The notes beneath the pieces are model-generated. The model had not been told where the DNA came from and ran no database searches. It saw only the letters and a program-made list of their open reading frames with translations. A DNA stretch of 64,000 bases from Deltaproteobacteria bacterium (GTDB lineage Bacteria > Myxococcota > Kuafuiibacteriia > Kuafuiibacteriales > Kuafuiibacteriaceae), in NCBI GenBank assembly GCA_040218735.1, contig JAVJQW010000057.1:128001-192000 (forward strand), given 5' to 3'. Of this stretch, positions 1 through 64,000 are shown in pieces. A program made the translations under genes and the position numbers. Position 1 is the first letter of the stretch. Each line of letters starts with the position of its first letter.

Positions 1-1
1 G

Positions 2-814
2 TCACTCGACCCCGAGCCCGGCCTCCCCGTCGGCTACTGCTTCTCGTACCCGTCCGAGGTGCTTCCATCGTTGGACGCGCGCCTCATCCGGTGGACCAAA
101 GGCATCGACGTCCCGGGCGTCGAAGGCATGCTCGTCGGCTCCGGTCTCGCGGACGCGCTGCGCGACGAAGGGCTCGAACCGCCGTGTGTTCACGTCCTCA
201 ACGACACGGTCGCGAGCATGCTCGGCGGCGCGTTGGTCCACGACGGCGCGCCGGAGGACGTCATCGGGCTCATCGCGGGTACCGGCTCCAACATGGCGGC
301 CTTCTTCGACGGACGCGCGCACGAAAAACTCGCGGGCCACGACGACTTCGTCGCGATCAACCTCGAGTCCGGAAACTTCGACTGCCCGCACCTGACCGAG
401 GCCGACGCGATCGTCGACCGGGAGAGCAACAACCCCGGCGCCCAGCGGTTCGAAAAGGCGATCTCCGGCTTCTACATGCCGTTCATCTACAAGGCGATGA
501 CCGGTGATACGTACTTCGATCCCCTCGAAGGCTCCGCGCAGCTCGTGAAGAAACGCGAGGGAGGCGACGAGGTCGCCGCCGCGCTCCTCGAACGCGCCGC
601 GCTCCTGATCGCCACCGGCCTCGCCGCCGTCGCCGACGCCCGCGGCGGCGAACGCCCCGTCGCCGTCATCGCCGAGGGCAGCCTGTTCTGGCGGACACCC
701 GGCTTCCACCAGGCGGTGTACGGCGAGCTCGATCGCCTGGTCGATCGCGCCGCGTCGATCCGATCCCTCGAACACGCCAACCTCATCGGCTCGGCGTGCG
801 CCGCCCTCGCCTAG
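2..814 (+). CDS. Hexokinase, eukaryote-type (Hexokinase_1/2); 5' end outside window
   Basis: Frame open from base 2: GYCFSYP..LIRWTKG, VLNDTV, GLIAGTGSN, INLESGNF, PGAQRFEKAISG are hexokinase signature motifs. Confidence 0.9.
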   Translation, partial: SLDPEPGLPVGYCFSYPSEVLPSLDARLIRWTKGIDVPGVEGMLVGSGLADALRDEGLEPPCVHVLNDTVASMLGGALVHDGAPEDVIGLIAGTGSNMAAFFDGRAHEKLAGHDDFVAINLESGNFDCPHLTEADAIVDRESNNPGAQRFEKAISGFYMPFIYKAMTGDTYFDPLEGSAQLVKKREGGDEVAAALLERAALLIATGLAAVADARGGERPVAVIAEGSLFWRTPGFHQAVYGELDRLVDRAASIRSLEHANLIGSACAALA

Positions 815-824
815 CTTCGAAGAT

Positions 825-2279
825 TCACCGCGCCCGGATGGCGTCGCAGTCGAACACCGGCCGGCCGTTCGGGTTCCTGTACGGTGACGCGCACTGACCG
901 AGGAGCGCGCCGATGTAGCGCCAGAAGACTCCGTCCGCGTTGGGGTTGAAGGGGTACTCGCCGTCCGGGGTGTCGGGCGAGAAGACGTCGTACGCGAGCC
1001 GATGTTCTTCGGTCAGGTAGCCGCGCCAGGCCTTCTCGATCTGGCCGTGGAGGAAGCGGACCTCACGGGACGTCAGCGGCACGCCGACGTTCGCCGCCAT
1101 GATGACGAGCTCGGCGAGGTCCTTGTCGTGCAGCTTCTCCGGGTACTCACCGGCCTCTCGCGCGTCGAAGATGGTGTCGAGACGCCAGATGAGGCCTTCG
1201 ACCAACGTGTCCCCGAGCGCGACGTGTTCGCCGCGGTACGCGAGCGCGGTCGCCGCCTGGTGGAAGCTGCGCTCGATCTGGTGGAAGTCCTTCTTGAGCG
1301 CCCAGACCTCCGAGAGCTCGGAGATGCCAGTGCCACACGCCACAGTGCCGGGGTCGTCGTGGCCGAACAGGCGCGTGGCGAGCATCGCCGTGCACTCGAC
1401 GTCGAACAGCTGAATGTACGCCGCGAGCTGCTCCATCGGGTGATACGTCTCCCAGTCCTCGTCGACGGTCGCGATCCGCCAGTCGTCAGCCTCCACGCGA
1501 CGTGCCCACTGCCCGTAGCGCCTGTGCATGAGCTCCAGATCCTCGGCGAGGTCGGCGGCGGGTGTCTGCGTGCACGCAGGCAGATACGCCATCGCCTGGA
1601 GCATGTGTCCGACGTCGTCCTTCGATCGCTTGTTCTTGATCCAGATGTCGCCCCAGTGCGGGTTGTCGGGGTTGTGAACGTAGATCGTCGGAGGCTGCTC
1701 GAGCTCCCCTTGGAAGTACTCCCCCGGGAGGTTCTCGCTGTAGTCGATCAGAACCTCCACGCCATCGTCCGTCGACAAGACCGGTTCCACGTAGTGAACG
1801 CGCGCGAGCAACGCGTGGTCGCGGCTGTCACCCCGATCCATCGCCATCGACCAGCTGTTGAAGCCGCGGACGAGCTCCCGGAGCAACGCCTCCTGCCCGC
1901 CCCACAGGTTCTGCGCGAAGCACGTCCCCGCGAGGAGCGGCGCGGTCCTCAGCGCGTTGTTGTCGGAGCCCTTGGACTGATGGAAGAACCGAACGCGCCC
2001 GTCCTCCTTGAAGACGGTGACGCCGTTCCACCAGGTCCCGTACCAGTAGCGCCCCTCCGGATCGTTCCGCGGAACACCGTGGGTTCGCTCGGCGGTCACC
2101 CGGAAGTAGTCGGTGCCCGCCAGCAGCTCCAGGTACCGGTCCGTCGCCGTGGTGATCTCTTCCGAGGACACCGCTTCGCCGTGGTCGGCGCGTTCGAGAT
2201 AGACGCGGGTCGGTTCCGACGGCGAACCACACGCGGCAACCAACCCCGCGACGACCAGCGCGCTCGAGGACAAACGCAC
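825..2279 (-). CDS. Hypothetical lipoprotein (484 aa)
   Basis: Hydrophobic N-terminus with lipobox LVAAC; globular aromatic-rich body; starts 3 nt after the stop of the upstream gene. Confidence 0.75.
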   Translation of the reverse strand: MRLSSSALVVAGLVAACGSPSEPTRVYLERADHGEAVSSEEITTATDRYLELLAGTDYFRVTAERTHGVPRNDPEGRYWYGTWWNGVTVFKEDGRVRFFHQSKGSDNNALRTAPLLAGTCFAQNLWGGQEALLRELVRGFNSWSMAMDRGDSRDHALLARVHYVEPVLSTDDGVEVLIDYSENLPGEYFQGELEQPPTIYVHNPDNPHWGDIWIKNKRSKDDVGHMLQAMAYLPACTQTPAADLAEDLELMHRRYGQWARRVEADDWRIATVDEDWETYHPMEQLAAYIQLFDVECTAMLATRLFGHDDPGTVACGTGISELSEVWALKKDFHQIERSFHQAATALAYRGEHVALGDTLVEGLIWRLDTIFDAREAGEYPEKLHDKDLAELVIMAANVGVPLTSREVRFLHGQIEKAWRGYLTEEHRLAYDVFSPDTPDGEYPFNPNADGVFWRYIGALLGQCASPYRNPNGRPVFDCDAIRAR

Positions 2280-2282
2280 TTC

Positions 2283-2708
2283 TCAGCTCAACTTCCGCGG
2301 CACGGTCGCCACCAGCGCGTGGGCCGAGAGTGAACCGGCCTGCGTCACCGCGCCGAAACGCGGGGCGCTCCGGGTCGGCGTCGAGAACCCGAGGCGACGG
2401 TGCGTCGAGCGCTGCGTCTCGGCACGTGATGCGTCGGCCGCACGGTTCCGCGCTGCGAGCCGCGGAGCCGCCGTGCTCGCGACGTCGGCGATCTGCGATG
2501 CCGCGCCGAGCTCGCCGGCATCCACCAACCACTTCACGAGGCACGCGAGGGCGTAGGCTTCACGTTGCAGCGTGTCGTCGTCGGTCGCGTCAAGCGCGTC
2601 GATCAGCCGCTCCGTCGTCGACGCGTGCAGCCGAAGTGGCGCTCCGTCGAGCCCCGCGAGAGCCTGGCGCGTCAGGGGAGTCAGGTCGGACATGTTCGCT
2701 TGCGACAT
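2283..2708 (-). CDS. Small hypothetical helical protein (141 aa, MSQANMSDLT...)
   Basis: C-terminal part of ORF 2283..3299 has protein-like composition; ATG at 2708, 4 nt after the stop of the 80-aa ORF. Confidence 0.6.
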   Translation of the reverse strand: MSQANMSDLTPLTRQALAGLDGAPLRLHASTTERLIDALDATDDDTLQREAYALACLVKWLVDAGELGAASQIADVASTAAPRLAARNRAADASRAETQRSTHRRLGFSTPTRSAPRFGAVTQAGSLSAHALVATVPRKLS

Positions 2709-2712
2709 CGAA

Positions 2713-2955
2713 TCAGCGCCCCGCCCGGAAGGAGGCGCCCATGCCGCCGAAGGCCGTGCCAAGCTCGTCGAGCAGCGCCTCGAACGCCGGCGATCCGGCG
2801 GGGAGCTGCTGAAGCGTCGAACGGAGCTCCGCCGCGTTGGCGGGCTTGGGGATCCCGTGCTGCGCGAGGATCTCCCCAGCGCGGTTCGAGAGGGCGGATC
2901 GATCGGTGGCGGTCGCCTGAGGCGTGGGGGTGTTGTCGACGTTGGTGATGGACAT
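2713..2955 (-). CDS. Small hypothetical protein (80 aa, MSITNVDNTPT...)
   Basis: ATG-initiated ORF with plausible composition directly downstream of a sigma54 promoter motif. Confidence 0.65.
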   Translation of the reverse strand: MSITNVDNTPTPQATATDRSALSNRAGEILAQHGIPKPANAAELRSTLQQLPAGSPAFEALLDELGTAFGGMGASFRAGR

Positions 2956-2967
2956 GCCGCTTCCCTG

Positions 2968-2984
2968 AGCAGGGCGCGTGCCAG
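2968..2984 (-). promoter_or_regulatory. sigma54 (-24/-12) promoter
   Basis: Minus strand CTGGCACGCGCCCTGCT versus consensus TGGCACG-N4-TTGCW, with exact GG-N10-GC spacing; intergenic; predicted +1 near 2957. Confidence 0.8.
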
Positions 2985-3041
2985 CGCAGCGGTGCGTGCG
3001 CGTGGGGGCGGCTGAATCCCGCCGGGGTTCGATCGCAGGGT

Positions 3042-3068
3042 TCGGTGGACCCTCGGAGGGTCCACCGA
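3042..3068. promoter_or_regulatory. Perfect inverted repeat; candidate bEBP enhancer (UAS) or hairpin
   Basis: TCGGTGGACCCTC-G-GAGGGTCCACCGA (13-bp arms, 1-nt spacer) centred about 98 bp upstream of the predicted sigma54 +1; no U-tract on the minus strand. Confidence 0.6.
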
Positions 3069-3073
3069 CGCCG

Positions 3074-3736
3074 TCAGGCGCCGAGGATCGCGGTGATGAT
3101 CGCGGCGACCGCGGACAACCCGGAGACGCCGATCAGCACGAACGACACGTTGCGCCTCGTCGAAACGCTCGGGTCCGGCGGAGCGATCAGCGGGGAGACA
3201 TCCCGCCGCGACGCGTCGATGAAGACCGCCGACGCCGTCGCCGCGGCCGCCACGCTGAGGCCCGACAACACCAGGCTCGCGACGCCGCAGCGGCCACACT
3301 CGGGCTCAGCCGGCGCCAGGATCGGAGGCGCCAGCGCCACCGACGACGTTCGGATCTCGGGCACGAAGAGCTCCCGCACCATCGACCGAAGCTCCGTCTT
3401 CGTGTCCTCGGCCGACACGGGACGCGAGACCTCCGCGACGACGCGGCCGTTTTCGATGCGGGCCGCGACCACGAATAGCCGCGTCGGACCGCGATGCACC
3501 TGGACCATGAGGAGCCGCGCGCAACCCAACGCGTCATGGAGATCGCGCAGGCACTGTTCGTTGCGGGCACACTTCGCCTCGCCCTCGCGGACTCGGACGT
3601 CCGTCCCGGTCACGTCCTCCAGCGCCGACGCGATCTGACTTCGGACCCGAATCAAGGCACCGCGCTCGACCTGGCTCGACGCCTCGATCTGCAGCCCGAC
3701 TGCGGCAGCGATCAGTCCAAGGACAGCGACTTGCAT
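3074..3736 (-). CDS. Exported protein with TolB_N-like Cys-pair domain and C-terminal hydrophobic hairpin
   Basis: Signal-like N-terminus MQVAVLGLIAAAV, CARNEQCLRDLHDALG motif, Pro linker, two C-terminal hydrophobic segments. Confidence 0.7.
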   Translation of the reverse strand: MQVAVLGLIAAAVGLQIEASSQVERGALIRVRSQIASALEDVTGTDVRVREGEAKCARNEQCLRDLHDALGCARLLMVQVHRGPTRLFVVAARIENGRVVAEVSRPVSAEDTKTELRSMVRELFVPEIRTSSVALAPPILAPAEPECGRCGVASLVLSGLSVAAAATASAVFIDASRRDVSPLIAPPDPSVSTRRNVSFVLIGVSGLSAVAAIITAILGA

Positions 3737-3789
3737 GAGGAACCCGCGGAATGTCACCCTGCGTGAGGCCCGTGAGCAAGTGTCGTCCG

Positions 3790-5460
3790 ATGGCCGCGCT
3801 GGCAGTCGCGCTGCTCCACTGCGGCCCCCGAGACACGCTGAATCTGGCGCACGACCTCCCCGAGGACACACGCTGGGTGGTCGTCGTCGAGCTTCGTCCC
3901 GACGGCGCCGTCGAGGTCTCGCCGCCCACCCGCGCGCTCGATCCGCTGCACTGGACTCCGCACGTCGACAGCCGCGTGTTCGTACTCGCCTACGACGCCG
4001 ACGCGCTGATGAACGCAGGCGGAACGGACGAAGCGATCCGAGGGAGCCCCTGGTTCTTGGCGTCCGAGTGTGATCCCACCCTCCCCGCTCCCCGTGTCCG
4101 TCGTGAGTTGGTCGCCGGCGCGCTCGTCGAGACCGACGAGCCGCTCCCCGCGCTGACCACCGAGTGGCTCCAGTCGCCGACGTACCTCGTGGATGCAAGG
4201 TGCGTCCGATACCCGTGCGGGACGGCGTTCGAGAGCACCGGCCGCTGCACGTTCCGTTTGACGCACGGTTCCTGCCTCGCGCCCATCGTCGACGGGACCT
4301 ACGGCGGCGGGCGCGTCCCGACGCTCGACGGCGAGGGCTGCTCGACGACGACGCCACCACCGGATGCCGTCAGCGCCGCGGTGTGTCGCGACGTCCTCGG
4401 TACGGGGTCGTGCAACCTGACGCTCTACGAAGCTGCCACCCCCGACTGGACCGTCGAATCCACGGCGATCTTCGACGTGCCGTACCGCGCCGTCGCCGGG
4501 GACACACTCCGAATCTCGTACGGCCGCGGGGGCTACCTCGTCGACGTGCTGCCGCTCGACGACGAGATCATCGTCGTGTCGCGTGCGGGCGCCTTCACCC
4601 GACGCGTCGAAGAGGCCGACTGCACGACACAGATCCACACCCTCGACCCGGAACTTCGCGAGGTGTCGACGGCGACCGCAGCGTGCATTCGTGCCATCGC
4701 CCCCGACCAGAACCCAGGCACGTTCCTCGCCGCGCTGGACGATCGTGTCGTCCGGTTCGACCGCTCCGGCGTCCCGCTGCTGTCCTCGCCGACGATCATC
4801 GTCGACGGCACCGACGCGACGACCCACGCCATCGATCTCGTCCTCGACGCCGTCAACGATACGGTCGTCGTCGCGCTGGAGGCCGACGAGGAGGAGGGGC
4901 TCGCGGCGGTCGTCACGCTCGACCTCGACGACCTTCGGCCAGTCGGTGAGGTCTACGCATTCGTCGCGCAAGTCTCGTCCATCGCGATGGGTGAGCCCGG
5001 TTACCTGCTCATGGCCGACAGCGCCTCCAACGCCGTCCTGACCCTGGAGCTCGCCTCGGGCGCCCGCTCGTCCGCGCCGGTCCCCCACTCGCGCTCGATA
5101 CACACGGCGGCGGTCGGCTACGACCCGCTTCACCACACGACGATCGCGTTGGTCTCCGACGAGGAGCGCTTCGTTCAGTTCCAGGAGGCGAGCGAGCGGA
5201 GTCAGCGGGCGCCGTACGAGATCGACGTGGGTCCGATGGCCCTCGCGCCGTTCCGTGGTGCGTTCCTGGTCGCGGGCACGACCGAACCGGGGGACGCGGC
5301 GGAGTCCTACCTGCTTCGCCTCGACGTCGAGAATCGTCGGTTCCTCCCCGGCGTGACACGCGTCGGGCGCGGTCCCGTCGCCCGACTGAAACGCGCCCCG
5401 GACGGCAGCGTCGTCGGGATGCTCTCGTGGGAAGCGTCCATCTTCCGGGTGCGTCCATGA
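3790..5460 (+). CDS. Putative lipoprotein with Cys-rich segment and C-terminal beta-propeller
   Basis: MAALAVALLHC lipobox-like start; several Cys; repeated short beta-strand blades; stop overlaps the next ATG (ATGA); start uncertain (3751 or 3790). Confidence 0.7.
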   Translation: MAALAVALLHCGPRDTLNLAHDLPEDTRWVVVVELRPDGAVEVSPPTRALDPLHWTPHVDSRVFVLAYDADALMNAGGTDEAIRGSPWFLASECDPTLPAPRVRRELVAGALVETDEPLPALTTEWLQSPTYLVDARCVRYPCGTAFESTGRCTFRLTHGSCLAPIVDGTYGGGRVPTLDGEGCSTTTPPPDAVSAAVCRDVLGTGSCNLTLYEAATPDWTVESTAIFDVPYRAVAGDTLRISYGRGGYLVDVLPLDDEIIVVSRAGAFTRRVEEADCTTQIHTLDPELREVSTATAACIRAIAPDQNPGTFLAALDDRVVRFDRSGVPLLSSPTIIVDGTDATTHAIDLVLDAVNDTVVVALEADEEEGLAAVVTLDLDDLRPVGEVYAFVAQVSSIAMGEPGYLLMADSASNAVLTLELASGARSSAPVPHSRSIHTAAVGYDPLHHTTIALVSDEERFVQFQEASERSQRAPYEIDVGPMALAPFRGAFLVAGTTEPGDAAESYLLRLDVENRRFLPGVTRVGRGPVARLKRAPDGSVVGMLSWEASIFRVRP

Positions 5461-6797
5461 AGAAGACCCTCCCGGTCGACGCGCGCAGTCGACAGATCGA
5501 GACCATCGCGATCGACGTCGTCGCCGGTCCGGACGCCGGACATCGCTTCACGGCGCCGCGGGACGAGATCTCCATCGGCACCGCACCGACGAACGACCTG
5601 ATCATCTCCGACGACACCGTCTCGCGTTATCACCTGCAGCTCGAACGAAAGCCCGACGGGATCCTGTTGACGGACCTCGACTCGACCAACGGGTCCGAGG
5701 TCAACGGCATCAAGGTTCGATGCGGGCTGATCCGACCCGACTCCAAGATCCGCATCGGTCGAACCGTCCTCAACGTCACGGACGGCGCTCGGCGCGAGCT
5801 CGAGGTCCACGGCACCGGTCAGCTCGGCCGCATCCACGGTCGAAGCGAGATCATCCGGACGTTGATGGCCCGCATCCTGCGCGCCGCCGCGTCGGACGTG
5901 TCGGTGCTCATCCGCGGTGAAACCGGCACCGGCAAAGAGCTGGTGGCGCACGAGCTCCACGTGCACAGCGCACGTCGAGACCAACCCTTCGAGGTCGTCG
6001 ACTGCGCGTCCGTCCTGCCCACGCTCCTCGCCAGCGAGTTGTTCGGGCACGAGCGCGGCGCGTTCACGGGCGCCGACACGCAGCACATCGGCGCGTTCGA
6101 ACGCGCCGACGGCGGCACGTTGTTCCTCGACGAGCTCGGCGAGTTCCCCACCGCGCTGCAGTCGGCGTTGCTCGGCGCGCTGGAGCGTCGTCGGTTCCAT
6201 CGCGTCGGCGGCCGGACGCCGATCGACGTCGATGTGCGGGTGGTCTGCGCGACGAACCGTGACCTCCGCAGCGAGGTCAACGCAGGGACGTTTCGGCAGG
6301 ACCTCTACTACCGCATCGCAGTCGTATCGTTGTGGGTGCCTCCGCTGCGTGAACGTCGCGAGGACATCGAGCTCCTCGCGCAACACTTCCTGGAGCGATC
6401 CGGACACGGCTCTGCGCTCCTCACGCCCGAGATCCTCTCCAGCTTCCAGAGCTACTTCTGGCCGGGGAACGTGCGCGAGCTGAAGAACACGCTGGAGGCT
6501 GCGGTCGCGATGGGCGAGGCACCGCGACTCACGTCGACGGACGGCGGCGCACCGCCCGCGGCCGCGGCGGACCTACCGAACGTGACGCTCGGTGACGCCT
6601 CGGAGCAGCCGTTCAACGAGGCGCGGATGTCCACGATCGAAGCCTTCGAGATCGCATACCTGAACCAGCTCCTCGGACGACACGACGACAACGTGTCCCG
6701 CGCCGCCGAGGCCGCGGGCATTCACCGCTCGTACCTCACGAAGCTCCTCCGTCGTCACAAGGGCAGAGTCCGTCGACCTCGTCGGGGCTCCGAATGA
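5457..6797 (+). CDS. FHA-domain sigma54-dependent activator (bEBP, Fis HTH)
   Basis: FHA (IGT..NDL..SRYH..DLDSTNG), Walker A GETGTGKE, GAFTGA, LFLDE, WPGNVREL, C-terminal HTH. Confidence 0.95.
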   Translation: MKKTLPVDARSRQIETIAIDVVAGPDAGHRFTAPRDEISIGTAPTNDLIISDDTVSRYHLQLERKPDGILLTDLDSTNGSEVNGIKVRCGLIRPDSKIRIGRTVLNVTDGARRELEVHGTGQLGRIHGRSEIIRTLMARILRAAASDVSVLIRGETGTGKELVAHELHVHSARRDQPFEVVDCASVLPTLLASELFGHERGAFTGADTQHIGAFERADGGTLFLDELGEFPTALQSALLGALERRRFHRVGGRTPIDVDVRVVCATNRDLRSEVNAGTFRQDLYYRIAVVSLWVPPLRERREDIELLAQHFLERSGHGSALLTPEILSSFQSYFWPGNVRELKNTLEAAVAMGEAPRLTSTDGGAPPAAAADLPNVTLGDASEQPFNEARMSTIEAFEIAYLNQLLGRHDDNVSRAAEAAGIHRSYLTKLLRRHKGRVRRPRRGSE

Positions 6798-8296
6798 CCA
6801 AGAACCCGTTCGAGCTCCTCCAGCCCGACCTCGGGTTCGATCCCCCGTCGTCGCCGACACCCGACGGGACCCGCGTGTTCGAGGAACAGACCGCGGACAC
6901 CCTCTCCAACTTCGAACCCTCGGACTCCACGTCCCCCGATCCGTGGCTCGGCCGGGTCGTGTCGGGATGCCGCTTCCAGAGCTACCTGGCGTCCGGTGGC
7001 CACGCGAACGTCTACCGAGGCGTGCACCTCGAAACCGGCGCGGCCGTCGCCATCAAGGTGCTTCGGCCCGACGCCGCCACGCGCGGCGAGCTCCGCCGAC
7101 GTTTTCTCCGCGAGGCGCAGGCCCTCGCGGCGCTCGCGTCCCAGCCGGGGATCGTGCGCATCCGTGACTTTGGTTCGAACGAGGTCGGTCCGTACGTGGT
7201 GTTGGACTTGGTCGCCGGCTCGTCCCTCGACGAGCACCTCCGCACTTCGGGTGCGCTGGAGCCAGAGCACGTCTTCGCGATTGGCGCGCAGATCGCGGAG
7301 TCGCTCGCGGCCGTCCACGCCGCGGGCCTCGCTCACCGAGACCTCAAGCCGGGCAACGTCGTCGTCGATGCCGAGCTGTCCCGCGCGACGCTCGTCGACT
7401 TCGGCTTGGTCTCACACGTCCACGACGAAGAGACGCGCCTGACCTTCGTCGGCGCGAGGATCGGAACGCCGGGTTTCCTCCCGCCCGAGCCTCGCACCGG
7501 CGACGCCGGCGATCCGGCGCGCGACTGCTTCGCGCTCGGGAGGACACTTCAGTGTATGGCGACCGGCGTCCGTGAGCCCGACGAAGCCGCGCTTGTCCCG
7601 CTCGATCCACGTCTGCAACGGATCGTCGCTCGGCTCGTCACTTCGAACCCCGCGGCTCGGGCAACGGCGCAGGATGCGCTCGTGGAGCTTCGGCGCCTCG
7701 CGCGTGGGCGGGTTCGACGCGGCGTCGGCGGGTGGACCGCAGCGATGCTCGTCGTACCCGTCGCCGCAATCGCCGTAGCGTATCTTTGGAGCCCCGAACG
7801 CGAAGAACGGCCCCGCCCCTCCGCACCGACGGCGCCCGCGCCCCGCGTCGAGATCGTCCCGCGCGAGCCGCCGACCGAACCCGTGAAGCTGGAGCCGAAG
7901 TCCGTCGAGGCGCCACCACGACGCCGACGACCCCGCGTGGCGCGGCCCAAGACCGAACCGGACAAACGCGCGTCGGCGCGCCGGGCGCTCCGCGCGCGCG
8001 GGCTCAGAATGGCCGACATCGAGCACCTACACCTGGATCCTGCGTCGGGCGCGTCGTTCGCCCGGGCGATCGAAACGCTGACGATCGATCGCCGTATGGT
8101 CGCGTCGCGCCTCGACCGCGTGGCCTCGAAGCTGTCGCGACTCGCGAACGCGGAGCCAGGCAAGGTGCAGCCCCTGGAGCTCATCTACTTTCGGCTCCGC
8201 AAGGCCTCCACGGAGAATGCCGTGCAGCCCGAGGCGTTGATGAGGGACGTCGACGCATTCGAGCGGCGCCTCGACACGTCCGGGTCCGCTCTCTAG
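6794..8296 (+). CDS. Membrane Ser/Thr protein kinase (Hanks type)
   Basis: GGHANVY, VAIK, HRDLKPGN, DFG, GTPGF; TM helix, Pro linker and helical extracytoplasmic domain. Confidence 0.93.
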   Translation: MTKNPFELLQPDLGFDPPSSPTPDGTRVFEEQTADTLSNFEPSDSTSPDPWLGRVVSGCRFQSYLASGGHANVYRGVHLETGAAVAIKVLRPDAATRGELRRRFLREAQALAALASQPGIVRIRDFGSNEVGPYVVLDLVAGSSLDEHLRTSGALEPEHVFAIGAQIAESLAAVHAAGLAHRDLKPGNVVVDAELSRATLVDFGLVSHVHDEETRLTFVGARIGTPGFLPPEPRTGDAGDPARDCFALGRTLQCMATGVREPDEAALVPLDPRLQRIVARLVTSNPAARATAQDALVELRRLARGRVRRGVGGWTAAMLVVPVAAIAVAYLWSPEREERPRPSAPTAPAPRVEIVPREPPTEPVKLEPKSVEAPPRRRRPRVARPKTEPDKRASARRALRARGLRMADIEHLHLDPASGASFARAIETLTIDRRMVASRLDRVASKLSRLANAEPGKVQPLELIYFRLRKASTENAVQPEALMRDVDAFERRLDTSGSAL

Positions 8297-8334
8297 CCAG
8301 CGCTCGCGACGTTTGGCATGAAGCGGGCTGCACG

Positions 8335-8925
8335 ATGAAGAACACACACCGCCCCGACCTCTTCATGTGGTCGCGCTTCGACGAGGCGCGCAACGTCGAC
8401 TTCAACGCGCTCGCGTGGATCCGCGAGGGCGGAAACGTGCTGATCGATCCGCTGCCGATGAGCGATCACGACCGCGCGCACCTCGAGTCGCTGGGCGGTG
8501 CGAAGCACATCGTCGTGACCAACTCGGATCACCTCCGCGACGCCGCGGCGCTCGCGGAGGGCTTCGATGCGGAGCTCGCGGGGCCCGCGCAGGAGCCCGA
8601 CCTCGCCGTCGCGCGGCGCCTCGCGGAGGGCGACGAGGTCGTCCCCGGGTTGAAGGTCTTCGAGCTCGATGGCTCCAAGACGCCGGGGGAGCTCGCGCTG
8701 CTCCTCGAAGACCGCACGCTGATCACCGGCGATCTCATCCGCGCACACCGCGGCGGTGAGCTGATGATCCTCCCGCCCGACAAACTCACCGACCGCGACG
8801 CCGCGCGGAAGAGCGTGCGGCGGATGGCGGCGCTCGTCGGCCTCGATGCCGTGCTCGTCGGCGACGGCTGGCCGGTCTTCACCAGCGGCGGCCTCGCGCT
8901 CGCCGCCCTCGCCGCGATGCTGTGA
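8335..8925 (+). CDS. MBL-fold metallo-hydrolase-like protein
   Basis: VLIDP, TNSDHLRD, GSKTPGE, LITGDL, LVGDG: MBL fold with degenerate metal ligands. Confidence 0.8.
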   Translation: MKNTHRPDLFMWSRFDEARNVDFNALAWIREGGNVLIDPLPMSDHDRAHLESLGGAKHIVVTNSDHLRDAAALAEGFDAELAGPAQEPDLAVARRLAEGDEVVPGLKVFELDGSKTPGELALLLEDRTLITGDLIRAHRGGELMILPPDKLTDRDAARKSVRRMAALVGLDAVLVGDGWPVFTSGGLALAALAAML

Positions 8926-8929
8926 CCGT

Positions 8930-11900
8930 TCAGTCCTTCGTCTTGATGCGCGCGGAGCTCGGGTCGCGCTCCAGCTCCAACCCGGCGCGCTCCGCCTCCG
9001 CGATGATCGCCTGACAGCTCCACCGCTCGAGGTAACGCTGCCGGCCCTTGCGCTCGAGCCGGCTCGCGATGCTGTCGAGGTGATCCACGGCGCGGCGCAT
9101 GCGTTTCTTCACGTCCGCTGCGGAGGCCCCCGTCAGCTGCAGCACACGCGCGTCCGCGTAGAGGAGCCACGGCGGCTCGTCACCGTGGACCGCGCCCTCC
9201 TGCGCAAACCTCGCCATCGACGCTGCGCTCGACTTCTTCGCGCGCACGTCGTCGCCGCGGAGCGCGAGCACCACCGCGAGCGCCATCTGCAGCGCGACAG
9301 ACAGCGACGGCTCCTCGGTCGCCGCGCTCCCCAACGCACGCTCCAGGTGCGCCTCGACCGTCGCGAGCCGACGCGAAGTCGCGCGAACCTCTCCGCTCCC
9401 CGCGCGCGAGCGGAGCATCTGCCCCTGCACGAGCGACGAGAGCCGACGCACCGCCCCGAGCTGACGTACGTCCTCTGCGAGATCGTAGATCCCGTCGAGC
9501 CGCTCGAAGGCCTCCTCGTGTCGAAGCTCCTCCGCGAGGAGGCGCGCTTCGTGGACGCGGAGCAAGAGCCTACGCTCGCGATCGAACGCGACCCGCTTGG
9601 CGTCCTGCAGGTACTCGCGAGCGCGTGCGACGTCACCGACGAGGCGCGCGACGTCGGCCAGCCCGACGTTCGTCGTGAAGGTGAGGTCGTGGTCGCGCAT
9701 CGACACCGCGTGGACCAGCGATCCGCGGAAGCGGTTCTCCGCCGTCCGATAGTCGCCGGACGCCACCGCGATGCGCGCGAGACCGAGCGCGACCCGCGCC
9801 AGACCGTTTGCGTCCTCCTTCGGGTCGAGTTTGCTCTGCGCAACCAGATAACTCCGCAGCGCACCGCGCCCGTCGCCCAACGCCTCCGACGCCTCCGCGC
9901 GGGCGAGCTCGGCGGCCGCCAACCCGGACTCGTCGCCCAGCGCTGCGAAGGCCTCCCGCGCGCCGTCGGCCTCGACCACCGCCTCCTCGTAGCGCTTGGA
10001 CAGCCGAGCCAGACGCGTTCGCCTCAGTAGAATCTGGGCCTGCTGCGGGGACGAGGTGGCGAGATCCGACAGCCGGTCGAGCGCCTCCCGCCCCACGTCC
10101 CAGTCGCCGCTCACGATCGACACCTGCTCTTGGATGTCGAGCGCCTGCCGCACGAGGTCGGGCGCTTCGTGGCCTTCGAGGTTCGACAGCGCCGCTTCGA
10201 TCAACACCCGCGCCGACTCCGGATCGCCCAACTCCAGCGCGCGGGTCGCCGCCTGCATGTAGCGGAGCGCGGCGCGATCCGGCTGACCGCTCTGGGCGTA
10301 GTGGCCCGCGAGCACCGCGGAGTCGTGCTCACGCACGGACTCGAGGTACTCGATGACCTTTCGTTCGAACTCACGTCTTCGCGGGCGCTTGAGCCGCGCG
10401 AGCGCGACGCTGCGAATGACGGCGTGCGTGAACTCCATCTCCGTCGCGCCGCGGTAGCGCGACACCTGACGACGTCGAATGAGGTTCGCGAGGATCAGGC
10501 GATCGAAGTCGAGCTGCACCTCGTCGATCGGGCGGTCCAGCGCAGCCGCGACCCCCTCCGACCAGAACACCTCGCCGAACACCGCGGCGGCGGAGAGGAG
10601 GCGCTGCTCGCGGTTGCTCCGACCGAGGATCCGCTCGCTGACCGCGGCGGCGATCGTCTGCGGGAGGTCGCCGTCCGACGAGGTGTCCGAGAACCTCAGC
10701 TCGCCGTCCGCGAGCACCAACAGGCCCTTCGCCTGCGCGGCGTACACGAGCTGCTCCAGGTACAGCGGGTTGCCGCGCGCGCGCTGGACGAACGCCTCCA
10801 GGGCGTCGCTGTCGATCTCTCGGTCGACGACGCTCCGGACGAGCTCCCGCGCCGGGCGGTTCTCGAGCGGGTCGAGCTCGATCACCTCCGCCGTCATCTG
10901 CTCCACGTCGGCGAGCGGCCACTTGGGGCGTTCGTCGGCGTCGATGAAGTGCGGGAGGCTGAACCCGATCAGGCTGAACGGCACCGACGAGGTCGGGCCC
11001 AACATGTCCGCGAAGACGGCGGCGGTCTGGCGATCGAGGAGGTGGACGTCGTCGACGATCACGATCATCCCGTCCGGTGAAGACATCGCGCGGAGCACCA
11101 ACCCGATCGCGCGACGCAGCTGCTCACCGAGCAACCGTGCGTTGCCCTTCGCCGCGATGACCGGCGGGATCTCCGGGTAGTCGATGCCGAGCGCCTCACA
11201 CGTGAACGCCGCGACCGTCGCGCGCTCGGCTTCCGCGTCCTCGAGGAGGGCGTCGGACCGAGGTCGCGACGACTCGAGGTCGCCGCGGTAGAACAACGTC
11301 CGCCCGGCGTCACGCATGCCGATGCGTGGTCCGGCCGCCTCGGAGCCGGTCTCGACGTCGAGCAGCGCCGACAGGTGTTCGGGCGTGGGGACGATCGCGA
11401 GGATCTTGTCGCGCCGGGCGCGGTCGTCGTCGTTCGACTGAATTTGCGCCGCACGAAAGAGGATCTTCCGCACGTACCCGAACGGGGTGTTCTGCATCGC
11501 CTCTTCGGCGCGCCCCGCGAACACCCGCGGAGGTTTGGCGGTTCGCCGCACGAGCCGCGACAGCTCCGTGCGCACACGTGTCTTGCCGATCCCCGCCGGA
11601 CCGATAACCAGCGTGTACGACGGGCGCGCGGTCGTGAGCGGCGTGAGCGCTCGCGAGCGCAAACGCTCGATCTGATCCACGCGACCGAAGATCCGCGCGC
11701 CGGGGATGTGGTCGACGTACGAGAGCGGCTCCGGTCCATCGAGCGCGTCGATCGGTTGGGGCGTGAACGTCGGGTCGGACGCCTCGTACTCCAGCGCGTC
11801 GATGACGCTGAGGGTCTCCTCGCTCCCCGCGTCGAAGGACTGCGCCCCGATCAGCGGCTGCTCGCTGGTGCTGGCGAGGGCCTCCAGCGACATCGTGTCC

Positions 11901-12862
11901 GCGGCGTCGTCTTCTTCGTCGTCGTCCTCGACCGCGTTGGTGTCGGTGACGTCCATCGTCTCCGCGCGGAGCATCGACGCCACGGTGCGCGGAGCGTAGA
12001 CGCGGTCGAGGTCGGCGTCGGCGAGCGCATCGAGGCATCCGAGCGCGAGCTTCTGCACCGTGGAGGCGCCGTCGATGCGCGCGTCCGGGTCGCGCCGCAG
12101 CATCGCGTCGACGAGATCCTGCACCGGCTTCGGCGTATCCGGGCAGGCCACGGCGAGCGGCATCGCGTCGTCGATCAGGATGCGCGCGAGCCGAGCGAGA
12201 TCCGAGCCGCTGGTCCACGGGAGCTTCCCGGCGATCAGCTCGAACGCGAGCACCCCCAGGCTGTAGACGTCGGCGCGACCGTCGACCGTCTTCGCCGCGT
12301 TTGCCTGCTCGGGCGCCATGTAACTCGGCGTCCCCAGGATGGCGCCCGCGCGGGTGAGCTGCGCGATCGACTCCGCGACCTTCGCGACGCCGAAGTCGAG
12401 CACGCGGCTGTCCGGTTTGGCGCCGACCTCCGGGGAGAGCAGGTAGACGTTCGCGGGTTTGATGTCGCGGTGGATGATGCCCTGCGCGTGCGCCGTCGCG
12501 AGCGCGTCCGCGACCTGCTGCACGATCTCGAGCGACTGCCTCAGCGTGAGCGGCGCACGCAGGATGAAGTCGGCGAGGTCCTCCCCCTGAAGCCACTCGA
12601 GGACGAGGAACATCCGCGCCTCGCCGAGCTGGCCCGCGTCGTGGCACCCGACGATGTGCGGGTGCGACAGCGCGGTGAGGATCTCCATCTCCCGCTCGAT
12701 GCGGCGACGCAGCGCCTCCTCGGCGCCGTGCACGTTGATGATCTTGACCGCGACGGTGCGGCCGACCTCCAGGTCACGGCCGCGATAGACGACGCTGATG
12801 CCGCCCGTGCGGACGACGCCCTCGAGCTCGTACCGCCCCGCGATGGTCTCCTTCGGGCGCAA
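8930..12862 (-). CDS. Ser/Thr kinase - AAA/STAND ATPase - TPR protein
   Basis: VAVK, HRDIKPAN, DFG, GTPSYMAPE; Walker A GPAGIGKT, Walker B IIVDD, GNPLYLEQ, FTHAVIR, TPR-like C-terminus; TTG start inferred from an upstream TAGCAT box. Confidence 0.9.
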   Translation of the reverse strand: MRPKETIAGRYELEGVVRTGGISVVYRGRDLEVGRTVAVKIINVHGAEEALRRRIEREMEILTALSHPHIVGCHDAGQLGEARMFLVLEWLQGEDLADFILRAPLTLRQSLEIVQQVADALATAHAQGIIHRDIKPANVYLLSPEVGAKPDSRVLDFGVAKVAESIAQLTRAGAILGTPSYMAPEQANAAKTVDGRADVYSLGVLAFELIAGKLPWTSGSDLARLARILIDDAMPLAVACPDTPKPVQDLVDAMLRRDPDARIDGASTVQKLALGCLDALADADLDRVYAPRTVASMLRAETMDVTDTNAVEDDDEEDDAADTMSLEALASTSEQPLIGAQSFDAGSEETLSVIDALEYEASDPTFTPQPIDALDGPEPLSYVDHIPGARIFGRVDQIERLRSRALTPLTTARPSYTLVIGPAGIGKTRVRTELSRLVRRTAKPPRVFAGRAEEAMQNTPFGYVRKILFRAAQIQSNDDDRARRDKILAIVPTPEHLSALLDVETGSEAAGPRIGMRDAGRTLFYRGDLESSRPRSDALLEDAEAERATVAAFTCEALGIDYPEIPPVIAAKGNARLLGEQLRRAIGLVLRAMSSPDGMIVIVDDVHLLDRQTAAVFADMLGPTSSVPFSLIGFSLPHFIDADERPKWPLADVEQMTAEVIELDPLENRPARELVRSVVDREIDSDALEAFVQRARGNPLYLEQLVYAAQAKGLLVLADGELRFSDTSSDGDLPQTIAAAVSERILGRSNREQRLLSAAAVFGEVFWSEGVAAALDRPIDEVQLDFDRLILANLIRRRQVSRYRGATEMEFTHAVIRSVALARLKRPRRREFERKVIEYLESVREHDSAVLAGHYAQSGQPDRAALRYMQAATRALELGDPESARVLIEAALSNLEGHEAPDLVRQALDIQEQVSIVSGDWDVGREALDRLSDLATSSPQQAQILLRRTRLARLSKRYEEAVVEADGAREAFAALGDESGLAAAELARAEASEALGDGRGALRSYLVAQSKLDPKEDANGLARVALGLARIAVASGDYRTAENRFRGSLVHAVSMRDHDLTFTTNVGLADVARLVGDVARAREYLQDAKRVAFDRERRLLLRVHEARLLAEELRHEEAFERLDGIYDLAEDVRQLGAVRRLSSLVQGQMLRSRAGSGEVRATSRRLATVEAHLERALGSAATEEPSLSVALQMALAVVLALRGDDVRAKKSSAASMARFAQEGAVHGDEPPWLLYADARVLQLTGASAADVKKRMRRAVDHLDSIASRLERKGRQRYLERWSCQAIIAEAERAGLELERDPSSARIKTKD

Positions 12863-12956
12863 CCTTTCGGATGCTAGTGAAAAACCGAACGCGCCACAAA
12901 GGCGGCGCCCGCCGTCCTTGCCGTGGCCGACCCGAGCCGCTAACGCGGGGTCGTAG

Positions 12957-14297
12957 ATGTCCGAAGACGCCCTGCCCCCGGAAGGCGCACCGCCGCCCAT
13001 CCCCCCGGCCGAGCTCCCCGAGGAGGAGCTGCGGCGCCTCGTCGACGAAGGGCGTATCGCGGAGATCGAACGTGTCCTCCGCGAGCAGAACGTCCGCCTC
13101 CCGCAGGTCCTCGACCAACTCGAACGCGTCCTCGCCGAGGACCTCGGCAACCTCGCGACCGCGATGGTGTCGATGTTGATCGGCCGCTTCCACGTGGCGC
13201 GCGCGAGTCAGCTCGCGGAGCGTGTGTTGTCGCGGGCCGACACCGCCGGAGCGGACGCGCTCGCGGATCTCGCGGCGGCGCTGATGCAGCAGGAGCGCCT
13301 CATCACCGCGCGCAAGGTGGTGGACGCCGCGCTCGAACGCGACCCCCGCCACGACCGAGCGTTGTACCTGTCGGCGCGTATCTTCGCGCGACGCGGTCGG
13401 CTCGACGACGCCTTCACGTCCATCGCGAAGGTGAACCCGAAGGTGCTCGAAGCCCACGGCCTCTTGCACCAAGCGCGCTACGCCCTGCTCACAGGTCGCG
13501 ACAAGGCGTACGCGTCCGCGCTGTCGCTCGCGAAGAAGGCGGGCAAGAACGACGACACCTTCGACCCGTCCGGCGTGGAGGCGCTCGCGAAGCGCCTGCA
13601 GATCGCGTCGGTGGATCCCACGCAGCCGATGACGCTCCGAACGTCGATGGCGCTCGAGTACGGGAGCGCCCTCGTCGAGGTCGAGCGCTCCGGCGTGGAC
13701 GGCGGGCGCTTCGACATGGAGCCGATGGCCTACGCGGACCTCGGGCCGCTGGTGCGCCGAATGGTCTCGACGATCCGCGCGATGGGCGCGCCGCTGACGA
13801 TGTTCTACCACGCGACGGAGGACGGCGAGATCGTCGCTGCGGCGATGAGCCAGATCGCCGAGGTCCCGTACCGCGAGTGGGCGAGCACCCGCGACGTCGA
13901 GGACGGCGCGTGGCTCGTGATGGGCTCGGCGAGCACACACCCGCACCTCGACAACAAGTCGGTGCGCTGGCTCGGCGAAGCGTTGAGCGGCGGGATGCTG
14001 CGGACGGCGGCGCTGATCATGCCCTGCGGTTGGCGCGGTCCGATCGTCCCCGACGTCATCGGCCGCATCACCGGCGACGACGAGCTGCCGTGGGCGATCG
14101 ACGACGAAGTCGAGGACACCGTCGAGCTCATCTTCGAGCCGGACGACGACGCACGCGAGGACGCGGCGCAGGACGACGAGGTCCTCGAGCGACACCTCGA
14201 ACGGTTCGGCGGGATCTTCCGCGCCACGCAACCCGAGCCGCGCGACGGGCACGTGCCCTTCCACGACGAGACGCCGGTCGCCCGCCGCGACGTGTAA
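12957..14297 (+). CDS. TPR-containing hypothetical protein
   Basis: N-terminal TPR-like helices (ALERDPRHDRALY), followed by an alpha/beta C-terminal domain. Confidence 0.75.
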   Translation: MSEDALPPEGAPPPIPPAELPEEELRRLVDEGRIAEIERVLREQNVRLPQVLDQLERVLAEDLGNLATAMVSMLIGRFHVARASQLAERVLSRADTAGADALADLAAALMQQERLITARKVVDAALERDPRHDRALYLSARIFARRGRLDDAFTSIAKVNPKVLEAHGLLHQARYALLTGRDKAYASALSLAKKAGKNDDTFDPSGVEALAKRLQIASVDPTQPMTLRTSMALEYGSALVEVERSGVDGGRFDMEPMAYADLGPLVRRMVSTIRAMGAPLTMFYHATEDGEIVAAAMSQIAEVPYREWASTRDVEDGAWLVMGSASTHPHLDNKSVRWLGEALSGGMLRTAALIMPCGWRGPIVPDVIGRITGDDELPWAIDDEVEDTVELIFEPDDDAREDAAQDDEVLERHLERFGGIFRATQPEPRDGHVPFHDETPVARRDV

Positions 14298-14302
14298 TCG
14301 AC

Positions 14303-15619
14303 TTACTCGACGGCGACTTCGCCGAGCAGCTCCACGCGCCACCCGACGGCGAGCGTCACGGCGGCGTAGCCGGTCGCGTCGCCTCGGTCGCCGCCTTCGT
14401 TGCGCACGACGTCCGAGGAGATGACGCCGGTGAGCACGCGGAGCTCGGCGAAGGGGCGGCCACCGCGATCGCCGAGCGCACCGCCGACGCGGAACGCGCC
14501 GAGCGCGCCGAAGACCGCGGCGCTCTCGCGGCGGTCGATGTCGTCGACGGTGAACACACCGTAGAGCCCGCTCGCCCCCGCGCTCGCGTAGGCCTCGAAG
14601 CGCCCGGGGACGGTGTAGAGGACACGGCGAAGATCGAGGCCGGCGAAGGAGGTCGTCTGAGTCATCTGGACGACGGCGACCGGTGCCGCGCCCGCGCGCG
14701 CGACGACGTCCTGGGCGCCGTAAGCCAGATCGAAGGCGAGCCCGAGCGACCAGTTGCGCGCGTCGAGGCCGGGGACGGCGACGCGCGCGTCGACGCCGAC
14801 GATCGCCGTCGGCGAGCGCGCGAAGCGATTGAAGAGCGCTCCACCGCGCAGCTCGAACGCAAATCGCGGCGCGGTCACGGTGAGCGCGCTGCGCTCCGTG
14901 CGCACCGAGACGGGCGGCGCGAAGTCCGCGGGTTCCTCGTCGATCGCGGGCCCCTGGCGAAGCGTCGGTTCGACCTCGCCACCGACCTCCTCCGGCTCGT
15001 CCCACTCCTCCGCGACGCGCGCCTTCTTCGCGGCGTCCGGCTCGGCGACGAGCTCACCCTCCTCGCCGGCGATGCGTCCGACGTTCTCGACCGACTCGGA
15101 GCCCGTACGCGGAACGACCAGCCCACCGCGCGTCTCGAGGGGCGGCGCGAAGCGCGCGTTGATCAACAGGTCCGCGCCCGCGGAGTGGCGCACCGTCACG
15201 CGCTGCGGACCGTCGTCGAGGTTCACGAGGAACAGCTTCGCTTCGGAGGGGCGCTGGCCGCGCGGCTGGTCGGCGACCTGTGCGGCTTCGTCGACGTTCG
15301 GCTTCACGCGCGCGGTGGTCACGATGCGATCGGCGTCGCGGGTCCCGTCGGCCGGGCCGACCAACACGACGGCGACGCTGTCGACGTCGGTCTCACCTTC
15401 GACGATCGATCGAATCTGGATCAGGACGCGCCCGGGGCCCGCGACCGTGAACGCGGCGGGCTCCGAAGGACGCACGATGCGGTAGGCCTTCCACGCTTGG
15501 CCCTCCTCCGTGGAGGTCACGAAGACCAGGGTGTTTCGACTGACCGCGGTCAGATCGGCCAAGGCGTCCGAGGCCAAGAACGTGAGGAGGGCGCAGACCA
15601 GGGTCGAAGTCGCGCGCAC
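14303..15619 (-). CDS. Secreted protein with C-terminal outer-membrane beta-barrel
   Basis: Signal peptide ending ALA-D; beta-rich N-domain; acidic linker; amphipathic strands ending LAVGWRV; start GTG 15619 or ATG 15628. Confidence 0.7.
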   Translation of the reverse strand: MRATSTLVCALLTFLASDALADLTAVSRNTLVFVTSTEEGQAWKAYRIVRPSEPAAFTVAGPGRVLIQIRSIVEGETDVDSVAVVLVGPADGTRDADRIVTTARVKPNVDEAAQVADQPRGQRPSEAKLFLVNLDDGPQRVTVRHSAGADLLINARFAPPLETRGGLVVPRTGSESVENVGRIAGEEGELVAEPDAAKKARVAEEWDEPEEVGGEVEPTLRQGPAIDEEPADFAPPVSVRTERSALTVTAPRFAFELRGGALFNRFARSPTAIVGVDARVAVPGLDARNWSLGLAFDLAYGAQDVVARAGAAPVAVVQMTQTTSFAGLDLRRVLYTVPGRFEAYASAGASGLYGVFTVDDIDRRESAAVFGALGAFRVGGALGDRGGRPFAELRVLTGVISSDVVRNEGGDRGDATGYAAVTLAVGWRVELLGEVAVE

Positions 15620-15731
15620 CCCTGCCATTCTAAGGGGGCAACCCGTGCTCCAGCAATCGTAGGGCGCTTCGTTGTCCTTGACTCGATCCCGGACGCCTTC
15701 GAGACTGCCGCTCACCGTGGAACCTCCGAAC

Positions 15732-17015
15732 ATGGAGGCCTGTATCGGGCGTGCGCACCCGAAGCTCGAAGAGCTTCGCAAGCTCGCCCATGACAAGAAG
15801 TCGCTCCTCGCGCAGACCCACGACTACCCCGACCCCGACACCATCGCTTCCGCGCTCGGCCTCGGTTGGCTGCTCGGCGAGCTGGAGGGGATCGAGACGA
15901 CCATCGGCTACGGCGGCATCATCGGACGCGCCGAGAACAAGGCGATGATCAAGGTGCTCGGGATTCGGATGCGGCGGACTTCGCGCTCGGACTTCAAGAA
16001 GTACGACCTCGTCGCGTTGCTCGACACGCAGCCGGAGGTCGGCAACCACTGCGTCCCGAACGAGTTCACGCCGGACATCGTGTTCGACCACCACTTCCCG
16101 CGCGACCTCGAAGGGCCGGAGCCGGAGTTCTTCGACGTCGGCGGTAAGTACGGCGCGACATCCACGAAGGTCACCGAGCTGATCATGGCGTCGGGGCTGA
16201 CCCCGCCGACGGACGTCGCAACCGCCCTGTTCTACGGCGTGAAGTCCGACACCATGAACCTCGCGCGCGACGCGTCCGAGGCCGACGTCACCGCCTACCT
16301 CTATCTGTTCCCGCTCGCCGACAACATCCTGCTGTCCGAGATCGAGAATCCGCAGGTCCCGCTCGACTACTTCAAGGTCTTCAACAAGGCGATCATGCGC
16401 GGGAAGATCTACGGGAACATGATCGTGTCGGACCTCGGAGAGGTCTACACGCCGGACCTCTGCGCCGAGGTCGCGGACCGGCTCCTCGCCGTCGAAGGCG
16501 TCCGCCACGCGCTCGCGGTGGGCTGGTACGAAGAAGCGCTGTTCCTGTCGCTGAGGACCCGATCCCGCAACAAAAACGCGGGCAAGATCCTCCACGGGAT
16601 CGTCACGAACGCCAACGTCGGCACCGCCGGCGGCCACGGCCCGATGGCCGGGGCCCGCATCCCGGTCGAGGGCCGCTCGCAGCGCGCGCGCGCCGACCTG
16701 CGCCGCAAGATCGTCAACGCGGTGGTCCAGGCCTTCGGGCAGGACTACCGGCGCTTCCAGCGCATCGTCTCCAAGAAGGACCAGGAGACGACGATCGTCC
16801 CGCCGCCGCCGAAGGTCCCGCCCGAGGAGGCCAAGAAGGCCAAGGAAGACTCGCAGCGACCGGCACCCTCCAAGTCGAAGGACGCCAAGAACGGCAAGGC
16901 CTCCTCTAAGAACGGGAAGACCAAGGCGAGCAAGAAGAACGGCGAAGCCAAGGCGAAGAACGGCAAGGGCGCGCGGTCGAAGGACGAAGGCGCCGCCGAG
17001 AAGAACGCCTCGTGA
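15732..17015 (+). CDS. DHH/DHHA1 phosphoesterase (NrnA-like) with Lys-rich tail
   Basis: HDYPDPD, LLD, DHH, GVKSDT, AGGHGPMAG motifs; start uncertain. Confidence 0.9.
   Translation: MEACIGRAHPKLEELRKLAHDKKSLLAQTHDYPDPDTIASALGLGWLLGELEGIETTIGYGGIIGRAENKAMIKVLGIRMRRTSRSDFKKYDLVALLDTQPEVGNHCVPNEFTPDIVFDHHFPRDLEGPEPEFFDVGGKYGATSTKVTELIMASGLTPPTDVATALFYGVKSDTMNLARDASEADVTAYLYLFPLADNILLSEIENPQVPLDYFKVFNKAIMRGKIYGNMIVSDLGEVYTPDLCAEVADRLLAVEGVRHALAVGWYEEALFLSLRTRSRNKNAGKILHGIVTNANVGTAGGHGPMAGARIPVEGRSQRARADLRRKIVNAVVQAFGQDYRRFQRIVSKKDQETTIVPPPPKVPPEEAKKAKEDSQRPAPSKSKDAKNGKASSKNGKTKASKKNGEAKAKNGKGARSKDEGAAEKNAS
16830..17010 (+). repeat. Low-complexity KNGK/KNGE repeats (coding)
   Basis: AAGAACGG recurs four times, encoding ..KNGK..KNGK..KNGE..KNGK. 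Confidence 0.7.
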
Positions 17016-18157
17016 GCGGCGCGCGCATCTACCTCGACTACAACGCCACGACCCCCGTCCGGCCCGAGGTCCGCGACGCGGTATCGCCGCTGCTGTTCGG
17101 TGACGTCAGCGACGGCGCGTGGGGCAACGCGTCGAGCGTGCACTGGGCCGGGCAGTCCGCCCGCAAGGCCCTCGAAGGCGCCCGCGCGCAGATCGCGGCG
17201 CGGTTCGAGCGCAAGCCGAGCGAGGTCTTGTTCACCAGCGGCGGCTCGGAGGCCGACAACCTCGCGCTGTTCGGCGTGTTCGATCACCCGAGGTTCGACG
17301 GCGGCCACCTCGTGATCTCCTCCGTCGAGCACCCCGCGGTGCGCGCGGCGGCGTCCCGGCTCGAGGCGCGCGGCGTCCGGGTCGTGACCGTCGGCGTCGA
17401 TGGGCAGGGGCGCCTCGACCTCGATGAGCTCACGCGCGCCGCGAAGGGCGCGGCGCTCGTCTCGGTGATGGCAGTGAACAACGAGACCGGCGTCGTGCTC
17501 CCGACCGAAGAGATCGTCGCGATCGCGCACGCGGCCGGCGCGCTCGTTCACGTGGACGCGGTGCAGGCGGCCGGCAAGGTCGCCCTCCCCGTCTCGGCGG
17601 ATCTCGTCTCGCTGTCCGCGCACAAACTCGGCGGGCTCAAGGGGATCGGCGCGTTGGTGGTACGGGAGTCGATCCCGCTGCAGCCGGCGATCGTCGGCGG
17701 GCCCCAGGAGCGCGGCAAACGCGCGGGCACCGAGCACGTCGCGGCGGCGGTCTCCTTGGCGACGGCGATCGAGGTCGCGGAGGCGACCCGCGAAGCCGAG
17801 ATGACGCGGCTCGCGGCGCTGCGGGATCGGATCGACGCCACGGTGTCCGCGATCTCGGGGGCGCGCGTCCTCGGCGCGGAGGCCCCACGGGTCGGGAACA
17901 CCACGACGGTGGTGTTCGAGGACGTGGACGGCGAAGCGATCCTGCAAGGGCTCGACCTGGAGGGGATCGCCACCTCCAGCGGCAGCGCGTGCTCCAGCGG
18001 GTCGCTCGAGCCGTCCCACGTGTTGGTCGCGATGGGCGTTCCCGCGCGGGTCGCGTTGTCGAGCGTGCGGTTTTCGCTGGGGTTTTTCACCACGGAGGCG
18101 GAGATCGACGCCGTCCTCGCGGTACTGCCTCAGATTGTGATGCGCGCGCGCACGTGA
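17012..18157 (+). CDS. iscS: Cysteine desulfurase (IscS/NifS type)
   Basis: IYLDYNATTP, GNASS.H, FTSGGSEADN, NNETG, HVDAVQ, SAHK, SSGSACSS. Confidence 0.92.
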   Translation: MSGARIYLDYNATTPVRPEVRDAVSPLLFGDVSDGAWGNASSVHWAGQSARKALEGARAQIAARFERKPSEVLFTSGGSEADNLALFGVFDHPRFDGGHLVISSVEHPAVRAAASRLEARGVRVVTVGVDGQGRLDLDELTRAAKGAALVSVMAVNNETGVVLPTEEIVAIAHAAGALVHVDAVQAAGKVALPVSADLVSLSAHKLGGLKGIGALVVRESIPLQPAIVGGPQERGKRAGTEHVAAAVSLATAIEVAEATREAEMTRLAALRDRIDATVSAISGARVLGAEAPRVGNTTTVVFEDVDGEAILQGLDLEGIATSSGSACSSGSLEPSHVLVAMGVPARVALSSVRFSLGFFTTEAEIDAVLAVLPQIVMRART

Positions 18158-18226
18158 CGTTCGAACCGGACCGACCGATTGCTCTTGGCCGCAGGACTCG
18201 TTCCAATACGGAGAGACTTTCATTCC

Positions 18227-20200
18227 ATGCGTGCGCGTATCCGATGGCTATTGCTCGGCCTTTCCTTCGCCATCGTCTCGGGCGGTGGCTGCAGCTGCGA
18301 CGACGAGATCCTCGTCCCCGTGAATCCGGGGACGTGTGAGCCGACCTTCGAGTGTCCCGTCGGCACCCAGTACCGCAAAGGCGAGTGCCTCGCCGCGCGG
18401 TGCGTGGAGGACGGGGACTGTTGTCCCGGTCAGAAGTGCAACGCGAGCCTCGGGCTCTGCGCGGACCAGTACGTCTCGTGCTCCGACGACGAACAGTGCA
18501 CCGCGATCCCCGGCCAGGCGTGCATCGACTTCCGCGACGGCCAGTACTGCGGCTACCCGAACCTCGGCAACGCGCTCTCGGCCGCGGGCACGCAGCCGTG
18601 CGTGACCACCGCCGACTGCGACGGCGACCGCACCTGCTTCGGACGACGCTGCGTCTCGGCCGCGCCGTGTGAAGGCGGCTGTCCGGACGGTCAAATCTGC
18701 GACATCGACTCGAACCTCTGCTTCGCGCTCGACACCTGTGAAGAGACCTGCGGCGACGGCGAGATCCTCGTGGTCTCGGACCCCGACACGATGAGTGGCC
18801 CGCAGTGCTGCCTCGTCGAGTGCAAGTGCGAAGTCCTCCCGCCCGTGCCGCGCGGCATCTACGGCTTCTACGCTTCGATCGACGCGACCCGCGACATCAT
18901 CGCGGTGTCCGCCTACGACGAAAAGTATGGGGACCTCGTCGTCGTCCAGTACGACAGCGAAGGCCGCGAGCAGCAGGTCGACTACGTGGACGGGTTCCCG
19001 ACCACCGGGCCGATCGTCGCGAACCCGCAGGGCCGCCGCGGCGGGCGCTCCGAGCCCGGCGAGGACGTGGGTGAGCACACCTCGATCGTCGTCGACGCCA
19101 ACGGTGTCATCCACGTCGCCTACTACGACCGCGACAACGGTCGCCTGAAGTACGCGAACTACGCGGGCGGGATGTGGTCGACGTCGGTCGTCGACGAGAC
19201 CGCGCACGTCGGGCTGTACTCGAGCATCGCGATCGACGCGAACGGGAACCCAGCGATCGCGTACATGATGGTCGAGGGGATGCAGGCCCCCGACCCGACG
19301 CCGCTGACCGGACTGCGCTACGCGGTCGCCAACACGAACATGCCGGCGTCCGGATCCGACTGGACGATCGCGGACGTCGACGCGGCCGAAAAACCGATCC
19401 CGCTCTGCGAGGGCGGCTGCGGCAACGGCCGCGCGTGTGTGGACTTCGGCATGGGCCCGATCTGCGCGACGGAGTCGAGCACGTGCGCGACGAGCTGCGG
19501 GTCGGACGAGGTCTGCGTCGACGACGGCGCGGGCACCGCGAGCTGCGAGACGGAGCTCAACATCGTGCCGCTCGACGGCTTCATCGACGGCGTCGGCCTG
19601 TTCGCAGACCTCGCCTTCACGTCCACGGGCACGCCGGTCATCGCGTACTACGACCGCCTCGAGCGCGACCTCAAGCTCGCGACCGGCCTCCCCGCCGGCG
19701 GCTTCTCGCTCCGCACGTTGGACGGCGACGACGCGATGGATCCGACGGACACCGGACAACACGCGACGGTCGCGATCTCCCCGAACGACGATGTCGCCGT
19801 GGCCTACTTCGACGCGACGAACGACGACCTGATCTACTACGACGTACGCAGCGGCGTCCGCGAGATCGTCGACGACGGCGTGTCGCCGCCGGACCTGCGG
19901 ATGGTGGGCGCCGACGCGTCGCTGTTGTTCGACGCCTCCGGGAGCCCCGCGATCGCGTATCAGGATCCGACCCTCGTCGACCTCGTCTACGCGCGCCGCA
20001 TCGGCAGCCCGCCGATGTGGTCCATCGAGACGCTCCGCGGGGCGCCGCCCGCCGGCTCCGACGTCGGCACGGCCGCGGGCTTCTACGCCGCGCAGGCGCG
20101 CGTCGACAGCAACGCGTACGTCTGCAGCGTGGACATCGGCTTCTCCGAGGACAGCGACCTGCTCCTCGACCTCACCGTGACCGTGAAGTCGCTTCAGTAG
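18227..20200 (+). CDS. Cys-rich lipoprotein with beta-propeller
   Basis: Lipobox GGGC; many CxxDxDC-type repeats; repeated IAYYD/LKYA blades. Confidence 0.8.
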   Translation: MRARIRWLLLGLSFAIVSGGGCSCDDEILVPVNPGTCEPTFECPVGTQYRKGECLAARCVEDGDCCPGQKCNASLGLCADQYVSCSDDEQCTAIPGQACIDFRDGQYCGYPNLGNALSAAGTQPCVTTADCDGDRTCFGRRCVSAAPCEGGCPDGQICDIDSNLCFALDTCEETCGDGEILVVSDPDTMSGPQCCLVECKCEVLPPVPRGIYGFYASIDATRDIIAVSAYDEKYGDLVVVQYDSEGREQQVDYVDGFPTTGPIVANPQGRRGGRSEPGEDVGEHTSIVVDANGVIHVAYYDRDNGRLKYANYAGGMWSTSVVDETAHVGLYSSIAIDANGNPAIAYMMVEGMQAPDPTPLTGLRYAVANTNMPASGSDWTIADVDAAEKPIPLCEGGCGNGRACVDFGMGPICATESSTCATSCGSDEVCVDDGAGTASCETELNIVPLDGFIDGVGLFADLAFTSTGTPVIAYYDRLERDLKLATGLPAGGFSLRTLDGDDAMDPTDTGQHATVAISPNDDVAVAYFDATNDDLIYYDVRSGVREIVDDGVSPPDLRMVGADASLLFDASGSPAIAYQDPTLVDLVYARRIGSPPMWSIETLRGAPPAGSDVGTAAGFYAAQARVDSNAYVCSVDIGFSEDSDLLLDLTVTVKSLQ

Positions 20201-20204
20201 ACCG

Positions 20205-20897
20205 TTGAGCTACGTCTTCGAGCCCCCCGCGCGCCCCTCGGTCGCCGTCGTCGACTCGGGCGATCGGTTCTGGGTCCGCCGTATCTACTGCGTCGGGCGC
20301 AACTACGCCGCCCACGCCCGGGAGATGGGCGGCGACGATCGCGATCCCCCGTTCTTCTTCGCGAAGCCCGCCGACGCGATCGTCGAGTCCGGCGGCGAGG
20401 TCCCCTACCCGCCCGACACCCAAGACTTCCACTACGAGACGGAGCTGGTGGTCGCGATCGGGCGCGCCGGCGCGAACGTCGAGGTCGACGACGCGCTTCT
20501 GCACGTCTTCGGCTACGCGGTCGGCAACGACCTGACGCGCCGCGACCTACAGCGCGCCGCGAAGGAAGCGCGCCGGCCGTGGGATCTGAGCAAGGGGTTC
20601 GATCACTCCGCGGTGGTCGGCGCGATCCACCCCGCGAGCGCGGTCGGTCACCCGGCGAAGGGCTCGATCCGTCTGCAGGTCAACGGCGAGACGAAGCAGG
20701 ACGCCGACCTCGAAGAGATGGTGTGGTCGGTGCCGGAGATCGTCGCGTACCTCTCGCGCTCCGTGACGATCGCGCCCGGGGATCTGATCCTCACCGGCAC
20801 CCCCGCCGGCGTCGGCCCCCTCGCGGTGGGCGACAGGTGTCGCGCCGAGATCGCGGGGCTCGGCGCGCTCGACTTCTCGATCGTCGACGGCGCGTAG
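20205..20897 (+). CDS. Fumarylacetoacetate hydrolase family protein
   Basis: CVGRNYAAHA, PFFFAKP, HYETEL, GNDLTRRDLQ, KGFD, GDLILTGTPAGVG. Confidence 0.93.
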   Translation: MSYVFEPPARPSVAVVDSGDRFWVRRIYCVGRNYAAHAREMGGDDRDPPFFFAKPADAIVESGGEVPYPPDTQDFHYETELVVAIGRAGANVEVDDALLHVFGYAVGNDLTRRDLQRAAKEARRPWDLSKGFDHSAVVGAIHPASAVGHPAKGSIRLQVNGETKQDADLEEMVWSVPEIVAYLSRSVTIAPGDLILTGTPAGVGPLAVGDRCRAEIAGLGALDFSIVDGA

Positions 20898-20904
20898 AAG
20901 ACGC

Positions 20905-21210
20905 CTAGAAGGTCAGCTCCTGGACCGGCAGCATCACGGTCTTTTCGGTGTCGAGGAAGTTCGGCTGGTCGGCGAGCGCCGTCTGACCCTCCGGTGATCC
21001 CAACGCCGCCTGGAACGCCTCGGCGGACGCGAACCACAGCTCGATCGCGCCGTCGTAGGCCGGCGCGTCGCCGACGCCGTAGTTGACCACGTACTTCTCG
21101 AGGCCGGGCAGCTTCAGGACCAACGGCGCGTGGGTGTCCGTGCTGTACGCCTGGTACGCCTCGCGGGTCATGTCGCTGCGCTTCGTGACAAGAAAGATGA
21201 TTTTGAACAT
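20905..21210 (-). CDS. EthD family protein
   Basis: HAPLVLKLPGLEKY, YDGAIELWF, ADQPNF pattern; GGAGG RBS. Confidence 0.85.
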   Translation of the reverse strand: MFKIIFLVTKRSDMTREAYQAYSTDTHAPLVLKLPGLEKYVVNYGVGDAPAYDGAIELWFASAEAFQAALGSPEGQTALADQPNFLDTEKTVMLPVQELTF

Positions 21211-21282
21211 GGGGTCCCCTCCCGTTGCAGATGCGAAAGGCATCCTCAGCGGATCCCTGCCGCGGTGCAATGTGGGGACAGC

Positions 21283-21984
21283 TCAGGGCTGGTGGGCCGG
21301 GAGGCCGCTGTTCGAAGGCGACTGCGTCGGCGGCGGCATCTTCAGGTGACTCGCGACGTCCGACACCCGCGGCGCGACGTCGTTCGAATCCAACGCGAAC
21401 TCGATCCCGAAGCCCCGGCGATCGTCACGCCCCGCCGTGCACGCGACGCGGCCGAGCAGACGCACCGGCTGGCGAGCGAGCGACAGCTCCATCTCGATCG
21501 GCGTGCCGGCGGGCTCCAGCTCCTCGGTGACGAGGTACGTGCCCGCGCTCGCGATCCCCACGAGGCGCCCCTTGGCGAACTCGCGATCCCCGACGCGACG
21601 GAAACGAACGCGCGCACCACCGTGGGCGCGGGCGTAGCGGCGCTGCGCGCAGAGGCTGTCGAAGAGCAGGTCCGAGAACGCAAACGCCAGGTCGAGGACA
21701 CTCGCCGTCGCGTCGAAGACCCGCGCCGCGCCGACGGCCCGGAAGCGCTCCAGCTCCGAGCTGCGCACCCGCCGCGGTACGACGACGACGACGGTCCGGC
21801 CGTCCTCGTAGACCTCGACCTCTTCGGGTCGGGAGGCCTCGACGACCGCGAGATCACACGCTTCGTGCACCTCGACGACATCGTGCCCCTGCGCTCTTGC
21901 CAGCGCTCGGGCCACGGAAGCGACACCGTCTCCGGTGATCCCGATCCGCTTGATGCGAGTCGCTGTCCCCCCCAGGACGCTCAT
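21283..21984 (-). CDS. PilZ-domain protein with receiver-like N-terminus
   Basis: RRYAR (RxxxR) followed by a PilZ barrel ending GFGIEF; degenerate receiver-like alpha/beta N-domain. Confidence 0.7.
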   Translation of the reverse strand: MSVLGGTATRIKRIGITGDGVASVARALARAQGHDVVEVHEACDLAVVEASRPEEVEVYEDGRTVVVVVPRRVRSSELERFRAVGAARVFDATASVLDLAFAFSDLLFDSLCAQRRYARAHGGARVRFRRVGDREFAKGRLVGIASAGTYLVTEELEPAGTPIEMELSLARQPVRLLGRVACTAGRDDRRGFGIEFALDSNDVAPRVSDVASHLKMPPPTQSPSNSGLPAHQP

Positions 21985-22082
21985 CGGGCGGCGTCATAGC
22001 ACATCCGTCCTCCAGCTTGACAGACAACTTCGACGCCCCGACTCTCGGCCCGCACGCGGCCCGTCAGGGCCCCGTCGACACC

Positions 22083-22799
22083 ATGATCGAGGTTCGCGGG
22101 CTCACGAAGCGCTACCGGGATCACGTCGCCGTCGAGAACATCAGCTTCGACGTCGCGCCTGGCGAAATCGTAGGATTTCTGGGGCCCAACGGCGCCGGCA
22201 AGTCCACGACGATGCGCATTCTCTCCGGCTACATGCCGGCAACAGCGGGCGAGGTGAAGGTCGCCGGGATCGACGTGTTCGAAGACCCGATTGGGGTGAA
22301 ACGTCGCATCGGCTACTTGCCCGAGATCCCGCCCGTCTATCTGGACATGACCGTCCGCGGTTATCTCGGCTTCGTCGCCGGCATCAAGGGCGTCGCCCGC
22401 CGCGAAGCCAAGGTGGAGATCGAACGCGTCGCAGGGCTGGCCGGCGTCGACCACATCCTGCCGCGCCTCATACGCAACATCTCCAAGGGCTACCGTCAGC
22501 GCGTCGGTCTCGCGCAGTCGCTCCTCAAGAGCCCGGACGTCCTCATCCTCGACGAGCCGACCGTCGGCCTCGACCCCATTCAGATCGAACAGGTCCGCAA
22601 GCTCATCAAGGACCTCGGCGCCTCCGGCAAACACACGATCATCCTGAGCACGCACATCCTCAGCGAGGTGAAGGCGACGTGCCAGCGGATCATCATGGTC
22701 GCGCAGGGGCGCATCGTCGCCGACGCCTCGCTCGAGGACCTCGAGAAGGAGCACGACGCTCCGCTCGAACAGATCTTCGCGAAACTGGCGGTGTCCTAA
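22083..22799 (+). CDS. ABC transporter ATP-binding protein (GldA-like)
   Basis: GPNGAGKST, ISKGYRQRVG, ILDEPT, STH. Confidence 0.93.
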   Translation: MIEVRGLTKRYRDHVAVENISFDVAPGEIVGFLGPNGAGKSTTMRILSGYMPATAGEVKVAGIDVFEDPIGVKRRIGYLPEIPPVYLDMTVRGYLGFVAGIKGVARREAKVEIERVAGLAGVDHILPRLIRNISKGYRQRVGLAQSLLKSPDVLILDEPTVGLDPIQIEQVRKLIKDLGASGKHTIILSTHILSEVKATCQRIIMVAQGRIVADASLEDLEKEHDAPLEQIFAKLAVS

Positions 22800-22802
22800 G
22801 GC

Positions 22803-23597
22803 ATGCGAAACATCTTCCTCATCGCGAAGAAGGAGCTGTCGATCTACTTCACCACGGTGATCGGCTACACCGGCTTCGGCGCGTACGCGTTCCTCATGGG
22901 CCTGGTGTTCGTGACCACCGTGAACAAGTACCAGCAGTTCACGCAGTTCTACGTCGCGCAGCAGCAGCCCTCGCTCCTCGAGCGCCTCAACTTCAACGAC
23001 GTCATCATCACGCCGATGCTCTCCACTGGCCTTTGGATGTTCCTCTTCTTCGTGCCGTTCCTGACGATGCGCCTGTTCGCCGAGGAGAAGCAGAGCCGCA
23101 CCTTCGAGCTGCTGATGACCACCCCCATCACCTCGCTGCAGATGGTGCTCGGCAAGTTCCTCGGCGTCGGCGCCATGATCCTCAGCCTCACGGCGATCCC
23201 GCTCGTCTTCCCGGTCATCCTCCACGTGTACGGCACGAGCAGCGGCCCCGGCTCGCCGGTCGAGTGGCTGCCCGTGTTGTCCGGCACCCTGACCGTGCTG
23301 ATGCTCGGCCTGGTCTTCTGCGCGATGGGCCTGCTCATTTCGTCCCTCACCGAGAGTCAGATCGTCGCCGCCGTCATGACCTTCGCCGCGCTGCTCCTCG
23401 CGTTCGTCCTCCCGATGATCGCGTCTCGCATCGAGGGCGACTGGCGCACCGCAATCGAGTACCTCTCGCCGATGAGCCACGTGCAACGCGGCTTGCAGGG
23501 GCGCGTGCTGCTCGCGGATCTCGTCTACTTCGGAAGCTCCATATTCATCCTGTTGTTCATGACTCTGCGGGTCGTGGAATCCCACCGGTGGCGCTAG
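22803..23597 (+). CDS. ABC-2 permease (GldF-like)
   Basis: TMRLFAEEKQSRTFELLMTTP, VLGKF, about 6 TM helices. Confidence 0.9.
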   Translation: MRNIFLIAKKELSIYFTTVIGYTGFGAYAFLMGLVFVTTVNKYQQFTQFYVAQQQPSLLERLNFNDVIITPMLSTGLWMFLFFVPFLTMRLFAEEKQSRTFELLMTTPITSLQMVLGKFLGVGAMILSLTAIPLVFPVILHVYGTSSGPGSPVEWLPVLSGTLTVLMLGLVFCAMGLLISSLTESQIVAAVMTFAALLLAFVLPMIASRIEGDWRTAIEYLSPMSHVQRGLQGRVLLADLVYFGSSIFILLFMTLRVVESHRWR

Positions 23598-23599
23598 AG

Positions 23600-25210
23600 A
23601 TGAGCGAGGAAACCAAGCAACCGAACGTCAAGTCGGCCGAAGGCGCGCTCGCCAACCAGACGAAGGGGCAGACCGTCGGCCTCGTCGCCGGCGTGTTGGG
23701 TCTGACCGCGATCATCTTCGGCTTCGTCCTCTACGCGCTCGACCCGGAGGTCGTGGACCTCGCGGTCGCCAACGGCATCTTCGGGCTGTTCGGAGTCGCG
23801 GCGTACGCCATCACCAACCGCACTTCGTTGATGCGAGTCGCGGGCGGTCGCTCCACGACCTTCGTGCTCTTGGAGATCGGCGTGATCATCGGCGCCGTCG
23901 CTTCGGTGTCGGTCGCGAACTATTACGTCGCGCAGAACCCCAAGGAGTGGGATCTGACGCGCGACGGGATCTACACCCTCCACGAGCAGTCGGTGCGCGT
24001 CGCGGCCGAGCTCGAGCAGGACGTCAAGGTGTACGGCTTCTTCCGCCCCACGGAGAGCGCGCGCTCCGTGCTCACCCAGGCGGTGGATCTGTACCGCATG
24101 CACACCGAGCGGATGGAGGTCGTGTTCATCAACCCCGACTCCCCGCCGCAGAACCTGATCGACAAGTTCGATCTCAACTCCAAGAGCCCCCGCATCGTCA
24201 TCGCGGCGGAGAACGGTCAGTTCACCAAGCTCCGGCAACCCACCGAGGAAGGGATGACCAACGCGCTGATCAAGGTCGCGGAGCGGCCGCCGCGCAAGGC
24301 GTACTTCCTCACCGGGCACCGCGAGCCGTCGATCGAGGATCTCACCGCCGAGGAAGGTTACTCCGCCGCCGCGTCCGCGTTGCGCAACGAGGGTTTCGAG
24401 GCGACGACGCTGTCCCTCATCGACCGGGAGAAGGTCCCCGAGGACGCCACGATCATCATCGTCGCGGGCGCGCAGTCACCGCTCTTCCCGAACGAGACCG
24501 AAGCGCTCAAGGAGTGGGTCAACCGTGGCGGGCGCGTGATGGTGCTGCTCGAGCCGGGCCTGGAGTACGGCATCGACGCCCTCTTCCGCCCGAACGGGAT
24601 CGACGTCGGCGACGACCTCGTCCTCGAACCCAACCCCGCCGGTCGCGCGTATGGATTCGGACCGGAGTCGCCGGTGGTGCAGAAGTTCGAGGCGCACGCG
24701 ATCACCAACAAACTCAGCGGCGGCGCGGCGATCTTCTACCGCGCGCGGAGCCTGAGCGCGAAGGTGAACCTCGCGCGGCTCGAGGTCGTCACCCTCATCC
24801 GCACCGGCCCCACGAGCTGGGGTGAGTCGAGCTTCCGGGAAGGTAACTTCGAGCGCGACGAAAACGACATCCCCGGACCGGTGCCGATCGCGCTCGCGGC
24901 CGAGCGCAACGTCGCGTCCCACCCGGGTAAGATCGCCGACCACGCGCGGCTCGTCGTGTTCGGCGACCTCCACTTCATCAACAACCGGTTCCTCAGCATG
25001 AGCGCGAACTCCGACCTGTTCCTGAACACCGCGAACTGGCTCGCGGGCGACGAGGACCGCATCACGATTCGACCGAAAGCGAAGTCTGGCGACCGGCTGA
25101 CCGTCACCCAAGCGGAGCTCACCGGCATCATGTTCTTCTCCGTGAACCTGATGCCGCTGTTGATCCTCGGGTTCGGCTTCTCGGTGTGGGCCGTCCGGCG
25201 CCGCAAGTGA
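23600..25210 (+). CDS. GldG-like ABC transporter auxiliary protein
   Basis: N-terminal TMs, WDLTRDGIYTL, YFLTGHRE, GGRVMVLLEP, LVVFGD, NSDLFLNTANWL, C-terminal TM. Confidence 0.88.
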   Translation: MSEETKQPNVKSAEGALANQTKGQTVGLVAGVLGLTAIIFGFVLYALDPEVVDLAVANGIFGLFGVAAYAITNRTSLMRVAGGRSTTFVLLEIGVIIGAVASVSVANYYVAQNPKEWDLTRDGIYTLHEQSVRVAAELEQDVKVYGFFRPTESARSVLTQAVDLYRMHTERMEVVFINPDSPPQNLIDKFDLNSKSPRIVIAAENGQFTKLRQPTEEGMTNALIKVAERPPRKAYFLTGHREPSIEDLTAEEGYSAAASALRNEGFEATTLSLIDREKVPEDATIIIVAGAQSPLFPNETEALKEWVNRGGRVMVLLEPGLEYGIDALFRPNGIDVGDDLVLEPNPAGRAYGFGPESPVVQKFEAHAITNKLSGGAAIFYRARSLSAKVNLARLEVVTLIRTGPTSWGESSFREGNFERDENDIPGPVPIALAAERNVASHPGKIADHARLVVFGDLHFINNRFLSMSANSDLFLNTANWLAGDEDRITIRPKAKSGDRLTVTQAELTGIMFFSVNLMPLLILGFGFSVWAVRRRK

Positions 25211-25214
25211 CCGC

Positions 25215-26603
25215 ATGAAGCGCATCCACAAGAACATGGCCACCGCGGCGGTCCTCCTCGTGGCCGGCCTGGGCTTCGGCTACTACACACTCGAGACGAA
25301 GGTGAAGACGCCGGAGGAGCGTTTCCTCGCCGACCGGGAGTCGAAGCGCCTGTTCCGCTTCGGTCGCGTCGACGTGACGCGCGGGAGCCTCCAGGCCAAG
25401 AACGCGACGGTGTCCTTCGAGCGCGACGGCACCGGTTGGAACATCACGAAACCCATCGCGTGGCCGGCGGACGACGAGGCGATCGACGCGGCGCTGGATC
25501 GGATGGCGTCGATCATCATGGAGCCGGTCACCACCGAGAACGCGACCGCGGAGGACGTCGAGCGCGAGGGGCTCGACAAACCCACCGTGACGATGACCGT
25601 CGAGCTCGCCGACGGCGTCGAGCACACGCTCCACGTCGGACGACGAAACCGGCTCACGGACAAGTATCCGATCACCGCCGGCGACAAGAAGCGCATCGGG
25701 CTGTCCGACTCGGCGTTCTACTGGGCGATGGACCGCCCGTTCGACGAGCTACGCGACAAACACCTCGTCCACATCCCGGAGGACGACGTCACCCACATCA
25801 CGGTGTTCGCGCCCGACGGCAGCGTTCGGTTCCGGCTCGAGCGGGACGGCGAGAGCTGGACCACGGAGGGGGCCGATCAACCCAAGATCGAAGCCGACCC
25901 CGGCGACGTGCTCCTCGCGCGCGTCCGCATCGTGAAGCGCCTGACAGCGGCGACGTTCGTCACCGACACGTACGAGGCCGCGCAGCAGGCCGAGTATGGG
26001 TTCGACGCCCCGAAGGCACGCATCGAAGTGCAGGCGAAGGACGGCGCGTCCACGAAGCTCGTCTTCGCGGAGCACCCCAAACAGGAGGGGCAGCACCTGA
26101 TTCACGTCGAAGGTACCGGCACGGTGGCGGAGGTCGCCGCCACGCTCGAGGAGCTGCTGGAGAAGACCGCGGTACAGTTCCGTGACCGCACGTTCTACTC
26201 AGTGGATCGACGCGCGGTAAGAACCGTCGAGTTCGAGCAGGGGACGGCGAAGTTCGTCGTGAAGCGCAAGGGTGAGGACTGGTTGGTGAACGGCAAACCC
26301 GCGAAGATCTGGAAGGTCGACAGCGTGCTGCGCGCGTTCGCTCACCTCAAGGTCGACGCCATCCACGCGAAGGACGCGACGAAGAGCCAGCAGCGCGAGT
26401 GGTTGATCAACCCCCCGTCGCGGCGCCTCGTGTTCCGCGACGCCTACGACAAGGTCCTCGCCGCCGTGCGCTTCGGTAAGTACGCGCGCGACGAGCTCAT
26501 CTTCGTGAAGTCCGAGAGCGACGATCGCATCGGGCTCATCACCGACAAGAAGGTCGACCTATTGCCGACGAGCGTCGAGGAGCTCGCCGACGAGGAGCGG
26601 TAG
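25215..26603 (+). CDS. DUF4340-like domain protein
   Basis: N-terminal TM anchor and repeated W.I..P/GLDKP/LRDK units; typical fourth gene of Gld-like ABC operons. Confidence 0.75.
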   Translation: MKRIHKNMATAAVLLVAGLGFGYYTLETKVKTPEERFLADRESKRLFRFGRVDVTRGSLQAKNATVSFERDGTGWNITKPIAWPADDEAIDAALDRMASIIMEPVTTENATAEDVEREGLDKPTVTMTVELADGVEHTLHVGRRNRLTDKYPITAGDKKRIGLSDSAFYWAMDRPFDELRDKHLVHIPEDDVTHITVFAPDGSVRFRLERDGESWTTEGADQPKIEADPGDVLLARVRIVKRLTAATFVTDTYEAAQQAEYGFDAPKARIEVQAKDGASTKLVFAEHPKQEGQHLIHVEGTGTVAEVAATLEELLEKTAVQFRDRTFYSVDRRAVRTVEFEQGTAKFVVKRKGEDWLVNGKPAKIWKVDSVLRAFAHLKVDAIHAKDATKSQQREWLINPPSRRLVFRDAYDKVLAAVRFGKYARDELIFVKSESDDRIGLITDKKVDLLPTSVEELADEER

Positions 26604-26605
26604 AA

Positions 26606-27778
26606 ATGAAAGACCGAGGTTTCTCGACACGTGCGGTCCACACCCGGATCGCCGAGACCGCGGTTCCGAGCCGCCCGCTCGCGGTGCCGATCTACCAGAC
26701 CGCGTCCTTCGAATTCGAGGACACCCAGGGCCTCGCGGTCGCGAGTGACGACCGTTCGATGGGACACTGCTACTCGCGCCTGTCGAACCCGACGGTCGAC
26801 GCCCTCGAGCGCGCCGCCGCGGACCTCGAAGGCGCGGAGGCAGCGCTCGCGTTCGGTTCCGGGATGGCGGCGATCCACGGTGTGCTCGTCGGGACCTGCA
26901 GAGCGGGCGACCACATCGTCGCGCCGGCGGCGGCATACGGCGGGACCTTCACGATGATGAAACACGTGCTCCCGCGCTTCGGCATCGAGACCACGTTCGT
27001 ACCCAACGGAGACCTCGACGCGATGCGCGCGGCGATTCGTCCGAACACCAAGGTCCTCTACGCGGAGACGATCACGAACCCGAACCTCGCCGTCGCGGAC
27101 ATCCCTTCGCTCGCGGAAATCGCGAAGGGCGCGGGGCTGAGGCTGATCGTCGACAATACTTTCGCGACACCGTACCTCGCGCGCCCCGTCGAGCAAGGCG
27201 CGGACCTCGTCGTGCACAGCGCGTCGAAGTACCTCGGTGGGCACGGTGATCTGCTCGGTGGGCTCATCGTCGGGTCGAACGCGACCCTCGCCGAGATGCA
27301 CCACCTGCTCGTCGAGATCGGCGGTCAGATGGCGCCGTTCGTCGCGTGGCTCGTGCTGCGCGGGATGAAGTCACTCGCGGTGCGCATGCGTCAGCACTGC
27401 GCCAATGCGCTGATCCTCGCGGAGTGGCTCGACGCGCGCGACGAAGTCGTCAACGTCCGGTACCCCGGCCTCCCCTCGCACCCGGACCACGCGCTCGCGA
27501 CGAAGAACCTCTGCCACGGCTTCGGCGCGATGATCGCCTTCGAGCTCGCGGATCCGTCGAAGACCATCCGGTTCCTCGACCGGCTCCAGCTCATCGCGCG
27601 CGCGGCGTCACTCGGCGACGCGCACTCGTTGGTCATCGCGCCTGCGCACACGACGCACCGTCAGATGTCGGCGGCAGAGCGCGAGGCGGCCGGCATCTCG
27701 GAGGGGTTCATCCGGTTCTCCGTGGGGCTCGAGGACGCCGACGACCTCATCGCCGACCTCGAGGGGGCGCTCGCGTGA
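26606..27778 (+). CDS. Cys/Met metabolism PLP enzyme (methionine gamma-lyase/cystathionine gamma-synthase family)
   Basis: [54 protein letters not shown]. Confidence 0.93.
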
Positions 27779-28710
27779 CGGACGCGATCCTCGAGATCGA
27801 GGGGCTCGAGAAAACCTACGCGGACGGGTTCTCGGCGCTGAAGGGCATCGATCTGTCGATCCGCGAAGGTGAGATCTTCGCGCTGCTCGGCCCGAACGGC
27901 GCGGGGAAGACGACGCTCATCAACATCATCTGCGGCATCGTAAACCTGTCGAAGGGCTCGGTGCGCGCCGCGGGTCACGACGTGGTGCGTGACTTCCGCA
28001 AGACACGGTCGATGATCGGGCTGGTTCCGCAAGAGTTGTCGACGGACTCCTTCGAGTCGGTCATCGCGACGATGAAGTTCAGCCGCGGCCTGTTCGGCAA
28101 ACCGCCGAACCCAGCGCACCTCGAGCAGGTGTTGAAGGACCTGTCGCTCTGGGACAAACGCAACAACAAGATCATCACGCTCTCGGGCGGCATGAAACGA
28201 CGTGTGTTGATCGCGAAAGCGCTCTCCCACGAACCACGCATCCTCTTCCTCGACGAACCCACCGCGGGCGTCGACGTCGAGCTGCGCCACGACATGTGGA
28301 AGATGGTGCACGGCCTCCGCGAGCGCGGCGTGACGATCATCCTGACGACGCACTACATCGAGGAGGCCGAAGAGATGGCGGACCGCATCGGCGTCATCAA
28401 CAAGGGTTCGTTGATCGTCGTCGAGGACAAGGAGGTCCTCATGCGTCGCCTCGGCAAGAAACAACTCACGATTCGCCTCGGCGCGCCGATGTCCGCGCTG
28501 CCGGACACCCTCGTGTCGCCGGACGTCGAGCTGAGCGAGGACGGCACCACGCTCGTCTACACCTACGACTCGCAGAAGGAGGAGAACGGCATCTGCGATC
28601 TCCTCAAGGGGCTGACGGACCTCGGTCTCGAGTTCGCGGATCTACAGTCGAAGGAGAGCTCCCTCGAAGAGATCTTCGTGCAGCTCGTACGAGAGGAGAA
28701 GACGGCGTGA
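27775..28710 (+). CDS. ABC transporter ATP-binding protein (YadG-like)
   Basis: [36 protein letters not shown]; GTGA overlap with the upstream stop. Confidence 0.93.
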
Positions 28711-29468
28711 ACTGGTACGGCGTGCGCGCGATCTACCGGTTCGAGATGAACCGGACCTTCCGGACGATCTCCCAGAGCCTCATCGCGCCGGTGCTCTCCA
28801 CCTCGCTGTACTTCGTCGTGTTCGGCACGGCGATCGGCAACCGCGTCGGCGACATCGACGGGGTGAGTTACGGCGCGTTCATCATCCCGGGGCTGGTGAT
28901 GCTCTCGCTCCTCTCGGAGAGTGTGTCGAACGCGTCCTTCGGCATCTACCTGCCGCAGTGGACGGGCACGATCTACGAGCTGCTCTCCGCCCCGGTCTCG
29001 TACCTGGAAGCGGTCCTGGGTTACGTCGGCGCCGCGACGACGAAGTCCGTGATGATCGGCGCGCTGATCCTCGCGACGGCGCGGCTGTTCGTGCCCTACG
29101 AGATCGAACATCCGGTGTGGATGCTCGGGTTCCTCTTCCTCACCGCGGTGTCGTTCAGTCTCCTCGGGTTCATCATCGGACTGTGGGCCGACGACTTCCA
29201 GAAGCTGCAGATCGTCCCGGTCATGGTGCTGACGCCCCTGACCTTCCTCGGCGGCGCGTTCTACTCGATTGAGATGCTCTCGCCGACGTGGCAGAAGATC
29301 GCGCTCCTCAACCCGGTCGTCTACCTGATCAGCGGCTTCCGCTGGAGCTTCTACGGCATCTCCGACGTCAACGTGTACGTCAGCCTCGGCGCGATCAGCG
29401 GCTTCCTCTTCGTCGGCCTCGCCGCGGTGTGGTGGGTCTTCAAGACCGGCTGGAAGCTCAAGAAGTGA
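28707..29468 (+). CDS. ABC-2 permease (YadH-like)
   Basis: [35 protein letters not shown]; 6 TM. Confidence 0.92.
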
Positions 29469-30129
29469 CGCCCGCGAGGCGCCGGATGTCGGCGTTCTCC
29501 AACACCGGATCTGCGTGTTCTCCCGTCCCGTCGATCGCCGCGATGACCATCGCGCGGGCGAGCTGGTCGGACGCGATCCCCATGTTCGGTGCGACCGCAC
29601 GGATCGCGGGCCACAGCGAACGGAACACACGGTAACTCAGGTTGGGTTCCTGGCGTGGCTCGACGGGATAGATGTACCCCGGCCGAAACAGGTGCACGCG
29701 CGCGAAGCCCTGCGCGCGCAACGCGTTCTCCGCGGCGCCCTTGTACCGGGCGAACGCCATGCGGCTCTTCTCGGTCGGGTCCGCGCCCTGCCCGCTCAAC
29801 AGACAGAACACCGCGCGTGGGTTCGTCGCGTGGAGCGCGGCGGCGAAACGTACGACGTGGTCCACGGTGATGCGTCGGAACGCATCGTCCGGCACCGAAC
29901 CGGTGTAGACCCCCGCGCAGTAGATCGCCGCGTCGTGGCCTTCGAACCGCTCCGCGATCGGCGTGAAGTCATCGAAGTCGGCGTGAACGACCTCGTCGAG
30001 TTTGTCGTGTCCAAGGCCCGTCGCGCGGCGACCGACGGTCGTCACGCCTCGTACGTCGTCGCGCCCGAGGCAGAGCTTCAGGACGTGGCCGCCGACCATC
30101 CCCGTCGCGCCGGTGAGCAGGATGCGCAC
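29458..30129 (-). CDS. NAD(P)-binding Rossmann-fold protein (atypical SDR/epimerase)
   Basis: [20 protein letters not shown]. Confidence 0.88.
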
Positions 30130-30188
30130 GCGCGGATGCTGCCCGAGCGCCGGGCGCAGGTCGAGCCGTGCGCGACGCTCGACGACGG

Positions 30189-31064
30189 GTGATACTCCCC
30201 CGCGTGAGGGTCGGTTGGTGGGCGGCGCGCGCGCGCGGAGGGACGCCGGGGCGAATCACGCCGGGGTTCCTTCGAGCGTTCGAGCTCGTCGCGGCGCCGG
30301 TCGTCCGCGTCGCGTTCCGTCCGACGATCGAAGGCGTCGAGCGCCTGCGCCGGGACCAGCCCGCGCTGATCGTCGCGAACCACTCCGGCGGGTTCGCGCT
30401 CGCGGAGATCTTCTCGCTCGTGACGCTCTACCTCGCCCACCTCCGTGGCGTGCGCATCGCCGCGCTCGGGCACCCGTTTGCGTACCACCTCTGGCCGATG
30501 CCCTACATCATGCGCGCGCTCGGGACGGTGCCCGCGACCTACGAGGCCGCGCGCCAGGCGCTCGAAGAAGGCGCGAGTGTCCTCGTGTTCCCCGGGGGGG
30601 ATTACGAAGTGTCACGTCCGTTCTGGCAGGCGGACCGCGTCGACTTCAACGGACGCAAGGGCTTCCTGAAGATCGCGCGCGCCGCGAACGTGCCGATCGT
30701 TCCCCTGGGCATCCGCAACAGTCACTGGTCGGTGCCCATCCTCTGGCGTTCGACCTTCGTGCTGCCGTGGGTGCTCGTGCTGCCGAAACTCTTCGGACTC
30801 AAACGGTATCCGCTCTCGTTGCTCTCGGTGGTCGGCGCGATCGTTCTGCTCGCGATCATCCCGGATGCGTACGGTTGGCCTTGGGCGATCGCTGCGACGT
30901 GGTCGTGGATGTCGTGTCCGGTGACGTTGATCCCGATCGTCCCCGTCACCGTGCGCTTCTTCGTCGGGCGTGAAATCCCAGTTTACGAATTGTCAGGTGA
31001 TGAAGATCTCGACGCGTCGTACCGACGCGTCGTGGGTGAGATTCAGTCGCTCGTTCGTCCCTGA
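30189..31064 (+). CDS. Lysophospholipid/diacylglycerol acyltransferase family protein
   Basis: IVANHSG, LVFPGG, GFLKIA..ANVPIVP; start uncertain. Confidence 0.85.
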   Translation: MILPRVRVGWWAARARGGTPGRITPGFLRAFELVAAPVVRVAFRPTIEGVERLRRDQPALIVANHSGGFALAEIFSLVTLYLAHLRGVRIAALGHPFAYHLWPMPYIMRALGTVPATYEAARQALEEGASVLVFPGGDYEVSRPFWQADRVDFNGRKGFLKIARAANVPIVPLGIRNSHWSVPILWRSTFVLPWVLVLPKLFGLKRYPLSLLSVVGAIVLLAIIPDAYGWPWAIAATWSWMSCPVTLIPIVPVTVRFFVGREIPVYELSGDEDLDASYRRVVGEIQSLVRP

Positions 31065-31106
31065 TCACGTCACAGCTACGACGAGAGCCGACACCCACCA
31101 ACCACG

Positions 31107-31892
31107 GTGTTGTCTTGTGCTCTCCTCCTGGTCGCGATGCCGCACGTCGGCGGAAAGGTCGCGGTGTTCGACGTGCAAGCGACGGACGTCCGCGAAGCGT
31201 TGCTCCCGATCCTCACGGAGGTGCTCACGACCGAAGTCGCCAACGCACGCGTCTTCGACGAAGTCCTCGCCGGTCGCGACGTGCAGCAGATGCTCAGCTT
31301 CGAAGAGAAGAAGCAGATGGTCGGTTGCGACGACACGAGCTGCCTCGCCGAGATCGGCGGCGCGCTCGGCGTCGACCGGTTGATCGTCCCGCAGATCGCG
31401 CGGGTGTCTGCTTCGTGGATCGTCACGTTGAAGCAGATCGACATCCGGGGTGCGTCGACCGAAGGCCGCGTCTACGACACGTTCGAAGGTGACGAAGGCG
31501 CACTGCTCGCGGGCGTACGTAGCTCCGTCGTTCGACTCCTCGGCGGCGCCCCCGTCGCGTCCACGCTCACGACCACGGCACCGGAGTCGTCGTTCCCGAT
31601 CGTCCCCGTCGCGCTGTGGTCGACCGCCGCCGTGAGCGCGGGCGTCGGCGTCGCGCTCGCGCTGAAAGCGAAGGGGCACGAGGACAACGCGTACGACCCG
31701 AGCTTCGTCGGCGCCCAACACGAGATCGAACGGAGCCGCGACGCCGCGCTCGGCGCGAACGTCGCGCTCGCGACCGCAGGCGCACTCGCGGTGGGCGGCG
31801 CGCTCGCGTGGTGGCTCACCGGCGACGACGTGAGCGCGGGCGTCACCGCGAATGAAGGCGGCGCACACGCCGTCGTCGCGGGGCGGTTCTGA
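31107..31892 (+). CDS. Exported protein with TolB_N-like Cys-pair domain and C-terminal hydrophobic hairpin
   Basis: Signal peptide, GCDDTSCLAEIGGALG, Gly/Ala-rich hairpin, terminal strand ending GRF. Confidence 0.75.
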   Translation: MLSCALLLVAMPHVGGKVAVFDVQATDVREALLPILTEVLTTEVANARVFDEVLAGRDVQQMLSFEEKKQMVGCDDTSCLAEIGGALGVDRLIVPQIARVSASWIVTLKQIDIRGASTEGRVYDTFEGDEGALLAGVRSSVVRLLGGAPVASTLTTTAPESSFPIVPVALWSTAAVSAGVGVALALKAKGHEDNAYDPSFVGAQHEIERSRDAALGANVALATAGALAVGGALAWWLTGDDVSAGVTANEGGAHAVVAGRF

Positions 31893-33268
31893 TGCGGCGC
31901 CCGCTCTTCATCGCGGCCCTCACGCTCGCGGCGTGCAGCGTCGACCCGCCCGGCGAGGGTGACCTCGAGTTCCCGTGCACCACCGACGACGACTGCGTCG
32001 ACGGCTACACCTGTCAGGCGAACGTGTGCCGGACGGGAGCGCGCGACGGCGGAGCCGCGACGGACGCGGGCACGAATCGGGACGGCGGCGCGGCGCGCGA
32101 CGGCTCCACCACCGACGGCGGAGCCGACCGCGACGGTGGAACGAACGGCGACGGCGGAACGGACCGCGACGGTGGCACCGAGCGGGACGCGGGGCCGTGT
32201 GACGAGACCTGGTGCGACGGCGAGTGCGTCGACCCCCAGGTGAGCGTCGCGCACTGCGGCGCGTGTGGCTTCGACTGCGCGGGCGGCGCGTGCATCGACG
32301 GCGTGTGCCAAGCGTTCGTCTGGCAGGACCTCCCCGGCCAACGCCCCGGTCGCCTCGCGGCCGACGCCGACGATCTCTACTGGACGATCGACGCCTCCGC
32401 CGGCGGCGTCTTCCAACGCACGTTCTTCGGCGGGCCGGGCCCCGTCCCCGTCGCGACCAACCAGTCCTACCCGGACCGCCTCGTCGTGTCGGATCAACAC
32501 GTGGCGTGGACGGCGCTCGACGAACGCTCCGGTCCGCGCCCCGGTCACGTCCGCTACCGCGACAAGGCGCTCGCGGCGCCGCTCGTCGACGTCACCACGG
32601 CGACGCAGCGCTCCCCCGACGGCTTCGCGATCGCCGACGGCCGAATCTTCTGGACCGTCGACAGCCCGCTCTATCTGCGCGCACACCCGATCGGCACGGC
32701 GGTCGACACCTACGCCGAGCTGCAGTTCTCCGGCGGGTCGAGCTTCGTGCAGACGATGGTCGCCGACGACACGTACGTGTACTGGTTCGACGCCAACGCA
32801 AACCTCTTCCGCGTCGCGCACGCGCTCGTCGGCGAGACGCCGGACCCGATGCTGAGCAACCAAGAGGAGGAGCCGAAGGATGCCCTCCTCTTGGGCGACT
32901 GGATCTACTACGGCGACAGCGCGAACGGCCTCAACACCACCGGCTGGCTGCGTCGCACGAACAAGAGCACCTTCGCGACGGAGACACTCACCACCCGCGC
33001 GAACCCGGACGACGAAACCCACGGCGTCTACGCGCTCGCGAGCGACGGCGTGCTGCTCTACTACACGACAGAGGCGCCGAGCGGTCGCCTGGCCAACGTC
33101 TGGTCGATCCCCCTCGCCGGCGGAACCCCCGAGCGGGTCGCCCCGGTGACCAACCCGGCGAACACCTCGGCCCGCGGGCTCGCCGCGGTCGACGGGGTGG
33201 TGTTCTGGTCCGAGTGGACCTCGGACGGGTCGACGAACGGTCGCATCCGCGCGCGCCGCGTGCGATGA
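31892..33268 (+). CDS. Lipoprotein with Cys-rich modules, DGG repeats and beta-propeller
   Basis: Lipobox LAAC; CTTDDDC; HCGACGFDC; LYWT/IFWT/VYWF blades; TGATG coupling to the upstream gene. Confidence 0.8.
   Translation: MRRPLFIAALTLAACSVDPPGEGDLEFPCTTDDDCVDGYTCQANVCRTGARDGGAATDAGTNRDGGAARDGSTTDGGADRDGGTNGDGGTDRDGGTERDAGPCDETWCDGECVDPQVSVAHCGACGFDCAGGACIDGVCQAFVWQDLPGQRPGRLAADADDLYWTIDASAGGVFQRTFFGGPGPVPVATNQSYPDRLVVSDQHVAWTALDERSGPRPGHVRYRDKALAAPLVDVTTATQRSPDGFAIADGRIFWTVDSPLYLRAHPIGTAVDTYAELQFSGGSSFVQTMVADDTYVYWFDANANLFRVAHALVGETPDPMLSNQEEEPKDALLLGDWIYYGDSANGLNTTGWLRRTNKSTFATETLTTRANPDDETHGVYALASDGVLLYYTTEAPSGRLANVWSIPLAGGTPERVAPVTNPANTSARGLAAVDGVVFWSEWTSDGSTNGRIRARRVR
32041..32195 (+). 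repeat. Imperfect coding tandem repeat (RDGG/TDGG/DAG linker)
   Basis: About nine D-G-G/D-A-G units, mostly 5-6 aa apart. Confidence 0.75.
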
Positions 33269-33275
33269 CCGACGG

Positions 33276-33965
33276 GTGTCCGACGCCGCCGAGAGCCCAC
33301 GCGCGATCGCGCTGCGCGGCGCGCGCGACATGCTGCCGGTCATGCTCGGCGGCATCCCGTTCGGACTGATCGCCGGCGTCTCCGCGTCGGGGCTCGAGCT
33401 GTCGCCGCTGGAGGCCACCGCGATCTCCGCTTCGGTGTTCGCGGGTGCGTCGCAGCTCGCCGCCTACGAGCTGCTCGCCAATGACGCGCCGCTGATCGTC
33501 GTCTTCATCACCGCGGTGATCATCAACCTGCGCTTCATGATCTACAGCGCGGCGATCGCACCGACCTTCCGAGGTGAGCCGCTCCCGAAGCGCATCGTCT
33601 ACGCGTACCTGTTGACCGACCAAGCCTACGCGCTGACCGCGGCGCGCGAACGTTCGCTCCCACACCGCGTCGCGTATTACTTCGGCTGCGCAGTACCCAT
33701 GTGGACGATGTGGGTGAGCACGACGGCGGTCGGCGCGTTCGCGGGCGCGTCGATACCTCCGTCGTGGTCCTTGGAGTTCGCGGTGCCGCTTTGTTTCATC
33801 GCGCTGCTCGCGCCGGCCATCCGCGACCGAAAGCAGGTCGCGTGCGCCGTCGTCACGGCGGTGGCTGCGGTGCTGCTGCTGAAGGCGCCGCACCACAGCG
33901 GCGTCATCCTCTCCGTGCTGATCGGCATCGGCTTCGGCCTCGCGTTGGATCGGGTGCGCGCGTGA
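33276..33965 (+). CDS. azlC: AzlC branched-chain amino acid exporter, large subunit
   Basis: FAGASQ, INLRF, LTDQAYA, LEFAVPLCFI. Confidence 0.88.
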   Translation: MSDAAESPRAIALRGARDMLPVMLGGIPFGLIAGVSASGLELSPLEATAISASVFAGASQLAAYELLANDAPLIVVFITAVIINLRFMIYSAAIAPTFRGEPLPKRIVYAYLLTDQAYALTAARERSLPHRVAYYFGCAVPMWTMWVSTTAVGAFAGASIPPSWSLEFAVPLCFIALLAPAIRDRKQVACAVVTAVAAVLLLKAPHHSGVILSVLIGIGFGLALDRVRA

Positions 33966-34252
33966 GCTGGGTCCTCCTCTTCGGCGCCATCGCGGCGGCC
34001 ACGTTGTTGCTCCGCGCGTCCTTCATCCTGAGCGGCGGGTCGGGGGCGTTCTTCGAGCGCCTCGCGCGCTACGTTCCGATCGCCGCCCTCACGGCGCTGG
34101 TCGTGCCGGCGGTCCTCCCGCAGGACGGCGAACCCATCTACGCGCGCGGCGTCGCGGCGGGGCTCGCGTTCGCCGTCGCGTACCGTGTGAAGAACGTCCT
34201 GGTGACGGTCATCGTCGGGATGGCCGCGTTACTCGTCCTCTTGGCGCTCTGA
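33962..34252 (+). CDS. azlD: AzlD small subunit
   Basis: TLLLRASF, RYVPIAALTALV; GTGA overlap with azlC. Confidence 0.85.
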   Translation: MSWVLLFGAIAAATLLLRASFILSGGSGAFFERLARYVPIAALTALVVPAVLPQDGEPIYARGVAAGLAFAVAYRVKNVLVTVIVGMAALLVLLAL

Positions 34253-34951
34253 GCCGAGCGGCTCGCGCCCGTGCTCTTCCATCAACGCGTCGTACTCCTC
34301 GAGCAGAGTACGGCCGTTGATCTTCGGTGCCTTGATGCCGAGGACATTCATGGTGACCAGACCTGCGTACGCGACGGCCCGGTCGCGCTCGTTGTAACGC
34401 GACACGGTGCGGAGCGAGGCGAGGCTATCTCGCACCGTGCGAATGATGCGCTCTTCGATCCGTGTGGGGATGTTCGGGAGCGCAAAGACATCCGAAAGCT
34501 CGGCCAAGTGTCGCGCCATCGGGACGTGGTACTCGGGGTCGGTGTGGGCGAGCCGTTGCTCGCGACGCTCGGCTGCCTCGGAACGAAACGCGGTCACGAG
34601 GTCGAGGATCTCGGACACCTGGAACGGTTTGCGGATGACCCGGATGTCGAGCGCGCTCGCGGTGCGATCGATGTGGGTCTCCTCCGACCCCGTCACCAAC
34701 GCGATCTTCAGGAACGGGTTGTTCTTGCGGAGATACTCGCCGAATACGAGCCCCTCCATCCCCGGCAAGTTCTGGTCGAGAAAGGCGATTTGGAACGTCG
34801 TGTAGGGGAGGAGCTCCAAGCCCTCCTCTGCTGATTCCACTGAAAAGATTTGGTGACCACCGGGTAACAAGACCTGGGTGAGGAGGTCGCGCATGTCGGG
34901 GTCGTCATCGATGACGAGGATGTGCAGGAGGTCCTGATCGGCCGGTTCCAT
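34229..34951 (-). CDS. Response regulator (receiver plus uncharacterised helical C-terminal domain)
   Basis: [23 protein letters not shown]. Confidence 0.88.
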
Positions 34952-34988
34952 GGGTCAGCTCGCTTCCTGGGACGTCCCTCGACAGTCG

Positions 34989-35017
34989 TTGACAAGAACA
35001 GGGCTCCTAGGTTCCTT
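34989..35017 (+). promoter_or_regulatory. Candidate sigma70 promoter of ahcY
   Basis: TTGACA-N17-TTCCTT-N6-ATG; perfect -35 but weak -10. Confidence 0.4.
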
Positions 35018-35023
35018 CACCCC

Positions 35024-36340
35024 ATGGACGAGAGCAAGACCTACAAAGTCGCCGACATTGCCCAGGCCGATTTCGGACGCAAGGAAATCGAAATCGCCGA
35101 GACCGAGATGCCCGGTCTGATGGCGCTCCGCGAGGAGTACGGCGCGAGCCAGCCGCTCAAGGGCGCCCGCATCGCCGGCTGCCTCCACATGACGATCCAG
35201 ACCGCCGTGCTCATCGAGACGCTCGCGGCCCTGGGCGCCGAGGTCACCTGGACCTCGTGCAACATCTACTCGACGCAGGACCACGCCGCCGCCGCGATCG
35301 CGAAGGCCGGCATCCCGGTGTTCGCCTGGAAGGGTGAGACCGAGAAGGAGTACGTCGACTGCCTCGACCTCCAGCTCGGCGCGTTCAAGGACGGCAAGGC
35401 GCCGAACATGATCCTCGACGACGGCGGCGACCTCACCGCGCACGTCCACGAGAAGTTCCCGCAGTACTTCGAGGGCAACGACGCGATCCGCGGCGTCTCC
35501 GAGGAGACGACCACGGGCGTCAACGCGCTCCGCAAGCTCGAGAAGGCCGGCAAGCTCCTCTGCGCCGCGATGAACGTGAACGACTCGGTCACGAAGTCGA
35601 AGTTCGACAACCTCTACGGTTGCCGTGAGTCGGGCCTCGACGGCCTCAAGCGCGCGACGGACGTGATGGTCGCGGGCAAGACGGCGGTCGTCGCGGGTTA
35701 CGGCGACGTCGGCAAGGGCACCGCCCACGCGCTGCGTGGCCAGGGCGCCCGCGTGCTGATCACCGAGATCGACCCCATCTGCGCGCTGCAGGCCGCGATG
35801 GAGGGCTACCAGGTCGTCACGATGGACGAGGCCGCCCCGGTGGGTGACATCTTCATCACGGCCACGGGTAACGACGACGTCATCACCGCCGAGCACATGA
35901 AGGCGATGAAGAACGAGGCGATCCTCGCGAACATCGGCCACTTCGACACCGAGATTCAGGTCGCGTGGTTGGAGAACAACGACGAGATCAAGTGCGACCC
36001 GATCAAGCCGCAGGTCGATCACTTCATCTTCCCCGACGGCAAAAAGATCACGCTCCTCGCGCGCGGTCGTCTGATGAACCTCGGCTGCGCAACGGGTCAC
36101 CCGTCGTTCGTGATGTCGTGCTCGTTCACCAACCAGGTGCTCGCGCAGATCGAGCTGTGGAACAACACGAGCAAGTACGAGAAGAAGGTGTACATGCTCC
36201 CGAAGAAGCTCGACGAGAAGGTCGCCGCGCTTCACCTCGACCGCCTCGGCGCGAAGCTCACCACGCTCACGCAGAAGCAGGCGGACTACCTCGGGGTGGA
36301 GATCGAGGGTCCGTTCAAGCCGGAGCACTACCGCTACTAG
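35024..36340 (+). CDS. ahcY: Adenosylhomocysteinase
   Basis: [65 protein letters not shown]. Confidence 0.98.
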
Positions 36341-36352
36341 CCTTCGGGCTGG
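36337..36352 (+). terminator. Small C(UUCG)G hairpin after the ahcY stop
   Basis: CTAGCC-TTCG-GGCTGG; short stem, no strong U-tract. Confidence 0.3.
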
Positions 36353-36361
36353 TTCGAGTTC

Positions 36362-37114
36362 GTGAGCGACGAACCCAAATGGTCGAAGTTCGCGCGGGGT
36401 CTCGCCGACTCCGCGCGGACCGCCACCAGTGACCTCGGCGACAAACTCGCCGGGGTCGCCGCGACCGCCCGTGAGAAGGCGGCCAAGGCCGGGGAGACGA
36501 CCCGCTTCGTCATCGAATCCCTCGGCAACGCCTCCGAAGATCGTGATCACCTCCCGGGCCTGACGCAGCGGTTCGTCCGCGCGTTGTCGGGACTCGAAGG
36601 CCAGCTCGACCGCGAAGCCACGGCGGTCGCCATCGGCTACCTCGGCGGCGGCGGCGTGGGTGTCTCGCAGATGGCGGGCACCGAGATCTTCTACCTCCGG
36701 CCCGACGGCCCGGTGCGCGGCCAGCTCCGCGTCAGCACGGTGAGCGGCCAGGTCGCCCGCCTCGCCTTCGGCGCCTCCACCGGCGCCTACGCCGCCTGCT
36801 TCTACGGCGACCGTGACGTCCTCTCCCGCCCCACGCGACGCCGCGGCGCGGACGTGGAGATCCTCGTCGCCTCGATCGGCTTCTTCCGCGTCGAGTCCCA
36901 CCGCGACGACCGCCGCGCCGCCGGCTGGATGGTCGGCCTCGGCGCCGGCGTCGGCCTCGGCGTCCCCATCCTCTCGGAGCTGTCGGGCTTCGACCTCACG
37001 GAGGCCGTGCAGGGCTCCTTCCCGCTCGACGCGCGCGACGCCGCGACCATCGAAGCCGTGGTGAAGAGCGCGCCGGACCGCGGCGTGCGACGCAGGATCG
37101 CGCAGGCGTTGTAG
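36362..37114 (+). CDS. Hypothetical protein
   Basis: 250-aa ORF with strong GC3 bias; amphipathic N-terminus and Gly-rich beta segments. Confidence 0.7.
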   Translation: MSDEPKWSKFARGLADSARTATSDLGDKLAGVAATAREKAAKAGETTRFVIESLGNASEDRDHLPGLTQRFVRALSGLEGQLDREATAVAIGYLGGGGVGVSQMAGTEIFYLRPDGPVRGQLRVSTVSGQVARLAFGASTGAYAACFYGDRDVLSRPTRRRGADVEILVASIGFFRVESHRDDRRAAGWMVGLGAGVGLGVPILSELSGFDLTEAVQGSFPLDARDAATIEAVVKSAPDRGVRRRIAQAL

Positions 37115-37117
37115 GCC

Positions 37118-38908
37118 CTAGGACGTCGCTCGATCCACGGCCTGGCACCACGCGTTCCCGGGCGCCTCTTCGAACGCCACGCTCGTCGCAAGCGCCTGGC
37201 TCTGGCGCGCCTCGCCTTCGCCGCAGGTCGACAGCACGCGCTCCACCGTGACGACCTCGGCGAGGCGTTCGAGCGCGCGCCCGATCTGTTCTCCATCGGC
37301 CGCGAGGTGCCTCGCGCGGTACCAGTCACGCGCGCGGAACATCCGCGGGCGGCCCGCCACCGTGCTCAGGCGCGTGCGTCCGTCCGGGAGCGTGAACGCT
37401 GCGACCGCGACGTTCATGCGCGGGTGGCGGTCCAAGGCGTCCGCGAGGCGCGCGGCGCAGTCGGGGTCGAGCTGGTCGCCCTCGCCCACCTCCAGGATGT
37501 ACTCCGCGCGCGCCGCATCGATGGCCGCCGACACGTCGCCGCACCGGACCTCCGTCGACACACCCACCTGCGCGAACGTCGCGGGCACCCGGCTCACGAT
37601 CGCGACCTTCGGGACCTCGAAGGTCTCTCCCGGCGCCTCGAGACGTTCGACCGGGATCTTGCTCCGCGTCATCACGCGCGTCGTTTGGGCGTCCTCCTCC
37701 CGGACGACCGCGTCGGGGTGCTCCTGGTGGTGCGCGAGCGCCTCGCGCTCGGCGATGAACCAAGCGCCGCGGCGGTAGAGACGGTAGGAGAACTCGACGT
37801 CCTCGCCACCCCACCGCTCGTACGACTCGTCGAAGCCACCGACCGCCAACGCGTCGCGCCGAAAGAACGCGAGGTTGCCGCTCGCACCGAACCGATAGCC
37901 GTACGGCTCCTTCCGAAGGTCGTGGGTCTCGTCGTAGCGCGGGATGCGCCAGTCGAGCGTCGGCGCTTCCGCCAAACGAATCGCCGCCGGAGCGAGACGG
38001 TCCGGCAGGCGCTCCACCACGCGCGAGTCCGCCTCGATCTCCTCCACGCTGACGTCGTCCGTCGCGACGAAACGTCGCCCGCCGACCGTCACCAGCGGCG
38101 CTTCGGTGACGTGGAACCACCGTGCGTGCGCAGCGAGCAGCTCCGGCGCCGGGAGCATGTCGCAGTCGAGCAGCACGATCACCTCACCCCGGGCCGCCTG
38201 CATGCCGAGGTTGCGCACCCGTGCCGCGCGGAAGCCGAGGTCCTCCTGCCGCACGACACAAACCCGGAGCCGATCGCGGAAACGACGCACGAGCAACTCC
38301 GGTTCGTCGTTGCTCCCGTCGTCCGCGATGATCACCTCGACGAGCTCCAGCGGATACGTCGACGCCGCGAGCGCGGCGAGCGTCTTCGCGAGGATCGGGC
38401 GACGGTTGTAGACCGGAATCACCACCGACACCTCGAGACGCTCCCAACCCATCGGCAGATCCGCGACCCGACGCGCGAGCGCCGAGAAGTCGTTGTCCAG
38501 CGCGAGGCCCGCCTCGCGATCCGAAGCGCGCCGCAGCGACGCCACACGCCGGCGCACGCGACGCGCCGTCGTCCGCAGCCGCGGCAGCGCCATCACCTGC
38601 TCCACCGCGAGGTCCGCAAACGCGAGCGGCGCCAAGATGCCCCGCCGCACGACGAACCGCGACGCCCCTGGCACCGCCATCGCGACCAGCTCGAGCTTGC
38701 GCTGGTGCTGCGCGACGACCACCGCGTTCGCTCGAATGGAACGCGCGGCGCGCAGCGCTCCCGCCAACCCGCACGGGAGGTCACGCCCCAACGTCAGCAG
38801 CCGCGCGCCCGGGAACGCCGTGGCCATCGCCGCACGCACCGAATCGTCGGGCGCATTGAGCAGCACGACGACGTCGCCCCGCGGTACGTCTCGCGCCCCC
38901 GGGATCAA
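37118..38908 (-). CDS. GT2 glycosyltransferase, chondroitin/hyaluronan synthase (KfoC/PmHAS)-like
   Basis: SVVIPVYNR, DDGS, RQEDLGFRA..RNLG, LDCDM, LDWR, ASGN, WGGEDVEF, HQE, followed by a degenerate second GT-A domain (RMFRARDW). Confidence 0.85.
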   Translation of the reverse strand: MIPGARDVPRGDVVVLLNAPDDSVRAAMATAFPGARLLTLGRDLPCGLAGALRAARSIRANAVVVAQHQRKLELVAMAVPGASRFVVRRGILAPLAFADLAVEQVMALPRLRTTARRVRRRVASLRRASDREAGLALDNDFSALARRVADLPMGWERLEVSVVIPVYNRRPILAKTLAALAASTYPLELVEVIIADDGSNDEPELLVRRFRDRLRVCVVRQEDLGFRAARVRNLGMQAARGEVIVLLDCDMLPAPELLAAHARWFHVTEAPLVTVGGRRFVATDDVSVEEIEADSRVVERLPDRLAPAAIRLAEAPTLDWRIPRYDETHDLRKEPYGYRFGASGNLAFFRRDALAVGGFDESYERWGGEDVEFSYRLYRRGAWFIAEREALAHHQEHPDAVVREEDAQTTRVMTRSKIPVERLEAPGETFEVPKVAIVSRVPATFAQVGVSTEVRCGDVSAAIDAARAEYILEVGEGDQLDPDCAARLADALDRHPRMNVAVAAFTLPDGRTRLSTVAGRPRMFRARDWYRARHLAADGEQIGRALERLAEVVTVERVLSTCGEGEARQSQALATSVAFEEAPGNAWCQAVDRATS

Positions 38909-40209
38909 GTCGTCCCCACGTACGCATCGAGGACCCCGGCGAGCTGCCGCGCCTGCGCGCGCCGCGAGTACTTCTCTGCGGTGCTTGCCCGCATCGCCGG
39001 GTCCTGGTCGTGCAGAGTCCCGGCTTCGAATCGTTCCAACAGCCGCACCACCGCGCGGTACGCCTCGTCCGGATCCCCGACGTTCACGAGTGTGCCGTTC
39101 TTCGCCTCGTCGATCATCGGCCCCACCACGCTCCCCTTCGGGAGCAGCGCGAGGAGGTGCCGCCCCAGCGCGAGCGCCTCGTACGCCTTACCCGGGATGG
39201 TCCCGCGGTAGAGCGGGTTCGCGTCGTTCACCATCGCGATCAACACGTCGCACCCGAGGCTGTAGCGGATGCTGTCGTCGCGCGACATGTGCCCGACGTT
39301 CTGCACCAAGTCACCGAGCCCCTTCGCCTCCACCTGCTCCGCGAGCTTCGCCGGGAATCCGGTGAACGTGACGAGTGGCGCGCGTGATCGTCCGTGCGAC
39401 TCGACGATGCGCTCCACCGTGTCGACCACCAACCCGAACGGATGGGTGTACTGCGGCGTCCCGTTGAAGTGCAGGTGAAGCCGCGCGTTCTTCGGCCGCT
39501 CGTCCGCGGCGGCGAGGAGCTCCGTCGGGATGTCGTGCCCGTTTCGTATGACGTGAAACTTCGACGCCGGCAGACCGAAGCGCTCCGCGAGGTGGTCGCG
39601 ATAACCGGGCGACACACAGACGATACCGTCCACCGTCTTCACGACACGCGCCTCCACCCGCTCGAAGAACGCCTGCTGGTAACTCGTCTGTTTGATCTGC
39701 ACGCGGTCGTCCGACCACAGGTCGCGGTAGTCCATCACCCACGGGATTCGTTTCGCCGCGCGGACGATCAACCCCGCGAGGTGCGCGACGTGCGGAGGTC
39801 CGCTCGTGAACATCGCGTCGACCTCGCCGCGCCGGACGAGCGCCGCTCCCTTCGCCGCGACCTTCATCGCCCAGTGAAACTGCGCGTCCGGGTAGTGGTG
39901 GATGAACAGCTTCCCCGCACGCACTGCCGGTCGTTTCAGTAGACGCGGGAGCGGCAACCCACCGATCGCGTCGGTGTGTTTCTGCAGGTCCCCCTGGAAC
40001 TGACTCGTGATGCGGTGCACCTCGGTCACCGCGGGGAGCTCCGCGAGGAGCGCGTCGTCGTAACGCGACCGCGACGGCGAACGGTCCGAGCACAGCACCG
40101 TCAACGCGTACCCGTTCTCCGGCAGGTACTTCGCGAAGCTGAACGCCCGCCAGATCCCCGGCCCGCTCATCGGCGGGAAGTCGAGGTTCACGTAGAGGAG
40201 TCGTCGCAC
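38905..40209 (-). CDS. GT4 (GT-B) glycosyltransferase
   Basis: DFPPMSGPG..R, TSGPP, DYRDLW, IRNG, IPGKAYE, YSR. Confidence 0.9.
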   Translation of the reverse strand: MRRLLYVNLDFPPMSGPGIWRAFSFAKYLPENGYALTVLCSDRSPSRSRYDDALLAELPAVTEVHRITSQFQGDLQKHTDAIGGLPLPRLLKRPAVRAGKLFIHHYPDAQFHWAMKVAAKGAALVRRGEVDAMFTSGPPHVAHLAGLIVRAAKRIPWVMDYRDLWSDDRVQIKQTSYQQAFFERVEARVVKTVDGIVCVSPGYRDHLAERFGLPASKFHVIRNGHDIPTELLAAADERPKNARLHLHFNGTPQYTHPFGLVVDTVERIVESHGRSRAPLVTFTGFPAKLAEQVEAKGLGDLVQNVGHMSRDDSIRYSLGCDVLIAMVNDANPLYRGTIPGKAYEALALGRHLLALLPKGSVVGPMIDEAKNGTLVNVGDPDEAYRAVVRLLERFEAGTLHDQDPAMRASTAEKYSRRAQARQLAGVLDAYVGTT

Positions 40210-40256
40210 GGGCCGCCCCGGAGCCTAGCCGAAGCCGCCCGCCCTGCAAGGTGATT

Positions 40257-42551
40257 TCAGCGCTTCACCGTCCACACCGACGGCGGCACATGCATCGTCA
40301 CGCCCTGCCCGAGGATCTCGACGCTCGAAGCCGGCGCGTTCAGCGTCCCGGCGAACGACGGGATGACGTCGTAGGCGATCGGCGCCGACCCCGCCCGCAC
40401 CGCGAACGTGAGCTCCACGCCCGACGCGTCGACCACGTAGCGCTCCAACGTCCCCGTGATCTGCTGCGACGCCAACGACGACGGGTCCGGCCGCACGCCC
40501 GCGGGGAGCTGATGTTTCACCGTCACCCGCGTCCCTGGCGGCGCCCCGACGCGCACCGCGACCGGGACCTTCGCCCCCACGCGAGCCGCCGCGCCGACGT
40601 CGATCTCCAACGCGAGGTCACGACGCGTCGGTGCCGGCCACGGGACGTACGACTCGAGCGTGAGCGTGAAGCCGAGCCCTGGTACCGGAGGCTGCGCCTC
40701 GACCTTCCACTGATGCGCCCCCACCGCGCCGCGCACCCGCGCGCTCAGCGCGTAACGCTCATGACGACGCTTCGGATCGATCGCACCCGACACGACCTCC
40801 TCGCCGTCCTTCGTCAGACGGATCTTCACGTTCTCGGGGATGGGCTCGTCGAACACCACCGCCACCGCGCGCAGCGCCGCGAGGTTCGTCACCGCGTCGC
40901 CGAAGCCGCCCCACGGCCGGTACGCGGAGAGAATCGCCGCGCCGAGATCCGGGAGCAGCTTCGAAGCGTCTTCACTCCCGTGTAACGCGAGCACCGCGAG
41001 GGCCGTCGCCTCGACCACCGTCGGCCGCCGACCATCCGCACGGACCACGCCCTTCGGCACCGGGAGGATCCGCGCGCCGTCCTCGCGCTGCTCGAGCGCA
41101 TCGACGACCCGCTTCCGCAGCACGTCGCGGATCGTGCCTTCCACGCCACCGCTCGCGACGATCGCCGCCGCCGTGTACGCGTCCTCGACGCGGCGCGTGT
41201 GGCGCTCGAACGCACCGCTCGCGCGCACCGTCACGGCGCGTGCACGACGCTCGCCCGCTTCGTCGTCACCCGCCGCGAGCACCGCACGCACGCCGTCCGC
41301 CGTCGCGATCAACACCCGCTGCAGCGGCCACCCCGTGCCGCCACCGAACGTCCCGTCAGGGCTCTGCGCCGACTGCAGCTGCGACGCCAGACGATCGCCG
41401 AGCCGCTTCAGCACCGGCTGCTCGGGGTGCGCCAACGCGGCCTCCACGAACAGCGCGGCGGTCGCCGGATCCGGAGCGCGCGTGTGGCGCAAGGTACGTT
41501 GCGTCGCGACGATCCGCATGCGCCGCAGGTGCTCGGGGTCGACCTTGCCCCCGAGCTTCTCCGCCAAGACACCCGCCCGCCCCGCGAGGAGCAGCGTGTA
41601 CGCATCGTCGGCCGGGCCGCCGCGCGCCATGCACGCGCCGACCTCCGAAGTCAGCAGACCGAGCGCGCCCGGGTACACGACGAGGCGCGCACGAACCGCG
41701 TCCGGGTCCGCGTTCGACGCGACGTCGATGGCGACCGTCCGCGGCGATGCGAGCGTCCCACCGTGCTCCGACTCCACGAGGCGCCCACGCGGGAAGACCT
41801 CGAACGTCCGCTCCACGGCGTCGTAGCGACCGAACCGCGCGGAGAGCTTCACCGTCCCGGGCCGGTCGGCGCGCACCCGCAGGAACCGCACCGTCGAACC
41901 GCCGCGCGGCAGCTTCACGTCGCCCGCCGCGGCCACCAGCACGGCCCCCTCGACGTTCGCCGTGAGCTTCCCGGACACCGCCTCTTCGGTGTTGTTCACG
42001 ACCTGGATCGGCACGTCGACGACGTCCGAGACCAAGAGCTGCTTCGGCACGATCGGGTCGAGGTAGACCGGCAGCGTCCCGACGAATGACGTCACCGTCC
42101 CCGCCTGTGCACCGTCGCGCGAGTGCGCCAGCGCGAGCACCCGCCACGTCGTGAGGCGGTCGGGGATCTTCACGTCGTACGATGCCTGCCCCGACGCGTT
42201 CGTCTCGACCCGCGGCTCCCACAGGAACGTCTCCGGGAACCACGCGCGGGTCGCGGGCGCAGCCTCGCCGTCTTCGTCGTCCGCCTCCGGCTCGGCCTCG
42301 GGCTCCATGTTGCCCTTGCCTTCGAGCATCAGGCTCCCGACCGACGCCTCCTTCTTCATCTTTGCGCGCGAGCGACGCGGCGCCTCCGCCGGCGCGGGTG
42401 ATCCGGGGGCCACCCCGCCGAACCCGCCTCCGCCGCGGTCGGCGGCGAGATCGAACGCCTCCTCCTGCTCCATGATGGCGGCCGGCGCCTCGTCCTTCTG
42501 CGCGCAACCGACGACCAACGTCAGGGCAACGATCCACTGAATGGACTTCAC
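40257..42551 (-). CDS. Alpha-2-macroglobulin C-terminal half, as a separate lipoprotein
   Basis: Lipobox LVVGC; disordered bait-like segment; RAWFPETFLWEP; IPDRLTTWR; TED-like helices (QSPDGTF); C-terminal LPAG...APASSVE; no CxEQ. Confidence 0.85.
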   Translation of the reverse strand: MKSIQWIVALTLVVGCAQKDEAPAAIMEQEEAFDLAADRGGGGFGGVAPGSPAPAEAPRRSRAKMKKEASVGSLMLEGKGNMEPEAEPEADDEDGEAAPATRAWFPETFLWEPRVETNASGQASYDVKIPDRLTTWRVLALAHSRDGAQAGTVTSFVGTLPVYLDPIVPKQLLVSDVVDVPIQVVNNTEEAVSGKLTANVEGAVLVAAAGDVKLPRGGSTVRFLRVRADRPGTVKLSARFGRYDAVERTFEVFPRGRLVESEHGGTLASPRTVAIDVASNADPDAVRARLVVYPGALGLLTSEVGACMARGGPADDAYTLLLAGRAGVLAEKLGGKVDPEHLRRMRIVATQRTLRHTRAPDPATAALFVEAALAHPEQPVLKRLGDRLASQLQSAQSPDGTFGGGTGWPLQRVLIATADGVRAVLAAGDDEAGERRARAVTVRASGAFERHTRRVEDAYTAAAIVASGGVEGTIRDVLRKRVVDALEQREDGARILPVPKGVVRADGRRPTVVEATALAVLALHGSEDASKLLPDLGAAILSAYRPWGGFGDAVTNLAALRAVAVVFDEPIPENVKIRLTKDGEEVVSGAIDPKRRHERYALSARVRGAVGAHQWKVEAQPPVPGLGFTLTLESYVPWPAPTRRDLALEIDVGAAARVGAKVPVAVRVGAPPGTRVTVKHQLPAGVRPDPSSLASQQITGTLERYVVDASGVELTFAVRAGSAPIAYDVIPSFAGTLNAPASSVEILGQGVTMHVPPSVWTVKR

Positions 42552-45500
42552 GGCTTCACCTTCCTCACCCACGCCTGCCAGTTCTCGACGTCCTCGGGCA
42601 TCCGCGTCCCTTCGATCACCACGAGGCGGGGATCCGTCAGCGCCAACAGATCCTGAGGCAGACGCGACAGCCGCAGCGGACGCCCGTACGCGTCGTCGAC
42701 CCGCTCACCTCTCGCCTGCACGGCGTCGCGCGCCGAGACAAACAGCTCCGCCATCCGCTTCGGCGTCATCATCTCCTCCTTGGGCGCCGCCTCCTCCCAC
42801 TTGCGCACCTGCGCGTGGAGCTCGAGCAGCACCGCGTAGAAGTGATCCGTGAGCGGCGCGATCGGGTCGAACGTCGTCGAGCCGTTCGCGCTCGTGAACA
42901 CGTCGCTCTCCGCGGGCGACGGGATGTTCGTCACCTTCAGCACCGTCGCCTCGATCGCGTTCTTCCCGCGGATACGCCCCATCGTCAGCGCCTTCGCGTC
43001 GAGCGCACCGAACGCCGCGCCGTTCATCTGCGGCAGGTCCCGTAGCGACGCCATGTCACTCGGCCCGGGCAGCGACACGAGCTGTCCGAGCGACTCGTCC
43101 ACACCGATCAAACCCACCGCAGCCGGCGTCCCGGTCTTGCCCGCGTTCGTCTGAATCGCGAGCGTCGCCGTCTCGCCCGGGCGGTACTTCGGTTTGTCCG
43201 GCGTGACGGACACCGACAGCTCGGCGTCGTCCTGGACATAAACCAGCGCACGTCCGCCGCCCCAGCTCGCTTCGAACCAGCCCTCGGCGTCCGCGGGGAG
43301 CGTGAAGCTCGCACGTTTCTTCTCGCGATCGACCTCGGTCTCCAGGTTGTGCACCGCGCTCCGCAGCCAGATCTTCTTCGGCAGCTCACCGACGAACGAA
43401 GGCCCGCGCAAGAAGCTCAGCTCCACCGCGTCGCCCGGCTTCGCGATGGTCGGCGTCGCGCGGATGCGGAACGACGGCACCGTCCCCGGCCGACGCCGCA
43501 GCGTCGTCTCGCCGATCTTCTCGCCGTCCTTGGTCTCGGCCGACACCGCCAGCTCGTACCCGAGGAACGTCGTCGGCCCGGGCTGGTTCACCTCGATCGA
43601 CGCACGCGGCCGAATCGACAACCGCGCGTAGCCGAAGTGCGGTGTCGCCGCGAGCTGCTGAACGCGATCGCGATCCGCGTCGAGGCTCGCCGCCGAGAAC
43701 CGCGCCTCGATACAGGACTGCACCCCGCGCGCGGGACGCAGGCCCGAGAACTTCGGGTCTGCGCCGAAGCGCACCGCGAGCCGACCGTTGGCACCGATCG
43801 CCCACCGCAACAAACGCGGCCACTTCGAGCCCGACCGCAGGTCCGGCGACAGGCAACGACGTGCGTTCAACGCCGCGCGCGCCAACGCGACCGACACCTC
43901 GCTCGGCACCTCCGGCATCCCGTCCGCGTCGACCTCGACGGACGGCAGGTCCGCGTTGAGCGTCACCGAGATCCGGTAGAGGCGCTCCGTCCCGCGCGGG
44001 AGCCCCTTGCCTCCGAGCTGCTTCGCGAGGCAACGCGCCGCGGGCGCATCACCGCTCGACACCCCGTTGATGCGCCCCGTGGGCTCGACCGAGAGCCCCA
44101 GCTGGAACGTGTCGCTCGACCCCGACACGAGGTGCGCGCAGTCGCCGAAGCCGTCCTTCCAGCGGCTGATCATCGTCTGGTCCGCGAGCACGTAGCCGCC
44201 GTCGATCATCTCCGTGATCGAGTCGATCACCGCCGGCGCCGGACGCGGCGGCGGTCGCACCGGCATCGCCGGCACCACGACGTTCACCGGCGAACCAGGA
44301 TCGATCTGCAGCGAGCCGACGCCGTCCTCGTCCGCCTCGACCGTAACGCCCTCGTCCGTCGTGTCCCACGCACGCTTCACGTTCAGCTTCACCCCCGCGA
44401 GCGGGGTGCCGGCCGGCGTCGTCGCGCGCAGGTACACGCGGTTGTTGAACCCGCCGACCAACCCGTCCGCGAGCTCCGTGACCACGTCGACCGCGATGCC
44501 GTCCTCGCTGAACAACAGCGACGTCGCTCCGTCGACTCGATCCCCCGACGCGTCCGTCGCGCCGAGGCTCGCCGAGACGTTCAGCGTGCCCATCAGCCGC
44601 GCCGGCACCGCGGGGAGCGTGACGTCGAACGTGCCCTGGGCATCCGCGACGAGTGACTTGGGCAACGCCGCGACCCACGTGCGCGGCGGCGGCCACTCGC
44701 CGTTCACGCGCCAGTGCAACGTGACCCGCGCGCCCGACACCGGCGCGCCGGACGAGTACCGCACGGTGCCGCGCAGCTTCGGGACGTCGTTGGGTCGGTA
44801 GAACGGACGGTTCGGCGTCGCCGACACCGAGAAGCGCGGGAGCTGGAAGGGCGCGACGCGAACCGAGACCTCGCCGTTCGCGGAGCCCGACACCCACCGC
44901 ACGCGCCACGCACCCGTCGGCGCGCCCGCGTCCAGCGGGAGGCTCCCGCTCGCGACGCCGAACGCACCCGCCTCCGCCTTCTCCTCCAAGACGAGCGTGC
45001 CCGTCGGGTCGTAGACCTCGAAGCGCCCCGGGCGTCCGTCGAGCGGCGCGAGGTCGCGCGCGCGGAGCACCGTGGCGCGGAAGTGGATCGTGTTGCCCGG
45101 CTCGTAGAGCGGGCGGTCGGTGATGACGTGGATCTTCGCCGGCGCGTACACCGCGAGCGGCACCGCGAGCTGGTGCTCGCCGAGGGGGGTCTGCACCGTC
45201 GCGCGGAGCTTGTAGTCGCCGTCGCCGAGGTCCTTCGGGAGCACGATCTGTCCGGCCACGGCGTCCCCGTCGTCCTTCCACCCCTCCTTGGGTTCGAGGG
45301 GGGTCGCCGCGTCACCGTCGAGCAGCTCGAGGCGCGCGGTGATCCGGGACAGCGACGCCGTGCGGATCTCGTCCGCCGGCCCCGTCGTGTAGTAGCCGTA
45401 CGCACCGACCTGCACCTGCCCGGGGGTCCCGCGGCGCAGGCCGTACGCGTCGATGCGCACCCCGCCGAGGACGTCCCCGCTGGGGCACTGCTCGACCGCC

Positions 45501-45610
45501 ATCCCGTACTTGAGGTAGGCGCTGATGCAGACGACGTTGCTGATGATCAGCAGCGCGATGAGCGCGACAGCGGCGCCCAGACCGAGCAGGACCTTCTTGG
45601 CTCGACTCAT
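42548..45610 (-). CDS. Alpha-2-macroglobulin N-terminal half (MG domains, BRD) with inserts
   Basis: TDRPLYEPG, FGVASG, GAW, FQLPRFSV, YSSGAPV, PDKPKYRPGE, GVDES; N-terminal hydrophobic anchor. Confidence 0.85.
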   Translation of the reverse strand: MSRAKKVLLGLGAAVALIALLIISNVVCISAYLKYGMAVEQCPSGDVLGGVRIDAYGLRRGTPGQVQVGAYGYYTTGPADEIRTASLSRITARLELLDGDAATPLEPKEGWKDDGDAVAGQIVLPKDLGDGDYKLRATVQTPLGEHQLAVPLAVYAPAKIHVITDRPLYEPGNTIHFRATVLRARDLAPLDGRPGRFEVYDPTGTLVLEEKAEAGAFGVASGSLPLDAGAPTGAWRVRWVSGSANGEVSVRVAPFQLPRFSVSATPNRPFYRPNDVPKLRGTVRYSSGAPVSGARVTLHWRVNGEWPPPRTWVAALPKSLVADAQGTFDVTLPAVPARLMGTLNVSASLGATDASGDRVDGATSLLFSEDGIAVDVVTELADGLVGGFNNRVYLRATTPAGTPLAGVKLNVKRAWDTTDEGVTVEADEDGVGSLQIDPGSPVNVVVPAMPVRPPPRPAPAVIDSITEMIDGGYVLADQTMISRWKDGFGDCAHLVSGSSDTFQLGLSVEPTGRINGVSSGDAPAARCLAKQLGGKGLPRGTERLYRISVTLNADLPSVEVDADGMPEVPSEVSVALARAALNARRCLSPDLRSGSKWPRLLRWAIGANGRLAVRFGADPKFSGLRPARGVQSCIEARFSAASLDADRDRVQQLAATPHFGYARLSIRPRASIEVNQPGPTTFLGYELAVSAETKDGEKIGETTLRRRPGTVPSFRIRATPTIAKPGDAVELSFLRGPSFVGELPKKIWLRSAVHNLETEVDREKKRASFTLPADAEGWFEASWGGGRALVYVQDDAELSVSVTPDKPKYRPGETATLAIQTNAGKTGTPAAVGLIGVDESLGQLVSLPGPSDMASLRDLPQMNGAAFGALDAKALTMGRIRGKNAIEATVLKVTNIPSPAESDVFTSANGSTTFDPIAPLTDHFYAVLLELHAQVRKWEEAAPKEEMMTPKRMAELFVSARDAVQARGERVDDAYGRPLRLSRLPQDLLALTDPRLVVIEGTRMPEDVENWQAWVRKVKP

Positions 45611-45682
45611 GGCGCGCGCATCATAGGACCGCTTCGGGGACAACGCGAACGTGCCCCCGGAGTCTGGCGCGCAGAGTGGGTC

Positions 45683-46297
45683 TTAGTCGTCGTCGAAGAC
45701 GATCTCGAAGCCGTTGTTCCCGATGAAGATGACCGTGTCGCTCTCATCCGGGATCTTGAACGCGTGCACGTCCTTTTCGGTCTTCTCGATCGCCTCACCC
45801 GGGCCGTACCGCGTCCCGTCGTCGTCGATCATCGCGCCGACCAGGATGTAGTTCACCTCGAACCCGTGGTGTTTGTGGCGCGGGAACTCGAGCCCGGCCG
45901 GGAGCGTCACGAAGCCGACGTCGGCCGCGCAGGCCGCCGGCCCGCCGTCGAAGTGGATGAGCTTGATGCCCGGGAACGGACCGTCTTCCCACTCCCCGTC
46001 GATCTTCTTGAACAGCTCGCGGACCTTCTCGACCGCGAGATCCGCGTAACGGGCGACGTCCGCCGCGAACGGGAGGAAGCGATCGCTCCCCGCCACGCTC
46101 TTCATCAGCCGCGCCTTGACGTCCGTCTCGGGCGCGACCGGTGCGAGCGCCATCGGCAGCGTCGTGAACGCGTCGTTGGCGTCCGCGACCTCCTTGGCGA
46201 GATCCGGCGACTGCTCGAGCTCTGCCTCGAACGCCTTCGTCTCCTCTTCGGAGAGCGCGCCCAGGACGTACTCGTACACGAGGTCGTGCGCGTTCAT
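45683..46297 (-). CDS. Anti-sigma factor with ChrR-like cupin domain
   Basis: YVLGALSEEE anti-sigma helix without the ZAS cysteines; cupin PRHKHHGFE..YILVG. Confidence 0.85.
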   Translation of the reverse strand: MNAHDLVYEYVLGALSEEETKAFEAELEQSPDLAKEVADANDAFTTLPMALAPVAPETDVKARLMKSVAGSDRFLPFAADVARYADLAVEKVRELFKKIDGEWEDGPFPGIKLIHFDGGPAACAADVGFVTLPAGLEFPRHKHHGFEVNYILVGAMIDDDGTRYGPGEAIEKTEKDVHAFKIPDESDTVIFIGNNGFEIVFDDD

Positions 46298-46884
46298 GCC
46301 ACACCCCCTTCGTCATCGATCAGCGCGGTCCTCAGCTGCGCGAGCCCACGCGCGACGCGGGACTTCACCGTCCCGATCGGAATGTCGACGTGCTTCGCGA
46401 TCTCCGAAGACGTCATGCCCTGGAAGTAACCGAGCTCCAGCACGGTGCGCTGGTCGGAGGGGAGCGCCGCGAGGGCGGCCCGCACCGTTCGCCGGTCGGG
46501 CGCGACCGACGGATCCTCTTCGCTCACTCCGTCCATGGCGCCGCCCTGCTCGTCCAGTACGACACGGGATCGGCCGGCCGAGCGCAAGCGATCCAGGGCG
46601 CGGCTGCGCATCCGCATGCAGAGCCACGCCCGCACCGTTCCGCGTTGGCGATCGTAGGTCTTGGCGGCCCGCCAGGCCTCCAAGAGCACGTCGTGCAGGA
46701 GATCTTCGGCTTCGCGTTGGTTACCGAGGACCCGTGTCCCGAGGGCCAACAACAGGCCCGAGTAGCGGTCGTAGAGGAAACCCAGCGCGGCCTGATCCCC
46801 GCGTCCGAGCGCCCTCACGAGCTCGACGTCGTCGGTGTCCGGACCCAAGTCCGCCCCCGACCGTGCGTCCGACACGCCGGTCAT
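46294..46884 (-). CDS. ECF RNA polymerase sigma factor
   Basis: GDQAAL..LYDRY, AEDLL, RSRALDRLR, LPSDQR, IPIGTVKSR; ATGA overlap with the anti-sigma gene. Confidence 0.93.
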   Translation of the reverse strand: MTGVSDARSGADLGPDTDDVELVRALGRGDQAALGFLYDRYSGLLLALGTRVLGNQREAEDLLHDVLLEAWRAAKTYDRQRGTVRAWLCMRMRSRALDRLRSAGRSRVVLDEQGGAMDGVSEEDPSVAPDRRTVRAALAALPSDQRTVLELGYFQGMTSSEIAKHVDIPIGTVKSRVARGLAQLRTALIDDEGGVA

Positions 46885-46994
46885 GGGCGGAACGTAGCAG
46901 CGCCCTGAACGCTGCGCCAGCCCGAGTGCAAGGGTCGTCCCCAACACGGGTGAGCTGTAGGTAACAACATGCATCGAGTTGCCGTCATGAGCAG

Positions 46995-47021
46995 TACGTC
47001 TCCCAGGCTGATGAGGATCAC
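46995..47021 (-). promoter_or_regulatory. ECF11/RpoE-ChrR-type autoregulatory promoter
   Basis: Minus strand GTGATCC-N16-CGTA upstream of the ECF gene; matches the TGATC/CGTA consensus as recalled for RpoE-ChrR-group promoters. Confidence 0.65.
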
Positions 47022-47032
47022 GAGCCTTACGA

Positions 47033-48043
47033 TTATTCGGGGGAGGCGGGGGCAACCTCGGATACGATTTCTTCGCACAACGTCCCGAGCCAAGCGTCTA
47101 TGCCCGGAGCGGCCACAATCCGCGGTATCGCGGGCCACGTGGACGCCGCCCAGGCCGCGTACGGCGGGCGCTCGGTGATGCCGCAAGCCTCGAACGCGTC
47201 TCGCAACGAACCACCGCCGAAGCGCTCGAAGATCCGATCCGCCGTCGCGTCGATGATCGCGCCGGTCTCCTCGGCGGCCGCGACGTGCCGGGCGATCAGC
47301 TCCGCGATCGCGTCGATCTCCGCGACTGCGGCGTCGTCGAGCGGACCGACGTGGAACGCGGCCGAGTGGTCCAGCACGAACCCGACGAGCTCTTTCTTCG
47401 CCTGTGCGGCGGAGGGCCCGTCGATGTGATCGACCGTGAACCTCGCCGCGCCGTCCAAGGCGCGCCGGGTGCCCTTCTCCAGGAACCGTTTGATCTCTCC
47501 CTCGAGGCGACGCTCGACCTCCTCGAACACCCGCCCCCCGACGCCGCCCGTCGCCTTCCCCCCGAGCTTGGCGAGCTTGCCGAGCGGCGAAGGCATCACG
47601 GACTGCACGATGCGCGGCACGATCGTGGAGAAGTCGCGGAGCGACCGGTAGAGCGTGTCGGCGACCAGCTCCTCCATCGCCTTTTGGGCGTACAGCGCCT
47701 GAACCCACTCCGGCGCGACCCAGCCGGGCCGAGCCGCGAGTGTCTCGATGCGGCCGCGGGCCTCCTTCGGCACCCACCGCCCGAGCGGCGCCTGGTCCTC
47801 GCGGGCGTGGGCGAGGATCAGCGGGATCACCAGCTTCGCGCTCGGACGCACCAGATCCACGAGGCGATCACTCTGCACCAGCGCGCGCGCGGCCTCGCGC
47901 CCCGCCGCGTCCGGGACGACCTCGGCGAACGGGCTGTCGAGGAGCGCCTCGAAGCCGGCTTCGAGGAGGCCCGCCCAGTCGGCCTCGGCCCGATCGTCCG
48001 TCAACCGCGCGACCAACCAGTTCTTGAGGGCATGTCCGTCCAC
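47033..48043 (-). CDS. Hypothetical all-helical protein
   Basis: 336-aa ORF with amphipathic helices; no family recognised. Confidence 0.7.
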   Translation of the reverse strand: MDGHALKNWLVARLTDDRAEADWAGLLEAGFEALLDSPFAEVVPDAAGREAARALVQSDRLVDLVRPSAKLVIPLILAHAREDQAPLGRWVPKEARGRIETLAARPGWVAPEWVQALYAQKAMEELVADTLYRSLRDFSTIVPRIVQSVMPSPLGKLAKLGGKATGGVGGRVFEEVERRLEGEIKRFLEKGTRRALDGAARFTVDHIDGPSAAQAKKELVGFVLDHSAAFHVGPLDDAAVAEIDAIAELIARHVAAAEETGAIIDATADRIFERFGGGSLRDAFEACGITERPPYAAWAASTWPAIPRIVAAPGIDAWLGTLCEEIVSEVAPASPE

Positions 48044-48094
48044 GTGCGCTCTCTATGTTTTGGGCACGGAGGGTGACAAGCTCTCACCCGCTCG

Positions 48095-49306
48095 ATGTTC
48101 GGCCCGCTGGCGTTGTCCCTGCTCGTCGCGCAAACCGCGACCACCACGATCACCTCCAGCACCGCGACGGTCGCCGCCGCACCGCGCCGCGCGCCGCCGG
48201 TGCACATCGAGCTGCCCGCGACCGGGCCGGCGATCGAGCTGATCATCTTCTCGGCGGGCCCCGAGCTGTACTCGTTCTGGGGGCACGCGGCGATCCGGGT
48301 GATCGAGCCGTCGGGCCTCGACGTCGTCTACAACTTCGGGAGCGTCGACTTCTCGGGGAACTTCCTGCTGCGGTTGCTCCGCGGGGAGGTCGAGGCGTTC
48401 GTCAGCGTGACGCCGACGCGCCGTACGCTCGAGGCGTACCGGCGCGAGGACCGATCGATCGTGCGCCGCCGCCTGGCGCTCGACGCCAAGGCTCGGCGGG
48501 AGTTGGCGGAGCGTCTGCGCGCGTACGTCGACGAAAGCGGCGGCAAGTACCGCTACCACCACTTCGTCGACAACTGCTCGACGCGGGTCGCGCTGGAGAT
48601 CGACCGGGCGTTCGACGGCGCCCTGTCTCAGGCCGTCGCGAAGGTCGAGGACCAGACCTACCGCGAGCGTGCGCTCGCGATGGTCCGGCCGAGCACCGTC
48701 CTCTACGTGTTCCTCGACATCGTCATGACGTCGGTCATCGACCGGCCGATCGACCGCTGGGAGGCGTCGTTCCTCCCCCACGTCCTCGCGACGGCGGTGG
48801 ACGAGGCGAAGGTCGACGGGCGCCCGGTCGTGGAGGAGAAGGTCCTGTTCCACAAGGGCGGCGTCGGGAACACGGAGGCCCCCTGGCCGTGGATCAAGAT
48901 CTACCTGTTGTTCGTGCTCCCGCTGGCGGCCCTCACGTACTGGCGGCCGCGCCCGGGCGCGATCGTCGCGGGGTTGGTGTTCGGGCTCCTCGGCGTCGCG
49001 ATCATGATGCTGTGGTTCCTGACGACCTACGACTTCGTGAAGAGCAACGTGAACCTCGCGCTGTTCCCGCCGACCCACCTCGCGCTCTTCTTCGCCGCGC
49101 TGAAGGCGGATCGCTTCCGACGACACGGCCGCACGGTGCGCCTCTATGTATGGGCGCACTTGCTGGTGGTCATCGCGCTCGCCGTGGTCGACGCCGCCGG
49201 GCTCTTGTCCCAGGCGATCGGCCCCGCGCTCGGGATGGCGCTCCCGATCTCTGCGGTCCTCGCGGTGGAGGTCCGGCGGATGGGCGGGGATTCCGCCCGG
49301 CGTTGA
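48095..49306 (+). CDS. DUF4105 / Lnb-like membrane protein
   Basis: ELYSFWGHAAIRV, VYNFG, YRYHHFVDNCSTR; signal peptide and about five C-terminal TMs. Confidence 0.85.
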   Translation: MFGPLALSLLVAQTATTTITSSTATVAAAPRRAPPVHIELPATGPAIELIIFSAGPELYSFWGHAAIRVIEPSGLDVVYNFGSVDFSGNFLLRLLRGEVEAFVSVTPTRRTLEAYRREDRSIVRRRLALDAKARRELAERLRAYVDESGGKYRYHHFVDNCSTRVALEIDRAFDGALSQAVAKVEDQTYRERALAMVRPSTVLYVFLDIVMTSVIDRPIDRWEASFLPHVLATAVDEAKVDGRPVVEEKVLFHKGGVGNTEAPWPWIKIYLLFVLPLAALTYWRPRPGAIVAGLVFGLLGVAIMMLWFLTTYDFVKSNVNLALFPPTHLALFFAALKADRFRRHGRTVRLYVWAHLLVVIALAVVDAAGLLSQAIGPALGMALPISAVLAVEVRRMGGDSARR

Positions 49307-49374
49307 CCGGTGGGCTACGAGGCCGCAAGCCCCGTCCTGGCCTACCTGAGCGCGAGATCGTACGCTTCCGGCCG

Positions 49375-52300
49375 GTGACGGCTCGACTCCTGCTCGTGGC
49401 GTGGGCCCTCGCGGCCGGTGGGTGTGTGTCCGCAGGCGCCCGTGCCTACTCCGCGGGCCAGGCCGCCCAGCGCGCGGGGGACCTCGACGCGGCGTTCGAC
49501 CACTACGCCGAGGCCCACCGCTCGGACCCCTCCGATCCGAGCTACCGCAGCGCCTTCGAGTCGACGCAAGCATCGCTCTTGGCGCAGCTCACCGCCCGCG
49601 GCGAGGCCCGCGAGCAGGCCGAGGAGTGGACCCTCGCCGCGACCGAGTGGCGGCGCGCCGCCGAGGTCGCGCCCGACGTGAGCAGCTACGCCGTGCGGCG
49701 GGACCTGTCGGCGCTCAAAGCGGAGGACCCGGGCCCCTACGACTGGTTCGTCGGCGTGAAGAAGGTCGCCGACGCAAACCCCGACGACACGATCGCGTCG
49801 CGCTCCCTCGCCCGCGCCAAGACCCGCGCAGTCGCTGCGCTCATGAAGACCGTCGAGGGCAAGCTGGAAGCCGGCGAGCCCGCCGCGGCGGTGGAGGCGC
49901 TCGACCGCGCGCTCGACGTCGACGAAGTGGCGGTCGATCCGCAGCTCGCAAAACGTGCACGTTCCGCGAAGGCCGAGAAGCTCGGCGACGAAGCGCTGGA
50001 GAAGGACGAGCCGTTCGTCGCGTACGAACACTTCGACCGGGCGCACGCGTACGCGCCCTCTCCCGGGCTGGAGAAGAAACGCAACCTCGCGAAGCGCAAG
50101 GCTGCGCCGATCGTGAAGAAGCTCGACCGTGCGTACGGGCTGAGCCAGCGCGGTCGGCACGCCCGGGCGCTCGTCGTGTACCGGCAGGTCGCCGAGATGA
50201 ACGGGGCACCGCCGTCCGTCGCCGAGCAGATCGCCGAGGTCGAAAAGGCGCTGATCGCCGCGGAGACGGAGAAGGCGGTGAAGCAGGCGGAGCGCGGGCG
50301 GATGTCGAGCGCTCGGCGGGCGATGCACCGGGCGATCGACGTCGCGAAGCTCGACGACGAGACGAAGACCACCGTGAAGGACGCCACGACGGACCTCACG
50401 TCGGACCGCGTCGCGGCCGGGTTGGACAAACTCGGCAAGGTGGAGCTCGTTGCGCAAGATCCCTTGCAGCTCGCGCTCGAGAAAATCGCGCACTTCGGTG
50501 TGGCGCGCGCGGTGAAGCGCGCGCAGGACATCTCGCTGAGAAACCCCGCGAAGGCGCTGGCGTTGGTCGCGGGGCTCGAGGAGTACGCGGACACGTTCCC
50601 GGAGATTCAGCAGCTCTCGCGCTCGCTGAAGGTCGACGCGTTCACCGGCACGTTGGAGGCCGCCTTCGCGGCGGCGCGGCGCGGGGACGATGCGACGGCG
50701 GCGGACACGCTGATCGGCGCGCTGCAGATGAGCGAGGCGCCGCGTTCGCTCGCGGCGCCGATCGAAGAGGCGTGCAAGCTCCTGGAGAAGGGTGACTACC
50801 TCGGCGCCGACGCCGCCTTCGATCGCGCGCTCGTCGTGGCGCCCGGATCGCGCCTCGCGACGTGGGGCATCAAGATCACCGACCACCGTCGGGACGTCGT
50901 CGCGAAGGCGGCGGTGAAGTCGATCGCGCGGGGTCGGGACGACGAGAGCTCCCTCGCGCTGCTCGAGGCGATCGCGAAGACGGAGCCCAACGACGAACAC
51001 GTGAAGGCCGGGCGCGACGCCCTCCTCGCCCGCGCCGCGCAAGAGGCGCAGCGCCAGGACGACGCGGGCTGGGCGGAGCTCGTTCGGCACGCGGCGCGCC
51101 TCACCCCCCTGTCGCCGACGGCGCGCGAAGAGCTCGAAGCGGCCCTCGCCGCGTTCACCGCCGGCGACATGAAGCAGGCGGCGGCGCGCTTCGACACGAT
51201 GAAGACGGCGGCGCCCACGGCGAAGGTCGCGAAGGTGGGCCACACCCACGCGCACCAGCGCGCCGACGAGGAGAAGAGCGCGGCGGAGCGTCGCTCGGAT
51301 CGGCTCGACGATCTGATCACGCAGAGCACGGAGGCGTCGAAGGCCGGCGACGTCCGCAAGGCGCTCCGTACGCTCAAGGCGGCGGTCGCGGTCAGCGTGA
51401 GCGCCGGGCCGTTCAAGCGCGACGTCAACGCGGGCCTCGACCTCATCACCCGCGGCGAGCCGGCGAAGGGCCTGGCGGCCGTGAAGGCGAGCGGGCTGCC
51501 CAAGAAGGATCCGCTGCACGTGCCCTCACGCGCCTACGCGATCGCGACGGCGCGGCGGCTCGTCGACCGTGCGCGTCGCGTCGCGACGAAGTCTCCCGAG
51601 CGGGCCATCGTCATCCTCAAGGCACTCGCCGCCTTCACGCAGGACGTCCCGGAGGTCACGGAGCTGGAGCGCGCCATCGAGGTCGACGCCTTCATGGCCC
51701 AGCTCGACGAAGCCGAGCGCCACGCCGCCGCAGGACGCGACGAACGCGCCGCCGCCGTGCTGACCGACGCCCTGGAGACGAGCCACGCACCGCCGAAGGT
51801 CCGGCGCACGGCGAAGCGCGGCATCGACTACCTCGCCGCGACCGAGTACCTCGCGGCCGAACGGGCCTTCGACGAAGCGCTCGCCGCCGCGCCGCAGTCG
51901 AAGCTCGCGGAGCGCGGCAAGAAGATCGCCGGAATGCGGCGCGCGATCGCGGAGCGCCGCGCGAAGGATGCGCTGGTGAAAGGCCGCGGAGATCCGGCGA
52001 AGGCCGTCGAGACCCTCGAAGCGTCGCTCGGCCTGGAGCCGGACAATGCGTTCGCGGCGGAGGGGGCCCAGGCGCTCCTCGCGCGCGCGACGACGATGGC
52101 CGACGACGCCGAAGACGAGGCGCTCGCGACCGTGCTCGGCTACGCCGCGCGGCTGATGCCGAAGGAGCGGCGCGCGTACGAGCGACTCCTCGAAGGGTTG
52201 TCGAAGCTCTCCAAACACGAACACGCCGGCGCCGAGTCCGCGTTCCGACGGGTGCGGACGATCGATCCGACGAACCCGATCGCCATGCTCGGACAGCAGG

Positions 52301-53433
52301 TCGCGAAGACGCGGTTGCTCGCGTCGTTCGAGTCGGGGCGCGTCGATGTCTCGCAGCTCGATACTGCGATGGCGGAGTCGCTCGCAGCGATGCGCAAGGA
52401 GGAGCCGGACCGCCCCGAGCCCCTCGCCGCGCTGGCCGAGCTGCTCGAGACGGCGCGGTCCAGCGCGGAGTCTGGCGACGCAAAGACGGCGGCGCGGATG
52501 CTCGGCCTCGCGATCGTCGTGGCGGGTCCGCCCCCCGCGACGAAGCGACACCTGGTGCAGGGGCAGGAGCGCCTGACGCGCAACGATCCGGTGAAGGCCG
52601 CGGCGGCCTTCGAGGCGGCCGAGGCGGACGCGCCGAACGACGAGGTGGTGAAGACGGCGATCGCGATCGCGGAGCGAGCGCGGCTGAATCGCCTGATCGA
52701 TGCGCTCGTGCGCGGCAACGACCGGCGCGCGCAGAAGGCGCTCGAGGAGCGCCTCGCGTCGAAGGCCGGCGCACGGACGAAGAAGGAGATCTTCGAGACC
52801 GCGGAGCGCGAGGCGTACGAGGGCCGTGAGGACCGCGCGGCGCGCCTGTACGACGCACTCAACGCGTTCACGGAGGACGCGGCGGTGAAGAAGGCGACGG
52901 CGGAAGGGAACCGCCTCCTCGCCAAGCGTCAGTACGACGACGCGGTGGCGGCGTACACGACCGCGCAGAAGGCGGGTGATGCGCCCGTGGCGAAGAAGGG
53001 CGAGAAGCTCGCGTTCTCGCGCCGGGTCGCGCTGATGTTCACCGAGGTCGCGAAGCTGAAGAACCTGACGGACCTCGACGCCGGCGCGAAAGCGACCCAG
53101 ACGCTGCTCGGCATCGATCCGTACGACAAGGACGGCATCGCGGCGCTCGATGCGGCGCTCGACCACGCGGCGGATCGCTGGGAGGCGAAGGACCGCGCCA
53201 CGGCGCTGCGCGCGCTCGAGGCCGCGGTGATCGCGAGCGACGCGGAGCGCGAGCTGATGCCGGGCGTGAAGGCGCTCGCCGCCAACGACGCGAAGGGGGC
53301 CGCGGAGGTGTTCGCGAAGGCCGAGCAGCTCCTGGTCCCGGCGGAGGACGAGGTCGACTCCAGCCTGAAGAAACTCCTCGGGCACCAGCGCAAAGTCGCC
53401 GCCCGCGGTAAAGCGTTTGCCACGGACGAGTGA
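49375..53433 (+). CDS. Giant TPR/solenoid lipoprotein (about 1350 aa)
   Basis: Lipobox AGGC; continuous TPR-like helices; internal duplication of about 350 aa. Confidence 0.8.
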   Translation: MTARLLLVAWALAAGGCVSAGARAYSAGQAAQRAGDLDAAFDHYAEAHRSDPSDPSYRSAFESTQASLLAQLTARGEAREQAEEWTLAATEWRRAAEVAPDVSSYAVRRDLSALKAEDPGPYDWFVGVKKVADANPDDTIASRSLARAKTRAVAALMKTVEGKLEAGEPAAAVEALDRALDVDEVAVDPQLAKRARSAKAEKLGDEALEKDEPFVAYEHFDRAHAYAPSPGLEKKRNLAKRKAAPIVKKLDRAYGLSQRGRHARALVVYRQVAEMNGAPPSVAEQIAEVEKALIAAETEKAVKQAERGRMSSARRAMHRAIDVAKLDDETKTTVKDATTDLTSDRVAAGLDKLGKVELVAQDPLQLALEKIAHFGVARAVKRAQDISLRNPAKALALVAGLEEYADTFPEIQQLSRSLKVDAFTGTLEAAFAAARRGDDATAADTLIGALQMSEAPRSLAAPIEEACKLLEKGDYLGADAAFDRALVVAPGSRLATWGIKITDHRRDVVAKAAVKSIARGRDDESSLALLEAIAKTEPNDEHVKAGRDALLARAAQEAQRQDDAGWAELVRHAARLTPLSPTAREELEAALAAFTAGDMKQAAARFDTMKTAAPTAKVAKVGHTHAHQRADEEKSAAERRSDRLDDLITQSTEASKAGDVRKALRTLKAAVAVSVSAGPFKRDVNAGLDLITRGEPAKGLAAVKASGLPKKDPLHVPSRAYAIATARRLVDRARRVATKSPERAIVILKALAAFTQDVPEVTELERAIEVDAFMAQLDEAERHAAAGRDERAAAVLTDALETSHAPPKVRRTAKRGIDYLAATEYLAAERAFDEALAAAPQSKLAERGKKIAGMRRAIAERRAKDALVKGRGDPAKAVETLEASLGLEPDNAFAAEGAQALLARATTMADDAEDEALATVLGYAARLMPKERRAYERLLEGLSKLSKHEHAGAESAFRRVRTIDPTNPIAMLGQQVAKTRLLASFESGRVDVSQLDTAMAESLAAMRKEEPDRPEPLAALAELLETARSSAESGDAKTAARMLGLAIVVAGPPPATKRHLVQGQERLTRNDPVKAAAAFEAAEADAPNDEVVKTAIAIAERARLNRLIDALVRGNDRRAQKALEERLASKAGARTKKEIFETAEREAYEGREDRAARLYDALNAFTEDAAVKKATAEGNRLLAKRQYDDAVAAYTTAQKAGDAPVAKKGEKLAFSRRVALMFTEVAKLKNLTDLDAGAKATQTLLGIDPYDKDGIAALDAALDHAADRWEAKDRATALRALEAAVIASDAERELMPGVKALAANDAKGAAEVFAKAEQLLVPAEDEVDSSLKKLLGHQRKVAARGKAFATDE

Positions 53434-56162
53434 CGCCGATGGACCAACCCCTCCCCGCCGAGCTGGGCGAGCAAATCGCCGGCTACGTCCTCGAAGACGT
53501 CATCGCCCGCGGCGGCATGGCGGCGGTGTACCTCGGTCGACATCACGTGCTGGGCCGCCCTGGCGCGATCAAGGTGCTCGAGCCGCAGCTCGCCCGAAAC
53601 CGCGAGTACGTCGAGCGGTTCATCCGCGAAGCGCGCGTCGTGAACGACGTCAGGCACCCGAACATCGTCGACATCTTCGACTTCGTGCAGCAGCAGGATC
53701 CGCCGCGGGTCGCCTGCGTCATGGAGCTGCTCGACGGCCCCACACTCGCGGAGGTGCTCGCCGAGCGCGCGCTCACGCCGGTTCAGACGCTCAACATCAT
53801 GCACCAGCTCGTCGGCGCGCTGACGAAGGTGCACTCCCGCGGCGTCATCCACCGCGACATCAAGCCGTCGAACGTCGTGGTCGTCGGCGACCTCGCGACC
53901 CCGCTCGCGGTGGTGCCGAGCGTGAAGATCCTCGACTTCGGAATCGCGAAGCACTTCGACTACGACGGCGACGCGTCGATGACCGGCCCCGGCACGGTGC
54001 TCGGGACACCGGCGTACATGGCGCCGGAACAGATCTCCGGGGACCCGATCACCCCCGCGACGGACGTCTACGGCCTCGCCGAGCTGTGGTTCGAAATGCT
54101 CACCGGCGAGCGCGCGTTCACGGGGAGCGGGCGGCAGGCGATCAAGCTCAAGATGATCGGCCAGGTCCCCGACATCGAGCTGGACGCCGATGTCCCCGGC
54201 CGCGGCCACATCGTCGACTTCCTGCGGCGCGGCCTCGACGGAGACCCGGCGCGGCGCCCTCCGCTGGAGGCGTTGGTCGACGTGCTGACGAAGATGCGGA
54301 TGGAGGTCCCGCCGCCGCCCGCCACGCCGAGTGATCCCTCCTTCGATCTCACCGAGCCGATCGGCCAAACGCCGGAGCCGGCGCTCGTGGAGCCCGTCGA
54401 ACCCACCCCCGCGGTCGTCGTCGACAAACCGGACGACGACGTCCAGCGGCTCGGCGACTACTCGCTGTTCATGACGCTCCCCGCGCGCGGGATGACGCAG
54501 TCCTATATCGCGCGCCGCGACGACGCGGTGGAGATCTGCGTGCTGCGTCGGTTGCTCCAGCAGCTCGAAGGCAACCCGACGGCCGCCGCGCGGTTCCGTC
54601 GCGAGGCGAAGATCGCGCAGTATCTGAGGCACCCGCGGATCGCCCGCGTGCTCGACGCGCGGATCATCGACGGCACGTTCTGCATCGCGAGTGAGCTGGT
54701 GCTCGGCGTCAGCCTGGAGCGCCTCCTCGAACGCCTGCGACACGGGAACCACCGGCTCCCGGTCCAGGTCTTCGCACCGATCGCCCTGCGGGTGCTCGAC
54801 GCGCTCCACTTCGCGCACGACGTCACGGACGAACACGGTCGGCCGCTCCACATCATCCACCGCGACATCACGCCGACGGCGGTGACGCTCTCGTTCACGG
54901 GCGACGTGAAGCTCTCCGAGTTCGGTGTGGCGCGCGCGTCGGTCGACGACTTTCGGACCGCGCCGGGGACGGCGGTCGGTTCGCTCGAATATATGTCGCC
55001 GGAGCAGGTACGCAGCGAGCGCCTGGACCGACGGAGCGACGTGTACTCCCTCGCGTGTGTGCTCTTCGAGTCCCTCGCCGGCCGCAAGGTGATCGAACCG
55101 GGCGGCGTGCTCGAGACGCTCCGGAGCGTCGTGACCGACTCACCGCCTCCGCTCGGCAAGCTGCGCCCGGATCTCCCGAACGCGCTCGTCACCGTCATCG
55201 AGTCGGCGCTCGCCAAGGATCCGAACCAACGTCCGGCGACCGCCGCGTTGTTCGCGGCGCAGGTGCGCGACGCGCTGGGTGCCTTCGCCGACGCTTCGGC
55301 GGACGGCGTGGGTGACTTCGTTCGACAGGTCCTCCCCGACGAAGAGCAGAACACGCTCCAGATGCTCGCGACCGTCCGCGTCGCAAGTGAACGTCAGGAG
55401 CGCGTCGCGACGCCGCTGTACAACGAGCCACCGGTCGAGCCGACGATGACGGTGCGCCAGCGGACGCTCGCGCCGGTCGAGTCCGAGCCGCACGAGCCGA
55501 GTGTCCTCACCATGCCCGGTGCGCCGGCGCCGCTGGACGCCGACCGCGCCGCGGTGCCGCTCGTCGTGACCCCGCGACGCCCGGCGAAGAAGGAGCCGCG
55601 CAACACCAAGGTGCTGGTGCTGGTCGGCGCCGCGGCGTTCGTCGTGACGCTCGTGGGGGGCGCGATGATGCTCCGTCCTGCGACGACGACGCAGACCGCG
55701 ACCGGCGAGGCGCCGAACCGGTCACCCACGGCGGCGGCGCCGGTGGTGACCGCCGCGCAGCGCGAGACGCCGGTGACGAAGGCACCACCACCGCCGCCGC
55801 CGCCCGCGCCCCCGCCGCCCCGACCGACGCGGGTCACGAAGACACGCCCCGCGCCGCCGCCGGCCAAGAAGGTCGCGCCACCTCCCCCGCCTCCGCCTCC
55901 GCCGCCGCCGCGTGCCGCGCCGTCGCGGTTCGGTCGCATCGAGCGCGCGCTCACCAAGCTCGAGGCCTCGCCCGACGACATCCCGCTGTTCGACGAGATC
56001 CACGCGATGATCGCCAAGGAAGCAGCGTCGCTCCCCGCCGCGTCTCGCGAGCGCATCCGCGTTCGACTCGACGCCGCGCAGCGCACCTACAAGCCGCGTT
56101 CGCTGCGGACCGCGCTCGACCGGCTGAAGTTGGAGCGCGCGCGCGTCAAAGCGCCGCGCTGA
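53430..56162 (+). CDS. Tandem Ser/Thr kinase plus pseudokinase, with TM and Pro-rich stalk
   Basis: Domain 1: GGMAAVY, AIK, HRDIKPSN, DFG, APE. Domain 2: HRDITPTA, SEFG, SPE. TM VLVLVGAAAFVVTLVGG. Confidence 0.92.
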   Translation: MTPMDQPLPAELGEQIAGYVLEDVIARGGMAAVYLGRHHVLGRPGAIKVLEPQLARNREYVERFIREARVVNDVRHPNIVDIFDFVQQQDPPRVACVMELLDGPTLAEVLAERALTPVQTLNIMHQLVGALTKVHSRGVIHRDIKPSNVVVVGDLATPLAVVPSVKILDFGIAKHFDYDGDASMTGPGTVLGTPAYMAPEQISGDPITPATDVYGLAELWFEMLTGERAFTGSGRQAIKLKMIGQVPDIELDADVPGRGHIVDFLRRGLDGDPARRPPLEALVDVLTKMRMEVPPPPATPSDPSFDLTEPIGQTPEPALVEPVEPTPAVVVDKPDDDVQRLGDYSLFMTLPARGMTQSYIARRDDAVEICVLRRLLQQLEGNPTAAARFRREAKIAQYLRHPRIARVLDARIIDGTFCIASELVLGVSLERLLERLRHGNHRLPVQVFAPIALRVLDALHFAHDVTDEHGRPLHIIHRDITPTAVTLSFTGDVKLSEFGVARASVDDFRTAPGTAVGSLEYMSPEQVRSERLDRRSDVYSLACVLFESLAGRKVIEPGGVLETLRSVVTDSPPPLGKLRPDLPNALVTVIESALAKDPNQRPATAALFAAQVRDALGAFADASADGVGDFVRQVLPDEEQNTLQMLATVRVASERQERVATPLYNEPPVEPTMTVRQRTLAPVESEPHEPSVLTMPGAPAPLDADRAAVPLVVTPRRPAKKEPRNTKVLVLVGAAAFVVTLVGGAMMLRPATTTQTATGEAPNRSPTAAAPVVTAAQRETPVTKAPPPPPPPAPPPPRPTRVTKTRPAPPPAKKVAPPPPPPPPPPPRAAPSRFGRIERALTKLEASPDDIPLFDEIHAMIAKEAASLPAASRERIRVRLDAAQRTYKPRSLRTALDRLKLERARVKAPR
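55785..55912 (+). repeat. Poly-proline (CCG/CCT-rich) coding tracts
   Basis: PPPPPPP and PPPPPPPPPPP runs. Confidence 0.8.
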
Positions 56163-57372
56163 CGCCGTAGCTCAACGCACCCACCACGACACCGACCACG
56201 ACCGACAGCCACGGGAGCTGGGATCCGCGATCGAACGTGAGCGCGCCGGCGGACCACGTCGCCCCGGTCGCGAACAAGCTGTAGCCGAGCGGTACGACGA
56301 GCAGGCCGCCTGGGTTGACGTCGTTGACGACGCCGTCGGCCCCGCTGTCGTAGCCGAACGTGACGAAGTCACTCCGCGAGCCGCAGTCGGGCGAGCCGGC
56401 GAAGCAGTGGCTCGTCACGTCGCCGTCCGGTCGCGTGAGGCCGTAGACGACCAACGCGGCGCCCACCGCGGCGACCGCGGCGCCGCCGTAGAGGACGGCG
56501 CCCGAGAGCACGCCGGCGTCGCTCCCGGCGCGGGCGACGAGTGTGACGTCGGCGGTGGCCGTGGAGCGGGCGGCGACCACGACCTCGTGGCTCGCGACCT
56601 CGTACCCCGCGCGCCGCAGCGTGAGCGTGCGCCGCCCCGGACGGACGCCGCGCAACGTGCCGCGCTCGGTGTCGAGCTGTCCGATCGCCCGCCCGTCGAT
56701 CTCGACGGCGACCCCGGGGACATTCGCGGTGAGCGCGATCGTCCCGTACGGCTTGAAGTGTCCGAGTCGTTCGAGCGCACCTTCGAACCGACGTTCGAAC
56801 GCGCGCGTGATGACGACTTTGGCTTCGTTCTCGTCGAGCACGAGCGCGGGACGCGACTGGGCGAGCAGTGCCTTCTCGCTGATCGCGATCTCCACCTCGT
56901 CCTCGAAGCCCGGTCGACGTTCGGCCTCGTGGTACAGGCGCAACGCGCGATCGAGATCGAGGAGGAGGACCGAGAGTCGGTCGCCGCGCTCGCCGCCCGC
57001 AACGTTGGAGATCATCAACAGCTGACGCGGCACGACGAGCCCGCGCTCCTGCAACCGTTGCTGGTACTGGTCGAAGGTGATCTTGTTCGCCGACTTCGTC
57101 TCGCGCTCGTAGTCACGGCGCGTGGTCAGCGCGACGCAGGTCAGGCTCCCCGTGCAGTCGTCGATGACCTGCTCGTCGATGGTGAGCGCGAAGTAGTCCG
57201 TGAGCTCCTTCAGGAGGCCGTCGACGATGCGGATCATCTCGGACCGGCTCGTGCGCGCCGCCTTGCCCGTCGGCGTGTTGACGACGACGGCGATCGGAAC
57301 GCGCTCCTCGGCGTTGAGCGTCGCGCCGTTCGAGGCGACGAGGGCCGTCAGGACCGGGACCAGCACCACCAC
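56146..57372 (-). CDS. PEGA-domain exported protein with C-terminal hydrophobic hairpin
   Basis: Signal peptide; CTGSLTC; PEGA (ANVPGVAVEIDG..PGRRTLTLRRAGY); C-terminal hydrophobic segments. Confidence 0.8.
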   Translation of the reverse strand: MVVLVPVLTALVASNGATLNAEERVPIAVVVNTPTGKAARTSRSEMIRIVDGLLKELTDYFALTIDEQVIDDCTGSLTCVALTTRRDYERETKSANKITFDQYQQRLQERGLVVPRQLLMISNVAGGERGDRLSVLLLDLDRALRLYHEAERRPGFEDEVEIAISEKALLAQSRPALVLDENEAKVVITRAFERRFEGALERLGHFKPYGTIALTANVPGVAVEIDGRAIGQLDTERGTLRGVRPGRRTLTLRRAGYEVASHEVVVAARSTATADVTLVARAGSDAGVLSGAVLYGGAAVAAVGAALVVYGLTRPDGDVTSHCFAGSPDCGSRSDFVTFGYDSGADGVVNDVNPGGLLVVPLGYSLFATGATWSAGALTFDRGSQLPWLSVVVGVVVGALSYGVSAAL

Positions 57373-57433
57373 GCGGGAGCCTACTCGCCTTTACTCACCC
57401 GACAAAGCGTGGCGAAAATGCGCCGCTGCGACG

Positions 57434-59743
57434 ATGAAGGCCCTGGCCGCATTCCTTGCCCTCGTGACGTCGTCGCTCCCGGCCGGCGCCTTCGCCGAGA
57501 AGAACCCGCCGAGCCGCCCGGCCCCCCGCCAGCTGGAGGAGATCACGGTGACCCACAACTACACGCTCGGACGGCCGTTCGCCGTGCGCCTCACTCCGGA
57601 CGGCTCGACCGTGCTCTTCCTTCGCAGCGGCCGCGCCGACTCCAAGGCGAGCCTCTACGCCTACGACGTCGCGACGAAGGAGACCTCGCTCCTGCTGTCG
57701 GCCGAGCAGCTGCTCGGAGGCGCCGAGGAGCAGCTCAGCGTCGAAGAGAAGGCGATGCGCGAGCGCAAGCGCATCAAGACGTCCGGCTTCACGGGTTACG
57801 CGATGTCGAGCGACGGCTCGAAGATCGTCGTGAAGCTCTCCGGCAAGGTCTGGATTCACGATCGCAGCGCGGGCCTCTCCGCGCAGGTCGACACCCCCGA
57901 CGGCGTGGTGATCGACGCCCGCCTCTCCCCGGACGCCAAGCGCCTCGCGTTCGTTCGCAACCACGACCTGTACGTGATGAAGCTCGACGCCATCCCGTCG
58001 AAGGCCCCCAAGAAGGGGCCGCGCGTCGTCGGCGGAAAGGTCGTCGCGCTGACCAGCGGCGGGACCGCGGAGAAGTCCTTCGGTACGGCGGAGTTCGTGG
58101 CGCAGGAGGAGATGAGCCGGTACGTCGGCTACTGGTGGTCGCCCGACTCGAAGTCGATCGCATACCAGTCGACGGACGTCTCCGGGCTCGAGCAGTTCAC
58201 GATCGCGGACGCGTCCCGCCCCGAGCACGCGGCGAACGTCTTCCCGTACCCGCGCCCCGGCAAGGCCAACGCGGTGGTGCGGCTCTACCGCATCGGCGTG
58301 GACGGGAAGAACCGCACCGAGATCACGTGGGACCGCGCGAAGTTCCCGTACCTCACGCGCGTGACCTGGTCGAAGAACGCGCCGCTGTCGCTGATCGTTC
58401 AGGCGCGCGACCAGCGTGCGCAAGTCTACTTGCGCGTCTCGAAAGACGATCGCACCGCGCCGATGTTCGAGGAGAAAGACGCGGCGTGGCTGAACATCAC
58501 CAACTCCGTGCCCCGCTGGCTGCCGGACGGGAAGAGCTACCTGTGGGCGACCGAGGAGAGCGGGCGCTGGCAGCTGGAGCGCCACTGGCCGAAGTTCAAC
58601 AAGAAGAAGGGCGGGCTCACCAAGCGCGAAGTCGTGGTCGAGGGGGAGGCCGCGTTGCTCTCGCTGGTCCACGTGGACGCGAAGCGTGATCGGGTCTGGT
58701 TCCTCGCCGCGCCGAAGGCGGTCGATACGCTGCTGTACCGCGCGAAGCTGTCGAAGCGTTCGAAGCCGGTGCGTGTGTCGCCGCCGAGCGGTGAGTTCGC
58801 CGCGACGTTCAGCAGCGACGGGAGTCGCTTCGTTCTGTCGCGGGCGTCGATGCAGGATCTCTTGCGCAGCACCGTCCACGAGGCCGACGAGGGCCCGCTC
58901 GCACCGCTGGAGCCGTACAAGGCGGGCGCGCCGCTCGCCGACGCGGAGCTCCCGTTCGACGCCAAGACACCGAAGCACCTGCCGCGCACCGAGATCGTGG
59001 AGCCGAGCGAGGCCGATGGGTTCTGGGGCGCGATCACACGACCGCGTGGGTTCGATCCGAAGAAGAAGTACCCGGTCGTCGTCTACGTCTACGGCGGTCC
59101 GGGCTTCACGGTGGTGAAGTCGAACGCGGTCGCGTACCTCGTGCAGCAGTGGATGGCCGACCATGGCTTCGTGGTCGTGAGCGTCGACGGCCGAGGGACG
59201 CCGCGGCGCGGCCGTGACCACGAACGTGCGCTGCGCGAGAAGTTCGGGGACGTCCCGCTCGAGGATCAGGTCCGCGGGCTGAAAGCGCTCGGCGCGCGGT
59301 ACCCAGAGCTCGACCTCGAACGCGTCGGCATCTACGGGTGGTCTTTCGGCGGGTACATGTCGGCGCTCGCGGTGATGCGTCGGCCGGACATCTTCAAGGT
59401 CGGCGTCGCCGGCGCGCCCGTGGTGGACTGGCTCTACTACGACACCCACTACACCGAGCGTTACCTCGGGCTCCCCGACGACGCGCCGAAGGCGTACGCG
59501 TCGTCGTCGCTGTTGACGTACGCGAAGGACCTCGAGCGCCCGCTCCTCCTCGTCCACGGCATCGCGGACGACAACGTGTACTTCGCGCACACGCTCCAGC
59601 TCGCCGACCACCTGTTCCGCGCGGGCAAGGACTTCGACCTGCTCCCCCTCGTCGGGCTGACGCACCAGATCGCCGACCCGAGCATCCGCGAGACACTCTA
59701 CGGGCGGATGGCGAACTTCCTGGGCCAGGTGCTGTGGAAGTAG
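57434..59743 (+). CDS. S9B dipeptidyl-peptidase IV family protein
   Basis: Signal peptide; GYWWSPD, YPRPG, VYGGP, GWSFGG, HGIADDNV, His. Confidence 0.95.
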   Translation: MKALAAFLALVTSSLPAGAFAEKNPPSRPAPRQLEEITVTHNYTLGRPFAVRLTPDGSTVLFLRSGRADSKASLYAYDVATKETSLLLSAEQLLGGAEEQLSVEEKAMRERKRIKTSGFTGYAMSSDGSKIVVKLSGKVWIHDRSAGLSAQVDTPDGVVIDARLSPDAKRLAFVRNHDLYVMKLDAIPSKAPKKGPRVVGGKVVALTSGGTAEKSFGTAEFVAQEEMSRYVGYWWSPDSKSIAYQSTDVSGLEQFTIADASRPEHAANVFPYPRPGKANAVVRLYRIGVDGKNRTEITWDRAKFPYLTRVTWSKNAPLSLIVQARDQRAQVYLRVSKDDRTAPMFEEKDAAWLNITNSVPRWLPDGKSYLWATEESGRWQLERHWPKFNKKKGGLTKREVVVEGEAALLSLVHVDAKRDRVWFLAAPKAVDTLLYRAKLSKRSKPVRVSPPSGEFAATFSSDGSRFVLSRASMQDLLRSTVHEADEGPLAPLEPYKAGAPLADAELPFDAKTPKHLPRTEIVEPSEADGFWGAITRPRGFDPKKKYPVVVYVYGGPGFTVVKSNAVAYLVQQWMADHGFVVVSVDGRGTPRRGRDHERALREKFGDVPLEDQVRGLKALGARYPELDLERVGIYGWSFGGYMSALAVMRRPDIFKVGVAGAPVVDWLYYDTHYTERYLGLPDDAPKAYASSSLLTYAKDLERPLLLVHGIADDNVYFAHTLQLADHLFRAGKDFDLLPLVGLTHQIADPSIRETLYGRMANFLGQVLWK

Positions 59744-60768
59744 CCGAGGCCGCGAAGCGCGCCCTGGGCGCGTGGTCGATCGCGGACGCGGAGCTCGTGC
59801 CGATCGAGGTCGGGCTCATCAACGTCACGTTCGAGGTGCGGAGCGGGCGCGGTCGGTTCATCCTGCAGCGCCTGAACCCGATCTTCTCGCCGCGGGTGCA
59901 CGAGGACATCGAGGCGGTGACCGAGCACCTCGCCCGGCGGGGCATCGAGACGCCGCGGCTCGTGCGTACCGATGCGGACGCGCGTTACCACGACAGCGAA
60001 GGTGTTTGGCGCCTGATGACCTTCATCGAAGGAGAGACCCACGCGCGGCTAACGTCGGACGCGCTCGCGCGGGAGGCCGGTGCGTTGCTCGGTCGTTTCC
60101 ATCGCGCGACGGCGGATCTCGAGCACACGTTCGTCGCGGGGCGGCTCGGCGTGCACGACACCCCGAAGCACATGCGCGCGCTCGAGGACGCGGTTCGCGA
60201 GCACGCGGGACATCGTCTTCACGCGGAGGTCGCGCCGTTCGCGACCGAGATCGCGGAGCGCTACGGCGCGCTCGGGGCACTGCCGCCGGTCGAAGATCGC
60301 GTCGTGCACGGTGACCCGAAGGTCTCGAACGTGCTGTTCACACCCGAGGGCGCGGCGCGGTGCCTGGTGGACCTCGACACCCTCGCGCGGATGCCCATCT
60401 ACCTGGAGCTGGGGGACGCGCTGCGGTCGTGGTGCAACCCGGCGGGTGAGGACGGCGGCGAGGCGACGTTCTCGCTGCCGCTCTTCGCGGCGGCGATCGA
60501 AGGGTACGCGTCGAGCACGCGCGGGTGGCTCACGTCGGAAGAGTCCGGCGCGCTGGTGCGGGCGACGGCGACGATCATCCTGGAGCTCGCGGCGCGGTTC
60601 GCGGCGGACGCGCTGCGGGAGTCGTACTTCGGCTGGAACGAGAAGCGGTTCGCGACGCGCGGCGATCACAACCTCCTGCGGGCGCAGCGCCAACTGCAGG
60701 AGGCGAAGTCACTCGCGGACGTGATGGAGGACGCGGAGGCCGTCGTCGCGCGCGCCTACGCGCCTTGA
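59734..60768 (+). CDS. APH/choline-kinase-family phosphotransferase (NahK-like)
   Basis: [33 protein letters not shown]. Confidence 0.85.
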
Positions 60769-60799
60769 AGGGCCACGCCGTCCGTGTCATGACGACGGC

Positions 60800-61144
60800 A
60801 TGAGCGAAAAGACGATCTTCGCGAAGATCATCGATCGCGAGATCCCGGCCACGATCGTGTACGAGGACGACCGCGCCCTCGCCTTCCGGGACATCCACCC
60901 GGGCGCGCCGACGCACATCCTCGTGATCCCGAAGAAGCCGATCGACATGATCGAACACCTCGAGGAAGCCGACGAAGCGCTCGTCGGTCACCTCGTGTTC
61001 GTGGCCAAGAAGATCGCGGAGGACGAAGGCCTCACCGACGGCTACCGGCTCGTGTTCAACAACGGCGCCGACGCCGGGCAGAGTGTCTTCCACATCCACC
61101 TGCACCTCCTCGGAGGCCGACAGCTCGCCTGGCCTCCGGGCTGA
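60800..61144 (+). CDS. hinT: Histidine triad nucleotide-binding protein
   Basis: [31 protein letters not shown]. Confidence 0.95.
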
Positions 61145-61154
61145 GCCGCTCTTC

Positions 61155-62195
61155 GTGGTTCGAACGGTACGTCGTTTGTTGGTCGGCGCGATCGCGTTCC
61201 TGCTGATCCTCGTGCTCGCGATCCTGTGGATGGCGGGCGGGGTCCAGTCGCCGGCGACGACGAACCAGCGCGTTGTCGTCCTCGACGACGCGGCCACCAG
61301 CACTTCGACCGACACCCTCGACGTCGTGGTGTGGAACATCGCGTGGGGGTACGGCTGGGGAAGCGAAGGCACCGGGCACCGAAAACCTCGGCGTCACTTC
61401 GAGCGCTCCATCCAACGCATGGGCGAAGTGCTGCGCGACGCGGGCGCGGACCTCGTGTTGCTGCAGGAGGTCGACTTCGACACGTCGCGCAGCTACGGCG
61501 TGGACCAGGCGAAACGCATCGCCAAGATCGCCGGGCTGAAGTACGTCGCGTACGCGGAGAGCTGGACGGCGAACTGGGTGCCGTTCCCGTACTGGCCCGT
61601 GGAGGATCACTTCGGCCGGATGCACTCGGGCGGAGCGATCCTGTCGCGCTTCCCGATCGAACGGAACGAAGTCGAGCTCCTCCCCAAGCCGGCAGAGAAC
61701 GCCTTCCACTACAACCTGTTCTACCTGTTCCGGTATCTGCAGGCGGCGGACGTCGCGGTCGGCGACCGCGCGGTGCGCGTCTACAACACCCACCTGGAGG
61801 CGTTCTCGCGACCGAACCGCGAGCAGCAGGCGGCGACGATCGCGACGAAGGTCGCGATGTACGAAGGGTCGACGATCTTCGGCGGTGACTTGAACTCGGT
61901 GCCGCCGGAGTCCGACGTGCGCGGCCACTACCCGGACGAGCCGCACACCGACCACGACGGCGATCCCACGGTCGCGACGATGCGCGCGATCGACGGGCTG
62001 GCCGACACCATCCCCGCCACGAAGTTCTCGGCCGACCCGGCGGCGTACTTCACGTTCCCGGCGCACGAGCCCAACCGAATGCTCGATCACCTGTTCGTTT
62101 CGAAGGACTGGACGGTCGAGGCGAGCGGGGTCCTGAGGGCGGCCGGCGACGTGAGCGACCACCTCCCGATCTACGCGAAGCTACGGCGCCGCTGA
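61155..62195 (+). CDS. Endonuclease/exonuclease/phosphatase family protein, N-terminally anchored
   Basis: WNI, LQEVD, NTHL, GGDLN, LDH, SDHLP. Confidence 0.9.
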   Translation: MVRTVRRLLVGAIAFLLILVLAILWMAGGVQSPATTNQRVVVLDDAATSTSTDTLDVVVWNIAWGYGWGSEGTGHRKPRRHFERSIQRMGEVLRDAGADLVLLQEVDFDTSRSYGVDQAKRIAKIAGLKYVAYAESWTANWVPFPYWPVEDHFGRMHSGGAILSRFPIERNEVELLPKPAENAFHYNLFYLFRYLQAADVAVGDRAVRVYNTHLEAFSRPNREQQAATIATKVAMYEGSTIFGGDLNSVPPESDVRGHYPDEPHTDHDGDPTVATMRAIDGLADTIPATKFSADPAAYFTFPAHEPNRMLDHLFVSKDWTVEASGVLRAAGDVSDHLPIYAKLRRR

Positions 62196-62765
62196 GGGCT
62201 CGGGCGGCCAGATTGCGTCGAGGTCGAGGTCGGCCTCGGCGAACGGGTCGAGGTGCACGACCTCGCGCCCGTCGGCGCTCGCCTTGCGGATCCAGCCCTC
62301 TTGGCCCCAGCGGAAGATTTCGATCGTCTCGGCGTGCGGGTCGACGATCCACGCCCACTCGACCTCGGCGCGGTAGTACACGTCGAGCTTGAGGACGCGG
62401 TCCTTGCGCGCCGTGGACGGAGAGAGGACCTCGCACACCCAGTCAGGGCGCTCTTGGTAGTAGGCGACGTCGTAGTCGAACGTCGGGGTGGAGGCGCGCC
62501 GCCAGCCGGCGAGATCGGGGACGAGGACGTCGCGGCCGAAGTGGATCTCGGGCTCCGCGAGGATCCACCAACCTCCGGGACCTCCCAGACCACGATCGAA
62601 GAGGCGGCCCAGCTCGACCGAGAGCGTGGTGGCCACGCGTGTATGCCGCTTCGCCGGCTGGGGCTGCAGGAACAGCTCCCCGCCGATCAGCTCCGCGACC
62701 ATGTTCTCCGGCGCCGCGAGGACGTCCTCGTACGTCGCGGACTTGTCGCGAGCCGAGCGAACCAT
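62181..62765 (-). CDS. Uma2-family PD-(D/E)xK endonuclease-like protein
   Basis: AELIGGEL, EPEIH, VPDLAGW, PDWVCEVLSPST, WIVDP. Confidence 0.92.
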   Translation of the reverse strand: MVRSARDKSATYEDVLAAPENMVAELIGGELFLQPQPAKRHTRVATTLSVELGRLFDRGLGGPGGWWILAEPEIHFGRDVLVPDLAGWRRASTPTFDYDVAYYQERPDWVCEVLSPSTARKDRVLKLDVYYRAEVEWAWIVDPHAETIEIFRWGQEGWIRKASADGREVVHLDPFAEADLDLDAIWPPEPSAAP

Positions 62766-62800
62766 GCTCGACGAGTATAGGGGGCCTTCGCGCCCCGCGG

Positions 62801-64000
62801 CTACTGAATCGTCAGCGACCACCCCTCGAGCGTCCCGACGTCCGCGCGCGCGGTGTCGACGATCTCGAGGCGCCAGGTCCCGTTCGCAACCTCGCCGTTG
62901 AAGGCGTTCACGACGAGGTCCTGCACGATGACGTCGTCGGCGCTGCCGCCGGCGCGGTCGTGCACCGCGTGGCGCGTGCCCTCGGGCGACACGAGCGTGA
63001 CCACGAGGTCGCCGCGGTAGGTGTGCGTGATCGCGACCGACACCGAGACCGACGACACCGTGCCGCTGCGCTGCAGCGGGATGACGCTGGAGGCGCCGCG
63101 GGTGTCGTTGTCCGGGATCGCGAGGGGGGTGTCGGCCGAAGCGACGGTGGCCGCCTGCGGGTTGCCGGCGTTTGCGATGCACTGCTGCAGCTCGGGCGTC
63201 TGCGTGAAGCCGCAGTGTCCGCCGCGCTGCGGCTCGCAAAGCGCCTGCGCGTAACACGCGTACTCGGGGCGCTGGTCGCAGATGGTCGCGACGCCCGCGC
63301 TGTTCGAGCAGACCTGCCCGGCGCAGCCGCGACGCTGGCAGTCCGCCGCGCGGTACGAATCGACGGTGATGTAACGCGCGCCGTACTGGTCGACGTTGAA
63401 GCGGCCCTCGAAGAGGAACGGGCCGTTGTTCTGCGGCTGAAACGCGCGGCAGGTCGACTGCCACGAGCACTCGTCGCCGGAGCAACCGTAGCCCTGCCCG
63501 CTCGCGTCGCGGATCTCGATGTTCTGGCCGAGCACCAGGCTCGCGCTACACGTGTTGCAGCACGGGTTCGACGCCGGACAGCCGCGGCGCGTGCAGCGGG
63601 CGGTGCCGCTGGGCTCGCCGGTCACGCGGATCATCTGGCCGTTGAAGCTGTTTGCGTTCGCGCCGAGCTCGGCGAGGGTGACGTCCTGGTAGGTGGTCAC
63701 GCCGCCCGCTGCTTCGCAGATCGCGAGGCACGGTGCGCGGATGCACTGCACCTGCGTGCACACGCGGCCGGCGCCGCAGTCCGCGTCGACGCTGCAGCCC
63801 GCGGTGACTTCGTAGCCGTCGATCGCGAAGCCCCAGCGCGTGACGGAGTAGTCGGTCGCGAGCTGGATGCGCGCGGTGTCGCCGGGGATGTCGGGCGTGG
63901 TCACGTTGGTGTCGACGCCGGTGTACGTGGCGATGACGCGATCGTTGGCGTCGAGCACGCGGACGAAGTCGTAGCCGCGCTCGACGTCGATCGTCGCGAA
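62801..64000 (-). CDS. Secreted multidomain protein (CUB, Cys-rich, eight-Cys cluster, proprotein convertase P-domain); 5' end outside window
   Basis: ERGYDFV..TDYSVTRWGF (CUB); CIRAPC; GCAGQVC..CGFTQTPELQQC; IPDN..HTYRGDL..GTWRL (P-domain). Confidence 0.85.
   Translation of the reverse strand, partial: FATIDVERGYDFVRVLDANDRVIATYTGVDTNVTTPDIPGDTARIQLATDYSVTRWGFAIDGYEVTAGCSVDADCGAGRVCTQVQCIRAPCLAICEAAGGVTTYQDVTLAELGANANSFNGQMIRVTGEPSGTARCTRRGCPASNPCCNTCSASLVLGQNIEIRDASGQGYGCSGDECSWQSTCRAFQPQNNGPFLFEGRFNVDQYGARYITVDSYRAADCQRRGCAGQVCSNSAGVATICDQRPEYACYAQALCEPQRGGHCGFTQTPELQQCIANAGNPQAATVASADTPLAIPDNDTRGASSVIPLQRSGTVSSVSVSVAITHTYRGDLVVTLVSPEGTRHAVHDRAGGSADDVIVQDLVVNAFNGEVANGTWRLEIVDTARADVGTLEGWSLTIQ

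Follow-up and report, generated by a model that had tools for sequence, protein, structure and literature searches.

The locus described here raises the question of whether an alpha-2-macroglobulin (A2M) can be encoded as two separately exported proteins, or whether its two overlapping genes are the remains of a single one, and, in the former case, how such a protein would work. PMC5764988 divides bacterial A2Ms into two types, both single-chain, with and without a thioester. The gene pair found on the minus strand of the window (the whole stretch of 64,000 nucleotides that was analysed) is a two-chain, thioester-less variant of this known protease-trap family which has remained undescribed, and it would represent a third bacterial A2M architecture, widespread in Myxococcota. 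No account of a split or a myxobacterial A2M was found in the literature searched, which left out most subscription journals. The features of the pair are the following, with the basis of each in brackets:

42548..45610, minus strand: gene 1, the beta-chain-like N-terminal half of an A2M (open reading frame and translation, 1020 aa from ATG)
45533..45604, minus strand: predicted transmembrane signal-anchor of gene 1, for the inner membrane, aa 3-26 (helix 3-26 in the AlphaFold2 model)
43565..44257, minus strand: family-specific alpha/beta insert of gene 1, aa ~452-682 (unaligned insertion in hhalign against canonical A2Ms)
42551..43105, minus strand: tail of gene 1, aa 836-1020, with GVDES and then a mostly helical C-terminal domain (AlphaFold2 model)
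42548..42551, minus strand: GTGA, in which the start codon of gene 2 overlaps the stop codon of gene 1 (sequence)
40257..42551, minus strand: gene 2, the alpha-chain-like C-terminal half of an A2M, 764 aa (translation and Pfam A2M)
42504..42551, minus strand: putative lipoprotein signal peptide of gene 2, aa 1-16, with lipobox LVVGC and Ala at +2 (sequence)
42252..42503, minus strand: disordered linker of gene 2, rich in A, G, P and E, aa 17-100, in place of the canonical bait (AlphaFold2 pLDDT and conservation)
40839..41669, minus strand: TED-like alpha/alpha domain of gene 2, without a thioester, aa 295-571 (VIA structure match)

Gene 1 runs from an ATG at 45610 to a TGA at 42548-42550 on the minus strand; an alternative start, a TTG at 45643, would give a protein of 1031 aa, whose numbering is used for the Pfam positions that follow. 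Its N-terminus reads MSRAKKVLLGLGAAVALIALLIISNVVC, and Cys28 and Cys42, located downstream of the anchor, are invariant (71 sequences). In 45 N-termini of homologues, the Cys is preceded by V, I, F, L, M or T, which does not fit a lipobox. Pfam recognized MG2 (170-262, E 2.7e-24) and the end of A2M_BRD (801-852, E 5.9e-6), with CarboxypepD_reg also among the matches, and the AlphaFold2 (AF2) model has a mean pLDDT of 90.2. GVDES occupies residues 836-840, while residues 839-1018 are mostly helical in the model (pLDDT 72-96). The original prediction, made from the sequence alone, had read gene 1 as a hydrophobic anchor, MG domains, a BRD with GVDES and a helical cap, and this layout is borne out by Pfam and AF2. 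The tail (aa 830-1020) has no Pfam match below E 0.1. It ends in ...GTRMPEDVENWQAWVRKVKP, and the final 50 residues are the best-conserved part of the protein (0.76-0.91 versus a mean of 0.61), with Pro as the C-terminal residue in 113 of 120 homologues.

Gene 2 starts with a GTG at 42551-42549 on the minus strand, preceded a few bases upstream by the purine-rich stretch AGGAAGG. The N-terminus of its product, MKSIQWIVALTLVVGC followed by AQKDE, holds a lipobox, and residues 15-95 of the AF2 model (mean pLDDT 86.1) show a pLDDT below 50. This region, a linker of ~85 residues, shows the lowest conservation in the protein (0.13-0.38). It occupies the position of the A2M bait and of the anaphylatoxin segment of C3/C5, which is removed on activation. 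The fold resumes with WFPETFLW at residues 104-111, where the Pfam A2M match starts (E 1.5e-14), and continues with MG/CUB-type beta domains, the TED-like domain and C-terminal beta domains. RxWFPET was found in 120 of 120 homologues, at a median start of residue 117. Residues 295-571 match the C5 TE domain, C4dg and C3d in VIA with Z 21-24 and an rmsd of 3.2-3.5 A over 256-266 aligned residues. Sequence and AF2 agree with what had been proposed for gene 2, namely the GTGA overlap, a lipobox of its own, a disordered segment and resumption at FPETFLW. Neither protein matched any family in NCBIfam.

The two-gene arrangement is not a peculiarity of this genome. An orthologue of gene 2 (E<=1e-40) is present in 109 of 301 genomes of the phylum, a tally that includes one unpublished genome (G195). 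At all 19 loci fetched, as well as in the window, the gene 2 homologue is immediately preceded, in a different frame, by a gene 1 homologue, and the 20 loci, which share 38-81% identity and cover at least five families of the phylum, all show a 4-nt ATGA or GTGA overlap, after which gene 2 opens with a signal or anchor. The predicted A2M made of two chains and divided in the bait region was therefore recovered as two genes at 20 of 20 loci, and so was its argument against a frameshift, the export signal that gene 2 has of its own. The proposal that both split point and lipobox would be kept in homologues held only in its first part: the split point is kept at 20/20 loci, whereas the lipobox is not universal (50 of 120 gene 2 homologues, with 47 of the helix type).

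No fused reading frame in close relatives, the finding named beforehand as fatal to the idea, appeared in loci, genomes or protein searches. Across the 109 genomes, the longest stop-to-stop frame holding a gene 2 orthologue is 1578 aa, versus the ~1800 that a fusion would need, and the three longest frames fetched (G196, G233 and G090) all proved to be two-gene. The best 120 homologues measure 687-819 aa for gene 2 and 820-1055 aa for gene 1. When 1.84 billion representatives were searched with the tail of gene 1, it was found in no protein longer than 1066 aa among the 150 of 161 matches listed, and in matches of ~1000 aa it ends at most ~7 residues from the C-terminus. P0123 (1801 aa), the one close protein of fused length, was considered as a natural fused A2M and rejected; since it contains an Arg-rich out-of-frame stretch and keeps the internal lipoprotein signal, it is a frameshift read-through. 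Since this layout is found again and again among myxobacteria, the split is genuine and of long standing, and not the product of misassembly or of gene decay.

With respect to where the break falls, both halves align with canonical single-chain A2Ms in hhalign at a probability of 100%: columns 68-860 of gene 1 correspond to template positions 101-647 (E 7.2e-48), and columns 98-775 of gene 2 to 871-1580 of 1583 (E 8.5e-58). The profile alignment of gene 2 starts at residue 698 of human A2M, at 84 of the C5 alpha chain and at residue 10 of the C3c alpha' fragment. In Foldseek, gene 1 (E 1e-23) and gene 2 (E 7e-31) match A2M/C3/C5; the beta chains of C3/C4/C5 are matched by gene 1 with a TMt of 0.45-0.48, and the top matches of gene 2 are the C5/C3 alpha chains (E ~1e-30). 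VIA superposes residues 105-762 of gene 2 on 744/765-1474/1497 of C3 (Z 26-27). From these alignments, the break maps to the canonical A2M bait site, which corresponds to the beta/alpha division of C3/C5. Gene 1 includes the first part of the bait-region domain. The pair possesses the series of MG beta-sandwiches and, in the C-terminal half, the TED alpha/alpha-toroid of the A2M/complement superfamily; it lacks the CxEQ thioester and a continuous bait or activation segment in one polypeptide, the coding sequence being broken at that segment in 20/20 loci. The continuous bait is the defining trigger of classical A2Ms.

The original prediction had placed the GCxEQ position at EVGACMARGG and noted the absence of a thioester. 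Both the stretch (SEVGACMARGG, gene 2 aa 302-312, positions 41616-41648) and the absence were confirmed, and CxEQ occurs in none of 120 gene 2 homologues, nor anywhere in gene 2. Its Cys is not, however, the thioester Cys, since in the profile alignment the canonical P-x-G-C-x-E-Q loop faces a gap that directly follows RGG; the Cys is present in only 7 of 73 aligned homologues. Judging from this alignment, the thioester loop is deleted in the gene 2 family. C5 and MagD, accepted members of the superfamily, do not hold CxEQ either.

Three known systems can be compared with the gene pair. The first one, Type I (ECAM/YfhM of E. coli and Sa-A2M of Salmonella), shares with it the MG-domain architecture and the condition of membrane-tethered periplasmic lipoprotein. 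The gene 1 profile matches the YfhM and Sa-A2M chains with E 2e-9 to 3e-9, and Foldseek lists 4ziq, 5a42 and 4u48. According to PMC5764988, Type I A2Ms are single-chain, carry CxEQ and often adjoin pbpC. The gene pair differs in being split, in the deleted thioester loop and in the lack of a transglycosylase gene (PF00912) in the window. The nearest of the seven PF00912 genes of the genome lies ~72 kb away on the same contig, as expected from the earlier remark that no pbpC was nearby.

The second one, Type II (MagD of Pseudomonas aeruginosa and the YfaS type), resembles the pair in the absence of the CXEQ thioester. According to PMC5764988 and PMC3735191, MagD is a periplasmic A2M homologue associated with the inner membrane which, having no CXEQ, nonetheless traps a protease without covalent linkage, and its 165-kDa form is processed in vivo to 100 kDa; the product of gene 1, of ~1020 aa, is similar in size to the 100-kDa form. 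Unlike the gene pair, MagD is made as one polypeptide of ~165 kDa, without a Cys or anchor of its own; MagB keeps it at the membrane, and its gene is one of six in a conserved mag operon. Each gene of the pair, by contrast, has its own signal or anchor, and the pair has no neighbour conserved across the 20 loci. In the window, its neighbours are genes for an ECF sigma factor, an anti-sigma factor, a GT4 and a GT2, and orf336 has no Pfam match below E 0.1. Clustering of the neighbours revealed no gene, Mag-like or other, common to more than 5 of the 20 loci.

In the third system, that of complement C3/C4/C5, the fold is divided between chains at the position where the gene pair divides it: gene 1 resembles the beta chain, and gene 2 the alpha chain along its whole length. 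C3/C4/C5 are made as a single precursor which is then cut by a protease, unlike the chains of the gene pair, which come from separate genes with separate export signals. Complement proteins are also soluble and hold anaphylatoxin and C345C domains, with a thioester in C3/C4, while Pfam found no ANATO or C345C/NTR domain in the gene pair. What in A2M, MagD and C3/C5 is a cut made by proteases or furin-like enzymes is here encoded in the genome, and each chain would be exported individually.

Taking these data together, we lean towards a conserved two-gene A2M of Myxococcota, whose separately exported chains are assembled and tethered as a non-covalent protease trap or shield. It is hypothesized that both chains are exported separately through Sec and assemble 1:1 in the periplasm, where the domain that the bait splits in single-chain A2Ms, and that the chains of C3/C5 share, would be completed from both polypeptides. 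By homology mapping only, one MG domain would be divided between the two chains, as in C3/C4/C5. The heterodimer would remain tethered to the membrane and act like the thioester-less Type II, MagD-like A2Ms, that is, as a non-covalent trap or shield against proteases reaching the periplasm, and its most likely protease-sensitive trigger would be the flexible linker of chain 2. The function is thus probably that of a non-covalent periplasmic protease trap. Because no neighbour is conserved across the 20 loci, the sole ground for the analogy with MagD is the shared absence of the thioester.

In each protein, conservation is highest in the segment next to the break. A prediction of the complex, which gave a grade but no list of contacting residues, came out as 'weak support', with ipSAE values of 0.54, 0.53 and 0.48 against 0.00 for the best of three controls. 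Of 80 solved complexes, 58 attained this mark, as did 2 of 110 mismatched pairs; with an ipSAE of 0.60 or under, only 7 of the 80 and both mismatches attained it. Contacts agree between runs by at least 64%, and the partner pLDDT is at least 80. This result may reflect memory of the solved two-chain structures of C3/C5.

C3 and C5 consist of two chains before activation, and for this reason 'pre-cleaved' does not equal 'pre-activated'. A tentative extension of the trap model, which we regard as possible rather than likely, is that the membrane tether of chain 2 is itself the bait: its cut by a periplasmic protease would free an alpha'-like N-terminus and trigger a C3-like rearrangement, leading to thioester-less trapping at the membrane, with the heterodimer still anchored through chain 1 once the linker has been cut. 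If true, bacteria would possess a two-chain form, encoded as such in the genome, whose activation logic is nearer to complement than to classical A2M.

The alternative that survives best, although we judge it unlikely, is that the pair forms a constitutively 'post-cleavage', static periplasmic module which binds or shields a ligand other than a protease, perhaps through the Cys-containing insert of gene 1. The discontinuous bait and the deleted thioester loop would fit such a module, and so would the conserved insert of ~230 residues, which has four invariant Cys (491, 527, 586 and 633) and no counterpart in canonical A2Ms in the hhalign comparison. The insert, whose alpha/beta secondary structure was read from the AF2 model, gave no Pfam match at E<=0.1 (aa 455-690) and scored at most 0.80 in a search of the protein atlas, which is the level of chance; it could point to a different activity. 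The host genome also encodes two canonical Type I-like single-chain A2Ms, with motifs CTEQ and CAEQ, which could do the trapping. Against the static module, gene 2 keeps its MG, CUB, TED and C-terminal beta domains, which match the canonical protein from one end to the other, and C3/C5 show that a division into two chains does not preclude a proteolytic trigger later on. MagD, moreover, traps a protease without a thioester, as stated in PMC5764988.

The protease trap is also to be weighed against the role first suggested for the two chains, a trans-periplasmic scaffold with the halves in different membranes. A structural bridge across the periplasm, with chain 1 in the inner and chain 2 in the outer membrane, would suit the window, where chain 2 is a lipoprotein with Ala at +2 and may be anchored in the outer membrane; the residue at that position is not the Lys that PMC3222651 associates with inner-membrane lipoproteins in M. 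xanthus (8/12) and links to retention. Its disordered linker of ~85 residues could, moreover, span the periplasm. Nevertheless, the anchor type of chain 2 differs between lineages, and the arrangement is not supported as a general one. By a PROSITE-like pattern, the 120 gene 2 homologues comprise 50 with a lipobox, 47 with a hydrophobic helix-type signal without lipobox (uncleaved anchors and cleavable signal peptides together) and 23 others, which are short lipobox-like or N-terminally truncated; a signal is present in every homologue with a complete-looking N-terminus. For helix-type signals, the only fates are cleavage or anchoring in the inner membrane, and Lys is found at +2 in 17 of the 50 lipobox proteins, which makes an outer-membrane chain 2 impossible or unlikely in many lineages even though the rest is conserved. 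Pfam found no outer-membrane or peptidoglycan-binding module in either protein, and the scaffold seems quite improbable.

Weakest of all, and hardly tenable, is the notion that sequencing error or a frameshift of recent date (hence a pseudogene) has split a single A2M gene, or that programmed ribosomal frameshifting joins the two frames in vivo: frameshifted copies do exist, as in P0123, read through as 1801 aa, in locus L022, with a frame change inside gene 1, and in locus L030, with one in a C-rich run of the linker, but the break is identical at 20/20 loci, with its start codon, upstream purine-rich stretch and export signal, P0003 and P0149, from independent assemblies, are separate proteins 98% identical, the bases around the overlap vary by locus with no common slippery heptamer in the junctions inspected by eye, and an internal lipobox would be senseless within a fused chain. 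A scan of promoters and terminators gave 0 promoter-like sites and 6 terminator-like ones versus 3.7 expected, with neither kind of site between gene 1 and gene 2.

As a two-chain A2M, the pair offers a natural system in which to ask whether a covalent bait is needed to keep an A2M native, how a two-chain A2M assembles after separate secretion, and how a thioester-less trap is triggered. It also calls for caution in annotation, as the two halves are now labelled apart, one as 'MG2 domain-containing protein' and the other as 'alpha-2-macroglobulin family protein'.

At the locus where the original prediction had placed an alpha-2-macroglobulin (A2M) divided at its bait region, two long ORFs are found in a region with a G+C content of ~70%, and all the sequence elements that it had named were recovered by ORF finding, translation and Pfam searches. 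The pair and its neighbours, in the order in which they lie on the minus strand, are the following:

45683-47055 and 47033-48043, minus strand: orf336 (a conserved ORF of 336 aa), an ECF sigma factor and a ChrR-like cupin anti-sigma factor, directly upstream of the pair
45610 (ATG) to 42548-42550 (TGA), minus strand: gene 1, 1020 aa, the beta-chain-like N-terminal half (chain 1)
42551-42549 (GTG) to 40257 (end), minus strand: gene 2, 764 aa, the alpha-chain-like C-terminal half (chain 2)
37118-40209, minus strand: GT4 and GT2 glycosyltransferase genes, in that order, 47 bp downstream of gene 2

Gene 1, which could also start from a TTG at 45643, matches the Pfam families MG2, CarboxypepD_reg and the end of A2M_BRD, and gene 2 matches A2M from WFPETFLW onward; neither protein has a match in NCBIfam. 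The junction between them reads G-T-G-A, three bases being common to the overlap at the GTG start and the gene 1 stop. A purine-rich AGGAAGG lies a few bases 5' of this GTG, within the 3' end of gene 1, and the N-terminus of gene 2 (MKSIQWIVALTLVVGC followed by AQKDE) is a lipoprotein signal.

The division into two separate genes is real, and its conservation has been demonstrated in genomes and proteins alike. Among 41 related genomes, 9 other than the window's own carry full-length gene 2 orthologues (39-81% identity), at 10 places in all; the open frames there span 815-1042 aa, and a gene 1 homologue lies directly 5' in another reading frame at 10/10 places. In a wider sample of the phylum, 109 of 301 genomes (including the unpublished G195) hold a gene 2 match at E<=1e-40, with carriers in families f1 (9/19), f9 (88/115), f17 (7/11) and f26 (3/8), and the longest stop-to-stop frame with such a match reaches 1578 aa, against the ~1800 aa needed for a fusion. 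Nine further loci, which include three of the four longest frames (genomes G196, G233 and G090; G195 was left out), are two-gene in 9/9 cases. No fused ORF was found in 20/20 loci: each has a four-base overlap between the start of gene 2 (ATG or GTG) and the TGA of gene 1, with a signal or anchor encoded after that start. The protein searches agree. The best 120 of 724 gene 2 matches measure 687-819 aa and are named alpha-2-macroglobulin family protein (Archangium, Cystobacter, Hyalangium, Myxococcaceae), while the best 120 of 629 gene 1 matches measure 820-1055 aa and are named MG2 domain-containing protein, one of them from Kofleriaceae; according to the NCBI taxonomy, these names cover the classes Myxococcia and Polyangia. 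When the gene 1 tail (aa 850-1020) was searched with HMMER against 1.84 billion representatives, none of the 150 matches listed of 161 exceeded 1066 aa, and in the ~1000-aa matches the tail ends within ~7 residues of the C-terminus.

A search for longer proteins gave 26 matches, of which only P0123 (1801 aa, 49% identity) is close. This protein departs from the gene 1 frame into an Arg-rich out-of-frame stretch that leads to an intact internal lipoprotein signal, and it was rejected as a natural fusion, its sequence being that of a frameshift read-through. Copies with broken frames number three, which may reflect sequencing error or real decay: P0123; L022 (G006:C2), with a frame change within gene 1; and the second paralogue L030 (G010:C57), in which anchor and body lie in different frames, the change falling inside a C-rich run of the linker (the disordered stretch of gene 2 before WFPETFLW). 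These three illustrate how decay would appear, in contrast to the conserved junction.

A canonical profile, built from ten single-chain A2Ms with P-x-G-C-x-E-Q (alignment A3), aligns with gene 1 over columns 101-647 (E 7.2e-48) and with gene 2 over columns 871-1580 of 1583 (E 8.5e-58). The stretch between both alignments is an unaligned bait-region segment, which is represented in the split pair by the helical tail of gene 1 and the signal and linker of gene 2. In alignments with solved structures, the match of the gene 2 profile starts at residue 698 of human A2M, residue 84 of the C5 alpha chain and residue 10 of the C3c alpha' fragment. AlphaFold2 models both halves with confidence (gene 1, mean pLDDT 90.2; gene 2, 86.1); the gene 1 model matches A2M, C3 and C5, including the separate beta chains of C3/C4/C5 at TMt 0.45-0.48, and the best Foldseek matches of gene 2 are the C5 and C3 alpha chains (E about 1e-30). 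Residues 105-762 of gene 2 (VIA) correspond to C3 744/765-1474/1497, C5 767-1513, native human A2M 734-1468 and TEP1 (Z 26-28), and residues 295-571 (VIA) to isolated thioester-containing domains (Z 21-24, rmsd 3.2-3.5 A). The profile and structure alignments of both halves therefore place the break in the bait region, the same point that separates the beta chain from the alpha chain in complement proteins. The profile alignment also reveals an insertion in gene 1 (aa ~452-682; 43565-44257, minus strand) that has no counterpart in canonical A2Ms. This insert of ~230 residues is an alpha/beta element between MG domains, with no Pfam or protein atlas match, and its pattern resembles two similar sub-modules, each with an invariant Cys pair on helices (491/527 and 586/633).

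The thioester is absent from the split A2M, as originally proposed: CxEQ occurs in 0/120 gene 2 homologues, and the canonical loop aligns to a gap after the conserved R-G-G. The Cys of SEVGACMARGG in the window's gene 2, common to only 7/73 aligned sequences, was rejected as the thioester Cys on this conservation and on the position of the loop in the gap. Two further A2Ms in the same genome are canonical single chains with the motifs CTEQ and CAEQ, and thus the split pair is an additional, distinct paralogue class. These canonical A2Ms (contigs C5, around 5847, and C33, around 112919; open frames of ~2000-2100 aa) have lipoprotein-like N-termini and intact CTEQ/CAEQ, and neither contig has a match to the transglycosylase family PF00912.

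Binding between the two chains is indirectly pointed to by sequence: gene 1 and gene 2 are always adjacent and translationally coupled, the segments flanking the break are the best conserved of each protein, and in profile alignments these segments form one continuous fold in single-chain relatives. Conservation scores are 0.76-0.91 in the C-terminal 50 residues of gene 1 (protein mean 0.61) and 0.79-0.95 in residues 101-165 of gene 2 (mean 0.61; linker 0.13-0.38). Complex prediction with gene 1 residues 793-1020 and gene 2 residues 90-764 gave ipSAE values of 0.54, 0.53 and 0.48 (best of 3 controls, 0.00), agreement in at least 64% of contacts between runs and a partner pLDDT of at least 80, and was graded 'weak support', without a contact list. 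The mark is passed by 58/80 solved complexes and 2/110 mismatches, and values of 0.60 or under comprise only 7/80 of the solved complexes and both mismatches; resemblance to known structures of C3/C5 may account for this pass.

At the N-terminus of gene 1 homologues, a charged stretch is followed by ~20 hydrophobic residues and then S-x-x-x-C...C-P-D-G, in which Cys28 and Cys42 are invariant and Cys28 is preceded by a bulky residue. A lipobox does not fit a bulky residue before the Cys, and this N-terminus is read as a signal-anchor. For gene 2, a PROSITE-like pattern was applied to 120 homologues: 50 match the lipobox (with Lys at +2 in 17/50, Ala in 7/50 and Ser in 6/50), 47 show a hydrophobic helix without it, and the N-termini of the other 23 are truncated or carry a short lipobox-like signal. 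For M. xanthus, one report describes Lys at +2 in 8/12 inner-membrane lipoproteins and no signal that distinguishes the outer-membrane ones (PMC3222651). Judging from these N-termini, chain 2 conserves an export signal of its own but not a particular membrane, which speaks against a trans-envelope arrangement as a general rule. The proposal that the halves sit in different membranes is not supported as a general feature; it may still hold for the window's own chain 2, which has Ala at +2.

The split pair is best read as a membrane-tethered, two-chain, thioester-less A2M that would act in the periplasm like MagD, the single-chain A2M of Pseudomonas aeruginosa, which likewise lacks the CXEQ thioester. 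Two reports describe non-covalent trapping of protease by MagD without CXEQ, and its own cleavage in vivo from 165 to 100 kDa (PMC5764988; PMC3735191). The architecture of the pair, its conservation and the loss of the thioester are established; the two chains would probably assemble, be located at the membrane in the periplasm and trap proteases. It is rather unlikely that the tether of chain 2 is the bait; if it were, the system would have a complement-like trigger. Split A2M proteins carry only generic annotation, and searches of an open-access library turned up no account of a split A2M or of one from myxobacteria; with a function that is predicted only, they are of clear interest for the evolution and mechanism of A2M and complement.

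No transglycosylase gene was found within the window, in agreement with the reported absence of a nearby pbpC, and no neighbour is common to more than 5/20 loci. The ECF sigma factor, the anti-sigma factor and orf336 (which has no Pfam match) each occur in 5/20 loci, all of the window's own family, and this recurrence upstream hints at stress-regulated expression in that lineage. GT4 recurs beside the pair only in the closest relative (L021). On the opposite strand, a 1792-aa ORF without a Pfam match (48055-53433, plus strand) is followed by a gene for a Ser/Thr protein kinase of 910 aa (53430-56162, plus strand).
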